From assembly GCA_011050465.1 (NCBI GenBank), contig DRFQ01000010.1, positions 15,514-79,513 of the forward strand: DNA of 64,000 nt, given 5' to 3'. Within the stretch, counting starts at the first letter, position 1, and every line of letters starts with the position of its first letter. The translations under genes were made by a program, and so were the position numbers. This DNA comes from Candidatus Nealsonbacteria bacterium. Lineage in GTDB: Bacteria; Patescibacteriota; Minisyncoccia; Minisyncoccales; RBG-13-36-15. Shown here one piece after another: positions 1 through 64,000 of the stretch. The notes below the pieces were generated by a model. It ran no database searches and had not been told where the DNA came from. It saw only the letters and a program-made list of their open reading frames with translations.

Positions 1-821
1 TAGTGATTTGAATTAGCGCTTTGATTAGTGGTTATTTTACAAATACTGGCCAACTTTTTTAAATCCCTAAAGCCAAAAGTTACAAAGACAGCCAAGCCAA
101 CTAGAATAGCTATTAAAGCGGAAAGAGAAAAATAGAATATCTGCGGGTTAACTAGAATTATCTGTCCGTTTTTAACCATCATGTTTTCCCCAATCTTTAT
201 TATAGAAAAATTAAAGAGGCCATGCAAGACAATAGCCAGGGTGAATCCTGTAAATAATAATTTCCTTTTTTGTTTGGGTGTAAAGAATGATCTGGCCAGA
301 AAATAACCCAGAGTTCCAGAAGCTAAAGCGTGTAAAAAAGTGGCCCCGACGAAACGAAAGGCAATGATTATCGAGGCTTCCTTAATTAAAAGCGGTTTTT
401 CGGGAAAGGATAAAACAAGGATATTTTCAACTGCCGCAAAACCCAAGGCCGCAATTATCATATAAAGAGGAATATCTAAGGGCTCATCAAGTTCTGAGCT
501 TTTGAGGACTTTTATTTTTATTACTAAAAATTTAGCAATTTCTTCAATTGTAGCTACGCCCAAAAAGATATAAAGAAGGCCTCCCAACGGAAGAAAATCT
601 TTAAAGAATGAAGGCAGAAAACATTTTATTGCTCCACCTTCTGGGTGAAATCCGATTGGAATACATTCTGCTATAGCTACCAAAGGAACTATTGCCATTC
701 CCAGCAGAAAAACTAAGATAATCATTCGGTTTGATTCAGGATGCACATCTTTTCTAAGAAAAAACAGAAGCCAGATAATACTGGGGGCTAAGCCAAGAAC
801 GATATAGAGAAGAAAAATCAA
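1..821 (-). CDS. PrsW-family intramembrane protease (partial; C-terminus runs off the left edge)
   Basis: Absent from the ORF track because it stays open to base 1. Manual minus-strand translation from TTG 821 (in-frame ATG at 725) gives LIFLLYIVLGLAPSIIWLLFFLRKDVHPESNRMIILVFLLGM...GVATIEEIAKFLVIKIK...IIAFRFVGATFLHALASGTLGYFLARS. Multi-pass hydrophobic profile with an EExxK motif and a His-containing TM segment, as in PrsW-type proteases. Confidence 0.55.
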   Translation of the reverse strand, partial: MIFLLYIVLGLAPSIIWLLFFLRKDVHPESNRMIILVFLLGMAIVPLVAIAECIPIGFHPEGGAIKCFLPSFFKDFLPLGGLLYIFLGVATIEEIAKFLVIKIKVLKSSELDEPLDIPLYMIIAALGFAAVENILVLSFPEKPLLIKEASIIIAFRFVGATFLHALASGTLGYFLARSFFTPKQKRKLLFTGFTLAIVLHGLFNFSIIKIGENMMVKNGQIILVNPQIFYFSLSALIAILVGLAVFVTFGFRDLKKLASICKITTNQSANSNH

Positions 822-904
822 TTGCTACATTGCCACATTGCTACATTGCCACATTGTTTTATTAATTTAACCATTTAACAATGTAACCATTTAACAATGT
901 AACA
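821..904. repeat. Two adjacent 16-bp tandem repeats (attgctacattgccac x2.25 at 821-856; taaccatttaacaatg x2.3 at 868-904)
   Basis: Read directly. The units contain the CAATGT/ACATTG word also found at 19741-19830, 21685-21715 and 39567-39642. The array sits between the valS stop and the PrsW-like start. Confidence 0.85.
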
Positions 905-906
905 GT

Positions 907-3162
907 TTAATTTGGCCATTCTTCGATCATCAAGCATTTCTTTTTATTTTTAAGAGGCAATTTTTGATAAATTTCTTCTGTAATAAACGGAACAAAAGGA
1001 TGCAAAAGTTTCAGAGAAGTTAATAATACATAAATTAAAATTTCCGAAGTTTGGAGCTTTAAGCCCGCAGATTGAAGCTGTCTTTTGGATTTTTCTATAT
1101 AAATATCGCAAAAGTCGTGCCAGAAAAAACCATAGAGCTTATGAGCTGCTTGGCCAAAACTAAATCGCTCTAAATCTTTATTTGTTGATTTTGTTATTGT
1201 GTCCAAAGACTTAAGAACCTTTTTATCGGCTGAGGTTAAATTTTTACTTTTTAGCGTAAACCGACGCACCGAATCAACATTGATCAGGGGTAGTTTGTTC
1301 ATCATAATAAACCGCGAGGCATTCCAAATCTTATTACAAAATTTTCTACCCATTACAATATTATCTTCAACAAATCTAATATCTTGACCGCCCATAACTT
1401 GATAACTAATACCAAAACGGGTGGCATCTGCTCCGTATTTTTCAATAAGTTCTATAGGATTTATTCCGGTACCAAGCGATTTCGACATTCTTTTTCCTTC
1501 TTTGGTTAAAACCGTGGCGTGGATATAAACGTTTTTAAAAGGGATTTTTTTGATAAATTCCATTCCAGAAAAAATCATTCTTGCTACCCAGAGATTTATA
1601 ATTCCCCGGTCAGTACTTAGAACGTCAGTAGGGTAGTATATGTCTAAGTCAGATTTTCTCTTTTTGGCTTGTAAACCTGAGCCTTGGCGAAGACGGGGCC
1701 AGCCCAGAGTAGTAAAAGGCCAGAGGGCAGAAGAAAACCAGGTATCAAGGACATCATCAATCTGCCTTGGTTTACATTTTTTACAAATTGGACAACGCCC
1801 CGGCCTTTTTAGAGAAATGAAATATTTTTCTTTGTCTAATTTTTGGTTTTTTATTTTTGGTTTTTTATTTTTGCCTATTTGGCACTGCCAAATAGGCAAA
1901 TGGTGGCCCCACCACAACTGTCTGGAAATGCACCAATCTTTTATATTTTTTAACCAGCTGAAATATCCTTTTTCAAAACTTTTGGGATGAAACTTGATTT
2001 TTCCTTCCCTGACTGGTTTCTCTGCTATTTTGGCTAATTTCTCCATTTTTAAAAACCATTGCTCAGAAGGAATCAACTCGACCATAGTATCGCATCGATA
2101 ACAGACCGGAATCTGGCGAGAATAATCCTCAACTTTTTCTAACAGATCTTCTTCTTCTAAATCTTTAATAATCTTTTGGCGAGCTTCCAAAACAGATAAT
2201 CCCTGGTAAGGTAGAGGAGCTTCTTTTGTAATTTTTCCTTTTTCATCAATAACTTGAACGACAGGAAGGTAGTGCCTCAAAGAAATGTCATAATCTTTTA
2301 GGTCGTGGGCCGGGGTTATTTTTACAGCTCCTGTCCCGAATTCTAAATCAACCATGGGATCTGTAATAATTGGAATTTCTCTATTAACCAAAGGCAGAAT
2401 AGCTTTTCGGTCAACTAAATCCTTATACTTTTTGTCTTTTGGATTAACAGCTATAGCCGTATCTCCGAGCATTGTTTCTGGCCTGGTTGTTGCGACGATT
2501 ATGTAGTTTGTAGTTTGTTTCGAGTTTCGAACCAAAGGATACTTAATATACCACAGATGACCTTTCTTTTCCTTATATTCTAATTCCAGATCAGATAAGC
2601 TGGTTTGGCACCTCAGGCACCAATTTATAACTCTTTTTCCGCGATATATCCAGCCCTTTTCGTAATAATGTAAGAAAGCTTTTTCTACGGCCTTAACATA
2701 ATCTTTATCCAAAGTAAATTTGGTTCTTGACCAGTCGCAAGAAGCCCCTATTTTTTTTAGCTGTTCCAAAATAATATTTCCGTATTTTTTTTCCCACTGC
2801 CAGATTCTTTCTATAAATTTTTCCCGGCCTAAATCAAACCGGTTTTTGCCTTCTTTTTTTAATTCTTTTTCCACTACATTTTGGGTGGCGATACCCGCAT
2901 GATCAGTCCCTGGCAGCCAGAGAGCTTTGAATCCCTGAAGACGTTTCCAGCGAATTAAAATATCCTGGATAGTAGCATTAAGGGCATGGCCCATATGGAG
3001 TTCTCCTGTAATATTGGGTGGGGGCAGAACAATCGTGTAAGCTTTCTTTCTTTGGCCCGGCAATTTATCAGGATTGAAAAATCCAGATTTTCTCCAAAAT
3101 CGATATACTTTTTTTTCTACTTCTTTTGGGTTATAGGCTTTTGACAGAAGTTTCATATTCAT
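907..3162 (-). CDS. valS: Valyl-tRNA synthetase (short form, no long C-terminal coiled coil)
   Basis: 751 aa. PPPNITGELHMGHAL (HIGH region), KRMSKSLG (KMSKS), DTWFSSALWPF and TTRPETMLGDTA motifs typical of ValRS. Confidence 0.9.
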   Translation of the reverse strand: MNMKLLSKAYNPKEVEKKVYRFWRKSGFFNPDKLPGQRKKAYTIVLPPPNITGELHMGHALNATIQDILIRWKRLQGFKALWLPGTDHAGIATQNVVEKELKKEGKNRFDLGREKFIERIWQWEKKYGNIILEQLKKIGASCDWSRTKFTLDKDYVKAVEKAFLHYYEKGWIYRGKRVINWCLRCQTSLSDLELEYKEKKGHLWYIKYPLVRNSKQTTNYIIVATTRPETMLGDTAIAVNPKDKKYKDLVDRKAILPLVNREIPIITDPMVDLEFGTGAVKITPAHDLKDYDISLRHYLPVVQVIDEKGKITKEAPLPYQGLSVLEARQKIIKDLEEEDLLEKVEDYSRQIPVCYRCDTMVELIPSEQWFLKMEKLAKIAEKPVREGKIKFHPKSFEKGYFSWLKNIKDWCISRQLWWGHHLPIWQCQIGKNKKPKIKNQKLDKEKYFISLKRPGRCPICKKCKPRQIDDVLDTWFSSALWPFTTLGWPRLRQGSGLQAKKRKSDLDIYYPTDVLSTDRGIINLWVARMIFSGMEFIKKIPFKNVYIHATVLTKEGKRMSKSLGTGINPIELIEKYGADATRFGISYQVMGGQDIRFVEDNIVMGRKFCNKIWNASRFIMMNKLPLINVDSVRRFTLKSKNLTSADKKVLKSLDTITKSTNKDLERFSFGQAAHKLYGFFWHDFCDIYIEKSKRQLQSAGLKLQTSEILIYVLLTSLKLLHPFVPFITEEIYQKLPLKNKKKCLMIEEWPN

Positions 3163-3216
3163 TATTCTAACTTTTTCTTGATTTTTTGTAAATTTTCTTC
3201 TAAAATAATGATACTT

Positions 3217-3288
3217 GGCCCCATCGTCTATCGGTCAGGACATGTCCCTTTCAAGGACAAAAGAGGGGTTCGATTCCCCTTGGGGCCG
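3217..3288 (+). tRNA. tRNA-Glu (anticodon UUC)
   Basis: Manual cloverleaf: acceptor GGCCCCA/TGGGGCC, anticodon arm TGTCC-CTTTCAA-GGACA, T arm GGGGTTCGATTCCCC. CCA not encoded. Confidence 0.85.
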
Positions 3289-3396
3289 CAAAATTTAATT
3301 TTATTCTGAATCTAAAGGTTCAAATCCTAAGTCCCAAGCACCAGTCAGCGCAGTATCGAGGCCGACCGAGAGGTCTATAAATATAACTTAATCAGA

Positions 3397-3420
3397 AAAT
3401 CGCCAAGAAAGCGATTTTTT
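3397..3420 (+). terminator. Rho-independent terminator-like hairpin
   Basis: aaaatcgc-caagaaa-gcgatttttt: short stem followed by a T-run, downstream of tRNA-Glu. Confidence 0.5.
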
Positions 3421-3469
3421 GGTTTAGGGCTTTTGTTTTCTTACAAATGAAGTTAAAATAGAAGCAAAA

Positions 3470-5086
3470 ATGGAAGAAAAATATTATCTTAATATTGCTA
3501 AAGCCTCAGACTTAAAAGACACTAAAGAAAGAATTCTTTACCGCCTTTTGGAAATTTTTCCTGGCGCTTTTTCTTGGGGAACATTATTTTTGATTATTTT
3601 ACTTTCCTGGTTGAAACCTGTCTGGATCACCATTTTTATTATCATTTATGTTTTATTTTGGCTTTTTAGAACAATTTATCTTTCTTTTTATCTAAGGTCT
3701 GGATATAAGATAATGCGAGAAAACGAGAATATTGATTGGATAGAGAGGTTAAACCAGCTAACCCTCTCAAATTTCAAAGAAACTTGGGCGGACAAGCAAT
3801 CAACAATTAGCGGCTGGCGAGATATCTATCACCTTGTTGTTTTGCCAATGTATAAAGAACCATTGGAAATTATCAGAAACAGCTTTTTGTCTTTAGTGAA
3901 TTCAGATTACCCAAAAGATAAAATGATTATTGTTTTAGCCTGCGAGGAAAGAGCGAAAGAATATTCTCAGCCAATAGCCAGAGCAATTAAAAATGAATTC
4001 GGTGATAAATTTTTCAATTTTTTAATAACTTGGCATCCTCAAAATTTGCCAGGCGAGATGGCCGGAAAAGGAGCAAACGAAACCTGGGCAGTCAGAAAGG
4101 CGAAAGAAAAGATAATTGATCTTCATCCACCCAAATTTTCAAAGAAAACTTGGGCGGGCACGAAAATTCCATATGGAAATATAATTTATTCTTCTTTTGA
4201 TGCAGACACAGTAATTTTCCCGAAATATTTTAGCTGTTTAACTTACTATTATTTGACCTCTGAAGATCCAACCAAGACTAGTTTTCAACCAATCCCTCTT
4301 TTTATTAACAACATTTGGCAAGCTCCTTCTTTTTCCAGGATTTTTTCTTTTTCTTCAACATTTTGGCACACTATGAATCAAGGAAGGCCGGAAAAATTAA
4401 TCACTTTTTCTTCTCACTCAATGAGCTTTAAAACCCTGGTTGATGTCGGGTTTCGGCAGACCGATGTTGTTTCTGATGATTCCAGAATTTTTTGGCAGTG
4501 TTTTTTAAAAAACGACGGAGACTATAGAGTTCAACCAATTTTTTACCCGATTTCAATGGATGCCAATGTTGCCAGAACTTTTTTTAGGACTGTAATCAAC
4601 GTTTATAAGCAACAAAGAAGATGGGCCTACGGTGTGGCCGATATTCCCTATTTCCTTTTCGGTTTTATAAAAAATAAAAAAATCCCTATTTCTAAGAAAA
4701 TATCTTTGGGATTTGAATTAATCGAAGGCCACTGGTCTTGGGCGACAGCCTCTTTTTTAATTTTTATTCTTGGCTGGCTGCCTTTGATTCTAGGGGGAGC
4801 TGAATTCAGCCAGACTCTTATTTCTTATAATTTGCCAAGGATCACCAGCCGGATTTTAACCGTAGCTATGGCAGGTCTTATTTCTTCTGCTTATCTTAGC
4901 CTTCTTTTGCTTCCGCCAAAACCCCCTCAATACGGTAGATTTAAATATCTATTTTTATTTCTTCAGTGGTTTTTACTTCCTTTCACGATGATATTTTTCA
5001 CCACCCTTCCGGCCCTAGAGGCTCAAACTCGTTTAATGTTGGGAAAATATATGGGTTTTTGGCCCACCGAGAAAGTACGGAAGTAA
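3470..5086 (+). CDS. Membrane-embedded family-2 glycosyltransferase (processive, cellulose/chitin-synthase-like topology)
   Basis: 538 aa. N- and C-terminal TM helices. VVLPMYKEP, SFDADT, SDDSRIF and QQRRWAYG (QxxRW) motifs. Confidence 0.7.
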   Translation: MEEKYYLNIAKASDLKDTKERILYRLLEIFPGAFSWGTLFLIILLSWLKPVWITIFIIIYVLFWLFRTIYLSFYLRSGYKIMRENENIDWIERLNQLTLSNFKETWADKQSTISGWRDIYHLVVLPMYKEPLEIIRNSFLSLVNSDYPKDKMIIVLACEERAKEYSQPIARAIKNEFGDKFFNFLITWHPQNLPGEMAGKGANETWAVRKAKEKIIDLHPPKFSKKTWAGTKIPYGNIIYSSFDADTVIFPKYFSCLTYYYLTSEDPTKTSFQPIPLFINNIWQAPSFSRIFSFSSTFWHTMNQGRPEKLITFSSHSMSFKTLVDVGFRQTDVVSDDSRIFWQCFLKNDGDYRVQPIFYPISMDANVARTFFRTVINVYKQQRRWAYGVADIPYFLFGFIKNKKIPISKKISLGFELIEGHWSWATASFLIFILGWLPLILGGAEFSQTLISYNLPRITSRILTVAMAGLISSAYLSLLLLPPKPPQYGRFKYLFLFLQWFLLPFTMIFFTTLPALEAQTRLMLGKYMGFWPTEKVRK

Positions 5087-5087
5087 T

Positions 5088-7343
5088 TTATTCTAAATGC
5101 ACTTTTTCTCGGAGCTCTTCTACTCTTTTTTGAAGTAGGGGATATTTTTTTAATGCGGGATCTTGTTCTAATATTTCTTTGGCGGCTTGTCTTGTTTTTT
5201 CAACTAACGATATATCTTTTAAAGAAGACATTACTAAGTCTGGAATTCCCCATTGCCTGGTACCAGAGAAATCTCCCGGTCCCCGAATCTCTAAATCCTT
5301 TTCAGCTAATTTAAATCCATCTTCAGAATCCAATAGAGCCTTTAATCTCTGCTGAGTTTTTTTAGCTGGAGAATCAGTGAATAAAAAACAGAAAGACTGA
5401 AGCTTTGATCTTCCTACTCTTCCTCTAAATTGATGAAGCTGAGCCAATCCGAATCTTTCTGTCCCTTCAATCATCATTATGGTGGCATTGGGAACGTCAA
5501 TTCCCACCTCGATTACCGAGGTTGATATCAAGATATCTGTCTTTTTGTCTTTAAAGTCTTTCATTATTTTTTCTTTTTCTTTTGGAGTCATTTTGCCATA
5601 AAGCTGTTCTACCTTCAGATTGGGGAAAATAGTTTTTGAAAGCTTTTCGTATTCTTCTTTTACTGCTTTGACCTCAGCCCAGCTTAACCTCCCGCCACTT
5701 TTTATGTAATTTGTTTGATCTAATTTATTTTCTTGGGAAGCAGCGGGGGGCTCAATTCTTGGGCAGACAACGAAGGCCTGTCTTCCTTTTTTAACTTCTT
5801 TTTCAATAAAATTATAAATTTTCTTTCTTTCTTTGGGTTTAATTACTTTAGTGATTATTTTTTTTCTTCCTTTTGGTAATTCTGTAATTAAAGATAAATC
5901 TAAATCTCCATAAATAGTTAGGGCTAAGGTGCGGGGGATGGGGGTGGCAGTCATTGATAATAAATGAGGAATAATTTTTTCTTGTTTTTTTTGATTTTTA
6001 CAGAGCTTAGCTCTTTGTTCTACTCCAAAACGATGCTGTTCATCTAAGACGACTAAAGCCAGATTTTTAAATTTCACTTTATCTTGGATTAAAGTATGAG
6101 TGCCGATTAGAAGATCTATTTCTCCTTTGGCCGTTTTTTCTAAAATTTTTTGACGCGAAATTTCTATGGTATCATTTTTTAACTTTTTTGAAATAAATTT
6201 ATCTTCTTTACCGGTCAAAAGACCAATATTCAAATTAAAGTTCCTTAAAAAACGGGATACTTCCTGAAAATGCTGTTTGGTCAAAATTTCAGTCGGCGCC
6301 ATAAAACCTACTTGATAACCAGCTTTCATTACGTTAAGAGCTGCCATTGTAGCTACCACCGTTTTTCCAGAGCCCACATCTCCTTCTAAAAGCCTGTTCA
6401 TTGGCCTTGGTTTTTCTAAGTCTTTTAAAATCTGCCAGGCTGATTTTCTTTGGGTATTTGTTAGCTTAAAAGACAAAGAAGCAACAAACTTTTTAATTAG
6501 AGGAAGATTTAAAGAAATTTGATAGGCCTTTTTCTGAGTTAATTTTATTCTTTCTTTAATCACCAAAAGCTCGATTAAAAAAAGCTCCTCAAAAGAGAAG
6601 CGTTGCTTTGCTTTTTCAGCTAAAGCAATTGAATCTGGAAAATGAACCTGCCAGAGAGCAATTTTTAAATCAAGTAGATTATGTTTTTTTCTAATTCTTT
6701 CCGGCAGAGTTTCTGGAATTGTATTTTTTAAACTACCCAGAAGAGGCTTAATAATAAATCTTAACCATCTTGAACTTAGTCCTTCGGTTTCAGGATAAAC
6801 AGGCACAATTCTGCCGGTATGGACTAAGTTTGTAGTTTGTAGTTTGTGGCCTGCCGCCTCTGGCGTAGCCAGAGGCGAGCCTCGCCAAGGGCGGGTAGTT
6901 CGAAAGATTTTTTCGTAGGTTGGATTGGACAAATAAAGACCTTCCTTTCCAATAACTGCTCTTCCGGCCAGACATACCCAATCTCCCGGCTTAATAACCC
7001 TGACTAGATATGGCTGATTGAACCAAACAACTTTTATTGCTGCACCCCGAACCGAGCCTTGTTTTGGTTCTGGGGCTGCGGTTTTGTCTGAAACAACGGC
7101 GTGTGTTAAAGTCATTCTTTTTTTCCAGGTGCTACTGTTGTTGATTTCTAAGATTTTTCCTTGGATACAGCAAGGTTCGTTTAATTTTATTTCCGAAATT
7201 CTAATTATATTCGAAAAATCCTCATAACGATGAGGAAGATGAAAGAGTAGATCCCTAATTGTTTTAATCCCTATTTTTTTCAATCTTTTTCGGTAAGCCA
7301 GGCCAACATTCGGGATTTTTTCAATAGGAGTGGAAAGAATCAT
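5088..7343 (-). CDS. recG: ATP-dependent DNA helicase RecG
   Basis: 751 aa. Wedge-domain N-terminus, GDVGSGKT (Walker A), VLDEQHRFGV (DEQH box), LSMTATPIPRTL, QLHQFRGRVGR. Carries two GC-rich in-frame insertions (see findings). Confidence 0.9.
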   Translation of the reverse strand: MILSTPIEKIPNVGLAYRKRLKKIGIKTIRDLLFHLPHRYEDFSNIIRISEIKLNEPCCIQGKILEINNSSTWKKRMTLTHAVVSDKTAAPEPKQGSVRGAAIKVVWFNQPYLVRVIKPGDWVCLAGRAVIGKEGLYLSNPTYEKIFRTTRPWRGSPLATPEAAGHKLQTTNLVHTGRIVPVYPETEGLSSRWLRFIIKPLLGSLKNTIPETLPERIRKKHNLLDLKIALWQVHFPDSIALAEKAKQRFSFEELFLIELLVIKERIKLTQKKAYQISLNLPLIKKFVASLSFKLTNTQRKSAWQILKDLEKPRPMNRLLEGDVGSGKTVVATMAALNVMKAGYQVGFMAPTEILTKQHFQEVSRFLRNFNLNIGLLTGKEDKFISKKLKNDTIEISRQKILEKTAKGEIDLLIGTHTLIQDKVKFKNLALVVLDEQHRFGVEQRAKLCKNQKKQEKIIPHLLSMTATPIPRTLALTIYGDLDLSLITELPKGRKKIITKVIKPKERKKIYNFIEKEVKKGRQAFVVCPRIEPPAASQENKLDQTNYIKSGGRLSWAEVKAVKEEYEKLSKTIFPNLKVEQLYGKMTPKEKEKIMKDFKDKKTDILISTSVIEVGIDVPNATIMMIEGTERFGLAQLHQFRGRVGRSKLQSFCFLFTDSPAKKTQQRLKALLDSEDGFKLAEKDLEIRGPGDFSGTRQWGIPDLVMSSLKDISLVEKTRQAAKEILEQDPALKKYPLLQKRVEELREKVHLE

Positions 7344-7358
7344 GAGAAAAAATATTAG

Positions 7359-7431
7359 CGCCCTCGGTAGGAATCGAACCTACAGTCTCAAGCTCCGCAA
7401 GCTTGCATTTTGTCCATTAAACTACGAGGGC
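7359..7431 (-). tRNA. tRNA-Arg (anticodon GCG)
   Basis: Manual cloverleaf of the reverse complement: acceptor GCCCTCG/CGAGGGC, anticodon arm CAAGC-TTGCGGA-GCTTG, T arm GTAGGTTCGATTCCTAC. 73 nt. Confidence 0.8.
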
Positions 7432-7510
7432 GAACTTCTTTAAATTACCACAGAATTAACCCAAAATCAATTGACTTAAATAGGTTTTATTTATAAAATG
7501 GAGATGTTTG

Positions 7511-7598
7511 GAGAGGTGCGCCGAATGGCAAGGCAGCAGTTTGCTAAACTGTAACGGTGTAAAAAGCCGTTTGCGGGTTCGAGTCCCGCCCTCTCCGC
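7511..7598 (+). tRNA. tRNA-Ser (anticodon GCU), long variable arm
   Basis: Acceptor GGAGAGG/CCTCTCC, anticodon loop TTGCTAA, variable arm aacggtgtaaaaagccgtt, T arm GCGGGTTCGAGTCCCGC. Confidence 0.85.
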
Positions 7599-7707
7599 AC
7601 TTCGACGCGCTGCGCTTGCTCAGTGCAAGCCCGCAAGCGTTGAATTATGATAGTAGGGACGAGAAGTTTATCCTGAGCGGAGTCGAAGGGAGTCCCGCCC
7701 TCTCCGC
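7582..7707 (+). repeat. 18-nt direct duplication of the tRNA-Ser(GCU) 3' end flanking a 90-nt GC-rich insert
   Basis: gagtcccgccctctccgc occurs at 7582-7599 and again at 7690-7707. Confidence 0.85.
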
Positions 7708-7747
7708 CTTCGCTTCGTTGGAGCTTCGGCGGACAAGTCCGCAAAAT

Positions 7748-7832
7748 GGTGGGCTGTGTCGAATGGCAAGACACCAGTCTTGAAAACTGGGGCCCTGCAA
7801 GGGGCGTGCAGGTTCGAGTCCTGCGCCCACCG
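7748..7832 (+). tRNA. tRNA-Ser (anticodon UGA), long variable arm
   Basis: Acceptor GGTGGGC/GCCCACC, anticodon arm CCAGT-CTTGAAA-ACTGG, T arm GCAGGTTCGAGTCCTGC. Confidence 0.85.
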
Positions 7833-7978
7833 CTTTCCTACGGGGGTTAAAAATCGCTACAGCTAAAGATTGTCGAAGGTTCGAACCAGAGCACCGAACA
7901 CCTAAGGCATCATGTGTTTCGGTGCTCGGCCGAGCACTAAAAGTTTTTAGTGCTTTGGTCCTATTCCCTCCGCCTCAT

Positions 7979-8008
7979 AAAAAAACCGGATTTAATTCCG
8001 GTTTTTTT
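7979..8008. terminator. Bidirectional terminator hairpin
   Basis: aaaaaaccgga-tttaa-ttccggttttttt with A-run and T-run flanks, between the tRNA cluster (+) and comFC (-). Confidence 0.7.
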
Positions 8009-8035
8009 ATTCACTAAACGCTGAGTATTAGATAA

Positions 8036-8743
8036 CTATCCTCTGGCAACCACTACTCCCCAGATTTCTTTTGCTCCTGCCACTTTCAAAGTTTTTGCGC
8101 ATTCCTCCATAGTAGCTCCGGTAGTATACACATCATCAATCAAAAGAATTTTTTTACCATTCAATTTTCTGCTGGCCGCAAAAGATTCTTTAATATTTTC
8201 TATTCTTGCTTCTTCTTCTAATTCTACCTGGGGGAAAGTTTCTTTAATCTTCAATAAAATATCGTCAGCCAGAGGAAGATTTAATTTTTTTGATAATTCT
8301 TTGGCAATTTCTTTTGCCTGATTAAAGCCTCGTTTTTTCTCTCTTTTTATACTCAGGGGAATAGGAATAAAAACCCAATCCAGACCAAACCGAGGAGGTT
8401 TGTTTGAAAGTTTGAAATGAGATATAATTAAAGAAGATAAAAGCTCGGCCAGTTCTTTGACATAAGGTTCGTATTTGAATTTATGGATTAATTTTCGTAA
8501 AAGCTGGTTTTGATAAGGCAGGGCAAAATAAAGCCCATTAAGTTTTTTATAATAACAAGATCGACATTTACCAGCCAGGACCAATCTTAAAGGTTTTTTA
8601 CAAAGACAATATTGGTACTCTAAGATTTCAAGAGTTGAAAGACAATCTTGGCAGAGATAACTTCCTTCTTCCCGGCAGCTAAAACAGAATTTCGGAAAAA
8701 AGAGATCTAAGACAGATTTTTTTAGAAAGAATAAGATTTTCAT
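8036..8743 (-). CDS. comFC: ComF-family protein (ComFC-type phosphoribosyltransferase domain with N-terminal Cys clusters)
   Basis: 235 aa. CFSC...CQDC zinc-finger-like N-terminus, RGFNQA, ILLIDDVYTTGATM PRTase motif. Confidence 0.8.
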   Translation of the reverse strand: MKILFFLKKSVLDLFFPKFCFSCREEGSYLCQDCLSTLEILEYQYCLCKKPLRLVLAGKCRSCYYKKLNGLYFALPYQNQLLRKLIHKFKYEPYVKELAELLSSLIISHFKLSNKPPRFGLDWVFIPIPLSIKREKKRGFNQAKEIAKELSKKLNLPLADDILLKIKETFPQVELEEEARIENIKESFAASRKLNGKKILLIDDVYTTGATMEECAKTLKVAGAKEIWGVVVARG

Positions 8744-8804
8744 TTAGTTTTTGATTAAGCTTGTCGAGGATGAGGGAGGAATGGCTTTTTTATTTTTTTT
8801 TAAA

Positions 8805-8813
8805 TGTTATAAT
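8805..8813 (+). promoter_or_regulatory. Extended -10 promoter element (TGtTATAAT) upstream of pilM
   Basis: Exact TGnTATAAT match, 27 nt upstream of the pilM ATG. Confidence 0.5.
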
Positions 8814-8840
8814 AGAAAACAAAGAAAGTAAATTCCCGAT

Positions 8841-9983
8841 ATGATTAAACTTCCTTTTAAAATAACTCTTCCCAAACTTACAATATCCCACCAGAGTTGT
8901 TTGGGTGTGGATATTGGCACAGCTTTCATTAAGATTGTTAGCCTGACAAAAGTTGGAGCAAGGGTTAAGTTGGACAATTACGGTGAAACTTCTGCCCTAA
9001 TTTTATACGAAAAACCATTTCGAACATTTGAAAAAAATACTCTCTTACTTTCCAGCTCAGAAGTTGCCAAGGCGCTCAGAGCTATTTTATCTGAAGTTAA
9101 AACCAAGAAAAAAGAAGCTGTTTTTTCGGTCCCTGATTTTTCTAGTTTCTTTACTAATTTTGAATTACCCCAGATGACAGAAGAAGAACTTCCCCAGGCG
9201 ATTCAGTTTGAAGCACCACAACATATTCCTCTTTCTCTTTCTGAGGTCACTATTGACTGGCAGGTAGTTGAAGGGAAACCAGGGGACAAAAAAGGAACTA
9301 AGCTCAAAATTCTTTTAGTGGCTGTTCCGAATGAAGTTATTTATCAATACCGAGAAATTGCTAAACTTTCCAACTTAAAGCTTCAAGGGCTGGAGGCTGA
9401 AGCTTTTAGTCTTTCTCGAGCGGCTATTAAAAATCAAGATTTGAAAAAGATAGTTTCTATCGTTGATATTGGCGCTCAAAGCACAACTTGTAGTATTATA
9501 GATAAAGGGGTCTTGAAATTAAGCCGTAGTTTTGATATTGCCGGCAACGAGCTGACACAAACCTTAGCCAAAAGTTTAAATATTAACTATAAAGCAGCAG
9601 AAGAATCAAAAAAGAAATATGGATTAAGATTTCTTAGAGGAGATTCAGAAAGAGAAACCCTTCCTGCTTTAGAAGAAAATAATCCCAAGAAAGCGGCTCA
9701 AGCTCTTGTCCCGGTGATTGATTCAATTATAGTGGAGATCAAAAGAATCTTTCAAAATTTCCGGCAAACTGAAGATAAGACAGTCGAAAAAATTATTCTG
9801 ACCGGGGGCACATCTTTAATCCCTGGTTTCCAAGAACATTTCTCTTCTTCTTTAGAAAAAGAAACAGAGGTAATTAATCCTTTTGCCGATATTTTTTATC
9901 CCCCTATTCTAGAAAAATCTTTAAAGGAAATGGGACCAGCATATGCCGTTGTCGTAGGAGCTGCTCTCCGTGGCTTGAGATAG
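8841..9983 (+). CDS. pilM: Type IV pilus assembly protein PilM (actin-like ATPase fold)
   Basis: 380 aa. GVDIGTAFIKIV and VDIGAQSTTCSI actin-fold phosphate motifs. First gene of a pilMNO-like run. Confidence 0.8.
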   Translation: MIKLPFKITLPKLTISHQSCLGVDIGTAFIKIVSLTKVGARVKLDNYGETSALILYEKPFRTFEKNTLLLSSSEVAKALRAILSEVKTKKKEAVFSVPDFSSFFTNFELPQMTEEELPQAIQFEAPQHIPLSLSEVTIDWQVVEGKPGDKKGTKLKILLVAVPNEVIYQYREIAKLSNLKLQGLEAEAFSLSRAAIKNQDLKKIVSIVDIGAQSTTCSIIDKGVLKLSRSFDIAGNELTQTLAKSLNINYKAAEESKKKYGLRFLRGDSERETLPALEENNPKKAAQALVPVIDSIIVEIKRIFQNFRQTEDKTVEKIILTGGTSLIPGFQEHFSSSLEKETEVINPFADIFYPPILEKSLKEMGPAYAVVVGAALRGLR

Positions 9984-10091
9984 AAACCTTGGCCTAAACA
10001 ATCTTCACGCAGATCTCTAGAATTAGATATATGAGTCGATCCATGTTGCTGATCTGCGAGGAAATCTGCGTTTTTCACGAAGTGAAAAATT

Positions 10092-10622
10092 ATGATAGAA
10101 ATTATACCTAAACCAACAAAAAAAGAGCCCGTATGGACAAAGATTCTGTTTTTTCTCTCAATAGCAGTTTTAATGGGAATTACTGTGGCTTTCTTTCTTT
10201 TCGGTTATTTTATCGGGGAAGAAGAGAAGACTTTAGAATCAACAAAGAAAATTTTAGCCCAACCAAGAAGCACGAATGAACAGGAGTTAGAAAGAAGAGT
10301 TTCTCAATATCAGCGAAAGATTGACGACTTCACTCTTTTAATTAACCAGCATAAAGTTAGCTCTGATTTTTTTGCGTTTCTGGAGGGAATAACTCATCCC
10401 CAAGTCTGGATTTCTGAATTAAATTTAAATACCCAAACAGCCGAAGTTGAATTGTCAGGGGAGGCAGAAAAGACAGCTTTGGGTCAGCAACTTTTAATTT
10501 TTAGAGAAGACAAACAAATTTTAAGAACAGATTTATCTAATGTTCGGGTGAAAGAGGGAGAGAAAGTTGGTTTTACTATTTTACTTTTTCTTCATCCAGA
10601 AATTTTCAAATTTTTAAAATAA
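10092..10622 (+). CDS. PilN-like bitopic pilus alignment protein
   Basis: 176 aa. One N-terminal TM helix, a coiled-coil segment, position directly after pilM. Confidence 0.55.
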   Translation: MIEIIPKPTKKEPVWTKILFFLSIAVLMGITVAFFLFGYFIGEEEKTLESTKKILAQPRSTNEQELERRVSQYQRKIDDFTLLINQHKVSSDFFAFLEGITHPQVWISELNLNTQTAEVELSGEAEKTALGQQLLIFREDKQILRTDLSNVRVKEGEKVGFTILLFLHPEIFKFLK

Positions 10623-11165
10623 ATGCCTAGAATTTTTATCAGTTTTATTTTACTTGGTATTTCCCTTGTTCTTGGGGTAATTTTCTTTTGGCCTCGTTAT
10701 CAAGAATTAGATAATCTTCGGGTTCAAATCGAGAATGAAAAACAGGAAATTCAGAATCAAAATGAATATTATCAAGCGCTGTCCCTGATTTCTAAAGAGC
10801 TCGATAAACACCGAGAAGAACTAACAAAAATTGATTCGGCCCTATCCCTTAATCCTCCGTTACTATCATTATTGAAGTATTTACAAAAAGTTGCTCCCGA
10901 AAATGGACTAATCTTAACGGGTATCAGCTCCTTTTCGACTAAACCTATTCCTGAAAGAGCCGATATTAAAGAAATCCAGGGTTCTTTAGAACTTTCTGGT
11001 TCTTACTCTTCTTTGAAAAACTTTTTGAAAACTTTAGAGAAATCAGCTCGTCTAATTGAAGTAGATAGTATTTCTTTTTCGGCTTCTCAGAACAAAGAAA
11101 GCGAGACAGTTGAGATATCAGAGATATTTAATTTTTCACTATCAATAAGAACTAAATCTTATTAA
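10623..11165 (+). CDS. PilO-like bitopic pilus alignment protein
   Basis: 180 aa. N-terminal TM helix plus a long coiled coil. Start abuts the upstream stop. Confidence 0.6.
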   Translation: MPRIFISFILLGISLVLGVIFFWPRYQELDNLRVQIENEKQEIQNQNEYYQALSLISKELDKHREELTKIDSALSLNPPLLSLLKYLQKVAPENGLILTGISSFSTKPIPERADIKEIQGSLELSGSYSSLKNFLKTLEKSARLIEVDSISFSASQNKESETVEISEIFNFSLSIRTKSY

Positions 11166-11287
11166 TCCTTCGACATTGCAGTCCGGTCTTGAGCATTTTG
11201 GCCCGATTGAATGGAAGACTTCACTGCCGAAAGGCTCGGGATTAAGGCTGAGGGCTTCGAGTAAGCCTCAGCCGAACTCCTCGCCGA

Positions 11288-11563
11288 ATGTTTTCAATGG
11301 CTTTGCCATTTTTTCAACAAAGAAAAAGACAAAAATATTTAAATTGGATTTTTATAATTGCAGTTTTAATTGGCGCACTTTGGTTTGGCCAAAATTATTT
11401 ATTTAAACCCCTCTCTTCTCCACCATTGACACCAAAAGAAAAGAAGGTAGAAATCAATCTCGAGATATTAGAGAAACCCATACTTCAAGAACTTCAGCCT
11501 TTTGAAGAAATCCCTCCCTTTGAAGGAGATATCGGTCGAGAAAACCCCTTTTTACCATATTAA
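11288..11563 (+). CDS. Small single-pass membrane protein of the pilus operon (function unknown)
   Basis: 91 aa. Basic N-terminus, one TM helix (WIFIIAVLIGALWF), Pro/Glu-rich tail. Call rests on position only. Confidence 0.4.
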   Translation: MFSMALPFFQQRKRQKYLNWIFIIAVLIGALWFGQNYLFKPLSSPPLTPKEKKVEINLEILEKPILQELQPFEEIPPFEGDIGRENPFLPY

Positions 11564-11697
11564 AAAATGACACCAATACACTAATCGTATACTAATGTCA
11601 CGAATAATTTATTAGTGTTATTCGTGCTTTATCAACCCTACGGGGAGTCTCACTCTTTCTGAAGAAAGAGTGAGCCAGAGTAAATTAGTGTCGGGTT

Positions 11698-13452
11698 ATG
11701 ACTTTAGTTATGACTTTAGTTCAACAATTACTCAAGCAAGAGGTAATTGACAGAGAAAAGGCCACTTCTTTAGAATTTGAAATTAAAAACTCAGGAAGGA
11801 AAGAAGAAGAGGTAATTTTAGAAAAAGGAGTGGTTGATGAAAAATTCTTATTTAATCTGAAAAGCGAAAATCTTAAAATTCCCCTAAGAGAAGTCCGCGC
11901 CGAAGATGTTCTTCTGGAAACCTTAGAACTTATTCCCGAAGAGTCAATCAGATACTACAAAATGATTCCTTTAGCCAAAGATAATAATGTCTTAGAGATA
12001 GGAATGGTTTATCCCAGAGATACGGTTGCCCAGGAAGCTTTAAAATTCTTAGCTCGCCAGAATAAGTTCTCTTATCAGATTTCTCTAATTGCTCCCACTA
12101 CCCTTGACAACCTTCTAAAACAATACCGCACCCTGAAAGGAGAGGTTACCCAGGCCTTAGAAGAGTTAGAAACCGAGCTGAAAGGCGAGAAAGTCAAGGC
12201 CAGACCTTTAAAGAAATCAGAGATGGAAAGGTTGGTCGAAGAAGCCCCCGTTGTTAAGATAGTAGCTGTTATTGTTAGGCATGCTGTAGAGGGGAGAGCT
12301 TCTGATATCCACATCGAACCCCTTAGAAAAAAATCAAGAGTTCGTTTTAGAGTAGATGGCCTTTTAAAATCTAGTATTTTTTTACCCCTAAGAATTCATT
12401 CAGCAGTGATAGCAAGAATAAAAATTCTTTCCAACATGAAGCTTGATGAAACTAGAATCCCTCAAGATGGACGTTTTTCTACCAGGATAGGAAATCATGA
12501 TATTGATTTTAGGGTCTCAACCTTTCCTACCATCTTGGGAGAAAAAGTAGCTCTTAGAATTTTAGACCCAGAGAAAGGATTAAAGTCAGTTGAAGGGCTT
12601 GGTTTAACAGGAAGAAACTTAAAAATAACGAAAGAAGCTCTCCAAAAACCTTATGGGTTGATTTTGATTACCGGTCCAACTAGCAGCGGCAAAACCACTA
12701 CTTTATATGCCATGCTCTCTCGTTTAAATAAAGAGGAGGTAAATATTTTAACCCTGGAAGACCCAGTTGAATATTATCTCGATGGCATCAACCAGTCTCA
12801 GGTTAGACCGGAACTTGGTTTTGATTTTGCCAAGGGTCTTAGGCATTTAGTTAGACAAAATCCTAACATCTTAATGGTTGGAGAAATTCGAGACCCGGAA
12901 ACTGCCAACGCTGCCATCCATGCCACCCTAACTGGCCATATAGTTCTATCGACCTTACATACTACAAATGCTTTAGGGGTGGTTCCGAGATTAGTTGATA
13001 TGGGAGTGGAGCCATTTTTAATTCCGGCAGTTTTAAATATTGCCATGGCCCAGAGATTGATTAGGATTCTTTGCCCAGATTGTAAAAAAAAGATAGTACC
13101 GAAACCAGAAATTAAAGATTTAATCCTTAAAGATATTGAGAATTTGCCTTCTTCGACAAAAAAAGACGTTAAAATTCCAAATCCACTCAAGATTTATACA
13201 GCCGAAGGTTGTAAAAAATGTAATCAACAAGGGTTTTTTGGCCGGACAGCTATTTTCGAGGTTTTAAAAATGACAGACGAATTAGCTGAGATTATTTTAA
13301 AAGGCACAACCGAGGCCAAGATTAAAGAAGAAGCTTTCCGTCAGGGAATGATTACTATGAAACAAGACGGAGTCTTAAAGGTTCTTCAGGGCATCACTTC
13401 AATAGAGGAAGTTATTAGAGCAGCTGAAGAAATAAGAATAGTGGAGGGATAA
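11698..13452 (+). CDS. pilB: Type IV pilus extension ATPase PilB (GspE family)
   Basis: 584 aa. ASDIHIEP, GPTSSGKTTTLY (Walker A), MVGEIRD, tetracysteine CPDC...CKKC. The first 12 nt are tandemly duplicated (atgactttagtt x2), so the start could be 11710. Confidence 0.9.
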   Translation: MTLVMTLVQQLLKQEVIDREKATSLEFEIKNSGRKEEEVILEKGVVDEKFLFNLKSENLKIPLREVRAEDVLLETLELIPEESIRYYKMIPLAKDNNVLEIGMVYPRDTVAQEALKFLARQNKFSYQISLIAPTTLDNLLKQYRTLKGEVTQALEELETELKGEKVKARPLKKSEMERLVEEAPVVKIVAVIVRHAVEGRASDIHIEPLRKKSRVRFRVDGLLKSSIFLPLRIHSAVIARIKILSNMKLDETRIPQDGRFSTRIGNHDIDFRVSTFPTILGEKVALRILDPEKGLKSVEGLGLTGRNLKITKEALQKPYGLILITGPTSSGKTTTLYAMLSRLNKEEVNILTLEDPVEYYLDGINQSQVRPELGFDFAKGLRHLVRQNPNILMVGEIRDPETANAAIHATLTGHIVLSTLHTTNALGVVPRLVDMGVEPFLIPAVLNIAMAQRLIRILCPDCKKKIVPKPEIKDLILKDIENLPSSTKKDVKIPNPLKIYTAEGCKKCNQQGFFGRTAIFEVLKMTDELAEIILKGTTEAKIKEEAFRQGMITMKQDGVLKVLQGITSIEEVIRAAEEIRIVEG

Positions 13453-13580
13453 TAACCACCAATAAAACACTAATTAAGACCACCAATAGAACACTAATTT
13501 AACACAAATATTCACTAATAACGTATTCGTGATAATTAGTGAGTAATTCGTAATTTATTCGTGGTTGTGATTCGCGGCAT
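13450..13580 (+). repeat. 131-bp intergenic module, copy 1 (TTAGTG/TTCGTG word array filling the pilB stop to regulator ATG gap)
   Basis: Differs from 15014-15144 at 6 positions over 131 bp by manual alignment. Confidence 0.9.
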
Positions 13581-13949
13581 ATGAAAACAATTTTACTAAT
13601 TGAAGACGACCCCTTTTTAGTTGATCTTTATACCACTAAATTCAAAGAGATTGGATTTGAAGTTGAGGTTGCCACTAACGGCCGAGAAGGATTGAGAAAG
13701 ATGAAAGTAAAAAAGCCCGATATTTTGCTTTTGGATATTGTTTTACCAGCTATTAATGGCTGGGAAATTCTTGGAGAGATGAAAAAAGATGAAGGGTTGA
13801 AAGATTTAAAAGTTGTTATTCTTTCTAATCTTACTTCAAAAGAGGAGGTAGAGAGAGGCCTAAAACTGGGAGCGGATAAATATTTAATTAAATCCCACTA
13901 TACTCCCTCAGAAGTCGTTAAGGAAATTAAAAAAATTTTAGAACAATGA
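13581..13949 (+). CDS. CheY-like single-domain response regulator
   Basis: 122 aa. LLIEDDP, DILLLDIVLP (phospho-acceptor Asp context), conserved K (YLIKS). No output domain. Confidence 0.85.
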   Translation: MKTILLIEDDPFLVDLYTTKFKEIGFEVEVATNGREGLRKMKVKKPDILLLDIVLPAINGWEILGEMKKDEGLKDLKVVILSNLTSKEEVERGLKLGADKYLIKSHYTPSEVVKEIKKILEQ

Positions 13950-15016
13950 CAGATTACCACAATTTAATAAAAGAATTTCTTTCTTTATGCATTGAAGCTC
14001 AAGCTTCGGACCTGCATCTTTCGGTTGACCATCCGCCAATACTGAGAATTACCGGAAGATTGGTTCCCCTCTTGAAGGAGAGAAAATTAATCGCTCAAGA
14101 TACCCAAGAATTAGCCTTTGTTCTAATGACCGAGAATCAAAAAGAGAAATTTTTAAGAGAAAAGGAAATTGATTTTTCCTATGCTTTTGGCGAAAAAGCC
14201 CGTTTTAGACTAAACATTTTTTTCCAAAGTTCAAATATTAGTATTGCCTGCCGTTTGATTCCGTCTAAAATTAAAACCATTGAAGAACTAAATCTCCCGC
14301 CAATTTTACATACTTTTACCCATCATAGTCAGGGATTTGTTTTAATAACCGGCCCCTCTTCTCATGGTAAATCGACTACTCTAGCTGCTTTAATCGATGA
14401 GATTAATCATACCCGGGCTGATCACATTATTACCATTGAAGATCCGATTGAATATGTTTTCGAAGACGATCGTTCAATTATTGACCAAAGAGAGCTTTAT
14501 GCAGATACCCACTCTTTTACCAGGTCTCTCCGTTCTACTTTACGTCAGGATCCCGATGTTATTATGGTTGGAGAAATGCGGGACTCCGAAACTATGACCA
14601 CGGCCATTACTGCTGCTGAAACAGGCCACTTGGTCTTTGCAACCCTGCACACCAATTCAGCCGGCCAGAGCATACATCGGATTGTTGATTCTTTTTCTCC
14701 TGCCCAACAGAACCAAATTAGAGCTCAGTTGGCTTCTTCTTTATTGGGAGTGATTTCTCAAAGATTAATCCCCAGTCTTAAGGGAGGTTTAATACCTGCC
14801 TGTGAGGTGATGCTGGCCACTCCAGCTATTGCCAATTTAATTCGAGAAAATAAAGTTCACGAGATTCCTTTAGTCATTGATACCTCAGCTGAAGAAGGGA
14901 TGATATCTTTAGATAGATCTTTGGCCGCATTAGTGAGAAGAAAAGAGATTTCTTTGGATAGTGCTTTGCTTTATTCTCAAAGTCCGACGGAATTACGGAT
15001 GTTAGTAAGAAGATAA
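13946..15016 (+). CDS. pilT: Twitching-motility retraction ATPase PilT
   Basis: 356 aa. ASDLHL, GPSSHGKSTTLA (Walker A), MVGEMRD, GHLVFATLHT. The start overlaps the regulator stop (ATGA). Confidence 0.9.
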   Translation: MTDYHNLIKEFLSLCIEAQASDLHLSVDHPPILRITGRLVPLLKERKLIAQDTQELAFVLMTENQKEKFLREKEIDFSYAFGEKARFRLNIFFQSSNISIACRLIPSKIKTIEELNLPPILHTFTHHSQGFVLITGPSSHGKSTTLAALIDEINHTRADHIITIEDPIEYVFEDDRSIIDQRELYADTHSFTRSLRSTLRQDPDVIMVGEMRDSETMTTAITAAETGHLVFATLHTNSAGQSIHRIVDSFSPAQQNQIRAQLASSLLGVISQRLIPSLKGGLIPACEVMLATPAIANLIRENKVHEIPLVIDTSAEEGMISLDRSLAALVRRKEISLDSALLYSQSPTELRMLVRR

Positions 15017-15144
15017 TAACCACCAATAAAACGCTAATTAAGACCACCAATAAAACACTAATTTAACACAAATATTCACTAATAACGTATTCGTGATAAT
15101 TAGTGAGCAATTCGTAATTTATTCGTGGTTGTGATTCGTGGTCT
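15014..15144 (+). repeat. 131-bp intergenic module, copy 2 (pilT stop to pilC ATG)
   Basis: Near-identical to 13450-13580. Both copies start at the upstream TAA and end at the downstream ATG. Confidence 0.9.
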
Positions 15145-16353
15145 ATGAAGTTTTCCTATCAAGCCAGAACTGAAGATGGAGACATTCAATCAGGTATTGT
15201 TGAAGCTTTTAGTCGAGAGGCAGCTTTGGCTATATTGCAAAAACACGGAATTTTCATCACCGCTTTAGAGGAAGCTGGGGCTCATCCTATTTTTGCTAAA
15301 AAAATAAAATTATTTAGGGGAATTTCCAGAAGAGATAAGGCTATTTTTGCCCGCCAGCTTTCAATTATGTTTAAAAGCAAGGTAGCTTTAACCGAATCTT
15401 TGAGGGTGATGGTTATCCAGACTGAAAGCCTTTCTTTCCGGGAAAAAATTGTTAAAATTACTGAAGACGTTGAAGCTGGAGCCTCTTTGTCTAAGGCCCT
15501 TTCCCGTTTTTCGGAGGTCTTCTCCCCCTTTTTTATCAGTATAATTAAATCAGGAGAAACAGCTGGTAAGCTTTCCAAAGCCTTGGAATATTTAGCTGAT
15601 CACCTAGAGAAAGAAAATGATTTTTATTCTCGAATTCAAGGAGCAATGCTTTATCCTATAATGGTAATGGTAGTGATGGGTGGAGTAGTTTTGATAATGG
15701 TTCTCTTTGTTTTTCCTCAGATTTCCCAAATTGTTAAAGACATGGGGGTTGAGCCTCCTTTAATGACTAGAATTGTTTTTGGGACGGTTGATTTTATCAA
15801 AAAATGGATAATAGTTATGATTTTAGTTTTCATTACTGCCGTCTTATTCGTTTACCAGTACTTGAAAACAAAGGAAGGAAAAACCCTTTGGAATAAAGTT
15901 TCTCTAAAGATTCCGGTAATCAGCGGTCTTTTAAAAAAAATCTATCTTTCTCGTTTTGCTGAAAATCTTTCCACTTTGATTTCAGGCGGTGTCCAGATAG
16001 CCCCGGCTTTAGAGACAGCCGGAGAGGTAGTTGGCAACGAAGTGTACAAAGCTATTATTATTGAAGCTCGTGATACTGTTAGAAAGGGAGGCCAGATAAA
16101 TTCAGTCTTTGCCAAATATCCAGGAAGCTTCCCGCCTCTTTTTACCCAAATGACTTCAGTGGGGGAGAGGACCGGAACCTTAGAGGAAACTTTAATGCAT
16201 TTAGTTGATTTCTACCAAAAAGAAGTTAACAGAAGCTTGGAAAATGTTCTAGATTTATTGGTTCCCCTTACCATTGTGGTTTTAGGAATAGTTGTCGGAG
16301 GAATGGTGGGGTCTGTGATTCTTACTCTTTATAATGTCGTCGGAATGATGTAA
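15145..16353 (+). CDS. pilC: Type IV pilus platform protein PilC (GspF family)
   Basis: 402 aa. Two GspF-type repeats and three TM segments. Confidence 0.85.
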   Translation: MKFSYQARTEDGDIQSGIVEAFSREAALAILQKHGIFITALEEAGAHPIFAKKIKLFRGISRRDKAIFARQLSIMFKSKVALTESLRVMVIQTESLSFREKIVKITEDVEAGASLSKALSRFSEVFSPFFISIIKSGETAGKLSKALEYLADHLEKENDFYSRIQGAMLYPIMVMVVMGGVVLIMVLFVFPQISQIVKDMGVEPPLMTRIVFGTVDFIKKWIIVMILVFITAVLFVYQYLKTKEGKTLWNKVSLKIPVISGLLKKIYLSRFAENLSTLISGGVQIAPALETAGEVVGNEVYKAIIIEARDTVRKGGQINSVFAKYPGSFPPLFTQMTSVGERTGTLEETLMHLVDFYQKEVNRSLENVLDLLVPLTIVVLGIVVGGMVGSVILTLYNVVGMM

Positions 16354-16388
16354 CCCCCCACCACTTTTAAATAAAAAGTGGTGGGGGG
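16354..16388 (+). terminator. Strong hairpin after pilC
   Basis: ccccccaccactttt-aaataa-aaagtggtgggggg, a perfect long stem. Confidence 0.6.
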
Positions 16389-16558
16389 CTCGGTTCTCGC
16401 TTCACCGAGCACTTAACGACTCAACGTTTTAAGTGCTTGGCTTCGCTCGACTTTTCCACAACTTGACTTGATTTAGATATGTTATAGTAAAAAAAGACAT
16501 TAATAAAAGGTCGAGCCAATAAACAATAAACAATAAATAATAAATAATAAAATTGAAA

Positions 16559-17110
16559 ATGACTCAATTTTTCAGTAAAAAAAGAGGAGAAAAGGGTTTT
16601 ACCTTGATTGAATTATTGGTGGTTATCGCCATTATCGGAATTTTAGCCGGAATTGTCTTGGTGGCTTTGGGTGGAGCAAGAGACAAAGCCAAAGATGCCA
16701 GAATTCAAGCTAGTGTAGCTCAAACAAGAGCGCTTGCGGAAATGTTATATACTGGTACTGTGTACCCCGACGGAACCGCTGGTGCCAACGACGGCTTTGA
16801 TACACCAGTGTATACTGGTGGTACCGCTCCTGCTTGTACTGGGGACACGACCCGTGACTCAAGTTTAAAAGCTCTTGACGGTGATGTACGCGCACAACAA
16901 GGTGCACTCTGTACTACTGCTGCGGCCGTGAATACAGGTGCCTTGGGGAAAGCAGGCATCTTTATAGTAAAGTCTGCTGGCGATGATGCTTACGCGGCCT
17001 ATGTGGCTCTTAAGAGTGGGACCGACAAAGGTTGGTGTGTTGATTCTATTGGTAAATCCCAGGCTTATACTCTTCTGGCGGCAGATCCGACGACGACAAC
17101 TTGTCCATAG
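16559..17110 (+). CDS. Type IV pilin, paralog 1 (candidate major pilin)
   Basis: Leader MTQFFSKKRGEKG then FTLIELLVVIAIIGILAGIVL (class III signal, G|F cleavage site, Glu+5). C-terminal Cys pair. The track ORF begins at TTG 16553; the first ATG is 16559. Confidence 0.85.
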   Translation: MTQFFSKKRGEKGFTLIELLVVIAIIGILAGIVLVALGGARDKAKDARIQASVAQTRALAEMLYTGTVYPDGTAGANDGFDTPVYTGGTAPACTGDTTRDSSLKALDGDVRAQQGALCTTAAAVNTGALGKAGIFIVKSAGDDAYAAYVALKSGTDKGWCVDSIGKSQAYTLLAADPTTTTCP

Positions 17111-17205
17111 AGTATGTAAAAATTGTCTAAATTAGGGCGTAAATTAGGGTCAGTTCTATTTCCTGATTGAAAATTAGTGAGATCATCCTTACACACGATT
17201 TCCGG

Positions 17206-17237
17206 CAATCAACCCGCCAGCGGCGGGTTGATTTTTT
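17206..17237 (+). terminator. Rho-independent terminator after pilin 1
   Basis: caatcaacccgcc-agcg-gcgggttgatt followed by a T-run. Confidence 0.75.
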
Positions 17238-17299
17238 TATTTCTTTTCTTTAATTTTTGTTGTATAATTTAAGAATACAAAAACAATTAACAATTAACA

Positions 17300-17803
17300 A
17301 TGCACTCAATCCTTATCAGAAAATATCGAGGCTTCACTCTCATTGAGATACTAGTCGTTATTGCCATCATCGGAATTTTGGCAGGCATCGTTTTGGTGGC
17401 TATGGGTGGAGCGAGGAATAAGGCAAAAGATTCCAGGATTATTGCCGAGATGGGCCAGCTTCGGAACGCAGCCGATCTATTTTACAACAATAATCACGAT
17501 AGTTATACCAGCCCTCCAGGTTCTACCAACTTTGATTGTACCGTTACTAACCCAAACATTGATGCCCTTTGCGCTGACATGGCTGTCCAGGGAGGGATAA
17601 AACCATCTGATGAAGCTACTCCTGAATACGGGGTAGATATTATTGTTACTGATCAGGCTTATTGCGCCGAGGTAAAATTAAATTCAGGGAAATATTGGTG
17701 TATAGACAGTCAGGGGAGATCAGCGAGATATGATGCGAACACTACACCCACTGAGCCTGCCTGTGATGATACGCCTGGCTCAGAAGTTTATACTTGCGAA
17801 TAA
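17300..17803 (+). CDS. Type IV pilin, paralog 2
   Basis: MHSILIRKYRG then FTLIEILVVIAIIGILAGIVLVAMGGARNKAKDSRI. The N-terminal 40 aa are near-identical to paralog 1 and the C-terminal domain is divergent, with four Cys. Confidence 0.85.
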   Translation: MHSILIRKYRGFTLIEILVVIAIIGILAGIVLVAMGGARNKAKDSRIIAEMGQLRNAADLFYNNNHDSYTSPPGSTNFDCTVTNPNIDALCADMAVQGGIKPSDEATPEYGVDIIVTDQAYCAEVKLNSGKYWCIDSQGRSARYDANTTPTEPACDDTPGSEVYTCE

Positions 17804-17837
17804 TAAATTTAAAAAACGAAAAAGCCGGATTTTTTTC

Positions 17838-17872
17838 GCAATCAACCCGCCGAAGAGGCGGGTTGATTTTTT
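17838..17872 (+). terminator. Rho-independent terminator after pilin 2 (paralog of 17206-17237)
   Basis: gcaatcaacccgcc-gaagag-gcgggttgatttttt. Confidence 0.75.
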
Positions 17873-18206
17873 CATGTTTATTTCGACACCTTTGATTCCC
17901 CCAATAACCTTAATATAATAATTTTACCGGGAACTGTTCCCGAAAAGTTAGTCTTTTATTTCCCTTTTTTAATTTTTAGAGTATAATTTAATAATGTTTA
18001 GTTCGACAAAAGCGAAGAAAATTTTCCGCGTCGTGCCCACCTACCTTCTCGACGCAAATCAGATAGAACTGACACGCGATAATCATTCTCAAGGTGCCAG
18101 TTTTAAGTATTTCAACGGGCAGGAAGGCGGGCGGGTGAATCCGCATAGCTACCCGCGCCTGCCCCGTAGGGAACTAAAGGTTCTCCTTCGGGGTCAATCC
18201 GCTTCT

Positions 18207-18830
18207 ATGAATAAGGGTTTCACTTTAATCGAACTCTTAGTCGTTATTACCATTATTGGCATTTTGGCCGGCATTATTTTGGTTGCAATGGGATCAGTAC
18301 GAGAGAAGGCAAAAGATACCAAAATTGAGAGCAATATGCTTCAGCTCCAGCAGCTAGCTGAAAATCTCTATTTAGACTATGGAAATTATGATAATGTAGA
18401 CCCTACTATCTCGTCTGAAATTGCTGCTATTGAAAATGATATCATCACCCAAGGAGGTTCGCCACTAACTATTAAAACACCTTTACCAGCTGATACATAC
18501 TGTGCTTATACATCTTTAAATAAAACTTTAGACGGACAACAGGTCTATTATTGCACTGATTATTTGTTTAGGAACCAGCAGATTGGGGATCCTTCTATTG
18601 GTTGTTATGATACCTGTTTTGTTTGTCCAGCCTGCCTCGATTCCAATGGTGATGGTTTGATGACGGCCGGTCCTGACCCGATACCAAACGAGCTGTTGAA
18701 CATGTTCATATCGTCTTGTTGGGGGCAGCCTGCTTCTTGTAATCCCAGCCTAGATTTAGATTGTAATGGAATAATCAATATCTTAGATGTGATGTCTTAT
18801 AGCGGCTTAATACCTTATCCTTGTCTATAA
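18207..18830 (+). CDS. Type IV pilin, paralog 3, with Cys-rich dockerin-like (EF-hand type) C-terminal module
   Basis: MNKG then FTLIELLVVITIIGILAGIILVAMGSVREKAKDTKI. C-terminus has CLDSNGDGLMT and DLDCNGIINILDV (DxDxNGxIxxxD). The track ORF extends in-frame up to ATG 17994 through a GC-rich leader. Confidence 0.75.
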   Translation: MNKGFTLIELLVVITIIGILAGIILVAMGSVREKAKDTKIESNMLQLQQLAENLYLDYGNYDNVDPTISSEIAAIENDIITQGGSPLTIKTPLPADTYCAYTSLNKTLDGQQVYYCTDYLFRNQQIGDPSIGCYDTCFVCPACLDSNGDGLMTAGPDPIPNELLNMFISSCWGQPASCNPSLDLDCNGIINILDVMSYSGLIPYPCL

Positions 18831-18897
18831 TTTTCTTAGAGAATACTATTAACTGGTCCGTCCCGCCCTCAGAAAGGGCTTTTTACTCTGCTTTTTG

Positions 18898-18906
18898 TGT
18901 TATAAT
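18898..18906 (+). promoter_or_regulatory. Extended -10 element (TGtTATAAT) 6 nt upstream of the pilD ATG
   Basis: Exact TGnTATAAT. The spacing implies a leaderless or near-leaderless transcript. Confidence 0.5.
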
Positions 18907-18912
18907 CAGAAA

Positions 18913-19740
18913 ATGGCGCTAAATTTTCTTTTTTACTCCACTATTTTTATTTTTGGCCTAACAACAGGTTCTTTCCTGAATTCGATAATTTATCGCCTCC
19001 AGGCTGGGGAAGGCTTTTTACTTGCCCCGTTAAAATCTCGAGGAGATTTTTTTTCGGGGTTTCAAAGATCCTATTGCCCTCATTGCAAAAGAACTCTCAG
19101 TTGGCAGGATTTAATTCCTCTTTTCAGCTTTTTATTTTTAAAGGGCAAGTGCCGTTATTGTCAGAAAAAAATCTCCTGGCAGTATCCTTTAGTAGAAATA
19201 GCAACTGCGATGCTATTTCTGCTAATTCTCAATTCCCAATTCTCAATTCCCAATTCCCAATTTCTAGATTTTATTTATTTGTTAGTTATTTCTTGTATGT
19301 TGATCATTATTTTTGTCTATGACTTAAAACATTACATCATTCCCGACAAAATAATTTATCCGGCAATAGCCTTAGCCCTAATTTATAATTTCTACCAATT
19401 CGCTATCAACAATCAACAATTAGCAATGAGCAATTTCTTGGCTGCCATATTCGCTTCAGCTTTCTTTTTCTCGGTTGTTCTTATTTCAAAGGGTCGCTGG
19501 ATGGGTTGGGGCGATCCTAAATTAGTCTTTTTTATGGGATTATTGCTTGGTTTCTCCAATATTTTAGTTGCCCTCTTTATAGCTTTTTTATTCGGAGCTA
19601 TAATAGGAATAGGGCTGATCATCTTCAGAAAGAAAACATTCAAGAGCGAAGTTCCTTTTGGGCCGTTCTTAATTACCGGAACCCTTATAGCTTTGTTCTG
19701 GGGCAAAGAAATTATAAACTGGTATTTGCATTTACTCTAG
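18913..19740 (+). CDS. pilD: Prepilin peptidase PilD (A24 family)
   Basis: Multi-pass membrane protein. CPHC...CRYC zinc motif, YDLKHYIIPD and GWGDPKL catalytic Asp contexts. The track ORF starts at TTG 18895; ATG 18913 is preferred. Confidence 0.85.
   Translation: MALNFLFYSTIFIFGLTTGSFLNSIIYRLQAGEGFLLAPLKSRGDFFSGFQRSYCPHCKRTLSWQDLIPLFSFLFLKGKCRYCQKKISWQYPLVEIATAMLFLLILNSQFSIPNSQFLDFIYLLVISCMLIIIFVYDLKHYIIPDKIIYPAIALALIYNFYQFAINNQQLAMSNFLAAIFASAFFFSVVLISKGRWMGWGDPKLVFFMGLLLGFSNILVALFIAFLFGAIIGIGLIIFRKKTFKSEVPFGPFLITGTLIALFWGKEIINWYLHLL
19224..19262 (+). repeat. 14-bp tandem repeat (about 2.5 units of ctcaattcccaatt) inside pilD
   Basis: aattctcaattcccaattctcaattcccaattcccaattt, encoding NSQFSIPNSQF. 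Confidence 0.8.
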
Positions 19741-19795
19741 TAAAAATAGCTAATAGCCAATTGTTAATAGTTAATAGAGAATTAACAATGTAACA

Positions 19796-20386
19796 ATGAA
19801 ACAATGTGGTAATGTAACCCCGAAAAGAAATCAAAGATTTCTAACGGGGCAGGCAACAAATAGAGGTTTTACTCTTATCGAGCTTTTAGTTGTAATTAGT
19901 ATTATTGTTATTTTGACCGGAATAGTTCTTGTTAGTTATAGAGCGGGGGAACAACAACTTGCCCTTCAAAGAGCAGCTAATAAATTAGCTCAAGACATCA
20001 GAAGAGTCCAAGAAATGGCAATGTCAGCAAAAGAATCTCAAAAAATTTTTCCTCCGGGAGTTCCTCTAGGAGGATATGGGATTCATTTAACCAGGGGGGA
20101 AAATCAATATATAATTTATAGTGATGGCGGAAATGAAAAATGGGGTGGCGCAGGAGATTTTATTGAAGAAAATATAGGTTTAGAAAAAGGAGTGTTTATA
20201 AAAAACATTGAGCCTCCTGCAGCTTCTTTTAGTATAAATTTTAAACCCCCTGACCCTATAATTAGGATTGTAGATGCGGCAGGAGTTGATAAAGATAATG
20301 TGGCAATTATCCTCGCCTTAGAAGCTGATTCAAACAAAATTAAAAAAATCAGAGTAAATAAAGCTGGCCGAATTGAGATAGACTAA
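19796..20386 (+). CDS. Minor pilin / pseudopilin (GspH/FimT-like) with a 24-aa leader
   Basis: MKQCGNVTPKRNQRFLTGQATNRG then FTLIELLVVISIIVILTGIVLV. Confidence 0.75.
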   Translation: MKQCGNVTPKRNQRFLTGQATNRGFTLIELLVVISIIVILTGIVLVSYRAGEQQLALQRAANKLAQDIRRVQEMAMSAKESQKIFPPGVPLGGYGIHLTRGENQYIIYSDGGNEKWGGAGDFIEENIGLEKGVFIKNIEPPAASFSINFKPPDPIIRIVDAAGVDKDNVAIILALEADSNKIKKIRVNKAGRIEID

Positions 20387-20438
20387 AGATCATCTGAATA
20401 TATAAACATGTTAAAATGCTGAAATGTTTAATGTTAAA

Positions 20439-20945
20439 ATGAAGAATAAAGGTTTCACCCTTCTTGAGGTCATCATTGCCATTGTTTTGGTTCTTGTGGG
20501 GATAACGGGAACTTTTGTTTTGATTACCAAAACTATGGGAGTTATGGCTATTTCTTCTTCCCGGCTTATTGCAGCCTACTTGTCTCAGGAAGGAATTGAA
20601 ATTGTCAGAAATATTAGAGATACAAATTGGATTGAACAAAGTGCTGGTTCTAATTCTTGGGACGAAGGGTTGACTGGCTGCTCAACAGGCTGTGCAGCAG
20701 ATTATACTTATACAGCGACTGAGGATCCAGATCTATTATTGGTCCCTCCAGAGAGTTTTCTAAAAATTTCAGTTACTGGTATTTATAGCTATAATCCAGC
20801 TGATACCGATACTAAATTCAAAAGAGGAATTACTATTGTGCCAAACGGCTCGGATATTTTGGAAGTTACTGTTTTGGTTGAATGGAAAGAGAAAGGAAAA
20901 ACCTATTCTCATACTGCCCAGGAAAATTTGTACAACTGGAAATAA
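20439..20945 (+). CDS. Minor pilin (PilV-like)
   Basis: MKNKG then FTLLEVIIAIVLVLVGITG. The track ORF starts at 20424 (MFNVK...). Confidence 0.7.
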   Translation: MKNKGFTLLEVIIAIVLVLVGITGTFVLITKTMGVMAISSSRLIAAYLSQEGIEIVRNIRDTNWIEQSAGSNSWDEGLTGCSTGCAADYTYTATEDPDLLLVPPESFLKISVTGIYSYNPADTDTKFKRGITIVPNGSDILEVTVLVEWKEKGKTYSHTAQENLYNWK

Positions 20946-21024
20946 AGATTATTTAAACATCTAAACATTTGATAAACACTAAAATATAAAAATATTTAAA
21001 ATGTTAAAATGCTTAAATGCTAAA

Positions 21025-21558
21025 ATGAAGAGGGGCTTCACCCTCATTGAGCTGATGGTTGCCGTAACCTTTTTCGCCTTAGTTATCGGATCTGCTACTG
21101 GTCTTTTTATTTCAGCTGTCCGTTCCCAGGCTAAAGCTTTAGTTGTCCAGAAACTTTTAGACGAGTCGAGTTATGTTATAGAATATATGAGCCGAGCTTT
21201 AAGGATGGCACAAAAAGATACAGATGGGATGACTTGTCTTACCGCTGTTGGCTCAGGATATAATTATGAAGTTAATGCCACGGGCGATAGTATAAAATTT
21301 ATAAATTATCAAGATATCTGCCAGAAATTTTATTTAGATAACTACCAGCTTAAAGAAAACAAGGGCGGTATCTTAGAACTAACTTCTAATAAGCTGAAAA
21401 TATCTTCACTTCAATTTCATCTCTCAGGAGCTGCTCAGACAGACTCTCTTCAGCCAAGAGCAACTATTTCAATGACAATAAGAAAAGCGGGAGTAACAGG
21501 GCCGGGAATTAAAATCCAGACCACCATTTCCCAGAGAAATTTAGACATCCAACAATAA
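21025..21558 (+). CDS. Minor pilin (PilW-like)
   Basis: MKRG then FTLIELMVAVTFFALVIGS. The track ORF starts at 21001. Confidence 0.7.
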   Translation: MKRGFTLIELMVAVTFFALVIGSATGLFISAVRSQAKALVVQKLLDESSYVIEYMSRALRMAQKDTDGMTCLTAVGSGYNYEVNATGDSIKFINYQDICQKFYLDNYQLKENKGGILELTSNKLKISSLQFHLSGAAQTDSLQPRATISMTIRKAGVTGPGIKIQTTISQRNLDIQQ

Positions 21559-21687
21559 AAATCTCAATTTTCAATGACCAATAAATTAATCAACCCCCCC
21601 AATTCCTAAATTTCTAAAAATAATTGATTATTAAGTCATTGAATAGTCATTGAGATTTGGGCATTGGTCATTTTGAAGATTAAAACA

Positions 21688-22098
21688 ATGAAGCAATGTA
21701 ACAATATAACCCCGAAAAGAAATCAAAGATTTCTAACGGGACAGGTAATGCAGCGAGGTGTTGCTATCTATCTTGCCATAGTAATTATGTTCGTTTTGCT
21801 TGGTATTGGTTTGGGGATAAGCACTCTTTTAGTCGGGCAAATCAGAATAATTAGAGGAATGGGCTATTCAGTAGTTGCTCTTTATGCTGCCGATACCGGA
21901 ATTGAGAGAGTTTTATATGCGATTAGAAAGGAAAATCCACCATATGTTCCTGTCGCTGGCGATGAACCTTTCACTGGTGCTGCTTTAGATAATGGTGCTA
22001 CCTATACAGTAAAGATTATTTCAGCTAATGGGACCCTTACTATTAATTCAATAGGCGTTTATCAAGGAACTAGCCGAGCAATAGAAATTTCCTATTAA
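21688..22098 (+). CDS. PilX-like minor pilin
   Basis: QRGVAIYLAIVIMFVLLGIGLG N-terminal segment. Alternative start at ATG 21748 (MQRG...). The track ORF starts at TTG 21664. Confidence 0.6.
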   Translation: MKQCNNITPKRNQRFLTGQVMQRGVAIYLAIVIMFVLLGIGLGISTLLVGQIRIIRGMGYSVVALYAADTGIERVLYAIRKENPPYVPVAGDEPFTGAALDNGATYTVKIISANGTLTINSIGVYQGTSRAIEISY

Positions 22099-22188
22099 AA
22101 TATCTCAGCGATAGATAAAAGACTTCGGAGATTTAGCCTCCGATTTTTTGATTATAATCTAATCTCTAGTTATAATTAAAAGAGGGTT

Positions 22189-24369
22189 ATGCATAAAAAA
22201 GAAGCAAAAAAAAGAATTGAAAAATTAAAAAAACTTATCAATCGTTATCGATACCTATACCACGTTCTTGATCGGCAGGAGATTTCAGACGCTGCCTTGG
22301 ATTCTTTGAAGAAAGAGCTTTTTGATTTGGAGCAAAAATACCCTGAATTTATTACCCTTGATTCCCCGACCCAAAGAATTGGAGGAAAGCCCCTTGAAAA
22401 ATTTAAAAAAGTCAGACACTCTCAGCCAATGCTATCTTTTAATGATGCTTTTTCTGAAAAAGATATGAAAGACTGGCAAGAGAGAATTTCAAAACTTTTA
22501 ACCGGGAAAGAGCAGAAAGAAATAGATTTTTTTTGCGAGTTAAAAATTGATGGTTTGGCTGTCGAGTTGATTTATGAAAAAGGAATTCTAAAAATAGGAT
22601 CGACTCGGGGAGATGGCTTAATTGGTGAAAATGTTACTCAAAATTTAAAGACCATTGAAGCTATTCCCTTGAAACTTCAAGCAAAAAAAGACACAATAAA
22701 AAACCTTAAAAAACTTAACTTCTTACCCTATACCAAGTGCCAGATACCAGATACCATAGTCGTTAGGGGAGAAGTTTTTATTTCAAAAAAAGAGCTTGAA
22801 AAACTAAATAAAGAAAGACAAAAAAAGGGACTGGCTCTTTACGCCAATCCGAGAAATGTGGCAGCAGGTTCCATTCGGCAACTGGATTCTAGGGTTATAG
22901 CCAAAAGGCGTCTTGATTCTTTTGCTTATGATTTAGTCATCGATCTTAGCCGGAACCCCAAAAGAAGGCCTTCGATTTCCTACGGAGCAAGAACACACGA
23001 AGAAGAACATAAAATATTAAAAGCCCTGGGGTTTAAGATTAATCTTCATAACAAATATTGTAAAGATTTATCGGCAGTTTTTGAATTTCATAAGTTTTGG
23101 CAAAAAGAGAGGATAAAAATTCCTTATGAAATTGATGGAATCGTGGTAATAGTTAATTCAAATAAAATTTTTGAGAAATTGGGTGTAGTTGGGAAAGCGC
23201 CAAGGGGATCCATTGCTTTCAAATTTGCTTTGAAACAAGCGACTACCAAAATCGAGGATATAAAAATTCAGGTTGGCAGGACGGGAGCCTTGACTCCGGT
23301 TGCTTGCCTAAAGCCTGTTCAAGTTGGAGGGGTAACAATCTCTCGGGCCACCCTGCATAATGAAGATGAAATAAAAAGGTTGGGAATAAAAATAGGAGAC
23401 ACAGTTATTGTCGGAAGGGCAGGAGATGTTATTCCCGATATTGTCAAAGTTTTACCCGAGCTGAGGACCGGAAAAGAAAAAAGTTTTAAGATGCCCTTAA
23501 AATGCCCTGTTTGTGGTGCAAAAGTGATTCGACCTGAAGAGGAGGTGGTATCTCGTTGTGAAAATCCTAAATGCTTTGCCCAACAAAAAAGATCTCTCTA
23601 TCATTTTATTTCCAAAGGAGCTTTTAATATTGTCGGTTTGGGGCCAAAGATTATTGATAAATTGATTGATGCAGGATTAGTTTCAGATCCAGCCGACATT
23701 TTTAAATTAGAAATAGGAGATATCTTGCCATTGAAAAGCTTGCTCCGTAGGCCGAGCCCTCAACGCCTTGAGCGCTCGGTCCTGCGGGGATTTGCCGAGA
23801 AATCAGCCCAAAATTTAATTAAAGCAATTCAGCCTCGAAAAAAAATTACTCTACCAAGATTTATTTATGCTTTAGGAATTAGGAATGTTGGAGAAGAAAC
23901 CAGCATGGATTTAGCTAGATATTTTGGTTCTTTGGGAAAATTAAAAAAAGCCTCTTTGGTAAGGCTTGAAAATATAATGGACATTGGACCGGTAGTGGCA
24001 AAATCAATTTTCGACTGGTTTCATCAAAAGAGAAATTTGCAATTTCTTCAGAAATTAGAGAGAGTGGGAGTAAAAATAATAGACGAAAGATTAAAGATGG
24101 AAAATGGCAAATTACAAGGATTAACTTTTGTTTTAACCGGTAGCTTAGAAAATATAACTAGAAATGAGGCGAAAGAGAACATCAGAGAACTAGGAGGAGA
24201 AATTTCAGAGTCAGTTTCTCAAAAGACAGATTATGTTGTGGTGGGCAAGGAACCGGGAGCAAAGCATGAAAAGGCAAGAAGGCTGGGAATTAAGACGATG
24301 GGGGAGAAAGAATTCCTTAAATTAATCAAATCAAGCCAAACAGAGGCCCGGCCTTTGTTAACTCAATGA
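22189..24369 (+). CDS. ligA: NAD-dependent DNA ligase LigA
   Basis: 726 aa. CELKIDG adenylation lysine motif, four-Cys zinc finger (CPVCGAKV...CENPKC), HhH region, C-terminal BRCT (FVLTGSL). AGAGGG Shine-Dalgarno-like sequence upstream. Confidence 0.95.
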   Translation: MHKKEAKKRIEKLKKLINRYRYLYHVLDRQEISDAALDSLKKELFDLEQKYPEFITLDSPTQRIGGKPLEKFKKVRHSQPMLSFNDAFSEKDMKDWQERISKLLTGKEQKEIDFFCELKIDGLAVELIYEKGILKIGSTRGDGLIGENVTQNLKTIEAIPLKLQAKKDTIKNLKKLNFLPYTKCQIPDTIVVRGEVFISKKELEKLNKERQKKGLALYANPRNVAAGSIRQLDSRVIAKRRLDSFAYDLVIDLSRNPKRRPSISYGARTHEEEHKILKALGFKINLHNKYCKDLSAVFEFHKFWQKERIKIPYEIDGIVVIVNSNKIFEKLGVVGKAPRGSIAFKFALKQATTKIEDIKIQVGRTGALTPVACLKPVQVGGVTISRATLHNEDEIKRLGIKIGDTVIVGRAGDVIPDIVKVLPELRTGKEKSFKMPLKCPVCGAKVIRPEEEVVSRCENPKCFAQQKRSLYHFISKGAFNIVGLGPKIIDKLIDAGLVSDPADIFKLEIGDILPLKSLLRRPSPQRLERSVLRGFAEKSAQNLIKAIQPRKKITLPRFIYALGIRNVGEETSMDLARYFGSLGKLKKASLVRLENIMDIGPVVAKSIFDWFHQKRNLQFLQKLERVGVKIIDERLKMENGKLQGLTFVLTGSLENITRNEAKENIRELGGEISESVSQKTDYVVVGKEPGAKHEKARRLGIKTMGEKEFLKLIKSSQTEARPLLTQ

Positions 24370-25460
24370 GGGATGTTTTAATTCATCTTAAAAAATTAGA
24401 TTGGATTTTGATTATTATTGTTCTTTCGTTGATTGGTATTGGGCTGCTTTCTATTTATAGTTCCTCACTGGGAAGGGAAGATTTTTTGAATTTTAAAAAA
24501 CAGATTATCTTTTTAACGATGGGATTTTTTTTAATGTTAATTTTCAGCTTTTTAAACTGGAGAATGTTTAAAGATAATCCTCATTTAATTTTGGCTCTAT
24601 ATTTTTTATGTTTACTGGCTTTGGTCGGCCTATTTTTTTTCGCCTCAGAAATTAGACAAGTTAGAAGTTGGTATAAATTAGGGCCTCTTGTTTTTGACCC
24701 AAAAGAATTTACTAAAATTATTTTAATTATTTTACTGGCTAAATTTTTTTCGATGAGACATATTGAAATGTACCAACCAAGACATATTTTGCTTTCTGGG
24801 GTTTATGTGTTTTTGGCAGCCTCTTTAATTTTTTTTCAGCCAGATTTTGGCTCGTTTTTAATTTTTATTTTTTTGTGGGCGGCAATTTTAGTCGTTTCCG
24901 GTATAAAAATTCGCCATTTTCTGATTTTAATTTTTTTGGGGTTAATTTTTTTAGTTTTCAGTTGGTCGTTTTTACTAAAAGACTATCAACAAAAGAGAAT
25001 CATCAGTTTTGTTCAACCCCAGGCAGATCCTCAAGGAATGGGCTGGAGCCAGCAACAGGCAAAAATTGCCATTGGATCTGGAGGGATATTTGGCCAGGGA
25101 ATTGGTAAAGGTTCTCAGGTTCAGTATGGTTTTTTAACCGTTCCTCAGACTGATTTTATTTTTTCTGCTATTGCCGAAGAAATGGGCCTAATTGGAGTGC
25201 TAATTTTATTGACTCTTTTATCTCTTTTAATCTGGCGAATTGTTAAAATTGCTCTTTCTGCCAAAACTAACTTTCCTCGTCTATTTGCTGTCGGTTTGGC
25301 CACCATCTTAATTTCCCAGATTTTTATTCACATTGGCATGAATCTCGGGCTTTTGCCGATTATCGGCATACCCTTGCCTTTGGTTAGCTATGGGGGTTCC
25401 GGCTTAATTTCTATCTTTATTGGCCTGGGTATTCTCCAAAGTATTAAAACAAAGAAATAA
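24366..25460 (+). CDS. SEDS-family peptidoglycan polymerase (FtsW/RodA)
   Basis: 364 aa, about 10 TM helices. QPDFGS, TDFIFSAIAEEMG, PLPLVSYGGS motifs. Confidence 0.85.
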   Translation: MRDVLIHLKKLDWILIIIVLSLIGIGLLSIYSSSLGREDFLNFKKQIIFLTMGFFLMLIFSFLNWRMFKDNPHLILALYFLCLLALVGLFFFASEIRQVRSWYKLGPLVFDPKEFTKIILIILLAKFFSMRHIEMYQPRHILLSGVYVFLAASLIFFQPDFGSFLIFIFLWAAILVVSGIKIRHFLILIFLGLIFLVFSWSFLLKDYQQKRIISFVQPQADPQGMGWSQQQAKIAIGSGGIFGQGIGKGSQVQYGFLTVPQTDFIFSAIAEEMGLIGVLILLTLLSLLIWRIVKIALSAKTNFPRLFAVGLATILISQIFIHIGMNLGLLPIIGIPLPLVSYGGSGLISIFIGLGILQSIKTKK

Positions 25461-25655
25461 TTTAGTATATTAGTATGTCGGATTGATTAGTCTTTCTTAG
25501 TTTTCCTCTTGAGGATCCGGCAAGCGAACGGTCGGTTAGCGAAGAAACAATTGGAGAATCAGCGGACGAACAGCTAGTTGAATAATAGTATTTCGTATTT
25601 GGTATTTTGTATTTAGTATTTTGTATGTTGTATTTCGTATCTCGTATTTAGGAAT

Positions 25656-26043
25656 ATGAAAATTAGATCATTTACTGATCTCGATGCTTGGCGAGAAGGA
25701 CATAAATTGGTTTTAATGATTTACAATATTGCCAAGCACTTTCCGTCGGAAGAAAAATTTGCTATTATTAATCAAATGCGACGCTGTGTTGTTTCTATCA
25801 CTTCAAACATTGCCGAAGGCTTTGCCCATCAATCTAAAAAAGAGAAAATTCAGTTTTACTCTATAAGCTAAGGGATCAAATACTGAGTTACAAAACCAAC
25901 TTTTAATCGCAAAAGATATAGAATATTTAGAGCGGAGAGATTTTAATAAGATGGCCGATCAATCGACAAAAGTTAGCAAACTTTTGAATGGTCTAATAAA
26001 GTTTTGTAAAAAATCAACCAAAATATCAGATACGAGATACTAA
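25656..26043 (+). pseudogene. Four-helix-bundle protein (23S rRNA intervening-sequence protein family), interrupted by a 1-nt frameshift
   Basis: Frame 0 gives MKIRSFTDLDAWREGHKLVLMIYNIAKHFPSEEKFAIINQMRRCVVSITSNIAEGFAHQSKKEKIQFYSIS then a stop at 25869. The +1 frame continues AKGSNTELQNQLLIAKDIEYLERRDFNKMADQSTKVSKLLNGLIKFCKK to a stop at 26041. Deleting one A near 25866 restores a family-typical protein of about 128 aa. Confidence 0.65.
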
Positions 26044-26059
26044 GTACTATATACGAATT

Positions 26060-28222
26060 ATGCGGGAACAACTTATTAATATTTTTTCAAAAATTATTGA
26101 GTGGGGATTAATTCTTCTGGTTTTTTTATTACCCTTGTTTTTTCTTCCGATAACTACGGAAGCTTTTGAATTTCCTAAACAGCTATTGCTTATCTTTTTT
26201 GTGAGCGTTTTAACGATTATTTGGGCAATCAAGATGATTCTGGAAAGGTCAGTCAAGATACTTCACAGCCCTCTGACAATACCTATTCTTGCTTTCTTTG
26301 GCTTTTTCTTTCTTTCAACAGTCTTTTCTGTTCATCGTTTTGCCTCAATTTTTGGCTCCTATCCCAGGTTTAACGATGGCTTAGTCAGCCTTTTTATCTA
26401 TCTTCTTGTTTTTTTCTTAGTGGCCTCCAATATTAAAGAAAACAAACAGATTGTTAGAATTTTAGCTTTTATCAGCTTTTCCGGAGTTTTAGTCGCCATT
26501 TTAGGAATTTTGAATTTCTTTGACTTTTATCTTTTGGCTAATTTACTAAAGAATCCCCTGATAACTCCGGCTGGTTTTGCGGATAGAACTGTTTTCTTCT
26601 TAGCAATTTTGTTCCCGATTATATACTGGGTTTTTCTGTTTGAAAAGAAAAAAATCTTTCAGGTTCTTTCGGCTCTTACTGGCTTCCTTTTTCTCTTTTA
26701 CATTTTTCTAATTTCGCATTTGGCAGCAATTTCAGCTGTTTTTTTGGTTTTTCTTTTACTTCCTGCCTTGGGTCGCTTTCAGCTCTCAAAAGTAATAGCG
26801 ATTAAAGTTGGAATTGTTTTTTTAACTTTCCTTTTCCTTTTGGCTATCAACAATATCGGATTTATTAAATCTCAAATCCCATTTCTCAAAGATAGAACTG
26901 TTCAACACGAATTAAAAATTAGTCCAAATACAGCCTGGGCAATTACCACGGGTTCTTTTCAGAATTTAAAACTTTTAACTCTGGGCTCAGGACCAGGGAC
27001 CTATCTTTTTGACTTCACGTCTTTCAAGCCGATTGGATTCAATCAAACTCCTTTCTGGAATCTTCGTTTCGAAAGGTCTTTTAATGAATATTTTCAAATT
27101 ATATCCACCTTGGGAATTTTAGCTTTCTTTGCTTTTCTGTGGATTTTGTTTAGATTTTTTCAAATGGCCAGGGAGGTCCGGAAGAAAATAACTTCTGAAA
27201 ACAAAGAAAGTCATACTTTAGCTTTTGGACTATTCTCTTCTTTGTCTGTCTTTTTATTGATTTCCTTATTTACTTCCTCTTTTACTTTAATTTACTTTAC
27301 ATTTTGGTTGTTTTTAGGATTGGCCGTATCTTTTTCTCGTATAGCTGGTTTAGGACGTTCGGCTGAGCTCAGTCGAAGCCCTGGAGTTAGAGATATTGAG
27401 CTTTCTTTAGCTACCATTCAGATTCGAGGGATAAGCGAAAGGAAGGGCGAGATTATGCCCTGGTTGGCAGCAGCTTTTATTATTTTAGTTTTATTACCTT
27501 TATTGTGGAAAGAAGCAAAGATTGTTCAGGCCGAGCTTCATTTTGCCAGAGCCCAAATTGAACAGCTGCAAGAAAGCCCAGATCCTGATTTAATCTTGGG
27601 CTCTTTAGTTAGGGCCAGAAATATAATGCCAAATAATGACAGTTATCGGAGAGCTCTATCTGCAATCTCTCTTAATTTTACTATTTTGGCTGAGCAGCAA
27701 AAATTATTATCAGACGAAGCAAGGCAGCAACTTTTACAGACTGCAGTAATAGAAGGAGAGATGGCTGTTCGTTTGGCTCCCCATAATATTTTCAATTGGG
27801 AAAACCTCCAAAGAGTTTATAGTTTAGTTACTCTTGAAAATCAAGATGATCTATTAATAAACAATGTCTTTCCCCAAGAGATTTTGCTTGATCCAGCCAA
27901 TCCCAGACATAGGAATGATTTAGGTTGGACCTACTTTAACTTAAGGAACGACATTGAATTAGCTAAGAGAAATTTCCAAGATGCTATTTCTTTGAAGCCA
28001 GATTTTGTCGATGCCCATTATAGCTTAGCCAGAGTTTATAAAGAAGAAGGGAAAAGAGATTTGGCCTTACCCCAATATGAACAAACCTTGAATTTATTGA
28101 ATCAGCAAATTGCCTCTCTGGAACCAATTGCCTCAGCATGGCCAGACTTGCAAAGAACTTTAAATCAACTAAAACAACTTGAAGTTCAGATAAGGTCAGA
28201 GCAAGAAATCCTTTTACAATAA
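26060..28222 (+). CDS. O-antigen ligase/polymerase-like multi-pass membrane protein with C-terminal TPR repeats
   Basis: 720 aa. At least 10 TM helices in the first 480 aa, then TPR-like repeats (AHYSLARVYKEEGKRDLALPQYEQTL). Confidence 0.55.
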   Translation: MREQLINIFSKIIEWGLILLVFLLPLFFLPITTEAFEFPKQLLLIFFVSVLTIIWAIKMILERSVKILHSPLTIPILAFFGFFFLSTVFSVHRFASIFGSYPRFNDGLVSLFIYLLVFFLVASNIKENKQIVRILAFISFSGVLVAILGILNFFDFYLLANLLKNPLITPAGFADRTVFFLAILFPIIYWVFLFEKKKIFQVLSALTGFLFLFYIFLISHLAAISAVFLVFLLLPALGRFQLSKVIAIKVGIVFLTFLFLLAINNIGFIKSQIPFLKDRTVQHELKISPNTAWAITTGSFQNLKLLTLGSGPGTYLFDFTSFKPIGFNQTPFWNLRFERSFNEYFQIISTLGILAFFAFLWILFRFFQMAREVRKKITSENKESHTLAFGLFSSLSVFLLISLFTSSFTLIYFTFWLFLGLAVSFSRIAGLGRSAELSRSPGVRDIELSLATIQIRGISERKGEIMPWLAAAFIILVLLPLLWKEAKIVQAELHFARAQIEQLQESPDPDLILGSLVRARNIMPNNDSYRRALSAISLNFTILAEQQKLLSDEARQQLLQTAVIEGEMAVRLAPHNIFNWENLQRVYSLVTLENQDDLLINNVFPQEILLDPANPRHRNDLGWTYFNLRNDIELAKRNFQDAISLKPDFVDAHYSLARVYKEEGKRDLALPQYEQTLNLLNQQIASLEPIASAWPDLQRTLNQLKQLEVQIRSEQEILLQ

Positions 28223-28355
28223 ATTGAAGCAAAAAAAGAGCAACCCCTAGAGATAGTGCCCGAAGAAGAGATAACATCTGGAGAAGAAGTAGAGGAAGAA
28301 TAATCAAGGAAGGGCTGACCCTGCACTTATTTTGTCCTACAGAAACTTGGAGATT

Positions 28356-28387
28356 AACCCTTCACCTTTAGCTAAAGGTGAAGGGTT
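28356..28387. repeat. 28-nt perfect palindrome, copy 1 (cccttcaccttta-gc-taaaggtgaaggg)
   Basis: Second copy at 58841-58868. Each lies downstream of a long + strand gene. Confidence 0.85.
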
Positions 28388-28653
28388 GACAAACTATTTA
28401 AAACGAGTAAACTTAAAAATAGACCATTTGTAATCAAAGGGTATTTTTTATATATTTGATTCAGGTTTTCTCAATTGATTTCTATAAACAATTAAAACTT
28501 TAAACAATTTCCTACCCTAAAAAAAATTAAATTTAGGGATTTTTTGCGTTTTATTCGGCTCTACGAATCTAAACGGATTACGAATATCGACCCTCCGGGG
28601 GAGTCGCTAATGAGACAGCGTAATTCGATAAAATTCGTAACTAGTGAAAAACT

Positions 28654-31600
28654 ATGAAGAAGGTCAAAACAAAAAACTTCGGGAAATCAAAAGTTCGACT
28701 TTCTTTACCTTATTTACTTGAACAACAGCAAGAAAGCTGGAAGAATTTTTGTCGAAGAGATCTAAAAGAGCTTTTCGTTGAGATGTCACCAATTCGGGAT
28801 TATACCGGCAAAGAGCTGGAGCTTTGGTTTTTAGATTATAAATTAGATACGCCCAATTATAAGTCTGACTTAGAGGCGAAGCAGAATAATGATTCTTACG
28901 CAGCCCCTCTGAGAGTAAAAACCAGGCTAGTTAATTTAAAAACAAAAGAGATTAAAGAACAAGAAGTATTTTTAGCTGATTTCCCTCTTATGACTGAACG
29001 GGGTACTTTTGTTGTCAATGGGGTTGAGAGAGTAGTTATCTCTCAGCTTATTCGTTCGCCAGGTGTTTTCTTTACGATGCAGACTAGCGGGGGAAAAAAC
29101 TATTTTGGTGCAAAGATTATTCCAAACAGAGGAGCTTGGTTGGAATTTGAGACGGAAAGTACGGGTTTCATTGGAGTTAAAGTTGATCGGAGAAGAAAAG
29201 TATCAGCCACCATGCTGCTGAGAGCTTTGGGAATTGATAAAGAAAATCAGATAAAAGAACTTTTTCAAGATGTAGACAACGACCCCGAAATTAAATATAT
29301 TGAGGAAACTTTAAAGCGCGATTCCACCCACAACCAGCCAGAGGCCTTGGTTGAAATTTATCGAAGATTAAGGCCAGGAGACTTAACCACCCCGGATACT
29401 GCCCGTGAACTGTTTGAGAATATGTTCTTTAAATTTGAGAGGTATGATTTATCTAAAGTAGGAAGATGGAGAATGTGGCAGAGATTATCAGAGTTAAGGA
29501 GCCGTAAATTACGAGATAAAAACAAAAAAGAGAAAAAAGTTTTAACTCAAAACTCTGGAGAGGAAATTACTGTTTCAGACAGAGTATTAAAGCCAGAAGA
29601 CATTGTTGCTGTCTTAAGAGAAATTATTCGTTTAAATAACGATCCCGAAGGAAAACCAGATCAAATTGACCATTTGGGAACCAGGAGGGTAAGGGTTTTC
29701 TCGGAGCTTTTGCAAAATAGATTAAGGGTGGGACTAATGAGAATGGAAAGAATAATCAAAGACAGGATGTCAACTTTAGACGTTTATACTCTAACCCCTG
29801 CCCAGGTTATTAATCCCAGGCCGTTCATGGCAGTGGTAAGAGAATTTTTTACCTCAAGCCAGATTGCTCAATTCATGGATAATGAAAATCCTTTAGCTGA
29901 ATTAGAGCACAAAAGAAGATTATCAGCTACTGGACCCGGCGGTTTAACGAGGGAGCGAGCCGGTTTTGAAGTGAGAGACGTTCAGCCTTCTCACTATGGC
30001 AGAATTTGTCCCATCCAAACTCCGGAGGGACCAAATATTGGCTTAGTTGGACATTTGGCTTCTTTTGCCAAGATTAATCCTTATGGATTTTTAGAAACTC
30101 CCTATTTTAAAGTGAAAAAAGGTAAAGTTACTTCAGAAATTCATTACCTTAATGCTTATGAAGAAGAGAAATATAATATTGCTTCAGCCAGCATTCTTCT
30201 TGATAAAGATAATAAGATTTTATCTTCCAAAGTGGAAGCTCGAATAAAAGGAGAGCCAGGAAAGATAGAAAAAGAAAAAATTGATTTTGTTGATGTTTCT
30301 TCTGAACAATCTATTTCGGTTGCTACTTCCTGCATTCCTTTCTTGCAGAATGATGATGCTAATCGCGCCCTAATGGGTTCAAATATGCAGAGACAGGCTG
30401 TGTCTTTAATAAAACCAGAAATTCCTTTAGTTGCTACCGGAATAGAAAGGAATGTTGCTACAGACTCGGGACAGGGAGTGATAGCTCCGGAAGACGGGAC
30501 AGTTATTAGGGTGGATGCCAGTCAGATAACACTAAAAATGAAAGGGAAAAAACCTGAAATCCAGAGATATGAATTGCGAACTTTTCTTCGAACCAATCAA
30601 TATACCTCTTTTCATCAACGGCCAGTAGTCAAGAAAGGAGACATTGTTAAACGAGGAGACATTTTGGCCGATGGAGGGGGAATCTCTCGAGGATTTTTAG
30701 CCTTAGGCCAAAATATCTTAGTGGCTTTCTTGATTTGGCGGGGAAGTAATTTTGAAGATGCAATAATTATTTCTAAAAAATTAGTGCAAGATGATATCTT
30801 TACTTCTATTCATATAGAAGATTTTACTTGCGATGTTCGGGAAACAAAACTGGGGCCCGAAATTACTACCGCTGACATTCCTAATGTTGGAGAAGAAAGA
30901 TTAAAAGATTTAGACGAAGAAGGAATAATTAGGATTGGAGCCGAGGTTGGACCAAGCGATATCTTGGTTGGGAAAATCTCTCCTAAAGGAGAGGCTGATT
31001 TAACCTCCGAAGAAAGATTGCTGCGAGTAATCTTTGGAGAAAAAGCCAGAGAAGTTAAAGACAGCTCTTTAAGAATGGAACACGGAAAGAGAGGAAGGGT
31101 GGTTGAAGTGAAGCTTTGGGAAAGAGAGAAGGGGGCGAAGTTAGAACCTGGAGTAATCAAAAGAATTCAAGTGGAGATAGCTGAAATTCGAAAAATTCAA
31201 GCCGGAGATAAATTAACCGGTCGTCACGGAAACAAAGGGATAGTTGCTCGAGTCTTACCGGCCGAAGAAATGCCTTTTTTGGCAGATGGCACGCCGGTCG
31301 ATATGATTTTGAATCCCTTGGGTGTTTCCTCAAGAATGAACCTTGGTCAGATTTTAGAAACTCATCTTGGCTGGGCAGCTAAAAAGCTGGGTTACATTGC
31401 TTTGTCTCCGGCACTAGCCGGAGCAACCGAAAAAGATATAAAAATCGAGCTAAAGGCAGCCGGCCTACCAGAAGACGGAAAAGTAACCTTATTTGACGGA
31501 GTGACCGGTGAACCTTTTGGGGCCAAAATTACAGTTGGCTACATTTATATGATGAAGTTGATTCATATGGTGGTTGACAAGATTCATATGCGTTCCATTG

Positions 31601-31899
31601 GCCCCTATTCTTTAATAACCCAACAGCCTTTGGGGGGGAAAGCTCAATTCGGTGGTCAGAGATTTGGAGAAATGGAAGTTTGGGCTTTAGAGGGTTACGG
31701 GGCAGCTCACGTTCTTCAAGAAATTTTAACTATCAAATCTGATGATGTTCCGGGAAGAACAGCTGCCTATGAAGCAATTTTAAAAGGAGAGAAGATTAAG
31801 AGTCCTAATATTCCTGCTTCTTTTAACCTTTTAGTCAACGAAATGAAAGCTTTGGGACTGAATATTGAAGTGATAGAAAAACCCAAAGACAGAGAATAA
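28654..31899 (+). CDS. rpoB: DNA-directed RNA polymerase subunit beta
   Basis: 1081 aa. TERGTFVVNGVERVVISQL, GRHGNKG, FGEMEVWALE motifs. Confidence 0.97.
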   Translation: MKKVKTKNFGKSKVRLSLPYLLEQQQESWKNFCRRDLKELFVEMSPIRDYTGKELELWFLDYKLDTPNYKSDLEAKQNNDSYAAPLRVKTRLVNLKTKEIKEQEVFLADFPLMTERGTFVVNGVERVVISQLIRSPGVFFTMQTSGGKNYFGAKIIPNRGAWLEFETESTGFIGVKVDRRRKVSATMLLRALGIDKENQIKELFQDVDNDPEIKYIEETLKRDSTHNQPEALVEIYRRLRPGDLTTPDTARELFENMFFKFERYDLSKVGRWRMWQRLSELRSRKLRDKNKKEKKVLTQNSGEEITVSDRVLKPEDIVAVLREIIRLNNDPEGKPDQIDHLGTRRVRVFSELLQNRLRVGLMRMERIIKDRMSTLDVYTLTPAQVINPRPFMAVVREFFTSSQIAQFMDNENPLAELEHKRRLSATGPGGLTRERAGFEVRDVQPSHYGRICPIQTPEGPNIGLVGHLASFAKINPYGFLETPYFKVKKGKVTSEIHYLNAYEEEKYNIASASILLDKDNKILSSKVEARIKGEPGKIEKEKIDFVDVSSEQSISVATSCIPFLQNDDANRALMGSNMQRQAVSLIKPEIPLVATGIERNVATDSGQGVIAPEDGTVIRVDASQITLKMKGKKPEIQRYELRTFLRTNQYTSFHQRPVVKKGDIVKRGDILADGGGISRGFLALGQNILVAFLIWRGSNFEDAIIISKKLVQDDIFTSIHIEDFTCDVRETKLGPEITTADIPNVGEERLKDLDEEGIIRIGAEVGPSDILVGKISPKGEADLTSEERLLRVIFGEKAREVKDSSLRMEHGKRGRVVEVKLWEREKGAKLEPGVIKRIQVEIAEIRKIQAGDKLTGRHGNKGIVARVLPAEEMPFLADGTPVDMILNPLGVSSRMNLGQILETHLGWAAKKLGYIALSPALAGATEKDIKIELKAAGLPEDGKVTLFDGVTGEPFGAKITVGYIYMMKLIHMVVDKIHMRSIGPYSLITQQPLGGKAQFGGQRFGEMEVWALEGYGAAHVLQEILTIKSDDVPGRTAAYEAILKGEKIKSPNIPASFNLLVNEMKALGLNIEVIEKPKDRE

Positions 31900-31967
31900 A
31901 AAACAGACAACAAAAAACAATAAATGGAGAATATTACTCTTGTTTATTATTTTTTATTTATCAAATT

Positions 31968-34900
31968 ATGCGTGTAATTGATATCGACTCAATTAGAATA
32001 AAAATAGCTTCGCCCGAAGTAATTCTTTCTTGGTCCCATGGAGAAGTAACAAAACCAGAAACTATTAACTATCGGACCCAAAGGACGGAGAAAGATGGTC
32101 TTTTCTGCGAAAAGATTTTTGGACCGACCAAGGATTATGAATGTTATTGCGGAAAATATCGAAGGATTCGTTATAAGAAAGTTGTTTGTGATAAGTGCGG
32201 GGTGGAGGTAATAAAGTCCCAGGTCAGAAGAGAAAGAATGGGTCACATCAAATTAACCTCGCCGGTTTCTCATATCTGGTTTTTAAGAGGAGTTCCTTCA
32301 AGAATCGGGATGGTTTTAAATATGCCCCTTCAGCAGGTAGAAAAAGTTATCTATTTTGTGGCTTATATTATTACCGGCGTTTCAGAAGAAGCTAGAAATA
32401 AAGTCTTAGAGGAGATAGAGAAAGAATATAAAAGAAAGATGAAGGAGGTAAGGTTGAAAGGAAAAAAGAAACAGTCGGCTAAGCTGCTTGAGTTAAAGAG
32501 AATGAGAGACATAGCTAAAGAAGAGCTTCGGAGCATAAAGCCCTTAAGAATTCTATCTGAAACCGAATATCATCGTCTTTCTCTAAAATACGGAGAAGTT
32601 TTTGAAGCAGGTTCAGGAGCAGAAATTTTAAGAAAAATTTTCGAGAAAATAGACCTTAAAAAAGAAATAAAGAAGTTAAAAAAAGAGCTAGAAACCACCT
32701 CGTCAATTAATCGAGGAAAAGTTTTAAGAAGACTAAAGCTTTTCCAAGGGATGATGAAGGCAGCAATCAGGCCAGAATGGATGTTTTTAACAGTTTTACC
32801 GGTTCTACCCCCAGATTTACGGCCAATGGTTCAACTTGACGGTGGAAGATATGCTTCTTCTGACCTTAACGATCTTTACCGACGGGTAATTAACCGGGAT
32901 AATCGATTGAAATATTTACTTGAGGTTTCAGCTCCTGAGGTTATTGTTCGGAACGAAAGAAGAATGTTGCAAGAAGCTGTTGATGCTTTGATTGACAATA
33001 CCATGAGGAAAGGAACAACCACTCAAGCCACCACCGGAGGGAGAAGGCTTTTAAAGTCTCTGGCTGATATATTGAAAGGAAAACAGGGAAGATTTAGGCA
33101 AAATTTATTAGGCAAGAGAGTCGATTATTCTGGAAGATCAGTTATTGTTGTCGGGCCGGAGCTTAAACTCTATCAGGTGGGGATACCAAAGAAAATGGCT
33201 TTGGAACTCTTTAAGCCTTTTGTTATTCAGAAGATTTTAGAGAAAGAATTAGCTTATAATATCCGAGGAGCCTCTCGATTGATTGAGCAGGAAATTGATG
33301 AAGTTTGGGCGATGCTGGAAGAGGTGGTTAAAGATAAATTGGTTTTGCTTAATCGGGCCCCTACTTTGCACCGATTAGGGATTCAGGCCTTTCAACCTTT
33401 ATTGATTGAAGGAGAGGCACTTAGAATTCATCCTTTAGTTTGCAAGGCATTCAACGCCGATTTTGATGGAGATCAGATGGCGGTTCACATTCTATTGTCT
33501 CAAGGTGCCCAGCAAGAAGCTCGACGATTAATCTTATCTACTGTCAATTTATTGAAATCAGCCACCGGTACTCCTATTGTTACCCCCACTCAAGACATCG
33601 TTCTTGGTTGTTTTTGGATTACAAAAATAGAAAAAGGGGCTCGAGGTGAAGGCAAAATATTCGGTTCTCAAAATGAAGCTATTTTGGCCTATGACACAAA
33701 GACCGTTGACCTAAGAGCAAGAATTAAAGTCAGATTAGGAAAGGAATTTATAGAAACTTCGGTAGGACGAATTCTTTTCAACATAACCCTACCTTCAGAG
33801 ATTGCTTTTGTTAACGAAGAAGTAAACGGAAAACGGTTAGATAAAATAGTTAGCCTGATTATTGAAAAAATAGGATTGAAAGATTCTCATCCATATTTAG
33901 ATAAGATTAAAACCTTAGGATTTGAGATTGCGACCCAAGCTGGAATTACTTGGGGAATGGATGATTTAATAGTGCCAAAAGAGAAGAAACAAATTATTAG
34001 CAAAGCTGAAGAGAATATAGAGAGAATTGATAAACACTATCAAAAAGGATTATTATCTCGGGAAGAAAAATCTTTTCAAGTAATTGAAACTTGGCAGAGA
34101 GCAAAATTGGAGATTGAGAAATTAGTGCCCAAAACCCTACCGCCCCTAGGTCCAGTTTCTCTAATTATTAATTCAGGGGCTAAAGGAAGCTGGGCTCAGC
34201 CAATCCAGATGACGGGAATGAAGGGTTTGGTTATTAATCCAATGGGTAAGATTCTTGAGCTTCCGGTAAAAAGTTCATATAAAGAGGGATTTGATATTTT
34301 GGAATACTTTATTTCAACCCATGGAGCAAGAAAGGGGACGGCTGATACCGCCCTAAGAACTGCAACGGCTGGATATTTAACCCGTCGTCTTATTGACGTT
34401 GCTCATGAAGTCATTATTACCGAAGAAGACTGCCGGGACGACAAAGGAATTACTGTTTTTAAAAAAGATGCAATTGAGCTTGGTCAGAACTTTCTTTTCA
34501 AGATTTTAGGGAGAATAAATCTTCAGGATATAAAAATAAAGGGAAAACACCCTAACATTAAGAAAGGGGAAATTATTAATTGGGAGAAAGCTCATTTTAT
34601 TGATGATTCAGGAGTTGAAGAGGTAAGTGTTCGTTCTCCTTTGAGCTGCAAAACCCTATTGGGGGTTTGCGGACAATGCTATGGCTGGGATTTAGGTCAA
34701 AACCAAGAAGTTAAATTAGGAGAGGCAGTAGGCATTATTGCTGCTCAAGCAATTGGCGAACCAGGCACCCAATTAACGATGAGAACTTTTCATTTAGGAG
34801 GAGTGGTTGGCGAAGGAGATATTACTTTGGGTCTACCAAGAGTTGAAGAAGTTTTTGAAACCCGTTCCCCCGTGAGAAAAGCAATTGTTTCCACAATAGA

Positions 34901-35609
34901 AGGAGAGGTGGTAGAGATTACTCCGGAACGAATTATTAAAATAAGGAAGAAAGGCCAGAAAACCCCACACCAGAACCCCAAAGGAAAGCCTTCGGCTTCC
35001 TACGGGGCAGGCAAGTTCGGCGCGGGGCAGGTAGAAAAGAAACAGAAAAAATCAGTGGCAGAAATAGTTGAATATGAAATTCCTGCTCCAAATCCTATTT
35101 TAATTAACCCAGGCAATGAAGTGAAAATAGGCCAACAACTTTCCGAGGGCAGCATTGATCTAAAAGAGCTTTTTAAATTAACCAACCAAAGAGAAACCCA
35201 GAGATATATCGTTAAAGAAATTCAAAACATTTATGTTTCTCAAGGAGCAATTATTCATGATAAACATATTGAAGTAATAGTTAGACAAATGTTTTCCCGG
35301 GTTAGGATTAAAGACGAAGGAGACAGCGGTTTTTCGGCAGGAGAAGTTGTTGAGAAAGGATACCTGTTTGAGGAAAATCTAAGATTAAGAAAAGAGAACA
35401 AAAAACCTGCTACTTTTCAGCCTATTCTTTTGGGTATTTCAAAGGTTGCCTTAACCACAGATTCATTTTTGTCAGCTGCTTCCTTCCAGGAAACTTCCCG
35501 GGTTTTAATTAAAGCAGCTATTGAGGGCAAAAAAGATAGGTTAAGGGGTCTTAAAGAAAATGTAATTATCGGGAAACTTATTCCAGCCGGTACCGGTTTT
35601 CGAAAATAG
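31968..35609 (+). CDS. rpoC: DNA-directed RNA polymerase subunit beta'
   Basis: 1213 aa. CYCGKYRRIRYKKVVCDKCG zinc motif, NADFDGDQMAVH catalytic motif. Confidence 0.97.
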   Translation: MRVIDIDSIRIKIASPEVILSWSHGEVTKPETINYRTQRTEKDGLFCEKIFGPTKDYECYCGKYRRIRYKKVVCDKCGVEVIKSQVRRERMGHIKLTSPVSHIWFLRGVPSRIGMVLNMPLQQVEKVIYFVAYIITGVSEEARNKVLEEIEKEYKRKMKEVRLKGKKKQSAKLLELKRMRDIAKEELRSIKPLRILSETEYHRLSLKYGEVFEAGSGAEILRKIFEKIDLKKEIKKLKKELETTSSINRGKVLRRLKLFQGMMKAAIRPEWMFLTVLPVLPPDLRPMVQLDGGRYASSDLNDLYRRVINRDNRLKYLLEVSAPEVIVRNERRMLQEAVDALIDNTMRKGTTTQATTGGRRLLKSLADILKGKQGRFRQNLLGKRVDYSGRSVIVVGPELKLYQVGIPKKMALELFKPFVIQKILEKELAYNIRGASRLIEQEIDEVWAMLEEVVKDKLVLLNRAPTLHRLGIQAFQPLLIEGEALRIHPLVCKAFNADFDGDQMAVHILLSQGAQQEARRLILSTVNLLKSATGTPIVTPTQDIVLGCFWITKIEKGARGEGKIFGSQNEAILAYDTKTVDLRARIKVRLGKEFIETSVGRILFNITLPSEIAFVNEEVNGKRLDKIVSLIIEKIGLKDSHPYLDKIKTLGFEIATQAGITWGMDDLIVPKEKKQIISKAEENIERIDKHYQKGLLSREEKSFQVIETWQRAKLEIEKLVPKTLPPLGPVSLIINSGAKGSWAQPIQMTGMKGLVINPMGKILELPVKSSYKEGFDILEYFISTHGARKGTADTALRTATAGYLTRRLIDVAHEVIITEEDCRDDKGITVFKKDAIELGQNFLFKILGRINLQDIKIKGKHPNIKKGEIINWEKAHFIDDSGVEEVSVRSPLSCKTLLGVCGQCYGWDLGQNQEVKLGEAVGIIAAQAIGEPGTQLTMRTFHLGGVVGEGDITLGLPRVEEVFETRSPVRKAIVSTIEGEVVEITPERIIKIRKKGQKTPHQNPKGKPSASYGAGKFGAGQVEKKQKKSVAEIVEYEIPAPNPILINPGNEVKIGQQLSEGSIDLKELFKLTNQRETQRYIVKEIQNIYVSQGAIIHDKHIEVIVRQMFSRVRIKDEGDSGFSAGEVVEKGYLFEENLRLRKENKKPATFQPILLGISKVALTTDSFLSAASFQETSRVLIKAAIEGKKDRLRGLKENVIIGKLIPAGTGFRK

Positions 35610-35652
35610 CTGAAAACCCCGAAGGAATGTTTTCGACATCCTACGGGGCAGA

Positions 35653-35661
35653 TGATATAAT
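35653..35661 (+). promoter_or_regulatory. Extended -10 element (TGaTATAAT) 6 nt upstream of the ftsK GTG
   Basis: Exact TGnTATAAT. Confidence 0.45.
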
Positions 35662-35667
35662 AGAAGC

Positions 35668-37857
35668 GTGAGAAGGAGAAAAGACAAAAAGAAATTTAAG
35701 AAAAACACAGAGAAAAGAAAAAATCATAACCCTCCAATTTTATATAAAAAGACTAAAGCTTGGATTACAGGAATTTTAATGATTTTGGTGGGGGTAATTT
35801 CTTTCTTGAGTTTTTTTAATCAAGCCGGGATAGCTGGAAGGGTATTTTTTGACGGATTTAGCTTTCTGATTGGAAAAAGTATCTTTTTAATCCCACCCCT
35901 TTTCTTGTTGGGTGGGATTTTGTTTTTAAAAAAGAGCCGGCAGAGAATCTATCTACCGATATTGTTGGGAATTTTTATTCTAATATTAGGAACTTCAGGC
36001 ATGATATCGATTTTTCAATTGGTCCAGACAAAGGGGATAGCAGACGGAATTAATCAATTAATCATAAAAGAAGGGGGAATAATGGGTTTTCTAATGGCTT
36101 TGCCGCTAGAAAAAACCTTTGGGGTAGAAGTAACTTTCATTATAAATTTAGCAGTAATCATTATTGGCGGTTTAATCTTGATTCAATTTTTGCTGCCAGA
36201 AAAAGACAAAATAGTCTTCGAAAAAGAACCTTCTTTTTTATCTATTCGGAAAATTTTAACTCCTAAATTTAAGATAAAAGAAATACCTCCCCTGGCTGGG
36301 ACTTCGACCTCTTTTCCGGAAGAAAAAAGAAAGACCCCGGAAATTCTTGTTCAATCTCAAACTCCAGAAAATCTCTTAGCCAAAGATCTGAAAGTTAAAC
36401 CGATCGAAGAAAAGAATAAGATTATTTATCAAAGGCCTCCCCTAGACCTTTTGGAGTCTGACCATGGAAAGCCTAGCCCCGGAGACATTAAATCCAACTC
36501 AGTCGTTATTAAAAAGACTCTTCAAAATTTTGGTATTCAGGTTGAAATGTCAGAAGTCAATATTGGCCCGACCGTAACTCAGTATACTTTTAAACCAGCT
36601 GAAGGAGTGAAACTTTCTCGAATCACGGCCTTAAATAATGATCTATCCTTAGCCTTAGCTTCTCATCCAATCAGAATAGAGGCTCCCATTCCTGGCCGGT
36701 CTTTAGTGGGGATTGAAGTGCCCAACAAAGTAAGGGCTCAGGTTAGGCTGAGACATTTAATTGCTCATCCAAGTTTTCAGAATTCACCCGCCAATCTTCT
36801 TTTGTCCTTAGGCAGAGACGTCGCCGGCAATCCTGTTTTTGCTGATTTGGCTCGGATGCCTCATTTATTAGTCGCTGGTTCTACGGGTACGGGCAAGACC
36901 ATTTGTCTTAATAATTTAATTTCGAGTCTTTTATATCGTAATCCTCCAGAAACCTTAAGATTTATTTTAGTTGATCCAAAAAGAGTAGAGTTTCCTGTCT
37001 ATAATCAACTTCCTCATCTTTTAACTCCGGTAATTTTTAATGTCAATCAAACTATTAATGCTTTAAAGTGGTTGACTAGTGAAATGGAGAGGAGGTTTGA
37101 TGTTTTATCTGAGGCTAGAACTCGAGATATTGCTGTCTATAATGAAATGATGGGACGGGAAGGTCAGACTATGCCTTATATTGTTTTAATTATTGATGAA
37201 TTGGCTGACTTGATGGCGGCTCGTGGTCGAGACATTGAGGCAGGAGTTGTCAGAATAGCCCAAATGGCCAGAGCAGTAGGTATTCATTTGATAGTTGCAA
37301 CCCAGCGGCCATCAGTTGAAGTAATTACCGGGCTGATTAAAGCAAATATTACTTCTCGGATTACTTTTCAGGTAGCTTCTCAAGTTGATTCGAGAACAAT
37401 TCTAGATATGGCCGGAGCCGAAAAGTTATTGGGAGCAGGAGATATGCTTTATATTTCTTCCGATGTTTCTAAACCAAAAAGAATTCAGGCAGCTTATATC
37501 TCAGAAAAAGAAGTCAAAAGAGTGACTAATTGGATCAAGAAAGCAGAGAAACCAAAAGGAGAAATAGTAGAAGATCTAAGCGAAAGCCTGGAAAAGACAT
37601 TAACCTTACCAGGGGAAACAACAGAGACCTTTTCTGAGGAAGGAGAAGACCCTCTCTTTGAAGAAGCAAAAAAAGTAGTTATTGAAGCCAAAAAGGCGTC
37701 AGCTTCCCTGCTACAACGAAGATTAAGGGTAGGATATGCTCGGGCAGCCAGATTAATTGATATGATGGAGGAAAAAGGGATTGTTGGCCCGGGAGAAGGG
37801 GCAAAGCCAAGAGAGGTTTACATTGAGACCGAAGAGGAAGAGCGTTCGGAAATGTGA
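35668..37857 (+). CDS. ftsK: DNA translocase FtsK/SpoIIIE
   Basis: 729 aa. N-terminal TM helices, GSTGTGKT Walker A, IDELADLM Walker B, C-terminal gamma-like winged helix (LLQRRLRVGYARAARLIDMMEEKGIV). GTG start. Confidence 0.9.
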   Translation: MRRRKDKKKFKKNTEKRKNHNPPILYKKTKAWITGILMILVGVISFLSFFNQAGIAGRVFFDGFSFLIGKSIFLIPPLFLLGGILFLKKSRQRIYLPILLGIFILILGTSGMISIFQLVQTKGIADGINQLIIKEGGIMGFLMALPLEKTFGVEVTFIINLAVIIIGGLILIQFLLPEKDKIVFEKEPSFLSIRKILTPKFKIKEIPPLAGTSTSFPEEKRKTPEILVQSQTPENLLAKDLKVKPIEEKNKIIYQRPPLDLLESDHGKPSPGDIKSNSVVIKKTLQNFGIQVEMSEVNIGPTVTQYTFKPAEGVKLSRITALNNDLSLALASHPIRIEAPIPGRSLVGIEVPNKVRAQVRLRHLIAHPSFQNSPANLLLSLGRDVAGNPVFADLARMPHLLVAGSTGTGKTICLNNLISSLLYRNPPETLRFILVDPKRVEFPVYNQLPHLLTPVIFNVNQTINALKWLTSEMERRFDVLSEARTRDIAVYNEMMGREGQTMPYIVLIIDELADLMAARGRDIEAGVVRIAQMARAVGIHLIVATQRPSVEVITGLIKANITSRITFQVASQVDSRTILDMAGAEKLLGAGDMLYISSDVSKPKRIQAAYISEKEVKRVTNWIKKAEKPKGEIVEDLSESLEKTLTLPGETTETFSEEGEDPLFEEAKKVVIEAKKASASLLQRRLRVGYARAARLIDMMEEKGIVGPGEGAKPREVYIETEEEERSEM

Positions 37858-38256
37858 CCTTGTATGTTCGTATCTATTTATAATCAACCCTGCGGGAGAC
37901 TTGTTCGGGTAGAGCCCCATCAAAGAGACACAATAATTTTCCCCAGCGAGGAAAATTTTGTTCATCTCTCGGCCTCGCTCTTTCGCTTCGCCAGATACAG
38001 CACTGTATCTGGCTTCGTTCGAACCATGCCCGCTCGGCCTCCGAGGTGCTCTTTGAGGGGCTTACCCTTACTCCAGAATGATTAGGGGGAAAAGGAAAGA
38101 CTCCCCGAAGCTAGAGAGCCTTGAATGCGAGGAGCAAGCGAGTGCCTCAGTGGCAAAAGCAATAGCTTTTATTGTCGAATGGGTGGCAGAAACGGTAATT
38201 CACTTAATAACAAAACCTCATTGACTATTATTTCAAAATGTTTATCATAAAATAAA

Positions 38257-39273
38257 ATGGCAAAACAAAAAAAAGAACAAAAAATTGAAAAGGATAAGAT
38301 TCAGGAGGCAATTGAGGAAATCAAACAACGCTTTGGTGAAGGGGCAATTATGACATTGAAAGAAGTAAGAGCAGTTGATGTGGACGTTATTCCAACAGGC
38401 TCCATTTCTTTAGATTTAGCTTTGGGGGTAGGAGGCGTTCCTCGGGGAAGAGTAATTGAAATTTTTGGACCCGAAATGTCTGGCAAAACTACATTATCCC
38501 TTCACATTTTGACCGAAACTCAAAAAAAAGGAGGAGTAGGGGCTTTTATTGATGCAGAGCACGCTTTGGATCCTGACTATGCCAAGAGAATTGGAGTGAA
38601 TGTTGATGACCTTTTAATTTCTCAGCCAGACTCTGGCGAACAAGCCTTGCAAATTGTGGAGACCCTGGTTAGGTCAAATCAGGTTGACACGATTGTTATT
38701 GATTCGGTTGCCGCTCTTACTCCTAAAACTGAAATTGCGGGCGAAATGGGGGAATTTCAAATTGGACTTCAGGCAAGATTAATGAGTCAGGCTTTGAGAA
38801 AGTTATCTGGTATTGTTGCAAAGGCAAAAACAGTAGTGATATTTTTGAACCAGACCCGAATGAAAATTGGAGTTCGTTTCGGGAATCCTGAGACTACCTC
38901 CGGAGGGTTGGCTCTTAAATTTTACGCTTCAGTTAGGCTTGATTTAAGAAGAATAGCCCAGATTAAACACGGAGATGAAATTATCGGATCGCGTATTAAG
39001 GCAAAAGTAGTTAAAAACAAAGTGGCTGCGCCCTTTAGGGTTGCTGAATTCGATATTTATTATAATGAAGGAATTTCTTATTTTGGCGATATTGTACAGA
39101 GTGGTTTAAACCAAGAGCTGATCAAAAGATCCGGAAGTTGGTTTCAGTATGAAAATACAAGACTTGGCCAGGGGATGGAGGGAGCAAAGAAATACTTAAA
39201 AGAAAACCCTGAATTGGCCGAGAAAATAAGAAAAGCAATATCAGAAAAAGCTCAGAGGAACTCTGGCTTATAA
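38257..39273 (+). CDS. recA: Recombinase RecA
   Basis: 338 aa. [11 protein letters not shown]alker [32 protein letters not shown]. Confidence 0.97.
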
Positions 39274-39286
39274 TCCAACAGGATAA

Positions 39287-39318
39287 TAAAAACGGCCAAT
39301 GATCTTTTGGCCGTTTTT
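39287..39318. terminator. Bidirectional terminator between recA (+) and rpsR (-)
   Basis: aaaaacggccaa-tgatctt-ttggccgttttt. Confidence 0.75.
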
Positions 39319-39362
39319 AGTTTGTGGGTTTAGAGAATAATTTTGATATATAGATAGTAAGA

Positions 39363-39566
39363 CTATTTTGTGGTATATGGAAGCAACCCAAAATGGCGTG
39401 CTCTTTTTATGGCTTTTGCGAGCTTCCTTTGATGCAAGGAACAAACTCTGGTCCTTTTTTTGGCTCTGATTTTGGCCAGACCGGAGGTAAATTTCCCCAA
39501 AGTTCTAATATCTTTAAAGTCAATTTCTTGAAAGTTGTGTTTACAAAAATAACAGTTACCGTCCAT
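39363..39566 (-). CDS. rpsR: 30S ribosomal protein S18
   Basis: 67 aa. CYFC...IDFKDIRTLGKF...RKLAKAIKRARHFGLLPY. Part of a conserved rpsF-ssb-rpsR arrangement. Confidence 0.85.
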   Translation of the reverse strand: MDGNCYFCKHNFQEIDFKDIRTLGKFTSGLAKIRAKKRTRVCSLHQRKLAKAIKRARHFGLLPYTTK

Positions 39567-39642
39567 TGCTAAATTGCTAAATTGCTACATTGCTACATTG
39601 AAAAATCAGTTTGACAATTCAACAATGTAGCAGTGCAACAAT
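39567..39642. repeat. 8-bp tandem array (tgctaaat x2, tgctacat x2) plus CAATGTAGCA words immediately 5' of the rpsR start
   Basis: The gene-sense strand reads caATGTAGcaATGTAGcaatttagcaatttagcaATGgac. Confidence 0.85.
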
Positions 39643-40193
<551 letters not shown>

Positions 40194-40616
40194 TTATTCA
40201 CCCAATATTTCTTCTAATTTCTTCTCAATTTCTTTTAAATCAACTTTTTTTGGAGGCGGTTTAACGTCTTTTGCCTTGGAAATTATAGATAAAGGCCCGT
40301 AGATTTTGGTTTTCTCTGGTATTTTTTTGGCCAGAATAACGTAACGAAGGATTTGGCTTTCAGAAGTAAGTTTTACTTTTAGTTTTTCTATCTTCTGAGG
40401 ATCAAAATAGAAACTTAAAACATTTAAATAAGCTTGACTCTCTTTTTTTATTGGTGAAGCTAATTTCTTTTTGACTATTTTTGCTTGAGCTAAAGAGTTT
40501 TCAACTAAAGTTCCTTCGTTTTCTTTGATAAAGGAGAATATTTTTTCTGAAAAATTTTTAAGCTCTTCTTCGTTTAAATTTGAAGAAAGAAAATAAGTAA
40601 GTTCGTATAATTTCAT
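40194..40616 (-). CDS. rpsF: 30S ribosomal protein S6 (with C-terminal extension)
   Basis: 140 aa. MKLYELTYFL start and position upstream of ssb-rpsR. Sequence similarity judged by eye only. Confidence 0.6.
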   Translation of the reverse strand: MKLYELTYFLSSNLNEEELKNFSEKIFSFIKENEGTLVENSLAQAKIVKKKLASPIKKESQAYLNVLSFYFDPQKIEKLKVKLTSESQILRYVILAKKIPEKTKIYGPLSIISKAKDVKPPPKKVDLKEIEKKLEEILGE

Positions 40617-40711
40617 ACCATTGATTAATCACTAATTTTTTCACTGATATTCGCTAATGATTTGATTTATCGGTGATAATTAGTGATTTTAATTCGTGAT
40701 TCTATTAGTGG
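40617..40711 (-). repeat. Intergenic TTAGTG/TTCGTG module (ychF stop to rpsF ATG)
   Basis: Gene-sense strand: tataaccactaatagaatcacgaattaaaatcactaatt...attagcgaatatcagtgaaaaaattagtgattaatcaatggtATG. Confidence 0.7.
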
Positions 40712-41755
40712 TTATATTTTGAATTCTATTACATCTTTGTCTTGAACAAGATAATCTTTTCCGGCCGTTTTTATTTGTCCCAATTCTTTGGCTTTTTGCC
40801 ATGACTTTATTTTGAACAGCACTTTCCATTCAGCAACTTCGGCTCGGATAAATTTCTTGGCAAAATCAGAATGAACAAGTTCTGCCGCTTTCAAAACCGT
40901 ATCTCCCTTTTTCAGCGTCCAAGCTCGAACTTCTTTTCCGCCAGCTACCGTGTAGAAAGTAATTAACTCAAGGGTATTGTAACAGGTAAGGATTAACTGG
41001 TCAACTCCGGATTTCAGCTCTAATTCTTTGGCTTCTGATTCTGATAATTCAGAAATTTCTTCCTCGGTTTTTAAATCAATCGCTAAGTGAGGTAATAAAT
41101 TTTGAATGCTTTTTTCTTTATAATTTTCGTCAATATTTAAGATATAGACAATTGGTTTTAAGGTTAGAAACTGGAATTCTCCGATTTCTTTTTTCTCTTC
41201 TTTTGACAGGGAAAGAGTTGAAATTAATTTTCCTTGAGAAAGGGGTTGCTGGATTCTCCGGAATAGTTCCCCTCTTTTTAAAATTTTTTTGTCCCCAAAT
41301 TTAAGGTCTTTTTCTATCTTTTTTAATAAGTTTTCTACAGTTTCTAAATCTTTCATTAGAAGTTCAGTCCCGATTGTTTCTATGTCTTCTTGAGGATTAA
41401 TTTCTCCTTCAACATGCTCAACTTCTTCTCCTTTAAAATCTCTGACCACTTCTAGAATTAAGTCGCAGTTTCTGATATGTGAAAGGAATTGATTACCCAA
41501 CCCCTCTCCCTTATGAGCCCCCCTGACTAAACCCGCAATATCAATAAAGTCAATAATGGTAGGAGTAATTTTTTCTGGTTTTATTACTTCGGCAATTTTT
41601 TTTAATCTTTCATCGGGAACAGCCACTACTCCCACATTAGGATCTATGGTGGTGAAAGGGTAAGAGGCAATATCAACCTGTTTTTTAGTTAAGGCCTTAA
41701 ATAGAGTTGACTTGCCAACATTTGGTAATCCAACAATACCTACTGAAAAACTCAT
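40712..41755 (-). CDS. ychF: Ribosome-binding ATPase YchF
   Basis: 347 aa. GIVGLPNVGKSTLFKALT (G1 motif), C-terminal TGS-like domain. Confidence 0.9.
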   Translation of the reverse strand: MSFSVGIVGLPNVGKSTLFKALTKKQVDIASYPFTTIDPNVGVVAVPDERLKKIAEVIKPEKITPTIIDFIDIAGLVRGAHKGEGLGNQFLSHIRNCDLILEVVRDFKGEEVEHVEGEINPQEDIETIGTELLMKDLETVENLLKKIEKDLKFGDKKILKRGELFRRIQQPLSQGKLISTLSLSKEEKKEIGEFQFLTLKPIVYILNIDENYKEKSIQNLLPHLAIDLKTEEEISELSESEAKELELKSGVDQLILTCYNTLELITFYTVAGGKEVRAWTLKKGDTVLKAAELVHSDFAKKFIRAEVAEWKVLFKIKSWQKAKELGQIKTAGKDYLVQDKDVIEFKI

Positions 41756-41830
41756 ACAGTTATGTTACCCCGTTAGAAGTTCTCTGTCATTTTTTTTGAT
41801 GATTTTATCCTCGCAAAACTTCTGACGGGG

Positions 41831-41839
41831 TGTTATAAT
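41831..41839 (+). promoter_or_regulatory. Extended -10 element (TGtTATAAT) 9 nt upstream of the phosphomutase ATG
   Basis: Exact TGnTATAAT, directly abutting the hairpin at 41768-41830. Confidence 0.5.
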
Positions 41840-41848
41840 AAAAAAAAC

Positions 41849-43279
41849 ATGAAAATTAATCCTTATATATTTCGTGGATATGATCTGCGGGGTATAGTTA
41901 ATAAAGATTTAAATTCGGAAATCGTTGAACACATCGGAAAAGCGTATGGCGCTTTCTTGCAGCGGCGCGGTATTAAAAAAGGAGTGATAAGTTATGATTC
42001 AAGAGCCACAAGTCCTCAATATAGCGAAGCCATCATTAAGGGTTTAAATTGGGCTGGTATTGATATAGTCGATATAGGCATGAATCTTATCGGGACTTTT
42101 TATTGGTCACAATACTATTTAGATTGCAAAGGCGGGGTTTACGTTACTGCTTCGCACAATCCGGCTGAATATAATGGTTTTAAATTAGCTATTGATTTTT
42201 CTGAAACTTTGGTTAGTGAGAGTATTCAAGAGTTAAGACGAATAGTTGAGAATGAAGATTACAAGCAAGCTGATACACCGGGTAAAGCCGAAAAACAGGA
42301 TATTCGCCAGGCATATTTTGCTGACTTACTAAAAAGATTACCCATTAGTAAAGAATTTAAAGTTATTGTTGACCCAAGCTGTTCAACGGCCGGGGTAATT
42401 GCCCCAGATTTACTGAGACGAACAGGATGCAAGGTAGTAGAAAGTAATTGCGAACTAGATTCCTCTTTCCCTTTAGGCGCGCCAGATCCAACTGGACTTA
42501 CTGTTGCCCAACGCTTGAGAGAACGAGTGTTGCAGGAAAAAGGAGATATCGGTTTTTCATATGATGCTGATGGTGATCGAATTGGAATAGTTGACGACAA
42601 AGGAAATATTATCTGGAATGATGTGCTGGTGGCACTTTTTGCGATTGATGTTTTGAATGATTACCCTGGAGCAACGATAATGTATAATACGCTTTGTTCA
42701 AAAGTTGTTGAGGAGACAATTTTAAATCATGGCGGCAAGCCCTTTATGTGGCGGACTGGCCATTCATTTTTAAAGAAAAAAAATCAAGAAATTAAGGCAG
42801 CATTTATTGGAGAACTTTCAGGACACTTCTTCTTTTCCGCTGATTTTTATAATCATGATGATGGACTTTATTCAACTTTGCGTTTGCTAAAATATCTGGC
42901 AAAAACTAATCAGTCGCTCTCGAATGCCATTGATTCACTTCCTAAATATATATCGAGTCCAGAAATAAAAATATATTGCGCCGATGAAAAGAAGGTCGCG
43001 CTGATGGAAAAAATTAGCCTGGTGCTTAAAAAAGATTTTCCAGAGGCTAAAGTTATTGATGATGAACGAGCCGGCGATGGAATCAGGCTTGATTTCACCA
43101 ATGAAATGTTTGTCATTCGTTATTCCCAAAATGCCCCCTATCTTACAGTCAAATTTGAAGCAAAAACAGGAAATCGATATAATTATCTGAAAAACTATAT
43201 TAACAAATTACTCCATAGTTACGAGGAAATAAACTGGAATTCAAAAATAAATTTAAACCTCAAGGCGCTTGAAGAATAA
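41849..43279 (+). CDS. Phosphomannomutase/phosphoglucomutase (alpha-D-phosphohexomutase family)
   Basis: 476 aa. TASHNPAEYNGFK (active-site Ser), YDADGDRIGIV (Mg-binding loop), GELSGH. Confidence 0.85.
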   Translation: MKINPYIFRGYDLRGIVNKDLNSEIVEHIGKAYGAFLQRRGIKKGVISYDSRATSPQYSEAIIKGLNWAGIDIVDIGMNLIGTFYWSQYYLDCKGGVYVTASHNPAEYNGFKLAIDFSETLVSESIQELRRIVENEDYKQADTPGKAEKQDIRQAYFADLLKRLPISKEFKVIVDPSCSTAGVIAPDLLRRTGCKVVESNCELDSSFPLGAPDPTGLTVAQRLRERVLQEKGDIGFSYDADGDRIGIVDDKGNIIWNDVLVALFAIDVLNDYPGATIMYNTLCSKVVEETILNHGGKPFMWRTGHSFLKKKNQEIKAAFIGELSGHFFFSADFYNHDDGLYSTLRLLKYLAKTNQSLSNAIDSLPKYISSPEIKIYCADEKKVALMEKISLVLKKDFPEAKVIDDERAGDGIRLDFTNEMFVIRYSQNAPYLTVKFEAKTGNRYNYLKNYINKLLHSYEEINWNSKINLNLKALEE

Positions 43280-43294
43280 AGTTTCAAAATAGGT

Positions 43295-44272
43295 TCAAAC
43301 AAAGCCCATTTTTTTTCTGACATTTTCCATAGTAGAGACAGCTAAAGCTTGGGCTTTTTTTGATCCTTGGTTAAGGACTTCTTTTACATAGACTTCTCTA
43401 GAGAGAAGCTCTTGCCTTTTTCTTCTAAAAGGCTCTAAAGAATTCACTAATAATCTTATCAAAGATTTTTTGAGTTCTGCATAGCCTTTATTTTTGAAAT
43501 CTTTTTCTAATTGTTTAATCGGTTTTTCACTAAAAAGATGATAAACAGTTAGGAGATTAGAAATGCCTGGTTTTTTGATGGGGTCATATTTTATAACTTT
43601 TCCGGGATCAGTAACTGCTGCCATCACCTTCTTTTTAATTCCATCAGGTGTGTTGAATAGTCCGATGCATCCCCGAGGATCGTCGGTTTTGGACATTTTT
43701 TTCTTGGGGTTTTGCAAAGACATAATTTTTTCTCCAATTTTTGGCAATAGCGATTCAGGTTCTTTGAAAACTTTCCCAAATTTATTATTGAAACGACGGG
43801 CAATTTCTCGGGTTAGTTCAACGTGTTGTTTTTGATCTTTACCAACCGGAACTAAATCTGTTTGATAAAGAAGAATATCAGCTGCCATTAAGAGGGGATA
43901 GTTTAAGAGACCAGCATTAATATATTCTGGGTGTTTTTTTGCCTTTTCTTTAAATTGGGTTATTCTATTTAATTCTCCCAAAGGTGTAATTGTTCCCAAC
44001 AGCCAAGCTAACTCGGTATGTTCTTTTATTTCCGACTGAACGAACAATATACATTTTTCTGGATTGAGACCCGCAGCTAAATAAACAATAGCTAAATCTT
44101 GAATGTTTTTTTGCAATTCTCCGGGCTTATAGGGCGTAGTCATAGCATGCAGATCAACAATACAAAAAACACACTCTGCTTTTTCCTGGAGTCCAATCCA
44201 TTGTTTTATTGCTCCTAAATAATTTCCGATATGAAGTTCGCCGGTTGGCCTAATGCCACTAAATACCCGCAT
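43295..44272 (-). CDS. trpS: Tryptophanyl-tRNA synthetase
   Basis: 325 aa. GIRPTGELHIGNYLG (HIGH), KMSKTD (KMSKS), GKDQKQH. Confidence 0.9.
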   Translation of the reverse strand: MRVFSGIRPTGELHIGNYLGAIKQWIGLQEKAECVFCIVDLHAMTTPYKPGELQKNIQDLAIVYLAAGLNPEKCILFVQSEIKEHTELAWLLGTITPLGELNRITQFKEKAKKHPEYINAGLLNYPLLMAADILLYQTDLVPVGKDQKQHVELTREIARRFNNKFGKVFKEPESLLPKIGEKIMSLQNPKKKMSKTDDPRGCIGLFNTPDGIKKKVMAAVTDPGKVIKYDPIKKPGISNLLTVYHLFSEKPIKQLEKDFKNKGYAELKKSLIRLLVNSLEPFRRKRQELLSREVYVKEVLNQGSKKAQALAVSTMENVRKKMGFV

Positions 44273-44396
44273 GTTTTTTCGCCCTCTCGGGCTCAGTCAA
44301 AATTGAATATTAAAGATAAAAAACAAATATGTAAAAACTGAAGAATTTTTACGTTTTGTTTGTTTTTATTTTTGGTTTTTTATTTTAGCAAAGCGT

Positions 44397-46079
44397 TTAT
44401 ACCTCTATAACAACGGGAAGAATCATGGGGCGTCTTTGTGTTTTTGTGTATAAGAATTGCCCGATTTTATTTCTGATTTCATCTTTTACATAAACCCAAT
44501 TAACAGCCTTTCCAGATCCAGCCGTTTGATTGACAATAGCAATAACCTTTTTGCGCGTAGCAGCTAACAATTCTTTTGACTCTCTTAAATAAACAAAACC
44601 TCTTGAGATTATGTCTGGGGAACCTCGAACTTGGCCAGTTTGTCTATCAATTACAGCGACGATAACAAACATTCCATCTGTAGCTAGTGTTTGGCGGTCT
44701 CTAAGAACTACCTCTCCAACGTCTCCGACACCCAAACCATCAACCATAATATAATTTGAGGGGACAGTCTTTTTTGTGATAAAAGCCATTTGCTGATTTA
44801 AGTTAATAATCTGGCCATTTTCAGCTAGAATGATATTTCTTTCTGGAATTCCTTGAGATTTAGCTAGATTAGCGTTAGCAATCAACATAGATAACTGTCC
44901 ATGAACTGGAAAAAAGAACCTTGGATTCATAATCCTGATCATTTGCTTTAATTCTTCTTGCTGGGCGTGACCGCCGGCATGGATATCCATCATTTGGTAA
45001 TGAAAGACTTCGGCTTTTTGACGATAAAGTCCATCTTTTAAGATTTGGACCGTTCTCTCGTTTCCGGGAATAACCGACGAAGAAAAGATAACAGAATCTC
45101 CTTTTTTCAGGCGCAAGATGGGATGTTCTTTGTTGGCAATTCTCATCAAAACTGCCTGTCCTTCGCCCTGGGCTCCGGTGCAGATAATGGTTATTTTGGA
45201 ATCAGGCCATTTTATTAAATCTTTAGTCTTCATTAAAGTTCCTTTTTTTGCTTTAAAATAACCTAAGTTTCGGGAGATCTCAATATTTGTTTTCATTGAA
45301 TAACCCTCGACCGCTACTTTTCTTCCGTATTTTTCAGACAAAGACACTATTTGCTGGATTCTATTAATAAGAGAGGCAAAAGTAGCAGCAATGATTCTGC
45401 CTTTTGCTTCTTTAAATATTTCATCTAAATTTTTTAAAATTAGACTTTCAGAAAGAGAATGACCTTTTTCCTCGGCCCCCGTTGAATCAGACATTAGAAG
45501 CAAGATTTTTCGAGAACTCAATCTATGTAATTTTCTAAAATCGGTCGGCAAGTCATTAACTGGGGTAGAGTCAAATTTAAAATCAGAGGTATGCAAAAGA
45601 TTTCCAATAGGGGTTTGGATAAAAAGACCCAAGTTGTCGGGAATATTATGATTTTGGCGGAAAAATTCCACCCCAAAAGGGCCAAGTTTTATTCTTGAGC
45701 CGTTTTTGACAGTTTGGATTTCCAGCTTTTTTCGAATCGGGAAATCTTGTTGTCTTTTCAAGATAATTCCTCGTGCCAAAGGAGAGGCGAAAAGAGGCGG
45801 ATAACCCAACTTTTCTATTAAATAAGGAACCGCCCCGATATGATCGTAGTGACCATGGGTGAACACTACCCCTAAAATATTTTTTTCTTTTCCTTTCAAA
45901 TAAGAGATATTCGGTATAATATAATCGACTCCTGGCATATCTTCTTCTGGCATTCGAAAACCCATATCAATAATTAAAATCTTTCCTTGCCATTCCAGAA
46001 CTATCATATTCCGGCCAACCTCGCTTAATCCTCCCAGGGGGATTATTATAAGATTTGATTGTTTAAATGTTTTTTTCAT
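44397..46079 (-). CDS. rnj: Ribonuclease J (beta-CASP metallo-beta-lactamase)
   Basis: Start re-set to ATG 46079 (MKKTFKQSNLIIIPLGGLSEVGRNM...). FTHGHYDHIG motif. The first 82 codons of the track ORF run through a repeat element and tRNA-Leu. Confidence 0.85.
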   Translation of the reverse strand: MKKTFKQSNLIIIPLGGLSEVGRNMIVLEWQGKILIIDMGFRMPEEDMPGVDYIIPNISYLKGKEKNILGVVFTHGHYDHIGAVPYLIEKLGYPPLFASPLARGIILKRQQDFPIRKKLEIQTVKNGSRIKLGPFGVEFFRQNHNIPDNLGLFIQTPIGNLLHTSDFKFDSTPVNDLPTDFRKLHRLSSRKILLLMSDSTGAEEKGHSLSESLILKNLDEIFKEAKGRIIAATFASLINRIQQIVSLSEKYGRKVAVEGYSMKTNIEISRNLGYFKAKKGTLMKTKDLIKWPDSKITIICTGAQGEGQAVLMRIANKEHPILRLKKGDSVIFSSSVIPGNERTVQILKDGLYRQKAEVFHYQMMDIHAGGHAQQEELKQMIRIMNPRFFFPVHGQLSMLIANANLAKSQGIPERNIILAENGQIINLNQQMAFITKKTVPSNYIMVDGLGVGDVGEVVLRDRQTLATDGMFVIVAVIDRQTGQVRGSPDIISRGFVYLRESKELLAATRKKVIAIVNQTAGSGKAVNWVYVKDEIRNKIGQFLYTKTQRRPMILPVVIEV

Positions 46080-46103
46080 AGTTAAAATGATACTGATAAG
46101 AAT

Positions 46104-46224
46104 CCGGCACTGAAGCGAAGCCCAGAACCAGAGCAGAACTCGGTTTTGGGCTGTCCCGAACTTCGTTCTGGTTCGGGGCTCGGTGCTGGATTGGTCCTGC
46201 ACCGAACGAAGTTTTGGTGCGGGA
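46104..46224. repeat. GC-rich bipartite hairpin element(s), intergenic copy
   Basis: cccagaaccagagcagaactcggttttggg...cccgaacttcgttctggttcgggg...cctgcaccgaacgaagttttggtgcggg. Same family as 50235-50318, 56285-56368 and 58963-59027. Confidence 0.8.
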
Positions 46225-46249
46225 GATTTGCACTCTTTTATTTCTATTA

Positions 46250-46331
46250 TGGGCAGGGAGGGGGTCGAACCCTCAAGCCTTTCGGCATACGACCCTGAAC
46301 CGTACGTGTTTACCAGTTTCACCACCTGCCC
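46250..46331 (-). tRNA. tRNA-Leu (anticodon CAG), long variable arm
   Basis: Reverse complement: acceptor GGGCAGG/CCTGCCC, anticodon arm TACGG-TTCAGGG-TCGTA, T arm GAGGGTTCGACCCCCTC. Confidence 0.8.
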
Positions 46332-46376
46332 CTACAAAATAGGTTTATTTATTCCGCCATGCCCGTCTATTTCAGA

Positions 46377-46604
46377 CCCCGCACTAAATTTCGCAAACTG
46401 ATTTTGAAGGTAGCCCGCTTCCCCGAACTATTCCTCGCTTCGCTCGTAAAGTACGGGGCATAGCGTCCAAAAGAGAAGGATGAGGCTACCTGCCCCGTAT
46501 AATCCCGAAGGGATTTATATGGGGTTCGCCACACGCGGGCTACAGAATGTTAAAAATAAAATTCTATATTTAATTATTCATTCCGCGGCGAAATTAGTGC
46601 GGGG
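46377..46604. mobile_element. MITE-like 228-bp non-coding element with 17/18-nt terminal inverted repeats and nested hairpins
   Basis: Left end ccccgcactaaatttcgc (46377-46394), right end gcgaaattagtgcgggg (46588-46604). Inner pairs gtagcccgc/gcgggctac, tacggggca/tgccccgta, aatccc-gaa-gggatt. Confidence 0.55.
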
Positions 46605-47172
46605 CAAGGAAATCCAAATTTTTTGGCATTTTCTTTAAAGATTTTTTAAATCGTAACTTCGGCACTTTCTTGTAATTTTTATTTTTTATCCAACCAGACC
46701 TTGTATAGTAATAACAAGCTCCCTGCCTTTTTTCGAATAGATTATAAGAATTTTTACATTTTTTAGAAATCCAGTTAGCAATTTTTAATTCTTCTTTAGA
46801 AGCATTAATAGTTATATGGCCATAATAAGGAGGAACGATAACAATAGCACCGATTTTAGCTCTAACAGCGTAAACATCTTCAATTGTCTTATTTCTATAT
46901 TTCTGAAACAGAAAAATCGCTTTTCCTTTCAATACTTTGTAAACTTCCTGAAAGGTTTTAAGATGTTCGTGTCCTTTTGTTTTGGGGAATTCTTTTCCCA
47001 GCATTTTAGTTTTTATTTCTGTGATATCATACCTTAATTCACCTTTTGTTTTAATGCCCCGATACATATAATAAATCTCAAAATTGGCAGTTTTTTTTAG
47101 CCATTCTTGATCGTAGACCACTCTCTTCATGTCGTTTAAGAAACGGATTTCTGGTTTTTTTCTTATTTCCAT
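46594..47172 (-). CDS. pgiA: Cupin-type (archaeal-type) glucose-6-phosphate isomerase
   Basis: 192 aa. LGKEFPKTKGHEHLKTFQEVYKVLKGKA and IVIVPPYYGHITIN match the TKGHFH...EVY and VPPYWAHRTVN metal-binding motifs of Pyrococcus-type cupin PGI (recalled from memory). Confidence 0.8.
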   Translation of the reverse strand: MEIRKKPEIRFLNDMKRVVYDQEWLKKTANFEIYYMYRGIKTKGELRYDITEIKTKMLGKEFPKTKGHEHLKTFQEVYKVLKGKAIFLFQKYRNKTIEDVYAVRAKIGAIVIVPPYYGHITINASKEELKIANWISKKCKNSYNLFEKRQGACYYYTRSGWIKNKNYKKVPKLRFKKSLKKMPKNLDFLAPH

Positions 47173-49187
47173 GACCTTTTAGTTTTAATGTACCAATTTT
47201 CAATGTCGATAAATCTTTTCGAGGGATCAGCCACTATTTTTGTTTTTATTCCTTTAATCTCTTCAGAAACCAGATAGAGATAGTCCGGAGAATATAAAAA
47301 TACAGCCGGAGCATCTTTAATTATAATATCTTGGAAAATGCGATATTTTTCTAATCTTTCTTTTTCATCCAAAATTTGTCGAGCCTCTTCAAGAAGTTTA
47401 TCAGCCTCTTTGTTGCCATAAAGGGAAAGATTTAACCCTGGCTCTCTTTTTTGAGTAGAATGCCAGAAAGGGTAGGGATCTGGGATTAGACCCATTATTT
47501 TTCCAAAAAGAAGACTTTCGTAATCTCGAGGGTTCCAGAAATCTTGCTCCAGACTTAAGAGAGAAACTTTCTTAACCTCCAATTGTACCCCCAGAGCCTC
47601 CCATTGTTTTTTGATTAAATCAGCCGCTTGGCTGAGTTCTTCTTGGTCAATCGTTACTAAAGAGATTTTTAGTGGCAAAACTTTTTTGGGAGCATCGACA
47701 CAAACTTCATTTAATTTAGCTCGAGTTGTTTTACTGACAATTCCTGTTCCTTGTGCAAATCCCCAGGGTTCTAAAATATCTTCAGAATATTTCTCTTGAA
47801 ACCTAATGACCGCTTTTTGGGTTTTTTCGCCAAAGTAACCAGTTATTTCTCCTTCTGGATAAACTTGCGGATCTTTACTAAGACAACTTTGGAGATTTCT
47901 AACATCTTCGTCTTGGCTTCCTTTTTTAAGGTCTTTCTTAAATAAAATTTCCACTGCTTCTTGGATAATTTTCTCTCTTTTTCCGTCCCCATCTTCGTCC
48001 CGCCAGCCAGCTTGTTGTAAAATCTCTTTTCCTTTTTCTAAGTCAAACTGATAACCATCGGGAGCCGAGATGTTATAGATTCCCGGCACAAAAGGAGACT
48101 CTACTATTTTACCGTAACCCAAAAGAATTTCTTCCAGAAGAGCTTTTTTATTTATTCCATAGTTCAAAGCCTTCCTTACTGATTTTTCTGCCAAAATTTC
48201 AGACTTCTCTGGATTGAAAGAAATATCAAAATAGCGAGGGAAAGAAAAATTATAAACCTTAAAACCTTCACTTTTTATAGTTTTAAGATTTTTTGGAGAA
48301 ACGTAATCCAGGCCTTTAATTTCTCCTCTTTGAAGGGCTTTAATTGAGTCCTGCTTATTTTCAAAAAAATGAAACGAGATTTCTGTTAGGTAGGGTTTTT
48401 TCCCAAAATAATTAGAATTCTTAACAAGAGTTAGGGAAGTGATATAGCCCGTTCTGTCATTTTTTTTCAAGTCTTTAAGCCTGAAAGGGCCTGTTCCAAT
48501 TGGTTTAAAATTATAAATAGCCAAGGGGAAATTTTCAGAAGAGATATCTTGCCAGATGTGTTTTGGTAAAATTTTAAAGGTTAAGGTTTCTAAAAAAGGA
48601 GCATAGGGGTTCTTTAATTTAAATCTAACCTTGAAGTTATTTATTTTCTCTACTTCTACTCCGAATAAAGAAACCCTCAGTTGTTTGCTGTTATAATCTG
48701 GATCTTGGATTATTTTGACTGTAAAAACTACATCATCGGCTGAAAAGATCTCGCCATCATGCCAGTAAACATTTTCTAACAGATCAAATTCATATACTTT
48801 ACCGTTTTCTTTAATGTTAGGGTATTCTTTGGCCAAATCCGGTACGATATCTCCGTCAGAATTATATTTCATTAAACCCGAGAAGATGAGTTCAGTTAAA
48901 TCTCGATCAACATCATTGGCCGGGGCATAAATTGGATTAATGAATCTTGGTTGGCCAATTAATCCCTCACTATAGCTTCCTCCCGAAGTCGGCCGGAATT
49001 CAGTATTTTGAAAATAGAAGCTTAAGCCGAGAAAAATACCAGACCCTATAAACAAAAAACAAAAAAGAAAGAAAGCTATCTTTTCTCTCCTTTTTAGAAT
49101 TTTAAAAAATTGCTTTAATTGAAAAAAAGCTGGGAATTTTCGTCCTTTTGAAAATTTTAAAGTAGCTTTTAGATTTTTGAGATTCAA
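47163..49187 (-). CDS. Family-5 (peptide/nickel type) extracellular solute-binding protein with an inserted peptidoglycan-binding-like segment
   Basis: 674 aa. N-terminal TM anchor, SBP_bac_5-like core, inserted DVRNLQSCLSKDPQVYPEGEITGYFGEKTQKAVIRFQEKY. No ABC permease or ATPase gene is adjacent. Confidence 0.65.
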   Translation of the reverse strand: MNLKNLKATLKFSKGRKFPAFFQLKQFFKILKRREKIAFFLFCFLFIGSGIFLGLSFYFQNTEFRPTSGGSYSEGLIGQPRFINPIYAPANDVDRDLTELIFSGLMKYNSDGDIVPDLAKEYPNIKENGKVYEFDLLENVYWHDGEIFSADDVVFTVKIIQDPDYNSKQLRVSLFGVEVEKINNFKVRFKLKNPYAPFLETLTFKILPKHIWQDISSENFPLAIYNFKPIGTGPFRLKDLKKNDRTGYITSLTLVKNSNYFGKKPYLTEISFHFFENKQDSIKALQRGEIKGLDYVSPKNLKTIKSEGFKVYNFSFPRYFDISFNPEKSEILAEKSVRKALNYGINKKALLEEILLGYGKIVESPFVPGIYNISAPDGYQFDLEKGKEILQQAGWRDEDGDGKREKIIQEAVEILFKKDLKKGSQDEDVRNLQSCLSKDPQVYPEGEITGYFGEKTQKAVIRFQEKYSEDILEPWGFAQGTGIVSKTTRAKLNEVCVDAPKKVLPLKISLVTIDQEELSQAADLIKKQWEALGVQLEVKKVSLLSLEQDFWNPRDYESLLFGKIMGLIPDPYPFWHSTQKREPGLNLSLYGNKEADKLLEEARQILDEKERLEKYRIFQDIIIKDAPAVFLYSPDYLYLVSEEIKGIKTKIVADPSKRFIDIENWYIKTKRSWK

Positions 49188-49235
49188 ATTAAAAAAAAGA
49201 GAAAATTTTCTTTGACAAACTGATATTATTAAACT

Positions 49236-49472
49236 TTAAGCAAGGATCAACCTCGAAAGGGCCAGAATGATAAAGAGGGCTCCAGTGATTATTGTTACCC
49301 AAAGAAGTTTTTTCTGAATACCTCTCCTGGTGCCATAAAATGCTCCTTCTCCCCCTCCCCCTCCGCCGCTACCGAAAATTGAACCCAAAGCCGTTCCTCT
49401 TTGTTGGAGTAAAATAAAAATAACCAAACAAATACTAACTATAATTTGTAATAAGAGTAGAATTTCTTTCAT
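49236..49472 (-). CDS. secG: Preprotein translocase subunit SecG
   Basis: 78 aa. Two TM helices, LLQQRG...GSIFG motif, Gly-rich loop. Confidence 0.75.
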   Translation of the reverse strand: MKEILLLLQIIVSICLVIFILLQQRGTALGSIFGSGGGGGGEGAFYGTRRGIQKKLLWVTIITGALFIILALSRLILA

Positions 49473-49495
49473 TTAAGATAATGTTGAGTTTAAGA

Positions 49496-49861
49496 TTATT
49501 TTAAGAAAGATTTTTTAGGCTTAGGAAATAAAATTGAAACAACAAACCCAAGCCCCCAAATAACAAGGGTTGTCCAGAGAAGAGGTATAATTAACGGAAT
49601 GGTCAGTTCAAAAAAAATAAGATCCACTGTCCAGATAATCAGCATATTAATAATTAAACTAAAAAGCCCGAAAGTCAACAGCCTTAGCGGAAGAGTTATA
49701 AAATTCAGAATCGGTTTTAAAAAGAAATTTAAGAGCCCAAGAATTAGTCCGGCTAAAAGGAGGTATTTATTCTCTCCGACAAATTCCACCCTTGGAATAA
49801 ACTGAATGACCAGCCAAAGTCCTAAAATTCCGGAAACAATCTGTAAAATTAACTCTCTCAT
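49496..49861 (-). CDS. Small four-TM membrane protein (phage-holin-4_2 / DUF360-like)
   Basis: 121 aa. GLLNFFLKPILNFITLPLRLLTFGLFSLIIN resembles the family signature (recalled, not searched). Confidence 0.5.
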   Translation of the reverse strand: MRELILQIVSGILGLWLVIQFIPRVEFVGENKYLLLAGLILGLLNFFLKPILNFITLPLRLLTFGLFSLIINMLIIWTVDLIFFELTIPLIIPLLWTTLVIWGLGFVVSILFPKPKKSFLK

Positions 49862-49943
49862 TATTTAAATATATCAAAATTTAGGTTTAAAGTCAATTTC
49901 GTCGCTCCGATCCTTAGACACCTTCGGTTTCTAACGGTCGCCT

Positions 49944-51704
49944 TTAGCGACCTGTTTTTCCACCACGAGAGGAAACACCAATGCGTTTCCCCCGATCCCT
50001 CCTCTGGGAATTGCCAAACGCAATTTCTCTTAATTTTCTATGATAAGCAAGAGCAAAACGGTGGGCTTCGTCGCGGAGTTGCAAAATTAAATTAAAGATT
50101 TCTCGAGGAAGACTTTTTAATAAAATCGGCTTCCCCACACCAGCCTTCGTCCCGAGGTCCTCGGCTGAGCTCGGTCGAATGCCCTCAGGCCGAGGGGAAA
50201 TTTTGTTCAGGTCTCGGACTGGTCCGGCCCCGTGCCCCGAACCAGAAACTTTGTTTCGGTTCAGGACTGGTCCAGCACCGAGCTTCGCTCTGGTGCTGGG
50301 CTCGGCTCTGGTGCTGGGTTTCCGATTTTCTACAAATAGCTCGTTTTTTTTCTTCGCAAGAGCAATAACAGGAATTGCTAATTGTTGATTGCTAATCGTT
50401 GATTGAACAGCATTTAATTGGGCCTTGCCACCGTCAATTAGAATTAAATCTGGAAAGCCCCACTCAGAGTGTTTTAATCTTCGTTTAATGATTTCTTTTA
50501 TCATCGCAATATCATTTGGTTTGTCTGTAATTCTAATCTTAAATTTTCGATAACAATTTTTATCGGGTTGACCATTAATAAAAGTTACCATTGAACCGGT
50601 GGCTAGTTTACCCTGAATATTAGAAATATCGTAAGCTTCGATCCGAGATATTTTTTTCTTTATTTTAAGGAGATTTTGAAGAACTTCTTGAATTTTTAGC
50701 CAGTTTTTCTCTAAACTTATCGAGATTAATTTCTTTTCCCTAAAGATTTTAGCGCGTCCTCCCAAATCCCGCCCTCTCTGGAGAGAGAGCGGGACTAGGT
50801 GGGTATGAGCAAAAACTCTTTCTATGGCGTTAATTTGGTCTCTAATTCTGGCTGCTATTTCAAAGTTTTTTAAGGCAGAAGCATTTTTCATTTCTTTTTG
50901 CAATTTTTTTAAAACCAACTGTTTTCCTCCTTTCAAAACAGTGATTAGATTTTTAATATTTTTTTTATACTTTTTTAAATCAGGGTTGGGGCCGGGGCAG
51001 AGATTTAATTGACACCAAAGACATAAAGTTTCGGGGTGCCGTTTTACGGTGTAATAGGGGAAAATTTTTCTGAGGATTCTTAAAGTTATTTTAAGGGCAG
51101 AGCCCTCTACAAAAGGCCCGATGTAAATAGATTTTGGGCTTGTCCGCCCAGTCCCGCCTCTTTTGGAAAGGGGCGGGATTTTGGCGGGTTGGTGGGTTAA
51201 GAAAACTTGGGGGAAATATTCCCCAGTTATTCCCACAAAAAAATAGTTTTTGTCGTCCCGCCACAGAATATTATATTTTGGCTGATATTTTTTGATTAGT
51301 TTGGCTTCTAAAATCAAAGCCTCAATTTCTGAGCCTGTTTTCAAGTAACCAATCTTTCGGATTTTATTTATAAAAAGAGGACTCTTGAATCCTGGCCTAG
51401 AAAAATGATTTTTTACCCTTTTTCTGATATTTGAAGCCTTGCCAATGTATAAGAATCTGTCTTTAGTAGAACCTTGATTCTTTGCTTCGTTCGGAAATAA
51501 GAACCTTGACTTCGTCAAGGACCTTGAATACTTCATATTTAAAAATTCCCTATCTTTTTTTTCGCCTACGCTTGTTGCAAGCGAGCTTCGGCGGATCCGC
51601 CGTAGCTCCGACTTTGTCGGAGCAGAGGCGGAAAAAGCATAAACTCCGGGGCCTTTTGGCAGTTCCGAGATTTTATTTTTATCTAAAAATCTAAATTTTT
51701 TCAT
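49944..51704 (-). CDS. uvrC: Excinuclease ABC subunit C, carrying several GC-rich in-frame insertions and no recognisable C-terminal (HhH)2 domain
   Basis: 586 aa. GPGVYAF...LYIGKASNIRKRVKNHF (GIY-YIG), UVR-like helix, IEAYDISNIQG, LILIDGGKAQL, RDEAHRFALAYHRKLR. Confidence 0.85.
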   Translation of the reverse strand: MKKFRFLDKNKISELPKGPGVYAFSASAPTKSELRRIRRSSLATSVGEKKDREFLNMKYSRSLTKSRFLFPNEAKNQGSTKDRFLYIGKASNIRKRVKNHFSRPGFKSPLFINKIRKIGYLKTGSEIEALILEAKLIKKYQPKYNILWRDDKNYFFVGITGEYFPQVFLTHQPAKIPPLSKRGGTGRTSPKSIYIGPFVEGSALKITLRILRKIFPYYTVKRHPETLCLWCQLNLCPGPNPDLKKYKKNIKNLITVLKGGKQLVLKKLQKEMKNASALKNFEIAARIRDQINAIERVFAHTHLVPLSLQRGRDLGGRAKIFREKKLISISLEKNWLKIQEVLQNLLKIKKKISRIEAYDISNIQGKLATGSMVTFINGQPDKNCYRKFKIRITDKPNDIAMIKEIIKRRLKHSEWGFPDLILIDGGKAQLNAVQSTISNQQLAIPVIALAKKKNELFVENRKPSTRAEPSTRAKLGAGPVLNRNKVSGSGHGAGPVRDLNKISPRPEGIRPSSAEDLGTKAGVGKPILLKSLPREIFNLILQLRDEAHRFALAYHRKLREIAFGNSQRRDRGKRIGVSSRGGKTGR

Positions 51705-51818
51705 AATCTATTTATTGTAAAATATAACTTTTGATTTTTCAATTTAAATCAAAAAAGCCATCCAATATGAAAGTTTATATCCAGACGCTAAAGAATAAAT
51801 TTTAAGGAGATCGATTTA

Positions 51819-54800
51819 TTATGGAGGTGATATTGGGAACCCCCAACTTACAAACTGGGGTGTTAAATCCACCCCCGCGTTTCCGCTTAATAAATGAGCA
51901 AAAAGCTCTACTTTTTCAAGATCGGTTGCTGGTGGAGATTCAGTTAAAGTCGCAAAATCCCGAAAAGTTTGCCGAAAAGGTTCCCAACCAATGTCTTCCT
52001 TTAATAAATAGAGAAGCCCCGTATAAGCGTCGCCCGACATATTCTGCCAGTCAGTACGGCTAGAATCTATCCAAGGGAGTGCATAACCTTCTACAAAATA
52101 TTGATACGAAAATTCTCCGATAGGGACATAGCCTACAGGGCCTTGATAAAATGTTGCGGTAGGGTAGGTATTAGAAAGCACATCAGCCACATAAGTTAAC
52201 TTAAAATTTGCCCAGTGTTCAGAGTTTATGGGGCTACCTCCCGCGTAGTGTTGAGATAATGCGTCAAGATCGAAATCATGGCTTAATTCATGAATCGGAC
52301 CGAAGCTTAAATCGTTTTGAGTATTGATTGCTTCAAGGGCATCAGGAACATAATCTCCAAGCCAGAGAATTGGATTTCCTGCGATCATGAGACCTCCGGC
52401 ATAATTAACAATTTCCTGTATTAATATTTTGTCACCATTATAAGGAGTCTGTCCAGTAAGATTATGAAGAGCAAGGTAGGCGTCGTCAAGTTTCTGAAGC
52501 CAACTGTTTGGGTCTGTTAGTAATGAACGGTGCTCAGGCAAGAAGCATATAACCACATGTTGTCCCCCAAAAGGAGGGTCAAGCTTTTCAAATGACATAT
52601 CATCAAAAAAGACAGTTCCCGTGACAAGCGACCAACTATATCCGATCCGAGCAGCAACAGTTACAGTGTCTGATGCTATAGAACAGAAAAACAAGCTTTC
52701 TTCTATCCAGTCTTGAGTCCCCCAGATTCCTGGCGAACGATTAAATGATAAATAAACGGAAAGGTTAGCTCCCGTGCTCCAGCCGCCGGGTGTATCAGAT
52801 AAAACAACATTTTCAGTTTTTATCCACCCCTTAAATAGATAAGAGTTATAAGGCTCTACTGAAACATTCTGTATCCACATGGCATCGTTGGGGACTGATG
52901 AAGTAATTTTAGCCGAACCCACCCCACTTCTTACAGTAGATCCGTCTGAAATCCACTCAAAAGAAGAAGGTCCGTTTCCGCCCCACTGGTTTATTGTCCA
53001 ACCAGTAGGCATGCCTCCTGAGCCACTTTCAAAACCAGGATTTGCTACAAGTGAAAGGGTCGCCTCTGTTACCGTTAAATTATAAGTTACTGTTCTGGTC
53101 AGGGCAGTAACAGTAATTGGAAAGGTGCCAGCAGGAGTGTCAGGAGAGGTCATAATGGTCATTGTTGAAGAACAGGTAGGATTGCAAGAGGTTGGAGAAA
53201 AGGAGATATCCACTGTTAGGTCAACCATTATTGGCTCAGCCGAGGCAGAAAAGCCAACAGATTCAGAAGTGCCCGAAATTAAGGTGATATCAATAGGGAC
53301 GGAAACTGAGTTACCTTGAATTACTGAGGTAGGGGCAACGGAACTGACCGAAAGGTCAAAAAAGAAAGGGTGAATAATGGCCAAAGTGTAAATAGCAGTT
53401 TTAGTTAATGTTCCGCTAGCACCAGTGACGGTGATATCATAAGTTCCCTCAAGAGGGATACCATCAGCAAAGGCGTTAATAGTCATGGTCGAGGAACAGG
53501 GAGATTCACAACTAGTTGGGCTTAAAGAACCCGTAGTTCCTGGAGGAAGGTCGAAAGAGAAATCAACGGTTTGAGCAAAACCACCCATAGAATCAACAGT
53601 GACCGTAGTTGAGATTGAATCACCTTCAGTCACTGTGCCAGAATTTGGACCGACCGAGAGACTAAAGGCAGGAGTAATACAGCTTTCATCTGCTTGGCAT
53701 TGCTGGCCAGAGGAACAGCCACAAGTACTACAATTATTTATTAAGATTCCATTTTGGCAATATAATGGTTGATTAGTTGAACATTGGTTGTAGGAAGTAC
53801 CGTCTGCACATATTAGGGCAGTGCAGACACCTTCACTGCAAGCCTCATTTGATGTGCAATCATCATAAACACTCCAATCGTCCCATTGTAAGGAACCGTC
53901 GCAGTTCGCTGAAATTCCAGAACAGTATCTATCTTGATATTTTATTCCAACATCATCTCCAAGATCGCTTCCCCAAGGACAACCGTATTCTACATTAACA
54001 TTATTTTGACATTGGTAAGTGGAAGGCCTAAAGGTATTTGTCGAAGTATCGCAACAAGACCCAGAAGTACATTGAAGAGTAGCAACGTTTATGGTTACCC
54101 TGTCCTCGGTGGTCAATCCGCCTCTTTCCACAATAACCTTAGCAGTGTAGGTTCCTTCTGATGGGTAATTGCAGACATCCGTATAAGAGCTAGTGAAAAC
54201 ATAATCTATTCTATTATTATAACCAGGCATAACATCTGTTCCCGCATCAGAACGGTCACAATAAAAAATATAATTAGCTGGCCCAGTATCTATTCCGGAA
54301 ACTTGGGCAGTAAGCTCAATATCTAAAGGGGCATTGCCGGACGAAGGATCGACAGATAAAGAAACTGAGAAGGTAGGAGTAACACAGCTTTCATCTGCTT
54401 GGCATTGCTGACCAGCGGGACAGCCGCAAGAGCTACATTTGTCAATTAGGTTACCATTCTCGCAATATATTGGTTTTATTGAGGAGCATTCGCTATAAAT
54501 TGTATTATCATCACATCTTTGTATGACCTCATATTCACACTTTGAATCTTTTGTTAAAGGATTAAGACACTTATCAATGGTTTCAGAGTTCTTATCATCA
54601 CAATCTACGTCTGAACAACATTCATAATTTTTACATTGGCGATTTTCGACATATTTACAATAATCACATATTATTATTTGACAAGTATTACTATCACAGA
54701 CTTCATTTTCTTTGCAATCATTGTGATCTAAGCATTTTATCGGCTCAGGTGGTTCTATCGGTTCTGACATTTGTTTTGCAAGGTAAAAATATAACCCTCC

Positions 54801-54881
54801 GGTTATTAAGCCAGCAACAACTATAACAAAAATTATACCGATTAAAAGTTGTCCTTGATTATGAAATCTAGATTTTTCCAT
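51819..54881 (-). CDS. Large membrane-anchored, Cys-rich multidomain surface protein with Ig/PKD-like repeats, a CBM-like jelly-roll segment and a C-terminal HExxH (zincin-like) domain
   Basis: 1020 aa. N-terminal TM helix (LLIGIIFVIVVAGLITGGLYFYL), two copies of a Cys module (C..C...YC.NG.LI..CS.CGC..GQQCQADESC.TP.F), PKD-like SVSLSVDPSSGNAPLDIELTAQ, GFESGSGGMPTGW segment, HELSH at 52278-52292. Confidence 0.7.
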   Translation of the reverse strand: MEKSRFHNQGQLLIGIIFVIVVAGLITGGLYFYLAKQMSEPIEPPEPIKCLDHNDCKENEVCDSNTCQIIICDYCKYVENRQCKNYECCSDVDCDDKNSETIDKCLNPLTKDSKCEYEVIQRCDDNTIYSECSSIKPIYCENGNLIDKCSSCGCPAGQQCQADESCVTPTFSVSLSVDPSSGNAPLDIELTAQVSGIDTGPANYIFYCDRSDAGTDVMPGYNNRIDYVFTSSYTDVCNYPSEGTYTAKVIVERGGLTTEDRVTINVATLQCTSGSCCDTSTNTFRPSTYQCQNNVNVEYGCPWGSDLGDDVGIKYQDRYCSGISANCDGSLQWDDWSVYDDCTSNEACSEGVCTALICADGTSYNQCSTNQPLYCQNGILINNCSTCGCSSGQQCQADESCITPAFSLSVGPNSGTVTEGDSISTTVTVDSMGGFAQTVDFSFDLPPGTTGSLSPTSCESPCSSTMTINAFADGIPLEGTYDITVTGASGTLTKTAIYTLAIIHPFFFDLSVSSVAPTSVIQGNSVSVPIDITLISGTSESVGFSASAEPIMVDLTVDISFSPTSCNPTCSSTMTIMTSPDTPAGTFPITVTALTRTVTYNLTVTEATLSLVANPGFESGSGGMPTGWTINQWGGNGPSSFEWISDGSTVRSGVGSAKITSSVPNDAMWIQNVSVEPYNSYLFKGWIKTENVVLSDTPGGWSTGANLSVYLSFNRSPGIWGTQDWIEESLFFCSIASDTVTVAARIGYSWSLVTGTVFFDDMSFEKLDPPFGGQHVVICFLPEHRSLLTDPNSWLQKLDDAYLALHNLTGQTPYNGDKILIQEIVNYAGGLMIAGNPILWLGDYVPDALEAINTQNDLSFGPIHELSHDFDLDALSQHYAGGSPINSEHWANFKLTYVADVLSNTYPTATFYQGPVGYVPIGEFSYQYFVEGYALPWIDSSRTDWQNMSGDAYTGLLYLLKEDIGWEPFRQTFRDFATLTESPPATDLEKVELFAHLLSGNAGVDLTPQFVSWGFPISPP

Positions 54882-54954
54882 TTCGGACTTTTTATATAAA
54901 TTTCAATATAGATTCTGTGTCTTTTCATTGTTATGATATAATAAAATTGACTTA

Positions 54955-55731
54955 ATGAAAAATAAGAGTATAGAAAATCAACAATTTTCTTCATTACCCC
55001 CTCAGCCTGAAATTTCTTCATTGCCGGGAATTGGTGATTTGTTCAGTAGAACCTGGCAGATTTATAAGGAAAGAATTTGGGTTTTTCTCGGGATAATGAT
55101 TTTACCCGTTTTTATCAATCTCGGGATTGCTTTATTCTCGGGTGGCTTATTTATATCTGTATCAGAACCAGAGCGATTATCTCCATTATTGACAATCTGG
55201 CTACCAGTCATGCCCATTTTTGTTTTAACGGCTATTATTATTAACCTTTGGGCGCCTGTAGCCTTACTTTATGCCACCAAAGAAAGAGAAGAAAAAATCA
55301 GAATTAAAGAATCTTTTGTCAGGGGTTGGCATAAAATAATTTCTTATTCTTGGATTTCTTTTTTAATGGGAATAATTATTTTTTTTGGTTTTTTGCTTTT
55401 TATTATCCCTGGTATTATTTTTATTATTTGGTTTAGTTTGGCGACTTATGTTTTGGTTGCCGAAGATTTAACCGGAACAAAAGCTTTATCGAGAAGCAAA
55501 CAATTGGTTAGCGGAAATTGGTGGAAGGTTTTCTGGCGATTTTCGGTAATTACCATAATTGCTATTGTTATTTCCCTCATTATTAATTTTATTAGCAGAT
55601 TAGCGGGAATTCCTCGAGAGATTGATATTTTTTCCGTAATTATTTTACTGTTCTTTGTTCCTTTTGCTGTAACCTATACCTTTCTTATCTATGAAGACTT
55701 AAGAAAACTTAAAGAAAGCGTTCCTATTTAG
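54955..55731 (+). CDS. Multi-pass membrane protein, function unknown
   Basis: 258 aa. About 5-6 TM helices. No motif recognised. Confidence 0.5.
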   Translation: MKNKSIENQQFSSLPPQPEISSLPGIGDLFSRTWQIYKERIWVFLGIMILPVFINLGIALFSGGLFISVSEPERLSPLLTIWLPVMPIFVLTAIIINLWAPVALLYATKEREEKIRIKESFVRGWHKIISYSWISFLMGIIIFFGFLLFIIPGIIFIIWFSLATYVLVAEDLTGTKALSRSKQLVSGNWWKVFWRFSVITIIAIVISLIINFISRLAGIPREIDIFSVIILLFFVPFAVTYTFLIYEDLRKLKESVPI

Positions 55732-55846
55732 ATTTAGCCATTGCTCAATTATTGTTTAACGTCGGGTGTTCAACATGGGCGGCCCAGCTAAGCTGGGTCG
55801 CCTTATTGATTTTTCTGAAAACTTAGAGTATGATGTAAGACTCAAT

Positions 55847-58840
55847 ATGTCCCAAGATTTTATAAAAATCAGAGGAGCTCGAGTCCATAACCTAAAAAAC
55901 ATTGACGTCGATATTCCTAAAAATAAATTGGTGGTTATCACCGGTATTTCAGGTTCTGGCAAATCGTCTTTAGCATTTGATATCTTATATGCTGAAGGCC
56001 AAAGAAGATATGTTGAATCATTATCTGCTTATGCCAGGCAATTTTTGGGAATAATGCAAAAGCCTGATGTGGAAAAAATAGAAGGGATATCACCTGCCAT
56101 TTCTATTGACCAAAGAAAATCAGCCCATAATCCTAGATCTACCGTTGGCACAATTACCGAAATTTATGATTATCTAAGACTATTGTTTGCTAGGGCCGGT
56201 AAACCCCACTGTCCAAAGTGTAAAAAATTAGTTGCCCGTCAAACCATTGATCAAATAGTTGAACAAATCCTGAAATTGTCTAAACCCAGCACCAGAGCGA
56301 AACCCAGCACCAGAGCCGAGCACGGTGCTGGACCAGCCCGAGACCCGAACAAAGCATCTGGTGCGGGGAAAACCGAAATTACTATTTTAGGCCCAATTAT
56401 TCGCAGCCAGAAAGGCGAGCATCGAGGCTTAATAGAGGAAATTCAAAGAGGAGGATTTATTCGGGTGAGAATTGATGGTATCATTTACCGAACAGAGGAG
56501 GCCTTAGAAAAATCATTAGACAAAAAGAAGAAACATGATATTGAGGTGGTGGTAGATAGATTAATGATTGAGAAAAGTTTGGATAAATCTCGGTTGGTTG
56601 ATTCATTAGAGACAGCCTTGAAATTAGGAAAGGGCATCGTAATAGTAAATCAGAAACTTTTCATTGCGAAGCAATTGCCCATTGTTCGCACACAGCAAGG
56701 AGCGGAACGATTGGTTCATAAATCTAAAAATCTGAAATCTAATGACTTAATTTTCAGCGAGCATTTCGCCTGTGAGGAATGCAGTGTTTCTTTGCCGGAA
56801 TTGGAGCCCCGTCTTTTTTCTTTCAATTCTCCTTATGGAGCCTGTCCGGCCTGCCATGGATTGGGGGAAAAATTAGAAGTTGACCCAAAATTAGTTATCC
56901 CTAATCATAATTTAACAATTGCTGAAGGCGCTATTAGGCCCTGGATGAAGGCTTCTCATAAGATAGGGAGACAAAGTTATTTCTGGTGGAAATTATCTGA
57001 TTTGGCAGAAAGGCTTAAATTTTCTTTAACAGATTCCGTTAAAAATTTACCTCAAGAAATCATTCAGATTATTCTATATGGCGATGAGGAGTTTGAGGGA
57101 GTGATTCCTTCGTTGGAACGAAGATATCGAGAAACTGAATCAGATTACACTCGGGAAGAGATTAAGCAATACATGATAGAAAAGAAATGTGAGCAGTGCC
57201 AGGGAAAAAGGTTGAAGCCGGAAGTTTTGGCAGTAACAGTCGCTGAAAAATCAATTAATCAAATAGTTGAGACAAGCATCGAGAGATTAAAAGTGTTTCT
57301 CAGCGGGTTGTTAAGCTCTAAGTCTCGTGCCTCAAAGCCTGACGAGATAAAAATCATCCAACCAATTATTAAGGAAATTATAAATAGATTACAATTTCTG
57401 ATTGATGTTGGGCTTGGTTATTTGACCCTGAACCGTAAAGCTGGCACTTTAGCTGGAGGCGAGGAACAGAGAATAAGGCTAGCCACCCAAATTGGATCAA
57501 AGCTTACCGGGGTTTTGTATATTTTAGATGAACCATCGGTAGGCCTTCATTCCCGAGACCAGGACAGACTAATTAAAATATTGAAGAAATTAAGAGATAC
57601 GGGCAATACCATTGTAGTTGTTGAACATGATCCCCGGACAATAAGGGCAGCTGACTGGATTATTGATGTTGGTCCTGGGGCCGGGAAACACGGGGGAAGA
57701 ATTATCTTTAAAGGCACACCAAAAAAGCTGCTTGAAGCCCATACTTTGACGGGGGATTATATGTCCGGGAGGAAGAAAGTGAAAATAAGTCATGGTAGTC
57801 AAAAAAGCCATAAGAGTTTTACAGCTGCCACAGCTCCTATGGCTCAATATCTCATAATCAAAGGCGCGCAAGAGCATAACCTTAAGAATATTGATGTGAA
57901 GATTCCTCTTGGTAAATTTATTTGTATTACCGGAGTTTCAGGGTCTGGCAAGAGTTCTTTGATGAATGATGTTTTGGCCCGGGCTTTATTGAAAAAGTTT
58001 TATAGAGCCAAAGAAGAACCAGGCAAACACAAAGAAATCTCTGGAATTGAAAATTTAAATAAAGTAGTTTTAATTGACCAATCACCAATTGGCCGTACTC
58101 CCAGGTCAAATCCCGCAACTTATACGGGATCTTTCTTTTTCATTAGAGAGCTTTTTTCACAAAGTCGGGAGGCCAGGATTAAAGGATACTTACCCGGCCG
58201 ATTTAGTTTTAACGTTAAAGGAGGAAGATGTGAAAATTGCGAGGGACAGGGTCAAATTAAGATTGAAATGTATTTTTTACCGGATGTATATATTCAATGT
58301 CAAGAATGTCAGGGGAAAAGATTCAATAAAGAAACCCTAACCATTGAATATAGGGGAAAGAATATTGCCGATGTCTTAAAAATGACAGTAGAAGGAGCTT
58401 TAGATTTTTTTAAAAATATTCCCGGACTTTATCTAAAACTCAAAACTTTGAATGATGTTGGTTTAAGCTATCTTCAACTAGGACAACCTGCCCCTTCTTT
58501 GTCGGGAGGAGAAGCTCAGAGAATTAAATTAGCTGCCGAACTCTCAAAAAAGGGGACCGGCAGAACTTTATATATTTTGGACGAACCAACAACTGGCCTT
58601 CATCCAGACGATATTAAAAAATTACTTTTCGTCTTGAAAGAGTTAGTTAATAAAAACAATACTGTTCTTTGTATTGAGCATAATTTAGATGTAATAAAAA
58701 ATGCTGACTGGATTTTAGATTTAGGGCCAGAGGGAGGTGAACAAGGAGGATATATCGTGGCCGAAGGAGACCCAGCTAAAATTACAAATAATAGAAAAAG
58801 CCACACCGGAAGATATTTAAAGGCCGTACTTAATGCTTAA
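55847..58840 (+). CDS. uvrA: Excinuclease ABC subunit A
   Basis: Start re-set to ATG 55847 ([24 protein letters not shown]...). Two ABC ATPase modules ([20 protein letters not shown]), zinc modules (CPKCKK, CEEC...[12 protein letters not shown]...CQEC). Confidence 0.95.
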
Positions 58841-58868
58841 CCCTTCACCTTTCGCTAAAGGTGAAGGG
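58841..58868. repeat. 28-nt palindrome, copy 2 (cccttcaccttt-cgc-taaaggtgaaggg), directly after the uvrA stop
   Basis: Same arms as 28358-28385. Confidence 0.85.
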
Positions 58869-58885
58869 GCTGATCCCGTAGAGAA

Positions 58886-59027
58886 GTCCCGCACTGAAAG
58901 AACTTTAGTGCGGGACTGCGCCTCCTTCGTCGCTTGTTATTCGAAACCTGCCCCGTAGTGAGCCCCGCACCAGAACGAAGTTCGGTGCGGGACTAGTCCA
59001 GAACCGAGCTCTGCTCTGGTTCTGGGC
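58886..59027. repeat. Cluster of GC-rich hairpin elements
   Basis: gtcccgcac-tgaaagaacttta-gtgcgggac (58886-58916), cctgccccgtag core (58947-58958), bipartite element ccccgcaccagaacgaagttcggtgcgggactagtccagaaccgagctctgctctggttctggg (58963-59027). Confidence 0.8.
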
Positions 59028-59185
59028 TTGTTCTACTGCGAGGTTCTTCTACCGTGATTGACAAATTATTTAAAATAAATTAAGCTTTATAGAGTATTAA
59101 TCTAAACTTTCAATAGTTAACAGTCCTTAAAAGATTTTTAATATTATTTATTATTTACTGTTCACTGCTGTCTGTTTATTAATTT

Positions 59186-61185
<2,000 letters not shown>

Positions 61186-61202
61186 GTTTCCTGATTATTT
61201 TA

Positions 61203-61232
61203 CCCCGCCCCCGCTTAGCGGGATGGGCGGGG
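61203..61232 (+). terminator. GC-rich hairpin after groEL
   Basis: ccccgccc-ccgcttagcgggat-gggcgggg (nested ccgc/gcgg). Confidence 0.55.
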
Positions 61233-61291
61233 CTGCGTCCCCCACGCCAACCTTTGGTAGTGGGGCTTTTGTTTTGGGGCTTATTGGCCTG

Positions 61292-61322
61292 CCCAGCCGC
61301 ACAATCAAGTTGTGCGGCTGGG
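61292..61322. repeat. Perfect 13-bp-stem hairpin cccagccgcacaa-tcaag-ttgtgcggctggg
   Basis: Read directly. Shares the CCCAGC...GCTGGG arm type with the uvrA/uvrC element family. Confidence 0.7.
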
Positions 61323-61358
61323 TTTGTATTTGGAATATTTTGAGGTATAATATAATCA

Positions 61359-62135
61359 ATGATAAGATTCGGTGGAAAACCTGTGGGGGATTCAGATCCT
61401 TCGAGTGAAAAATCAAAGATTGCAGAGGTCATTTCAATTACTGCTCATCAGTTAAGACATCCGATATCAGTGATAAAAAATTATCTCGAGGCTTTGGGTT
61501 CGGAAGATTTCGGAGAGTTGAACCCGAAACAGAAAGAATACATCGGAGATGCCCTCGAAAATGTTAAACGCATGACAGAAACAGTCAATCATCTTTTAGA
61601 TATCTCCAGGGTTGAAGAAGGGAGATATGAACTTAAATTAGAGCCCATATCTTTAGTAGAAGTTACTGAATCTGTAGTTCGGGAATTGGGTTTTTGGGCC
61701 GAGGCTTCTAATTGTAAAATTGTATTTCAACAACCAAGAGAAATTTTACCGTCAGTTCTTACAGATCCTTTGAAGATTAAACAGGTAGTGGAAAATTTAA
61801 TTACTAATGCTATCAAATATAAGAAAGCAGGACAGGAGATAGTAGAAATAACCTTAATGAAAAAAGGGAAAGAAATGGTTTTCTCTTGTAAAGATAATGG
61901 AATAGGTATTCCCAAAGAGGATTCCAAAAAGGTCTTCTCAAAATTTTATCGTTCAGAAGAAGCAATGGAAATAGATCCTACCGGTGCCGGGCTCGGACTT
62001 TATTTAAATCAGGCAATAGTTGAGGCTAGTGGAGGAAGAATCTGGTTTTCTAGAAATAGAGATTTTGGAATGACCTTTTCTTTTAGTCTTCCTATTTTTT
62101 CAGCCTCTGTCTTTATCACCAGAAAAACTTATTAG
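61359..62135 (+). CDS. Soluble sensor histidine kinase (HisKA + HATPase_c only, no TM or sensor domain)
   Basis: 258 aa. H-box ITAHQLRHPISVI, N-box NLITNAIKY, DNGIGIP (G1), GAGLGLYL (G2). TATAAT at 61346-61351, 7 nt upstream of the ATG. Confidence 0.85.
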   Translation: MIRFGGKPVGDSDPSSEKSKIAEVISITAHQLRHPISVIKNYLEALGSEDFGELNPKQKEYIGDALENVKRMTETVNHLLDISRVEEGRYELKLEPISLVEVTESVVRELGFWAEASNCKIVFQQPREILPSVLTDPLKIKQVVENLITNAIKYKKAGQEIVEITLMKKGKEMVFSCKDNGIGIPKEDSKKVFSKFYRSEEAMEIDPTGAGLGLYLNQAIVEASGGRIWFSRNRDFGMTFSFSLPIFSASVFITRKTY

Positions 62136-62278
62136 TTTGTTTGATTTCATTTCATTCAATTATGTCTCATAACAAACCAAAGTATTAATGGTTGAGGAAG
62201 ACTCCGGCACCAGAACTCACTCCGTTCGTTCGGTGCGGGGCAAGAATAAGAACTATAATACTTTTGTCTCATTTACCC

Positions 62279-62665
62279 ATGTCTAACCCAAAGCTAAAAA
62301 TCTTAATGGTTGAGGAAGACCGATTTTTAAGAAAAATCTATCGGGATAAATTCTCTCGGCTAGGTTTTGAGTTTTTGGAAGCAACCAACGGAGAAGAAGG
62401 TTTAAATAAGGTTATTTACGAGAAACCCGATTTAGTCATATTAGACTTAATGTTGCCCAAGAAAAATGGTTTTGACGTTTTAATCGATATTAAAAATAAC
62501 AAAAATACCCAAAAAATCCCGGTAATTATTCTTTCTAATCTTGGCCAAGAGTCTGATATAAAAAGAGGTTTCTCTTTGGGGGCTGCAAGCTATCTAGTGA
62601 AAACTGAAGTCAGTCTATCTGGGATAGTAGAAGAAGTGAAAGAACAAATAGCCAAAAATAGATAG
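62279..62665 (+). CDS. Single-domain response regulator (receiver only)
   Basis: MSNPKLKILMVEEDRFL..., DLVILDLMLP (phospho-acceptor Asp), YLVKT. The track ORF starts at TTG 62192 inside a repeat insert. Confidence 0.85.
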   Translation: MSNPKLKILMVEEDRFLRKIYRDKFSRLGFEFLEATNGEEGLNKVIYEKPDLVILDLMLPKKNGFDVLIDIKNNKNTQKIPVIILSNLGQESDIKRGFSLGAASYLVKTEVSLSGIVEEVKEQIAKNR

Positions 62666-62676
62666 TTTTCTGTTAG

Positions 62677-64000
62677 ATGATAAAAATAACCGAACAATTT
62701 CTAAAAAAAATTTTAGTAAAACCAGATTTAATTTCAAAAAAGGATTTTAATTTAATCAAGAAAAAGGCCCTGGCAGAAAAAGAATCTTTAATTGAGGTGA
62801 TTCTGGACCAGGGCCTAATTTCTGATGAACAATTTGGTCGTTTAGTCGCCGACGAAATTAAATTTTCTTTCGTTGATCTCAAAAAAATAAAAATTAAAAA
62901 AGAGATACTTAATATCATTCCTGAGATCATGGCTCGCCATCAAGAGATTATCGTTTTTGAGAGGACTAAAGAGGGTTTGAAAGTTGCTCTCACTAATCCT
63001 CAGAACTTAGAATTAAGAGAATTTATTGAGAAGAAAACCGGAGAAAAGGTTTTGCCTTATTATACAACCAAAAAAAATATTCAAGAAACTTTAAAATATT
63101 ACAAGAAAGAAATTCAAGAAATTTTTAATGAACTAATAGATAAAGCCTTAAAAGAATCGAAAAAAACCACCAAGGCCGAACCATTGCCTATAATTAGAAT
63201 GGCCGATCTGATTTTAAATTATGGTTATGAAAATCGGGCTTCCGATATTCACTTCGAACCCTATAAGAAAAAGGCTATTTTAAGATATCGTATTGACGGG
63301 GTTTTGTACGATGTTTTAACTGTATCAAAAATTATCCACGGTTTTTTAGTATCTAGAATTAAAATTATTTCTAAACTTCGCACTGATATTCATGAGGCCG
63401 CCCAAGACGGCCATTTTTCATTTTCTGTTCCCCAAGAAAAAGTTGATGTCAGAGTTTCTATTGTTCCAATTGAAGAAGGAGAAAAAGTGGTTTTAAGACT
63501 TTTATCAGAAAGAGCTCGGAGATTCGAACTGGAGGGCTTGGGAGTGGAACAGAGAGAAATAGGAATTATCAAGAAAAATATTAAAAAATCTTGGGGAATG
63601 GTTTTAGTTTCTGGTCCGACCGGATGTGGAAAAACCACAACTTTATATGCCATTTTAAAAATTTTAAACACTCGCAAGGTTAACATTTGTACTATTGAAG
63701 ATCCTATTGAATATGATATTGAAGGCGTTAATCAAATTCAGGTTAATTTCAAGACAGGCCTCACTTTCTCTAAGGGTCTAAGGGCAATAATGCGTCAGGA
63801 CCCAAATATTATTATGGTTGGCGAGATTAGAGACCAAGAGACCGTCAAATTGGCAGTAAATGCGGCAATGACAGGTCATTTAGTTTTATCTACTTTTCAT
63901 GCAACAGATGCAGCTACCACCTTACTCCGGCTTTTAGAGATGGGAACTGAACCGTTTTTAATTTCTACAACTCTAAATTTAATTATTGCCCAGAGACTGG
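62677..64000 (+). CDS. Second GspE/PilB-family secretion/pilus ATPase (partial; continues past the right edge)
   Basis: Absent from the ORF track because it is open at the window end. Manual translation from ATG 62677: MIKITEQFLKKILVKPDLISKKDF...ASDIHFEP...RVSIVPIEEGEKVVLRLL...GPTGCGKTTTLYAIL...MVGEIRDQET...GHLVLSTFHA. Confidence 0.85.
   Translation, partial: MIKITEQFLKKILVKPDLISKKDFNLIKKKALAEKESLIEVILDQGLISDEQFGRLVADEIKFSFVDLKKIKIKKEILNIIPEIMARHQEIIVFERTKEGLKVALTNPQNLELREFIEKKTGEKVLPYYTTKKNIQETLKYYKKEIQEIFNELIDKALKESKKTTKAEPLPIIRMADLILNYGYENRASDIHFEPYKKKAILRYRIDGVLYDVLTVSKIIHGFLVSRIKIISKLRTDIHEAAQDGHFSFSVPQEKVDVRVSIVPIEEGEKVVLRLLSERARRFELEGLGVEQREIGIIKKNIKKSWGMVLVSGPTGCGKTTTLYAILKILNTRKVNICTIEDPIEYDIEGVNQIQVNFKTGLTFSKGLRAIMRQDPNIIMVGEIRDQETVKLAVNAAMTGHLVLSTFHATDAATTLLRLLEMGTEPFLISTTLNLIIAQRL

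Follow-up and report, generated by a model that had tools for sequence, protein, structure and literature searches.

The pilus operon of this candidate-phyla bacterium raises the question of why two adjacent genes, a receiver-only response regulator (RR; 13581-13949) and pilT (13946-15016, overlapping the RR gene by 4 nt), are bracketed by almost the same non-coding sequence. The coordinates used here are those of the window, the whole 64,000-nucleotide stretch of DNA that was analyzed, and the operon lies on its plus strand. Pfam assigns T2SSE and MshEN domains to pilB, Response_reg to the RR gene, T2SSE to pilT and T2SSF to pilC, with the bracketed pair spanning 13581-15016. The sequence-only reading of this DNA had described a near-identical repeat pair, each copy extending from a stop codon to the next ATG, and this description was confirmed in its extents and its six mismatches. 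A repeat search and direct comparison delineated a 138-nt direct repeat of 96% identity (13448-13585 and 15012-15149; 132 of 138 positions equal). Copy A fills the pilB/RR spacer (13450-13580): it opens with the stop codon of pilB, TAA (13450-13452), and reaches up to the RR ATG (13581). Copy B likewise fills the pilT/pilC spacer (15014-15144), reaching from the stop codon of pilT (15014-15016) up to the ATG of pilC (15145). The mismatches (copy A/copy B, numbered on copy A) fall at 13469 (A/G), 13489 (G/A), 13544 (T/C), 13575 (C/T), 13578 (C/T) and 13579 (A/C), and 54 nt (13490-13543) is the longest stretch free of them. Within the window, a 31-nt core pattern of the repeats occurs exactly twice, against no occurrence in 100 shuffles. 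The repeats are not an assembly artefact: independent assemblies from JGI and ENA contain both copies with the identical six differences, and copy B is found in an NCBI assembly too. Short Logan contigs end inside the core common to both copies, as a genuine repeat predicts.

Each copy is built of short words. In copy A, six left words of the form CACNAAT (starting at 13457, 13468, 13481, 13492, 13503 and 13513) are followed by five right words of the form ATTNGYR (13525, 13535, 13546, 13557 and 13570), enclosing a core of four plus four words at 13478-13565. A further 24-nt unit at the 5' side (13455-13478) is a tandem duplicate of left words 1 and 2. Copy B has the same layout, with its core at 15042-15129 and its extra unit at 15019-15042.

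These words identify the pilus repeats, with better than even confidence, as sister copies of an ORF-less palindromic element belonging to a dispersed family of a Patescibacteria clade. The canonical member, about 88 nt long, has CACNAAT four times in its left arm and then ATTNGTG four times in its right arm, the words being placed about 11 nt apart. Its termini, ACCACYAAT on the left and ATTNGTGGT on the right, are kept in 22 aligned copies and give the ends the outline ACCAC...GTGGT. Members measure 80-130 nt, contain no ORF, have stop codons in all frames and tolerate inserts in the loop between the arms, which varies from 0 to ~45 nt. Conservation follows a 3-1-3 pattern at the ~11-nt spacing; information content is near its maximum at the six fixed positions of a word, but not at the central N or in the spacers between words. 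Scanning metagenomes with the left terminus as query returned 112 loci, of which ~32 are true members of the four-plus-four layout. About 30 copies in other metagenomes lie upstream of housekeeping genes: ftsZ, ssb, hisS, pyrG and others, which include those for a methyltransferase, a pilin and a receiver-only regulator.

An nhmmer model built from 21 members recovered five copies in the window and two to three in several other loci. Besides copies A and B, the window holds a partial, degenerate member upstream of pilB (11572-11631, plus strand; E = 3e-5), with the words CACCAAT, CACTAAT and CACGAAT followed by ATTAGTG and ATTCGTG, and two diverged members on the minus strand that make up the whole rpsF/ssb spacer (40104-40192; E = 4e-13) and the whole ychF/rpsF spacer (40617-40713; E = 7e-9). 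A probable truncated member, reading AATAACCACTAATCAAAGCGCTAATTCAAATCACTA on the minus strand, was recognized by eye and alignment at the window edge (1-47) and lies below the nhmmer threshold. Members typically span the gap between one gene's stop and the next gene's start inside operons: where the flanks can be identified, the left end of most members falls between -8 and +3 nt from the upstream stop codon, and the right end lies no more than ~25 nt, and most often 10 nt or less, from the next start. Nearly all sit between co-directional genes, in either orientation, and many different word vocabularies coexist in this one small genome. A small palindromic repeat fills gene-to-gene gaps across this bacterium and its relatives, and the repeat family itself looks undescribed. 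With five copies in the window and ~30 elsewhere the repeats behave as the generic, abundant spacer that the sequence-only reading had itself named as counting against its proposal, and nothing ties them specifically to the pilus or the CheY-pilT pair.

The pilus junctions of relatives inform on how the two copies arose. The order pilB-RR-pilT-pilC is kept in relatives, with junction spacers of 3-128 nt, and one of 290 nt in L098. Among relatives with 80-87% PilT identity (spacer lengths given as pilB|RR / pilT|pilC), the pilT/pilC spacer is homologous to that of the window in L086 (98/117 nt) and L092 (16/96 nt); L090 (70/at least 60 nt) carries other words, L098 (17/290 nt) a different palindrome, and the remaining spacers measure 56/28 nt in L091, 17/3 nt in L084, and 47/8 nt in both L099 and L100. 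Since the same gene pair occurs in the same order in relatives with or without such spacers, the repeats did not deliver it. Copy B has orthologs in two related species, lying at pilT/pilC in L086/L087 (a gapless match at 80 of 89 nt) and in L092, and the pilB/RR spacer of relatives is short or made of unrelated words, the copy A sequence being absent there. The L086 ortholog does not have the extra 24-nt unit, nor apparently does the pilT/pilC copy of L088, a relative with 98% PilT identity, and copies A and B have in common the derived layout of six plus five words. As read from these alignments, the pilT/pilC copy is shown to be the older one, which first acquired the 24-nt unit and later served as the source of the younger copy, now at the neighbouring pilB/RR junction; six sites have diverged between the two since. 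Local duplication, gene conversion or local transposition could each have been the route.

Local copying of family members recurs. The family-bearing junctions of the window (5 of 39) include three adjacent pairs, more than chance predicts (permutation P = 0.004), adjacent copies elsewhere are 93% identical in L159 and 83% identical in L163, and in 25 of 476 pairs the spacers of one locus are more alike than the 99th percentile of comparisons between loci. Coding identity flanking the pilus repeats is not raised. The earlier inference that such conservation implies function or gene conversion holds in part: the similarity is not due to chance, and recent copying or conversion explains it, but nothing links it specifically to the pilus.

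Comparison of gene-bearing loci shows in part, and again from sequence, that the family may be the empty counterpart of hairpin-ended elements that carry a small GxxExxY (PD-(D/E)XK nuclease-fold) or four-helix-bundle gene, enclosed by inverted repeats that are likewise built of words. In L177, a left arm of the family is followed by a complete GxxExxY gene and then by a full element. L009 has a GxxExxY gene between four CGCTGA and four TCAGCG words, and its pilT/pilC palindrome has a GxxExxY pseudogene within the loop; in L147, L134 and L106 a GxxExxY gene lies between three ATTAGTG and three CACTAAT words. In an independent set, the PLSDB replicons, inverted repeats flank four of six annotated GxxExxY genes, three of them clearly composed of tandem words and the fourth a 16-nt repeat; the other two plasmid genes have no flanking inverted repeat. 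These plasmid genes sit between co-directional genes, such as fabD/fabG. The window itself contains an ORF for a four-helix bundle (TIGR02436/PF05635; 25656-25871) between inverted repeats of short tandem words. A candidate partner gene for the family, be it a transposase, GxxExxY or another, was not found there. The link to GxxExxY elements draws on a handful of cases, of which only one, L177, uses the words of the family.

GxxExxY and four-helix-bundle proteins are the families recorded in 23S rRNA intervening sequences (IVS). Intervening sequences of rRNA are described as selfish elements that have inverted repeats at their borders and are removed by RNase III (PMC4990558). As the pilus copies carry no ORF, their IVS-type membership is inferred from shared words and architecture. 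A more ambitious extension, which we put forward tentatively and regard as possible rather than probable, is that the words are recognition sites of GxxExxY PD-(D/E)XK proteins, and that together they define a class of selfish elements with hairpin ends, which reaches across phyla and also produces the ORF-bearing 23S rRNA IVS; its members would home into operon stop-start junctions and leave ORF-less four-plus-four derivatives, the two pilus copies among them. Every lineage of the protein would have a word of its own that evolves along with it, for example CACNAAT, CGCTGA, CACAGAGG or CGCGAAG.

On balance, we favor the interpretation that the repeats are ORF-less selfish hairpin elements resembling MITE, REP and IVS elements, tolerated at operon junctions, because this fits the position and the symmetry of the element; their transcription, folding and mobility would follow a proposed course. 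The invariant words would serve as protein recognition sites, most plausibly for an element-encoded nuclease, and such recognition would explain both the spread of the family and the conservation of its words. Once transcribed in the operon mRNA, the arms may fold back on each other, so that a single stem would have the upstream stop and the downstream start at its base. Initiation coupled to termination could thereby be preserved in a host that hardly uses Shine-Dalgarno sites, of which the window has nearly none. Alternatively, RNase III may cut the stem, as in rRNA intervening sequences. By either route the insertion would be tolerated, and a role in translational coupling or processing is a reasonable suggestion for the whole family, with nothing that singles out the pilus operon.

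Several known systems offer points of reference. Correia elements of Neisseria, enterobacterial ERIC and pneumococcal RUP/BOX are miniature inverted-repeat elements that are cotranscribed in operons. The present family resembles them in its size (~90-130 bp), inverted-repeat ends, lack of an ORF, many diverged copies per genome, presence or absence at orthologous sites, location between co-directional genes and capacity for a long, imperfect mRNA hairpin. It differs from them in that each arm, instead of being a simple inverted repeat, is a series of four invariant heptamer words in phase, in that it fills the stop-to-start gap almost exactly, and in that its candidate partner is a small PD-(D/E)XK (GxxExxY) gene rather than a DDE transposase. 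Among the features of a MITE, terminal inverted repeats, small size, lack of an ORF, and dispersed copies with presence/absence are found here, and a candidate for a cognate autonomous element with the same ends is seen at one locus, L177. A target-site duplication is not among them: none was evident on inspection of the flanks of family copies, where the left flanking dinucleotides are heterogeneous (TA, AA, TT, AT, GT) and find no match on the right. REP sequences affect mRNA stability, and also translation of the upstream gene when they lie near its stop codon. With REP/BIME/REPIN sequences, which RAYT (Y1) transposases mobilise, the family has in common extragenic palindromes inside operons, local clustering and a sequence kept, here putatively, by protein recognition. 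The 20-40-nt unit headed by GTAG is, however, absent; the words contain no GTAG, a tblastn search of the window with Y1_Tnp gave no hit, and in L084 and L086 sequences other than these words flank the Y1_Tnp genes. The ends of Tn7, Mu and plant CACTA elements each carry several copies of a short transposase-binding word. By analogy, the words here could be likened to those ends, being direct within an end and inverted between ends, although the scale is far smaller and no transposase was identified.

The likeness to 23S rRNA IVS lies in the inverted-repeat stem and in the same two small-protein families (S23p/four-helix-bundle and GxxExxY) in the loop, whereas the present elements lie between protein-coding genes rather than in rRNA helices, are ORF-less in their window copies, and have arms of tandem words, which were not found in published IVS descriptions. 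TAACTGA heptamer repeats of Beggiatoaceae, Cyanobacteria and Bacteroidetes lie a few nucleotides upstream of starts in genomes that seldom have a canonical ribosome-binding site in those regions, and a post-transcriptional role has been proposed for them (PMC4679880). They and the cyanobacterial STRR likewise place tandem heptamer words just upstream of starts, but as contiguous direct repeats of a single word, in contrast to the ~11-nt spacing and the direct plus inverted set seen here. TIGR arrays, which are Tas-associated tandem guide RNAs, have a published array definition (PMC12045711) that does not suit 7-nt conserved words with a ~11-nt period and 3-5-nt spacers, and no Nop-domain match was found among the window proteins scanned.

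The alternative that survives best, though we consider it unlikely, is that the eight helically phased CACNAAT words form a host regulatory module. A host DNA- or RNA-binding protein would bind them and set expression of the downstream cistron, through translational control, coupling or a roadblock, at many junctions including pilB|RR and pilT|pilC. The words are invariant while their spacers vary, sequence and not pairing is conserved, and the right terminus lies close to start codons in a genome almost devoid of Shine-Dalgarno motifs; the proposal made for TAACTGA repeats is analogous. Set against neutral sites, a comparison suggested by the sequence-only reading, the pilT/pilC spacer of L086 is indeed conserved, its 80 of 89 identical positions contrasting with an identity of 0.44-0.53 at four-fold sites of the flanking genes. 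This identity of 90% between orthologous copies, against ~50% at neutral sites, could reflect purifying selection at the level of the host, and with it a host function. However, the same junction is empty or holds unrelated palindromes in equally close relatives, the words of the older ychF/rpsF and rpsF/ssb copies are decaying, the many word vocabularies of one genome would need as many binding proteins, and the downstream genes have no functional theme in common.

A structured cis-regulatory RNA or small RNA, in which the hairpin shape itself is the selected feature, appears quite improbable. The arms are inverted, the predicted stem of copy B runs almost from stop to start (from ~18 nt past the stop to 7 nt before the start), the loop varies freely, and hairpin-prone spacers are enriched in the lineage, with a fold z below -3 in 38% of co-directional spacers of Patescibacteria loci versus 6% in non-CPR loci. 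Single-sequence folds of the repeats are modestly better than shuffles (z about -2). Nevertheless, the RNAalifold consensus of the aligned family reaches just -1.08 kcal/mol with no compensatory pairs, and its covariation score of 0.023 is under all 500 shuffles (mean 0.035). The central word positions pair in 8 of 22, 5 of 22, 10 of 22 and 1 of 17 copies. Folding is not favored on the sense strand (77 of 149 spacers), for this family it is better on the antisense strand, and Rfam gave no relevant match in the repeats at the gathering threshold or at E <= 1. The lack of covariation indicates that the conserved feature is the sequence of the words and not their pairing.

Control specific to the pilus, by an internal promoter, operator or mRNA processing site tuning RR-pilT and pilC relative to pilB, is very improbable. 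The repeats do bracket the retraction ATPase module, and a weak -10-like GATAAT (13531-13536) can be read at the center of each copy. This motif is, however, not kept in the family alignment, and the promoter or operator proposed earlier found no counterpart in a promoter and terminator consensus scan of 11000-18500, which placed no site inside 13450-13580 or 15014-15144 and located true terminators at 17207 and 17840. Members of the family also precede unrelated housekeeping genes, and relatives with tight pilB-RR-pilT-pilC junctions have no element. Programmed RecA-dependent deletion of RR-pilT, giving piliated, non-retracting variants, is equally hard to credit: recA (38257-39273) and direct 131-bp repeats with a 54-nt identical run would permit occasional loss, but such loss would be incidental and irreversible, no switch has been demonstrated, and the pilB-pilC junction appeared in 0 of 12 contigs with exact PilC and 0 of 9 with exact PilT, in assemblies that report the consensus only. 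Other loci commonly have adjacent copies on either side of one gene or two, and these genes are unrelated, so the bracketing is a by-product of local copying.

For the pilus operon itself, these findings are of little importance, as the repeats provide no evidence of a special regulatory or phase-variation device. For annotators, they are best treated as dispersed repeats, which also break short-read assemblies. Their wider significance is that operon junctions of tiny, Shine-Dalgarno-poor genomes are routinely occupied by palindromes built of words, and that these ORF-less spacers are now connected with GxxExxY and four-helix-bundle genes, whose function and spread have been obscure since these genes were first seen in rRNA IVS. 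If the words are recognition sites of these proteins, both the movement of the elements and their tolerance by the host would become directly testable.

The spacers on either side of the response regulator-pilT pair in the pilus operon are near-identical direct repeats that run from stop codon to start codon, and the sequence-only reading of this DNA had described them correctly in all details. A repeat search of the window returned a 138-nt direct repeat of 96% identity (13448-13585 and 15012-15149), and direct comparison placed the six mismatches at 13469, 13489, 13544, 13575, 13578 and 13579, with a longest identical run of 54 nt. A 31-nt core occurs exactly twice in the window and in none of 100 shuffles. 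Copy A (13450-13580) extends from the TAA of pilB, whose product is a 584-aa T2SSE/MshEN ATPase, to the ATG of a gene for a 122-aa receiver-only response regulator, which starts where the copy ends; copy B (15014-15144) starts at the pilT stop codon, TAA, and reaches to the pilC ATG. Both copies, with the six differences unchanged, are present in independent JGI and ENA assemblies, copy B is also found in an NCBI assembly, and short Logan contigs stop within the core common to both copies, as expected of a true repeat. In L002, an ENA assembly from this organism, the region near the prepilin peptidase gene (about 18830-19740) departs from the window sequence by about 155 nt, and the prepilin peptidase product called there is shorter.

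Both copies are arrays of short words. In the 5' half the word is CACNAAT, found six times in copy A but five times in copy B, which has CGCTAAT instead at 15032. The 3' half of each copy contains five of the inverted words ATTNGTG, and the spacing is 10-13 nt throughout. Sequences that align with the pilus copies fill the ychF-rpsF spacer (40617-40713) and the rpsF-ssb spacer (40104-40192), with further matches in an incomplete copy ahead of pilB (11572-11631) and in a fragment at the edge of the window. The left terminus ACCACYAATNAAACACNAAT, used as a pattern against public metagenome contigs, gave 112 loci, approximately 32 of them genuine family members. The 31-nt core, scanned for first, matched nothing in a metagenome collection that evidently lacks the source and L086 contigs, and the terminus pattern had six chance matches in a viral collection, none with right-arm words. 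A canonical element measures about 88 nt and has four words on the left (near positions 2, 13, 25 and 35), four on the right (near 46, 56, 67 and 78), ends of ACCACYAAT and ATTNGTGGT, and a loop of 0 to about 45 nt. It is found in both orientations and nearly always between co-directional genes; where flanks can be identified, most members have their left end between -8 and +3 nt of the upstream stop codon and their right end no more than about 25 nt, usually no more than 10 nt, from the next start codon. Downstream genes include ftsZ, ssb, hisS, pyrG and those for a methyltransferase, a DUF498 protein, a pilin and a receiver-only regulator. No target-site duplication was consistent across copies.

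What is conserved in the family is the sequence of the words. In an alignment of 22 copies, the six fixed positions of each word are almost invariant, with variation at the central N and in the spacers between words. RNAalifold gave -1.08 kcal/mol with no compensatory pairs on this alignment, and when each word was explicitly matched with its counterpart, the central positions could pair in just 8/22, 5/22, 10/22 and 1/17 copies; the covariation score of 0.023 fell under all 500 shuffles (mean 0.035). Conservation as sequence without covariation points to recognition of the words by a protein. Folded singly, a copy does form a hairpin that is long but imperfect, at about -26 kcal/mol and a z of only -2 against shuffles, and this hairpin potential is a by-product of the inverted arrangement of the words, without independent support. 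An Rfam search of the repeats was negative both at gathering thresholds and with the cutoff relaxed to E <= 1.

PilT relatives put the window in the Patescibacteria (Parcubacteria/Paceibacteria-like MAGs). Relatives keep the pilB-regulator-pilT-pilC order, and their junctions are mostly tight, and so the repeats did not bring the regulator-pilT pair. Among those at 80-87% PilT identity, the pilB-regulator and pilT-pilC spacers measure, respectively, 98 nt (unrelated words) and 117 nt (homologous to the window's) in L086 and L087, 16 and 96 nt (the latter homologous, of a different subfamily) in L092, 70 and at least 60 nt (both of other words) in L090, 56 and 28 nt in L091, 17 and 3 nt in L084, 47 and 8 nt in L099 and L100, and 17 and 290 nt in L098. 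The 290-nt insert has a GC-rich inverted repeat at its bounds (CCCCGTAGG...CTACGGGG), of the same flavour as the AACCCCG hairpins of the window. The L091 pilT-pilC junction (7086-7115) is filled by a hairpin sequence, TTTTTCACGAAGTGAAAAA, that in the window stands ahead of pilN (10065-10094) with the ATG directly after it. Between the window and L086, 80 of 89 ungapped positions of the pilT-pilC copy are identical, compared with 44-53% of four-fold degenerate sites in the flanking genes (P = 7e-14); flanking coding identity is not raised, and we rejected the idea that the spacer is conserved because the pilT-pilC segment was recently transferred horizontally. Both window copies have a derived layout, lengthened by a 24-nt unit on the 5' side and by one more word on the 3' side, and L086 has the additional 3' word and lacks the 24-nt unit. 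The pilT-pilC copy is thus the older, and the pilB-regulator copy derives from it and postdates the 24-nt duplication; each has gained about three changes since copying. In a relative with 98% PilT identity the pilB-regulator copy is already present, and its pilT-pilC copy seemingly lacks the 24-nt unit.

The 90% conservation of orthologous copies is what would be expected of a host-level regulatory array, which is the main rival to a mobile spacer element. Against such an array, however, close relatives have empty sites, words decay in older copies, and one genome uses many vocabularies. Other spacers of the window follow the same plan with different words, namely CATTGCTA.../...ACAATGTA (802-917 and 39554-39653), TACGAAT/ATTCGTA (28560-28656) and GTATTTNG (25590-25650). 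The first pair constitutes a second palindromic family of 8-nt words (CATTGCTA/CATTGCCA repeats, then AACAATGTA repeats), with one copy between two minus-strand genes (PrsW-like protease and class I tRNA synthetase) and the other directly after ssb; their sense RNA has a folding energy of -30 to -33 kcal/mol (z about -7). Folding with z < -3 was seen in 38% of 149 co-directional Patescibacteria spacers versus 6% of 65 from other phyla. The sense strand folded better than the antisense in 77 of the 149, and neither these nor 28 hand-picked spacers gave a sense advantage, so that this G-U asymmetry test gave no demonstration of selection at the RNA level. An exact 6-mer word statistic was too strict to separate candidate-phyla bacteria from the others (13/149 versus 2/65). 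The window also holds a dispersed intergenic family of GC-rich hairpins (AACCCCG...loop...CGGGGCAGG), direct at 19816, 21708, 22954, 34974 and 35615 and inverted at 18157 and 46489. The arms of a GC-rich inverted repeat of 87 nt (83% complementary) fall within the uvrC and uvrA frames (50235-50321 and 56282-56368), and kindred pieces occur in neighbouring intergenic DNA (46118-46215 and 58995-59029); this repeat may represent a palindromic insert family able to sit in frame inside genes.

For the pilus operon itself, the repeats are ordinary. Family members occupy 5 of the 39 junctions in the window and form three adjacent pairs (P = 0.004), and pairs are also found in L159 (680 nt apart, 93% identical) and L163 (83% identical). 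Spacer similarity within loci is enriched, with 25 of 476 pairs exceeding the between-locus 99th percentile, and copies A and B are the most similar pair of all. This clustering at adjacent junctions makes sister copies that bracket one or two genes routine for the family. The proposal that the repeats exert pilus-specific control finds no support, as the family also fills the ychF-rpsF, rpsF-ssb and other gaps, and scans listed no promoter-like or terminator-like sites within them (the same scans found canonical terminators after the pilin genes). Programmed deletion of the regulator-pilT segment, also suggested from the sequence, is likewise unsupported, with a pilB-pilC junction in none of 12 contigs, though occasional deletion is possible given that recA is encoded in the window and that the copies share the 54-nt run. 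The two spacers are recent sister copies of a dispersed palindromic element.

Several other origins were set aside. Y1_Tnp genes (IS200/RAYT-type) adjoin pilin genes in L084 (13236-13946) and L086 (14054-14752) but lack the flanking words, and the window has no such gene; CGGGAACAGTTCCCG hairpins flank the L084 gene, and a similar hairpin lies at the syntenic position of the window (about 17925-17950). TIGR-Tas arrays were ruled out by periodicity and by the lack of a Nop-domain neighbour. Integron attC sites, DNA uptake sequences, DnaA boxes and omega heptads were dropped because their motifs mismatch. An anti-SD or SD-mimic reading of the repeats was considered and not adopted.

Several palindromic spacers hold a small gene in the loop. 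The window ORF at 25656-25871, interrupted by a stop, encodes a truncated four-helix-bundle/23S-rRNA-IVS protein (PF05635, TIGR02436) between inverted repeats (25617-25647 and 26030-26060) composed of GTATTTNG-type words in tandem; the right-hand repeat reaches exactly to the ATG of the next gene. A GxxExxY pseudogene lies inside the pilT-pilC palindrome of L009, where a second GxxExxY gene sits between four CGCTGA and four TCAGCG words. In L177 a left arm of the CACNAAT family is followed by a complete GxxExxY gene (PF13366, PD-(D/E)XK) and then by a full element, and three contigs of a higher-GC organism carry a GxxExxY gene between three ATTAGTG and three CACTAAT words. In PLSDB replicons, an independent sample, inverted repeats flank four of six annotated GxxExxY genes, and these four are wedged between co-directional genes such as fabD and fabG. 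Their arms measure 16-30 nt, with termini such as TTCAC...GTGAA, and consist of tandem words in Bacteroides finegoldii (30 nt, 90% complementary), Sphingomonas parapaucimobilis (25 nt, 92%) and Bernardetia (28 nt, 86%); Treponema saccharophilum has a 16-nt inverted repeat. No GxxExxY relatives were found in the viral collection, and the GIY-YIG and DUF2283 small ORFs of relatives were rejected as cargo since their flanks lack obvious paired word arms. GxxExxY and four-helix-bundle proteins are the families recorded within 23S rRNA intervening sequences, which have been described as selfish elements with inverted repeats at their bounds that RNase III excises (PMC4990558).

Translation signals in the window are sparse, with a Shine-Dalgarno-like motif, weak at best, at 5 of the 48 called genes. 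TATAAT boxes 7-10 nt ahead of several start codons (near 17980, 35650, 41830, 54940 and 61345) suggest leaderless or very short-leader mRNAs. A pilin promoter/leader motif (TTTTCCACA-CTTGAC...TATAGT) is kept in the window (16455-16515), L084 (12280-12470) and L091 (8318-8430), followed in the window and L084 by AAAGGTCGA just ahead of the pilin start; in more distant relatives AGGTCGA likewise stands ahead of pilin starts, and in L091 the promoter is separated from the pilin by an inserted GIY-YIG ORF.

We propose that a protein encoded by the element would bind the words and bring about the spread of the element, which would be transcribed as part of the operon mRNA. Folding of the arms could then bring stop and start together at the base of one stem, such that an insertion would preserve termination-coupled initiation or be processed by RNase III. 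A literature search found no description of word-built arms or ORF-less derivatives at Patescibacteria operon junctions, the nearest analogue being the TAACTGA heptamer repeats located upstream of start codons (PMC4679880). The family, with its tie to GxxExxY and IVS-type elements, is a novel form of the known repeat classes MITE, REP and IVS.

What the first reader, a model, noticed from the sequence alone, without database searches (positions are those of the whole stretch)
19818..19849. A superfamily of hairpins with a conserved CCCC(G)...(C)GGGG clamp and covarying inner stems, including inside pilin leader peptides
Many otherwise dissimilar elements share one architecture: CCCC(G), 2-3 nt, a 6-8 bp inner stem of variable sequence with compensatory changes, 2-3 nt, then (C)GGGG.
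- ccccgaaaagaaatcaaagatttctaacgggg: 19818-19849, and again at 21710-21740 where the 3' clamp reads cggga
- ccccgttaaaatctcgaggagattttttttcgggg: 19025-19059, in-frame in pilD (PLKSRGDFFSG)
- ccccaaaggaaagccttcggcttcctacgggg: in rpoC
- ccccgaaggaatgttttcgacatcctacgggg: 35617-35648
- ccccgtataatcccgaagggatttatatgggg: 46493-46524
- ccccgttagaagtt...aacttctgacgggg: 41768-41830
- ccccgaaccgagccttgttttggttctgggg: in recG

Structure is conserved while sequence is not, which points to selection or an insertion mechanism acting on the DNA or RNA fold. The copies at 19818 and 21710 share an identical 34-nt core (taaccccgaaaagaaatcaaagatttctaacggg). They give two minor pilins an unusually long shared leader, MKQC(G/N)N(V/I)TPKRNQRFLTGQ. 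The 19796 gene has no alternative start after the hairpin, so there the element must be translated.
Basis: partly seen in the sequence, partly recalled or inferred. Interest (0 to 1): 0.62.

Follow-up and report, generated by a model that had tools for sequence, protein, structure and literature searches.

The report
Tiny hairpin insertion element in Patescibacteria
A 36-base DNA hairpin with a fixed CCCCG/CGGGG base, a CAGG tail and a variable inner stem is scattered through this Nealsonbacteria genome and many other Patescibacteria (CPR), both between genes and in frame inside essential genes; it behaves like a miniature REP-type repeat and I found no published description of it for this group.

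Summary
The unit is 36 nt: CCCCG-A-[3 bp]-A bulge-[5 bp]-TTC loop-[5 bp]-[3 bp]-A-CGGGG-CAGG.

- **In the window:** a covariance model finds about 10 copies. They lie in pilin 5' regions, pilD, ligA (two sites), rpoC and intergenic DNA.
- **Elsewhere:** About two thirds of the hit loci are labelled Patescibacteria, from at least 18 candidate phyla. The free positions pair in 93% of cells against 72% when shuffled.
- **Insertions:** orthologue comparisons show exact 36 or 39 nt insertions with no target duplication in pilD and ligA.
- **Turnover:** distribution at one ligA site is patchy, and two sister lineages carry different inner-stem alleles there.
- **DNA level:** G·T pairs are no commoner than A·C mismatches, and inverted pairs are always tail to tail.

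No Rfam family, paper or flanking transposase matches. My best reading is a new REP/RPE-like palindromic insertion element that is tolerated when translated. Its mobilising enzyme is unknown.

The parts
19818..19853 (+). Focal copy, CCCCGAAAAGAAATCAAAGATTTCTAACGGGG+CAGG. It lies in codons 8-19 of the pilin gene 19796-20386 (leader ...TPKRNQRFLTGQ...).
   Evidence: CM R1 23.3 bits, E 2.3e-5. The DNA fold gives z = -5.2 on one strand and -5.5 on the other. The L123 orthologue has no hairpin.
21710..21745 (+). Second copy with the same core and a 3' clamp reading CGGGA. It ends 2 nt before ATG 21748 of the PilX-like gene, so it is probably in the 5' UTR.
   Evidence: CM 12.8 bits, E 0.06. The flanks are shared with the 19818 copy. 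L123 has a different hairpin at the same place.
18158..18193 (-). Near-consensus copy lying antisense to the gene, ending 15 nt upstream of the true start (ATG 18208, MNKGFTLIE) of a pilin gene.
   Evidence: CM 52.9 bits. The N_methyl motif falls at residues 72-96 of the long ORF. Sequence read.
19021..19059 (-). A 39-nt copy inside pilD on the antisense strand, translated as LAPLKSRGDFFSG.
   Evidence: CM 22.6 bits. L123 pilD reads GGTTTTTTA|TTTCAAAGA at this point, and the window has exactly these 39 nt in between with no duplication.
22956..22991 (+). Decayed copy in ligA site 1 (NPKRRPSISYGA). It is the same allele type as the rpoC copy.
   Evidence: CM 19.9 bits. Of 60 aligned homologues, 58 have the empty site DL|GQK; the exceptions are the near-identical P0001 and P0011, which has NPEGKPSASYGA. 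The DNA empty site is CAGAA|AACT.
23739..23789 (-). A 51-nt nested variant in ligA site 2. The clamp and outer stem are kept, and the inner stem-loop is replaced by a longer hairpin.
   Evidence: The same site holds canonical 36-nt copies in L123, L125, L126 and L134.
34976..35011 (+). Consensus copy in a hypervariable Lys-rich linker of rpoC (NPKGKPSASYGAG). A partial repeat of the 3' end, CGGGGCAGG, follows it.
   Evidence: CM 56.8 bits. It is absent from all 70 aligned RpoC orthologues. Sequence read.
35617..35652 (+). Intergenic copy with tail CAGA, lying 8 nt after the rpoC stop and 16 nt before the ftsK start.
   Evidence: CM 45.4 bits. DNA fold z = -3.9.
46421..46460 (+). Longer variant with tail CATA. 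It is the left half of a tail-to-tail pair enclosed by an outer stem, GTAGCCCGC...GCGGGCTAC.
   Evidence: CM 23.8 bits. Sequence read.
46489..46524 (-). Right half of the tail-to-tail pair, between tRNA-Leu and the next gene.
   Evidence: CM 39.8 bits..
58947..58987 (-). Weak or degenerate copy. The 3' half is intact (CTACGGGGCAGG) and another hairpin is nested in the 5' part.
   Evidence: CM 14.7 bits, E 0.015..
41768..41830 (.). It may be a long-loop variant, but membership is not shown.
   Evidence: It folds at -24.3 kcal/mol but the CM does not detect it at E <= 10.
7045..7075 (.). It is either a decayed copy or a separate small family shared with 58999-59028.
   Evidence: Not detected by the CM. 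It is similar to CCAGAACCGAGC...GGTTCTGGG at 58999.
19783..19818 (+). Octamer array, TAACAATG x4.5, abutting the focal copy. A similar array at 21684-21710 abuts the second copy.
   Evidence: TRF. Copies in other genomes are 4-7 times enriched next to 6-9 nt periodic repeats.

Best explanation
These hairpins are copies of a 36-nt palindromic insertion element of the REP/RPE kind. The element is widespread in Patescibacteria, and this window is from a Candidatus Nealsonbacteria genome.

**Anatomy.** A 5-bp clamp (CCCCG/CGGGG) comes first, then an A.A mismatch, a 3-bp stem, a conserved bulged A, a 5-bp stem and a T-N-C loop. On the other strand that loop reads C-GNA-G. An unpaired 3' tag, CAGG, follows.

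**Shown.**
- Copies are exact 36 or 39 nt insertions without target duplication.
- They sit in intergenic DNA, 5' UTRs and coding sequence, in both orientations.
- Particular inner-stem alleles, including one carrying a diagnostic internal mismatch, recur at unrelated loci in different organisms.
- One orthologous site carries different alleles in sister lineages.

**Inferred.**
- The element spreads, or is exchanged between copies, as DNA. This probably goes through a folded single strand that a trans-acting, structure-specific enzyme recognises by clamp, bulge and tag, as RAYT or IS200-type Y1 enzymes recognise REPs.
- The 36-nt length (12 codons) and five open frames out of six let insertions survive inside genes, where they are translated as surface-loop or leader peptides.
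- The hairpin is kept after insertion, either by selection or by templated correction between the two arms.

The enzyme has not been identified.
For: **Non-randomness.** The window has 11 clamp hairpins against 0.21 expected.

**Family and covariation.**
- By record title, about 79 loci are Patescibacteria, 13 are unnamed 'bacterium' and 28 carry other names (my manual tally).
- Hits in high-GC genomes outside the group mostly do not fold.
- The unconstrained inner positions pair in 93% of cells against 72% when shuffled. There are 208 double changes against 70, with 0 of 500 shuffles reaching this, and slide controls give 32-47%.
- The bulged A10 is conserved in 65 of 68 copies although the pattern did not constrain it.

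**Insertion.**
- pilD has +39 nt, ligA site 1 +36 nt and ligA site 2 +36 nt relative to empty orthologous DNA, with exact boundaries and no duplication.
- The rpoC copy is absent from 70 orthologues.
- The ligA site 2 insertion is patchy across an NJ tree of 60 homologues.

**Allele turnover and copy-paste.**
- L126 and L134 ligA are 87.5% identical, but their hairpins differ at 10 of 36 positions, nearly all in paired positions.
- The L126 allele, including its A.A internal mismatch, recurs at two other unrelated loci, L042 and L136.
- The allele GGAGTCGC/GCGACCC occurs in 8 loci, spanning at least 7 different flanking contexts.

**DNA level.**
- G.T/T.G pairs number 11 and A.C/C.A mismatches 13.
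- Both strands fold equally well as DNA.
- Coding-sequence copies occur in both orientations, 34 sense and 12 antisense.

**REP-like organisation.**
- By my reading of the hit coordinates, 9 inverted pairs are all tail to tail and none is head to head.
- Some copies carry a nested longer hairpin in the loop.
- REPs are described as having a 4-nt unpaired tag, subfamilies with alternative complementary stem residues, bulges at the tenth stem position, and intragenic copies in DNA synthesis and repair genes (PMC3733652).
Against: - **No cognate enzyme found.** E. coli RayT and a Patescibacteria Y1_Tnp family were searched in about 1 Mb of hairpin-bearing DNA. Y1_Tnp genes exist in L017, L072, L106, L127 and L134, but they are flanked by other hairpins or inverted repeats.
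- **Y1 loci can lack the element.** L130 and L132 carry Y1_Tnp but have no copy of this element in 41 kb.
- **No long version.** No copy with a gene between the two half-sites was found.
- **No recent burst.** Window copies are all different apart from one local duplication.
- **No recent polymorphism.** Protein clusters at >= 90% identity show no length differences, so recent mobility is not shown.
- **Weak target preference.** Position -1 is A in 60% of sites and +1 is C in 77%. That makes repeated independent insertion at one ligA site hard to explain.
- **Signs compatible with a host function.** There is a sense bias of 74%, enrichment near gene 5' ends, and maintained pairing in orthologous copies.
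Confidence: 0.7

Rival explanations
1. It is a cis-acting structured RNA motif, such as an mRNA stabiliser, a processing or protein-binding site, or a translation-initiation signal. On this view selection on the transcript maintains it, and the insertions are incidental.
For: - There is a sense-strand bias, 34 to 12, among copies spanned by ORFs.
- Many copies lie within about 40 codons of an ORF's upstream end, or a few nt upstream of start codons. Examples are window 18158 and 21710 and the orthologous series L057, L085, L097 and L106.
- Pairing is maintained with compensatory change among those orthologous copies.
Against: - A quarter of ORF-spanned copies are antisense, including the window pilD copy and ligA site 2.
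- Copies sit deep inside rpoC, ligA, SecA-like and aaRS-like genes.
- There is no excess of G.U over A.C pairs, 11 against 13.
- The pilin-region copies are absent from the syntenic relative L123.
- No Rfam family matches.
Confidence: 0.12
2. It is a host DNA motif rather than a selfish one. A conserved Patescibacteria protein would bind the hairpin or cruciform for replication, recombination, repair or DNA uptake, and copies would be kept because they are useful.
For: - The same clamp, bulge and tag are conserved across at least 18 candidate phyla.
- Pairing is strand-symmetric Watson-Crick.
- The loop on the complementary strand is C-GNA-G, known from my own knowledge as an unusually stable DNA triloop.
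- Inverted pairs show a constant tail-to-tail arrangement.
Against: - Density varies greatly between relatives: about 10 per 64 kb here, 1 in 22 kb of syntenic L123, and 0 in 41 kb of L130 plus L132.
- Copies decay, as at ligA site 1 and in L127.
- Positions are not conserved between genomes.
Confidence: 0.1
3. It is a mini-intron or intervening sequence that is removed from transcripts, so copies in coding sequence and in tRNA-like contexts are not expressed.
For: - Copies lie in essential genes.
- Copies sit exactly at the T-stem/T-loop junction of tRNA-like 3' halves in L024, L074, L076, L079 and L107.
Against: - Every coding-sequence copy examined here is a multiple of 3 nt long (36, 39 or 51) and open in the host frame.
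- Both orientations occur in coding sequence.
- The tRNA-like contexts are not complete tRNAs even after the element is removed.
Confidence: 0.02
4. It is chance, or a by-product of Pro (CCN) and Gly (GGN) codon runs in an AT-rich genome.
For: CCCC occurs 152 times and GGGG 204 times in the window.
Against: - The shuffle test gives 11 observed against a mean of 0.21 and a maximum of 2.
- Copies occur in intergenic DNA and on both strands.
- A CM built from other genomes finds the window copies at E values down to 3e-16.
Confidence: 0.01
5. They are units of a TIGR- or CRISPR-like guide-RNA system. tigRNAs are also 36 nt and also occur in Patescibacteria.
For: The length is the same, and the layout of a conserved edge with a variable interior is similar (PMC12045711).
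Against: - Copies are dispersed singles or inverted pairs, not tandem arrays.
- The variable parts are complementary to each other, unlike spacers A and B.
- There are no UG...CCA boxes.
Confidence: 0.01

Closest known systems
REP / BIME / REPIN elements (GTAG- and CGTC-tagged palindromic repeats), with RAYT transposases
   Same: - A 20-40 nt imperfect palindrome with an unpaired 4-nt tag at one end.
- Subfamilies that differ by complementary stem changes.
- A mismatch and a 1-nt bulge in a 12-13 bp stem, as in GTAG-24.
- Loops that can hold nested hairpins.
- Inverted dimers.
- Occasional copies inside genes, notably DNA synthesis and repair genes (PMC3733652).
   Different: - The tag is CAGG (CCTG on the other strand), not GTAG or CGTC.
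- The conserved part is a G+C clamp at the base of the stem.
- About half the copies are spanned by ORFs rather than extragenic.
- The same consensus spans a whole superphylum rather than a genus or order.
- No RAYT flanked by these hairpins was found.
Rickettsia palindromic elements (RPE)
   Same: They are palindromic repeats inserted in frame into functional protein-coding genes and translated, and they also occur in non-coding DNA (from my own knowledge and PMC3733652).
   Different: From my own knowledge, the RPE-1 type is about 100-150 bp, so it is several times longer, and RPEs are confined to Rickettsia. The element here is 36 nt and is found across Patescibacteria.
IS200/IS605-family ends and their miniature derivatives (single-strand 'peel and paste' by Y1 HUH transposases)
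   Same: - Imperfect hairpins with extrahelical bases serve as the recognition element.
- Insertion leaves no target duplication.
- Y1_Tnp genes are present in Patescibacteria.
   Different: - No fixed 4-5 nt target lies 5' of the insertion, only an A bias.
- There is a single hairpin rather than distinct left and right ends.
- The Y1 genes found have other flanking hairpins.
Integron attC sites
   Same: They are recognised as folded single strands. Structure, extrahelical bases and short conserved end boxes matter, while the interior varies (from my own knowledge).
   Different: attC sites are at least 57 nt, have RYYYAAC/GTTRRRY boxes and sit between cassettes next to an integrase. None of that is seen here.
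TIGR arrays (tigRNA, 36 nt)
   Same: The unit length is 36 nt and they occur in Patescibacteria and their phages (PMC12045711).
   Different: They are tandem arrays with box C/D-like UG...CCA motifs and two spacers that are not self-complementary. This is not the anatomy seen here.

Membership tests
REP (GTAG/CGTC-tagged palindromic repeats) | Small (20-40 bp) imperfect palindrome present in many dispersed copies | tested here: met
   The unit is 36 nt. About 10 copies lie in 64 kb, and 125 CM hits lie in 684 kb of other loci.
REP (GTAG/CGTC-tagged palindromic repeats) | Unpaired terminal tetranucleotide fitting GTAG or CGTC | tested here: not met
   The tag is CAGG, CAAG or CAGA (CCTG on the other strand). 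A GTA(G/C) motif lies inside the clamp rather than at the end.
REP (GTAG/CGTC-tagged palindromic repeats) | Subfamilies with alternative complementary stem residues | tested here: met
   All seven variable pairs show 4-6 Watson-Crick or wobble pair types.
REP (GTAG/CGTC-tagged palindromic repeats) | Frequent inverted dimers (BIME/REPIN-like) | tested here: met
   By my reading of the hit coordinates, there are 9 tail-to-tail pairs, 0 head-to-head and 2 tandem. The partners carry different alleles, so they are not REPIN-like long hairpins.
REP (GTAG/CGTC-tagged palindromic repeats) | Predominantly extragenic, downstream of genes | tested here: not met
   46 of 94 copies are spanned by an ORF of at least 150 codons, and many lie at gene 5' ends.
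REP with RAYT | A Y1 (RAYT) transposase gene flanked by the same repeats | tested here: not met
   - Y1_Tnp genes in L017, L072, L106, L127, L130, L132 and L134 are flanked by other hairpins or inverted repeats.
- The CM finds no copy adjacent to them.
- None occurs in the window.
- Whole genomes could not be searched.
Rickettsia palindromic elements | In-frame insertion into functional ORFs | tested here: met
   pilD, ligA (two sites) and rpoC in the window. SecA-like and aaRS-like genes in L095 and L098.
Rickettsia palindromic elements | RPE consensus sequences, length about 100-150 bp, Rickettsia host | tested here: not met
   The element is 36 nt with a different consensus and a Patescibacteria host.
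IS200/IS605-type single-strand transposition | Insertion without target-site duplication | tested here: met
   Three pairs of empty and filled sites were compared.
IS200/IS605-type single-strand transposition | Insertion 3' of a fixed tetra- or pentanucleotide target | tested here: inconclusive
   Only weak preferences were found: A at -1 in 57 of 95 sites and C at +1 in 73 of 95. T-loop-like TYGAA^CC sites recur.
Rfam RNA families | Match to any curated covariance model | tested here: not met
   Only tRNAs were found at gathering threshold in the window. Nothing lay over the hairpins at E <= 1 in 8 loci.
TIGR arrays | Tandem arrays of edge-spacerA-loop-spacerB units next to a Tas (Nop-domain) gene | tested here: not met
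   Copies are dispersed single units and the interior is self-complementary.

The most novel reading that the evidence does not exclude
The hairpin may be the cargo-less substrate of an undescribed single-strand DNA insertion or 'homing' system that runs across Patescibacteria. A trans-acting enzyme would recognise clamp, bulged base and CAGG tag. It would insert the 36-nt unit at loop-like A-rich sites, such as TYGAA^CC in T-loop-like hairpins and the loops of other hairpins. It would also re-use or overwrite occupied sites. That would explain the same ligA site being filled in scattered lineages and carrying unrelated inner-stem alleles in sister lineages.
Probability: 0.2. Interest if true: 0.8.

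Novelty: new variant of a known kind. Interest (0 to 1): 0.62.

Why it matters
- **Scale.** Patescibacteria make up a large share of bacterial diversity and have tiny, densely coding genomes thought to be poor in mobile DNA. A conserved 36-nt element that colonises essential genes (rpoC, ligA, pilD, and genes resembling secA and aminoacyl-tRNA synthetases) in frame would be the smallest such repeat I know of, and one of the most widely distributed.
- **Annotation.** It explains many lineage-specific 12-13 residue insertions and N-terminal extensions in proteins from this group. It also affects gene-start calling, as in the pilin genes here.
- **Binning.** It gives a sequence marker that could flag mis-binned contigs. 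Copies labelled Gammaproteobacteria or Elusimicrobia share alleles or flanks with Patescibacteria copies.
- **Open problem.** Which enzyme recognises the clamp, bulge and tag, and how can one site carry different alleles?

Tried and rejected
- **Rfam.** Only tRNAs at gathering threshold on the window. Nothing over the hairpins at E <= 1 on 8 loci.
- **Literature.** Exact-sequence search and three keyword searches found no description. TIGR arrays were read and rejected on anatomy.
- **Phage origin.** Only one weak hit in 2.9 million viral contigs.
- **Intrinsic terminator.** Rejected because there is no T-run after the hairpin in the direction of transcription for the window's intergenic copies.
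- **tRNA intron.** The T-arm contexts are tRNA 3'-half-like remnants after complete tRNAs. ARAGORN finds no tRNA even with the element removed.
- **Autonomous long version.** Only 4 orphan 3' ends were found, with no matching distant 5' half within 6 kb.
- **Inverted copies flanking a gene.** In L006, L027 and L119 the enclosed genes are ordinary ones such as ribosomal protein S19 and membrane proteins, not transposases.
- **RAYT/Y1 partner.** Y1 genes were found, but they are flanked by other hairpins and show no association.
- **Recent polymorphism.** Clusters at >= 90% identity for six window proteins show no length differences.
- **Target duplication.** None at the three coding-sequence sites. 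A 7-nt direct-repeat signal exists in a minority, 7 of 95, and comes from short tandem arrays.
- **Length as evidence of translation.** I tried to show that copies whose length is not a multiple of 3 avoid ORFs. The numbers are too small to say.
Full report
**1. What is in the window**

The window has 37.6% G+C. Exact look-up of its proteins identifies the source as a Candidatus Nealsonbacteria bacterium (Patescibacteria/CPR), recovered from marine-sediment and other metagenomes.

Hairpins of the form CCCC...GGGG, 28-36 nt long and with dG <= -13, number 11 in the window. One hundred dinucleotide-preserving shuffles gave a mean of 0.21 and a maximum of 2.

It reads aaCCCC[G/A]AA ... (T/A)ACGGGG followed by CAGG. 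The unit is therefore 36 nt.

**2. The family outside the window**

I scanned one genome per bacterial and archaeal species with CCCCRAA-N(17-19)-TACGGGGCAGG, which leaves the inner 17-19 bases free.

- By record title, about 79 loci are Patescibacteria, 13 are unnamed 'bacterium' and 28 carry other names (my manual tally).
- The Patescibacteria loci come from at least 18 candidate phyla, including Saccharibacteria, Nomura-, Pacei-, Jackson-, Uhr-, Doudna-, Berkel-, Kaiser-, Sungii-, Jorgensen-, Moran-, Yanofsky-, Nealson-, Komeili- and Azambacteria.
- Most hits in high-GC genomes outside the group do not fold, so they serve as an internal control for chance matches.

In the 83 distinct 36-nt hits, the structure (((((.(((.(((((...)))))))).))))).... 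pairs 93% of cells, against 72% after shuffling.

- There are 208 cells with changes on both sides, against 70 +/- 7 in shuffles. None of 500 shuffles reached the observed value.
- Sliding the 3' partner by 1-3 columns drops pairing to 32-47%.
- The bulged A at position 10 is present in 65 of 68 folding copies, and the loop is T-N-C closed by C-G. The pattern imposed neither feature.

A covariance model built from these foreign copies finds about ten copies in the window, at E values from 3e-16 to 0.06.

No Rfam family covers the hairpins. Neither exact-sequence nor keyword searches of the paper library found a description.

**3. The copies are insertions**

A syntenic relative, L123, has 75% LigA identity and the same pilus operon followed by ligA. 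It has only one copy in 22 kb. Comparisons with L123 and with wider orthologue sets give the following.

| Site | Empty form | Filled form |
|---|---|---|
| pilD | L123: GGTTTTTTA\|TTTCAAAGA | Window has exactly the 39-nt element between, antisense, read as LAPLKSRGDFFSG |
| ligA site 1 | 58 of 60 aligned homologues: DL\|GQK; DNA CAGAA\|AACT | Window and P0011 carry 12 extra residues (NPKRRPSISYGA, NPEGKPSASYGA) |
| ligA site 2 | PLER\|FAEKS; DNA GAAAG\|ATTTGC | Antisense copy (SLPRRKPKAFLRG) in about ten scattered homologues |
| rpoC | Absent from 70 orthologues | Window copy sits in a hypervariable linker |

None of the three sites compared at the DNA level has a target duplication.

Across 95 copies the flanks show only weak preferences. 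Position -1 is A in 60% and position +1 is C in 77%.

About half of 94 foreign copies are spanned by an ORF of at least 150 codons, 34 in sense and 12 antisense. The element is 12 codons long, and five of its six frames are open. The coding-sequence copies examined here are 36, 39 or 51 nt.

**4. Turnover and copy-paste**

ligA site 2 holds different hairpins in different lineages.

- L123, L125 and L134 carry GGAAAGCC-type alleles.
- L126 carries CCAGAGAC/GTCACGG.
- L127 carries a decayed copy.
- The window carries a 51-nt version in which the inner stem-loop is replaced by a longer hairpin.

L126 and L134 are sister sequences with 87.5% DNA identity across ligA. Their hairpins differ at 10 of 36 positions, nearly all in paired positions.

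The L126 allele includes an internal A.A mismatch. The same allele also occurs in two unrelated contexts, L042 and L136. The allele GGAGTCGC/GCGACCC occurs in eight loci, spanning at least seven different flanking contexts.

Specific alleles are therefore copied to new places, or exchanged between copies. They do not arise independently each time.

**5. DNA or RNA**

- Among the variable pairs of folding copies there are 425 Watson-Crick pairs, 11 G.T/T.G pairs and 13 A.C/C.A mismatches. RNA-level selection would favour wobble pairs on one strand, and that is not seen.
- Both strands fold equally well as DNA, with z scores of -2 to -5.5.
- The loop on the complementary strand is C-GNA-G, mostly GAA. 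From my own knowledge this is an unusually stable DNA triloop. I did not test it here.
- Inverted pairs are always tail to tail by my reading of the hit coordinates: 9 against 0 head to head. The window pair is at 46421 and 46489.

**6. Comparison with known elements**

The anatomy matches published REP elements in most respects (PMC3733652). REPs are small palindromes with an unpaired 4-nt tag, subfamilies with complementary stem variants, bulged long stems, nested loops, inverted dimers, and intragenic copies in replication and repair genes.

It fails two defining REP tests.

- **Tag.** The tag is CAGG/CCTG, not GTAG or CGTC.
- **Transposase.** No Y1 transposase flanked by these hairpins was found.

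A conserved Patescibacteria Y1_Tnp family does exist. It scores 36.9 bits against Pfam PF01797 and 40.3 bits against the NCBIfam RAYT model, which is below that model's cut-off of 80. The best 120 of 2734 relatives listed are 71-100% identical to the query, most of them 73-83%. Its genes sit next to rpoD or ligA with their own, different flanking hairpins or inverted repeats. Loci carrying it can lack the element altogether.

I therefore file the hairpin as working like a REP or RPE but not as a member of the GTAG or CGTC superfamilies. It is a new variant of a known kind.

**7. The pilin claim**

- **19796 pilin.** The element lies in the leader-coding region and must be translated if the gene is functional. 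The L123 orthologue has a 9-residue leader and no hairpin.
- **21710 copy.** It ends 2 nt before the ATG at which the gene was called.
- **18158 copy.** It is antisense and ends 15 nt upstream of the real start of a third pilin gene.
- **Relative.** The pilin-region copies are not conserved in the relative L123, which argues against a required regulatory role.

**8. What remains unknown**

- The mobilising or converting enzyme.
- Whether the element is active now. No length polymorphism was seen within protein clusters at >= 90% identity.
- Why one ligA site is filled repeatedly.
- Why copies often abut 7-8 nt tandem arrays.
- Why copies sit in T-loop-like hairpins of tRNA 3'-half remnants.

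Noticed in passing
window 19224-19262; 19783-19818; 20403-20441; 20980-21027; 21684-21710; 16517-16551: There are short tandem arrays with 7-8 nt units.
- AATTCCC x5.6 lies inside the pilD coding sequence (LNSQFSIPNSQF) and is absent from the L123 orthologue.
- TAACAATG and AACAATGT arrays abut the two pilin hairpins.
- TAAAATGT x5-6 runs into the start codons of the other two pilin genes, giving several ATGs in different frames.
   Followed up: partly
L024, L074, L076, L079, L107 (element coordinates): The hairpin lies antisense exactly between the T-stem and T-loop of tRNA 3'-half-like minihelices, for example GGAGG-[element]-TTCAAATCCTCC-AGCGCCCA. In L074, L079, L107 and L024 these minihelices follow a complete tRNA gene closely (10-25 nt where I measured the spacer, in L074, L079 and L107). 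ARAGORN finds no full tRNA even with the element removed.
   Followed up: partly
window 17207-17233 and 17840-17868; 28354-28389 and 58841-58868; 50765-50796, 51150-51180 and 58883-58919; 7045-7075 and 58999-59028: At least four other repeated hairpin families occur in the window: AATCAACCCGCC..., CCCTTCACCTTT..., AGTCCCGC... and GAACCGAGC...GGTTCTGGG. Some are probably terminators. The genome is rich in hairpin repeats generally.
   Followed up: no
LigA orthologues P0010, P0017, P0020, P0024, P0025, P0027, P0028, P0043 (alignment); RpoC orthologues P0145 and P0177: Other short in-frame insertions sit in the same surface loops, such as TPARLASQGEAGG, TLVRPDGSR, IPRSPSATGMAAEGLG and PAFAKASAGK. 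They look like translated palindromes from other hairpin families.
   Followed up: no
L130 2129-2803 and 10001-10678; L132 10001-10681; L072 5859-6551; L017 1872-2642; L106 2185-2880; L127 2559-3011; L134 216-863: A highly conserved Patescibacteria Y1_Tnp (IS200/RAYT-like) family of about 225 aa lies in conserved synteny beside rpoD-dnaG-rpoC-rpoB or beside ligA. Each gene is flanked by its own hairpins (GAGCAAGGACTACCCTTGCTC, GCTAGGTCTTGCCTAGC) or by an inverted repeat (GGGACGTGCACC). In L130 and L132 about 50 nt of the rpoD 3' end is duplicated on both sides.
   Followed up: partly
window about 25656-25871: A 71-aa gene has Pfam hits to 23S_rRNA_IVP and bAvd, the accessory protein of diversity-generating retroelements. 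It lies upstream of a 720-aa TPR protein, and no reverse transcriptase ORF was seen nearby.
   Followed up: no
window 34976-35035; L031 3340-3400; L088 2628-2773: Partial or complete tandem repeats of the element's 3' end (ACGGGGCAGG) or of whole units directly follow some copies. This suggests slippage or repeated insertion at the tail.
   Followed up: no
L077 (labelled Gammaproteobacteria), L078 (labelled Elusimicrobia), L026, L048 and L108 (Omnitrophota), L088 (Cloacimonadota): Well-folding copies occur in bins labelled outside Patescibacteria. L077 has an allele and flanks like the Parcubacteria locus L019, and L078 shares flanks with the Patescibacteria locus L069, so these two may be mis-binned contigs. 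The Omnitrophota copies share their own flanks, which pair to extend the stem.
   Followed up: no
window 35649-35668: Directly after the intergenic copy comes TGATATAAT, a -10-like box, 7 nt before the GTG start of ftsK. In L057, L085, L097 and L106 a copy lies between a TATAAT box and the likely start codon of one conserved gene.
   Followed up: no

Follow-up and report, generated by a model that had tools for sequence, protein, structure and literature searches.

A predicted membrane-tethered M60-like metallopeptidase with a carbohydrate-binding-type jelly-roll in a Nealsonbacteria-related Patescibacterium

The gene lying between uvrC and uvrA in a 64,000-nucleotide stretch of a Candidatus Nealsonbacteria contig (hereafter the window) probably encodes a cell-anchored, glycan-guided zinc endopeptidase that acts on external or host-envelope glycoproteins. 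From hydropathy we predict that the organism, a Patescibacterium related to Nealsonbacteria, carries the product outside the cell on a type-II anchor; topology, catalytic activity, glycan dependence and biological target are matters that we infer. The gene itself is ordinary and long-resident, and the enzyme family to which it can be assigned is a known one. Details of the gene, its predicted modules and its neighbour are given in Table 1. The 1020-aa open reading frame, the N-terminal membrane helix, the Cys-rich region, the 27-nt repeat and the HELSH motif (residues 864-868, 52278-52292) all lie where the first-pass annotation had placed them, and computational tools bear out the anchored, Cys-rich, multi-domain surface-protein architecture that it had proposed. 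A near-identical protein (P0001) is encoded in an independent assembly (Logan SRR8451930; L001), and the N-terminus is conserved in the ortholog from a partial scaffold (L002).

Table 1. Features of the gene, its predicted product and the adjoining region (positions are those of the window).
Feature	Residues	Position	Strand	Basis
Whole gene, 1020-aa multi-domain membrane-anchored surface protein (predicted)	1-1020	51819-54881 (stop codon 51819-51821)	-	ORF listing
N-terminal signal-anchor (predicted), single hydrophobic helix preceded by K3/R5/H7	~10-34	54780-54854	-	Kyte-Doolittle
Cys-rich region 1, 20 Cys, ending in 8-Cys module copy 1 (123-166)	47-169	54375-54743	-	Cys positions
Beta-rich module, ~98 aa, PKD-like by motif only	170-267	54081-54374	-	BLAST
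Cys-rich region 2, 18 Cys: 'CCD' module (268-357) and 8-Cys module copy 2 (358-401)	268-401	53679-54080	-	Homologue alignments, Cys positions
Two tandem Ig-like (CARDB-like) beta-sandwich repeats	404-504 and 508-605	53043-53678	-	BLAST
Beta-jelly-roll, probably of the CBM_4_9 superfamily	614-765	52587-53042	-	Profile matches
M60-like gluzincin metallopeptidase domain (predicted)	766-1020	51822-52586	-	Pfam, AF2, Foldseek, profiles
Predicted zinc site, H864-E865-L-S-H868, 19 residues, E888 (HEXXHX19E)	864-888	52218-52292	-	Family alignment
Intergenic region of 73 bp separating the gene from the divergent membrane-protein gene		54882-54954	.	
Multi-pass membrane protein, 258 aa, divergent, weakly YciC/UPF0259-like		54955-55731	+	Weak Pfam and NCBIfam matches

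A search with the full-length protein was swamped by the Cys, PKD-like and Ig modules, and no match except the near-identical protein covered the C-terminus; the C-terminal domain was for this reason searched alone. An exhaustive search with residues 766-1020 recovered 491 homologues, 212 of them with E<=1e-10. Against the same domain the Pfam model PF13402 (Peptidase_M60) scored 26.3 bits, where the cut-off is 25.8, with the match confined to the last 57 positions of the model (219-275); against the full-length protein it scored 21 bits, which is under the cut-off. All 17 aligned sequences match PF13402, and some matches (P0110, P0118) span nearly the whole model (positions 12-271). Judged by profile score, the query itself is a borderline member of PF13402 and its family a secure one.

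The AF2 model built from an alignment has a pLDDT of 92.6 and a pTM of 0.91: HELSH lies within a helix and E888 opens the next long helix, with a beta-sheet between the two. The six best Foldseek matches in the PDB are all M60-like; 4FCA/5EV7 (E 6e-7, TM 0.66-0.70), BT4244, AM0627, ZmpB, ZmpC and IMPa are the best there, and among predicted viral structures the top named matches come from baculovirus enhancins and from an M60-like protein of a poxvirus. A 46-sequence profile searched against the PDB returned, at E<0.02, M60-like chains only (4FCA 1.6e-7, ZmpC 2e-4, BT4244 5.5e-4). The idea that the HExxH of HELSH arose by chance, in a C-terminus that is no metallopeptidase, draws on the results from single sequences: phmmer searches of the PDB with the full protein and with the C-terminal domain returned nothing relevant, and AF2 run without an alignment on residues 614-1020 was uninformative (pLDDT 36). 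Since a metallopeptidase fold is predicted, which is the check that the first-pass annotation had itself set, the motif is not there by chance; with the motif conserved, PF13402 reached, and both fold and profile searches matching M60-like enzymes, the idea is refuted and we give it next to no credence. On the same grounds the earlier reading of the C-terminus as a putative M60/enhancin-like zincin stands.

With its spacer of 19 residues the query satisfies HEXXHX(8,28)E, the motif that defines the family (PMC3267712). Across 138 aligned sequences H864, E865 and H868 are kept in 137 and E888 in every one, the spacer between HExxH and Glu ranging from 11 to 25 residues; the zinc-site residues also align with the HEXXH...E of 4FCA, ZmpC, BT4244 and BcM60C. 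By alignment the predicted zinc ligands (H864, H868 and E888) and catalytic base (E865) are complete. Purifying selection on the head, that is the jelly-roll together with the M60-like domain, is strong, with a dN/dS of 0.13-0.17 (0.13 for the M60 domain) compared to 0.42 for the stalk.

These observations bear on a second reading, in which the product would act as an adhesin or stalk protein: its M60-like head, a pseudo-peptidase, would only bind, and would serve attachment to a host or a surface. Adhesins typically have long modular stalks of this kind (Cys-rich, Ig-like, PKD-like), and the Trp that contacts the substrate glycan is replaced. However, lost catalysis is usually visible as loss of zinc or catalytic residues, and here all four are intact, both in the query and almost without exception in its relatives, within a head under strong purifying selection. 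We therefore regard a head that merely binds as distinctly improbable, and favour an active peptidase.

In characterised O-glycopeptidases the Trp of WGxxHExxH contacts the initiating GalNAc, and the GalNAc-binding residues of the G1' subsite are Trp, Gly, Asn/Gln and Arg (PMC9118916). The Trp position corresponds, by profile and sequence alignment, to F860 in the query; 123 of the 138 family members have Phe here and six have Trp. Sequence alignment places the subsite Gly (G861) and Asn (N892) in the query and yields no aligned counterpart of the conserved Arg; the GalNAc-binding residue set of the mucin-type O-glycopeptidases is, by this alignment, incomplete. Because the GalNAc-contacting Trp is a Phe and the Arg has no equivalent, dependence on mucin-type O-glycans is not to be assumed, and the Phe suggests that the target glycan may differ from that of the known mucinases.

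The known M60-like/PF13402 O-glycopeptidases (BT4244, AM0627, ZmpA/B/C, IMPa, BcM60C/F) have in common with the query domain the predicted gluzincin fold and HEXXHX(8,28)E; the Gly of xGxxHExxH and the Asn four residues past the third ligand (E...N) also align. Further likenesses are a conserved C-terminal helical bundle, fusion to a carbohydrate-binding module (putative in the query) and an extracellular or surface location (predicted for the query) (PMC3267712; PMC9118916), and combinations of CBM and M60-like domains are typical of the family (PMC3267712). Identity in structural alignments is nonetheless 13-19%; the query has a CBM_4_9-type jelly-roll before the peptidase where known enzymes have an Ig-like N-domain, CBM32, CBM51 or BACON; and the organisms of its subfamily are mostly environmental, without animal association. 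The best structural and best profile match, extending from HExxH to the C-terminal helices, is an uncharacterised M60-like 'conserved domain protein' of Bacillus anthracis (4FCA/5EV7), which has WGPWHEVGH where the query has SFGPIHELSH, is 18-19% identical to it and occurs in another domain context. Baculovirus enhancins (MEROPS M60; Vef) belong to the same fold family by Foldseek on predicted viral structures, but they are viral, much larger, of other architecture and devoid of an N-terminal membrane anchor. Enhancins are zinc peptidases that degrade the heavily glycosylated intestinal mucin of insects (PMC3267712).

The jelly-roll is likely homologous to the CBM_4_9 superfamily. In the PDB its profile matches the CBM70 of hyaluronate lyase (4D0Q, E 3.8e-8) and other carbohydrate-binding or glycan-enzyme chains (GH10 4MGQ, xylanase 1K42, S-layer endoglucanase 2ZEX). 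The alignment to the pneumococcal 4D0Q is near full length, and the two are alike in an N-terminal N-x-x-F-E motif and a C-terminal F-x-D motif. PF02018 is matched by 13 of 22 aligned jelly-roll sequences (the query and 21 relatives; best E 1.1e-6). The query jelly-roll has no Pfam match to the superfamily (PF02018 / PF22637) and, unlike established CBM_4_9 modules such as CBM70 and the xylanase module 1K42, falls on its own below every Pfam threshold. Where relatives have enough upstream sequence the jelly-roll is found in 67 of 87, in most of them directly adjoining the M60 domain. A CBM-like jelly-roll had been proposed from the GFESG motif (residues 617-621), and the matches to CBM70, together with those of the relatives to PF02018, support it.

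At the other end of the protein, Kyte-Doolittle windows above 1.6 are confined to residues ~10-34, with no second hydrophobic segment. Given a hydrophobic stretch of 23 residues and no small-x-small cleavage site, this helix is probably an uncleaved anchor. A type IV pilin-like (class III) signal was considered for G10-Q11 and rejected: there is no N_methyl match and no Glu at +5.

Most of the Cys of the protein (38 of 46) fall within residues 47-401. No Pfam family matches the first Cys-rich region, and searches of the N-terminal 401 residues against Pfam and NCBIfam found no family; an NCBIfam match to 'invert_tail' was dismissed as noise (18.5 bits, cut-off 37). The 44-aa 8-Cys module, present here in two copies, recurs in many surface proteins of Patescibacteria and DPANN. 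As the first-pass annotation had claimed, DNA of the duplicated module is still identical over 27 of 27 nucleotides: the exact string occurs twice, at 53679-53705 and 54384-54410 (chance expectation 0), encodes the conserved QQCQADESC and sits inside a 150-nt DNA repeat (53665-53814 and 54370-54519) of 75% identity. A recent duplication is rejected as the source of this identity, since between the two copies dS is ~1.0 and amino-acid identity 58%, and both are already present in the L002 ortholog; local gene conversion or constraint accounts for it better.

The remaining modules of the stalk correspond less closely to what had been read by eye. By BLAST, residues 170-267 are 40-78% identical to a module that is repeated in P0002-P0016 and other proteins. 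This stretch of the query has no Pfam match even at E<=10, and among 11 aligned sequences (the query and 10 relatives) there are faint matches to PKD_4 (PF18911) in four and to PKD (PF00801) in three, the best with E 0.012. A PDB profile search with the module found nothing, and the Pfam PKD segments that score best in P0009 and P0025 do not coincide with the copies of the module. The PKD label, which depends on the faint matches in relatives, is tentative. Ig-like repeats are present, matching by BLAST the repeated modules of P0017, P0047, P0052 and P0060 and each carrying SPTSCxPxCSSTMTI, but there are two clear copies and not the three first counted; the ortholog in Ca. Nealsonbacteria RBG_13_36_15 (L003) has one.

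The first-pass annotation had hinted that the gene was inserted or foreign, it and the adjacent membrane-protein gene interrupting two repair genes. The flanking genes are indeed uvrC and uvrA by Pfam, but they are divergently oriented and not parts of a single operon. L003 has the very same succession of uvrC, gene, membrane protein, uvrA, groES and groEL, its flanking genes sharing 58-86% protein identity with those described here, and in L002 the ortholog adjoins the same membrane-protein gene. Because the order is kept in Ca. Nealsonbacteria RBG_13_36_15 the gene is not a recent insertion: its residence at the uvrC-uvrA locus is vertical. The gene is more G+C-rich overall, as had been noticed (0.414 against a mean of 0.373), but codon position 2 holds the whole excess (0.469 against 0.349), which thus reflects amino-acid composition, while GC3 is typical of the genome (0.312; window mean 0.315). 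The many long antisense ORFs that had been reported come down to six plus-strand ORFs of 57-80 aa, none longer. A recently acquired island comprising the gene and the membrane protein, splitting a uvrC-uvrA pair, would accord with the higher overall G+C and with the patchy occurrence of the catalytic head family over many phyla; given the typical GC3, the divergent flanking genes and the same slot in a relative, it is very improbable. Genome-typical composition and presence at the same position in relatives are what the first-pass annotation had itself named as counting against it.

The 258-aa membrane protein is the divergent neighbour of the gene in both L002 and L003. In L066 it is followed by uvrA and groES/EL and preceded by other Cys-rich secreted proteins, and no M60 gene was found near its more distant homologues (L067-L069, L073). 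Functional coupling of the two products is therefore unproven, the association being confined to close relatives, and was set aside. The intergenic region and its margin contain promoter-like hexamers on the minus strand (54961-54933 and 54934-54905), which are consensus matches only. An Rfam scan of the window returned only tRNAs.

Stable, vertical inheritance among housekeeping genes (uvrC, uvrA, groES/EL) and genome-typical composition would also suit a peptidase with a domestic task, namely maturation or turnover of the S-layer, pilus or wall-associated glycoproteins of the producer's own envelope; the tether, moreover, is predicted to be the producer's own membrane. Three features, none of them decisive, point away from the cell: a stalk of ~570 residues puts the head far from the membrane; in relatives the same head occurs with a dockerin (P0071) or in other secreted contexts; and the stalk diverges fast between orthologs, which is commoner in proteins that face other organisms. 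We consider the housekeeping role unlikely, and an external target the better reading.

For an enzyme directed outwards the following mechanism may be envisaged. A single N-terminal helix would hold the protein in the cytoplasmic membrane, and the stalk, built of disulfide-type Cys-rich modules and beta-sandwich repeats, would project from the cell a two-domain head in which a CBM_4_9-type jelly-roll is fused to an M60-like gluzincin. Outside the cell, the jelly-roll would dock on a glycan, whereupon the peptidase would cut the backbone of the protein that bears it. Envelope proteins of a host or neighbour (sheath, S-layer), detrital glycoproteins and extracellular polymers are candidate substrates. 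An organism that can synthesise little for itself would gain peptides from the cleavage, which may also favour close contact with a host; a role in host interaction or predation, as first suggested, is plausible. By analogy with a related lineage the organism, a tiny bacterium, is probably cell-attached: according to a preprint that makes no mention of peptidases, a cultured Ca. Nealsonbacteria, cited for context only, adheres to Methanothrix, and high-molecular-weight fractions of lysate sustain its growth (bioRxiv 10.1101/2022.04.20.488981). In our literature search no paper named M60-like together with Patescibacteria.

Patescibacteria rely on other cells or their remains, and the surface molecules that they use for this are mostly unknown. 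The clade to which the head belongs comprises at least 491 clusters at 50% identity, from Patescibacteria, DPANN and other archaea, Chloroflexota, WOR-3, Bacteroidota and Clostridia. It is tempting to speculate, although we rate the odds as poor, that the jelly-roll and M60-like head with Phe for Trp marks a large clade of environmental glycoproteases with non-mucin glycan specificity, and that with the tethered version this Nealsonbacteria-like episymbiont opens, or takes hold of, an archaeal host's glycosylated sheath or S-layer; if true, this would be a first molecular effector for a bacterium-archaeon episymbiosis. More immediately, the predicted peptidase is a concrete candidate for a part in nutrient scavenging or host contact, and one that would be cheap to test: it is conserved, selectively constrained, predicted to be tethered at the surface and joined to a module of glycan-binding type. 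It also draws attention to a large, mostly environmental and uncharacterised branch of M60-like proteins, whose glycan-recognition residue differs from the one in the gut mucinases examined to date.

The intact 1020-codon ORF of the surface protein (ORF listing of the window) ends in a domain whose identity is M60-like and whose zinc-binding and catalytic residues are complete; the head that it forms with the adjoining jelly-roll is under purifying selection. When the full-length protein was used as query, stalk modules predominated and only a near-identical protein reached the domain; searched alone against 1.84 billion representatives, the domain returned 491 homologues at E≤1e-3, with 212 at E≤1e-10. 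H864, E865 and H868 are conserved in 137 of 138 near-full-length sequences and E888 in all 138, with a His-to-Glu spacer of 11–25 residues, which fits the family-defining motif HEXXHX(8,28)E (PMC3267712). Pfam Peptidase_M60 scored 26.3 bits on the isolated domain against a cut-off of 25.8, covering only the C-terminal 57 model positions; PF13402 was matched by all 17 sequences of the first alignment, and certain relatives cover nearly the complete model.

AlphaFold2, supplied with the 17-sequence alignment, predicts a metallopeptidase fold (pLDDT 92.6, pTM 0.91) in which HELSH lies within a helix and E888 starts the next long helix. The best six Foldseek matches in the PDB are all M60-like: 4FCA and 5EV7 (E ∼6e-7, TM 0.66–0.70), two BT4244 entries, AM0627 and ZmpB. 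Lower down, ZmpC and IMPa are interleaved with other gluzincins (e.g., M1 aminopeptidases), and thermolysin-like enzymes are placed lower still; among predicted viral structures, baculovirus enhancins and an M60-like protein of a poxvirus give the best named matches. A 46-sequence profile matched M60-like chains only at E<0.02 (4FCA 1.6e-7, ZmpC 2e-4, BT4244 5.5e-4, BcM60C 2e-3), in alignments that begin at HExxH, take in the third ligand and end in the C-terminal helices. Residue conservation, Pfam, fold and profile matches together refute the view that HELSH is a chance HExxH motif, and bear out the M60/enhancin-like zincin proposed in the first-pass annotation. A pseudo-peptidase that merely binds its target is disfavoured, given that the catalytic residues are intact.

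In characterised O-glycopeptidases the initiating GalNAc is held by four conserved residues: Trp, Gly, Asn/Gln and Arg (PMC9118916). Profile alignments show the Gly and Asn to be kept in the surface protein, whereas F860 takes the place of the WGxxHExxH Trp, a position occupied by Phe in 123 and by Trp in six of 138 members; a counterpart of the Arg was not identified in these alignments. We therefore place the domain in PF13402 rather than among the mucin-type O-glycopeptidases. It probably works like an O-glycopeptidase on a different glycan. The surface protein is an additional member of a known family and belongs to an environmental subfamily that is large and uncharacterised. In the library searched, M60-like and Patescibacteria are not mentioned together in any paper.

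The CBM-like jelly-roll recognised by eye around GFESG is also likely to be genuine: its profile matches the hyaluronan-binding CBM70 chain 4D0Q (3.8e-8), together with the GH10 enzyme 4MGQ, the xylanase 1K42 and the S-layer-associated endoglucanase 2ZEX. Pfam CBM_4_9 was matched by 13 of 22 aligned sequences (the query, itself below threshold, and 21 relatives). Since the jelly-roll is present in 67 of the 87 relatives with enough upstream sequence, and usually directly adjoins the peptidase, the two define a conserved two-domain head, distributed across many bacterial phyla and some archaea. In P0071, whose head is the closest to this one (79% identity), Big_7 and then a type I dockerin come after the head, and there is neither N-terminal membrane anchor nor stalk: the head is thus used with different anchoring systems.

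At the N-terminus, the membrane anchor expected from the first reading corresponds to one membrane-helix-length segment after a short basic stretch; hydropathy across the whole protein revealed no second such segment. This long hydrophobic N-terminus is likely to be an uncleaved signal-anchor, which would orient the protein N-in, C-out. Residues 47–401 hold 38 of the 46 cysteines. Within this stretch, a 27-mer encoding QQCQADESC occurs exactly twice (chance expectation 0), as previously noted, and is contained in a 150-nt direct repeat (75% identity between copies) that encodes a pair of eight-cysteine modules of 44 residues each. With 58% identity and dS ∼1.0 between them, the modules are, on sequence grounds, old copies; both are already in the ortholog of L002, a metagenome scaffold, and the identical 27-mer is therefore attributed to local conversion or constraint.

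Elsewhere in the stalk the first-pass annotation fared less well. Two Ig-like repeats were found, not three. The PKD-like module drew no more than faint PKD or PKD_4 matches in 3–4 of 11 aligned sequences (query plus 10 relatives); the query's own module had no Pfam match even at E≤10, and a PDB profile search with the module gave nothing. The ortholog in Ca. Nealsonbacteria RBG_13_36_15 (L003; 693 aa, 8696–10777) is without a PKD-like module, has a single Ig repeat and keeps the first Cys region but not the second; that of L002 (652–3464) is built from the same module types in changed order, the PKD-like module coming after both Cys regions. Both retain the jelly-roll and M60 head. The stalk is far less stable than the head (dN/dS 0.42 for the N-terminal stalk versus 0.13–0.17), and the differences in module number and order among close relatives point to rapid domain shuffling.

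The locus itself is stable. An independent Logan assembly (L001) encodes a near-identical protein (∼1 residue different) with the same neighbours. In the window the neighbours are uvrC (GIY-YIG, UVR and UvrC RNase H domains) and uvrA. When species-representative genomes were scanned with the catalytic domain, its nearest relative was that of L003 (69% identity), where order and orientation are the same from the homologue of g43295 to that of g61359: oppA-like, holin-like, uvrC, surface protein, 258-aa membrane protein, uvrA, groES and groEL, at 58–86% protein identity. Among the other two relatives compared, L002 has its ortholog beside the same membrane protein, and in L066 (uvrA 72%) the membrane protein, uvrA and groES/EL are all retained, with other Cys-rich secreted proteins in the upstream slot before the contig ends. 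The gene's G+C is indeed above the window average (0.414 versus 0.373, over 42 ORFs), but the excess lies wholly at codon position 2 (0.469 versus 0.349), reflecting a Ser/Thr/Gly/Pro/Cys-rich protein; GC3 is typical (0.312 versus 0.315). Typical GC3 and the order kept in L003 contradict a foreign island, and are of the kind that the first-pass annotation had itself listed as refuting its reading: rather than being a recent insertion, the gene has long resided in a surface-protein slot whose content varies somewhat. Nor does it interrupt two repair genes, since uvrC and uvrA are divergently oriented and no operon is broken, and the "many long" antisense ORFs amount to six of 57–80 aa.

Several neighbouring features deserve record. 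The Phage_holin_4_2 family protein (E 3e-16) just downstream of uvrC occupies the same place in L003 (82% identity). An internal segment of the oppA-like substrate-binding protein matches part of a secreted Cys-module-bearing L066 protein and looks, by eye, like a peptidoglycan-binding insert; such a fusion is unusual for a peptide-binding protein. A G+C-rich repeat element (∼90–130 nt, four copies) holds internal CCCAGCACCAGAGC units and complementary CTCGGTGCTGG; the copies inside uvrC and uvrA are in frame and add similar peptides, one beginning PSTRAEPSTRAKLGAGP and the other with a stretch of 18 residues. The L003 uvrC ortholog (434 aa) is without the repeat stretch, which implies insertion in the window's lineage, and the element looks MITE-like and tolerated inside coding genes. 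The 642-aa ORF (GTG start) overlaps tRNA-Leu and one copy of the element; homology to its L003 ortholog starts only at residue 83, so that translation probably begins further downstream, leaving the first ∼80 codons non-coding. The short tandem CATTGCYA arrays (8-nt unit) lie at two intergenic sites ∼38.7 kb apart, with inverted copies of AACAATGTA type after each. A family of hairpin-forming 37-nt repeats (AACCCCGAAAAG...CGGGGCAG) is found at no fewer than six sites, among them the 5′ ends of two ORFs (as 82-nt copies, 83% identity) and the gap between two others.

Coordinates of features in the window and in the surface protein
Feature	Window position (strand)	Residues
Surface-protein gene	51819-54881 (-)	1-1020
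Membrane-helix-length segment		~10-34
Stretch with 38 of the 46 cysteines		47-401
Eight-cysteine modules		123-166; 358-401
27-mer copies	53679-53705; 54384-54410	
PKD-like module		170-267
Ig-like repeats		404-504; 508-605
Jelly-roll		614-765
GFESG		617-621
M60-like domain		766-1020
HELSH	52278-52292	864-868
258-aa membrane protein	54955-55731 (+)	
Phage_holin_4_2 protein, 121 aa	49496-49861 (-)	
oppA-like protein, 674 aa	47163-49187 (-)	internal segment ~397-495
642-aa ORF	44397-46325 (-)	
tRNA-Leu	46250-46331 (-)	
G+C-rich element, in uvrC	50216-50321	
G+C-rich element, in uvrA	56282-56368	
G+C-rich element, other copies	46118-46215; 58995-59029	
138-nt direct repeat (96% identity), flanking genes at 13581-15016	13448-13585; 15012-15149	
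CATTGCYA arrays	802-917; 39554-39653	
37-nt hairpin repeats	19816; 21708; 22954; 34974; 35615; 18157	
ORFs with hairpin repeat at 5′ end	19796-20386; 21664-22098	
ORFs with hairpin repeat in the gap between	31968-35609; 35668-37857	

We suggest that the stalk would keep the head out beyond the envelope, where the jelly-roll may bind a glycan and the peptidase may cleave the backbone of a glycosylated protein; such action would parallel the CBM-plus-M60-like logic described for the M60-like family (PMC3267712). That the enzyme is instead directed at its own cell, as an envelope-maturation protease, is a less likely reading. A preprint that makes no mention of peptidases describes a Ca. Nealsonbacteria in culture that attaches to Methanothrix and becomes enriched when given high-molecular-weight fractions of lysate (bioRxiv 10.1101/2022.04.20.488981); attack on a host envelope and scavenging of detrital glycoproteins would both fit. 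The finding would gain in importance if the head turned out to cleave host-envelope glycoproteins with a novel glycan specificity.
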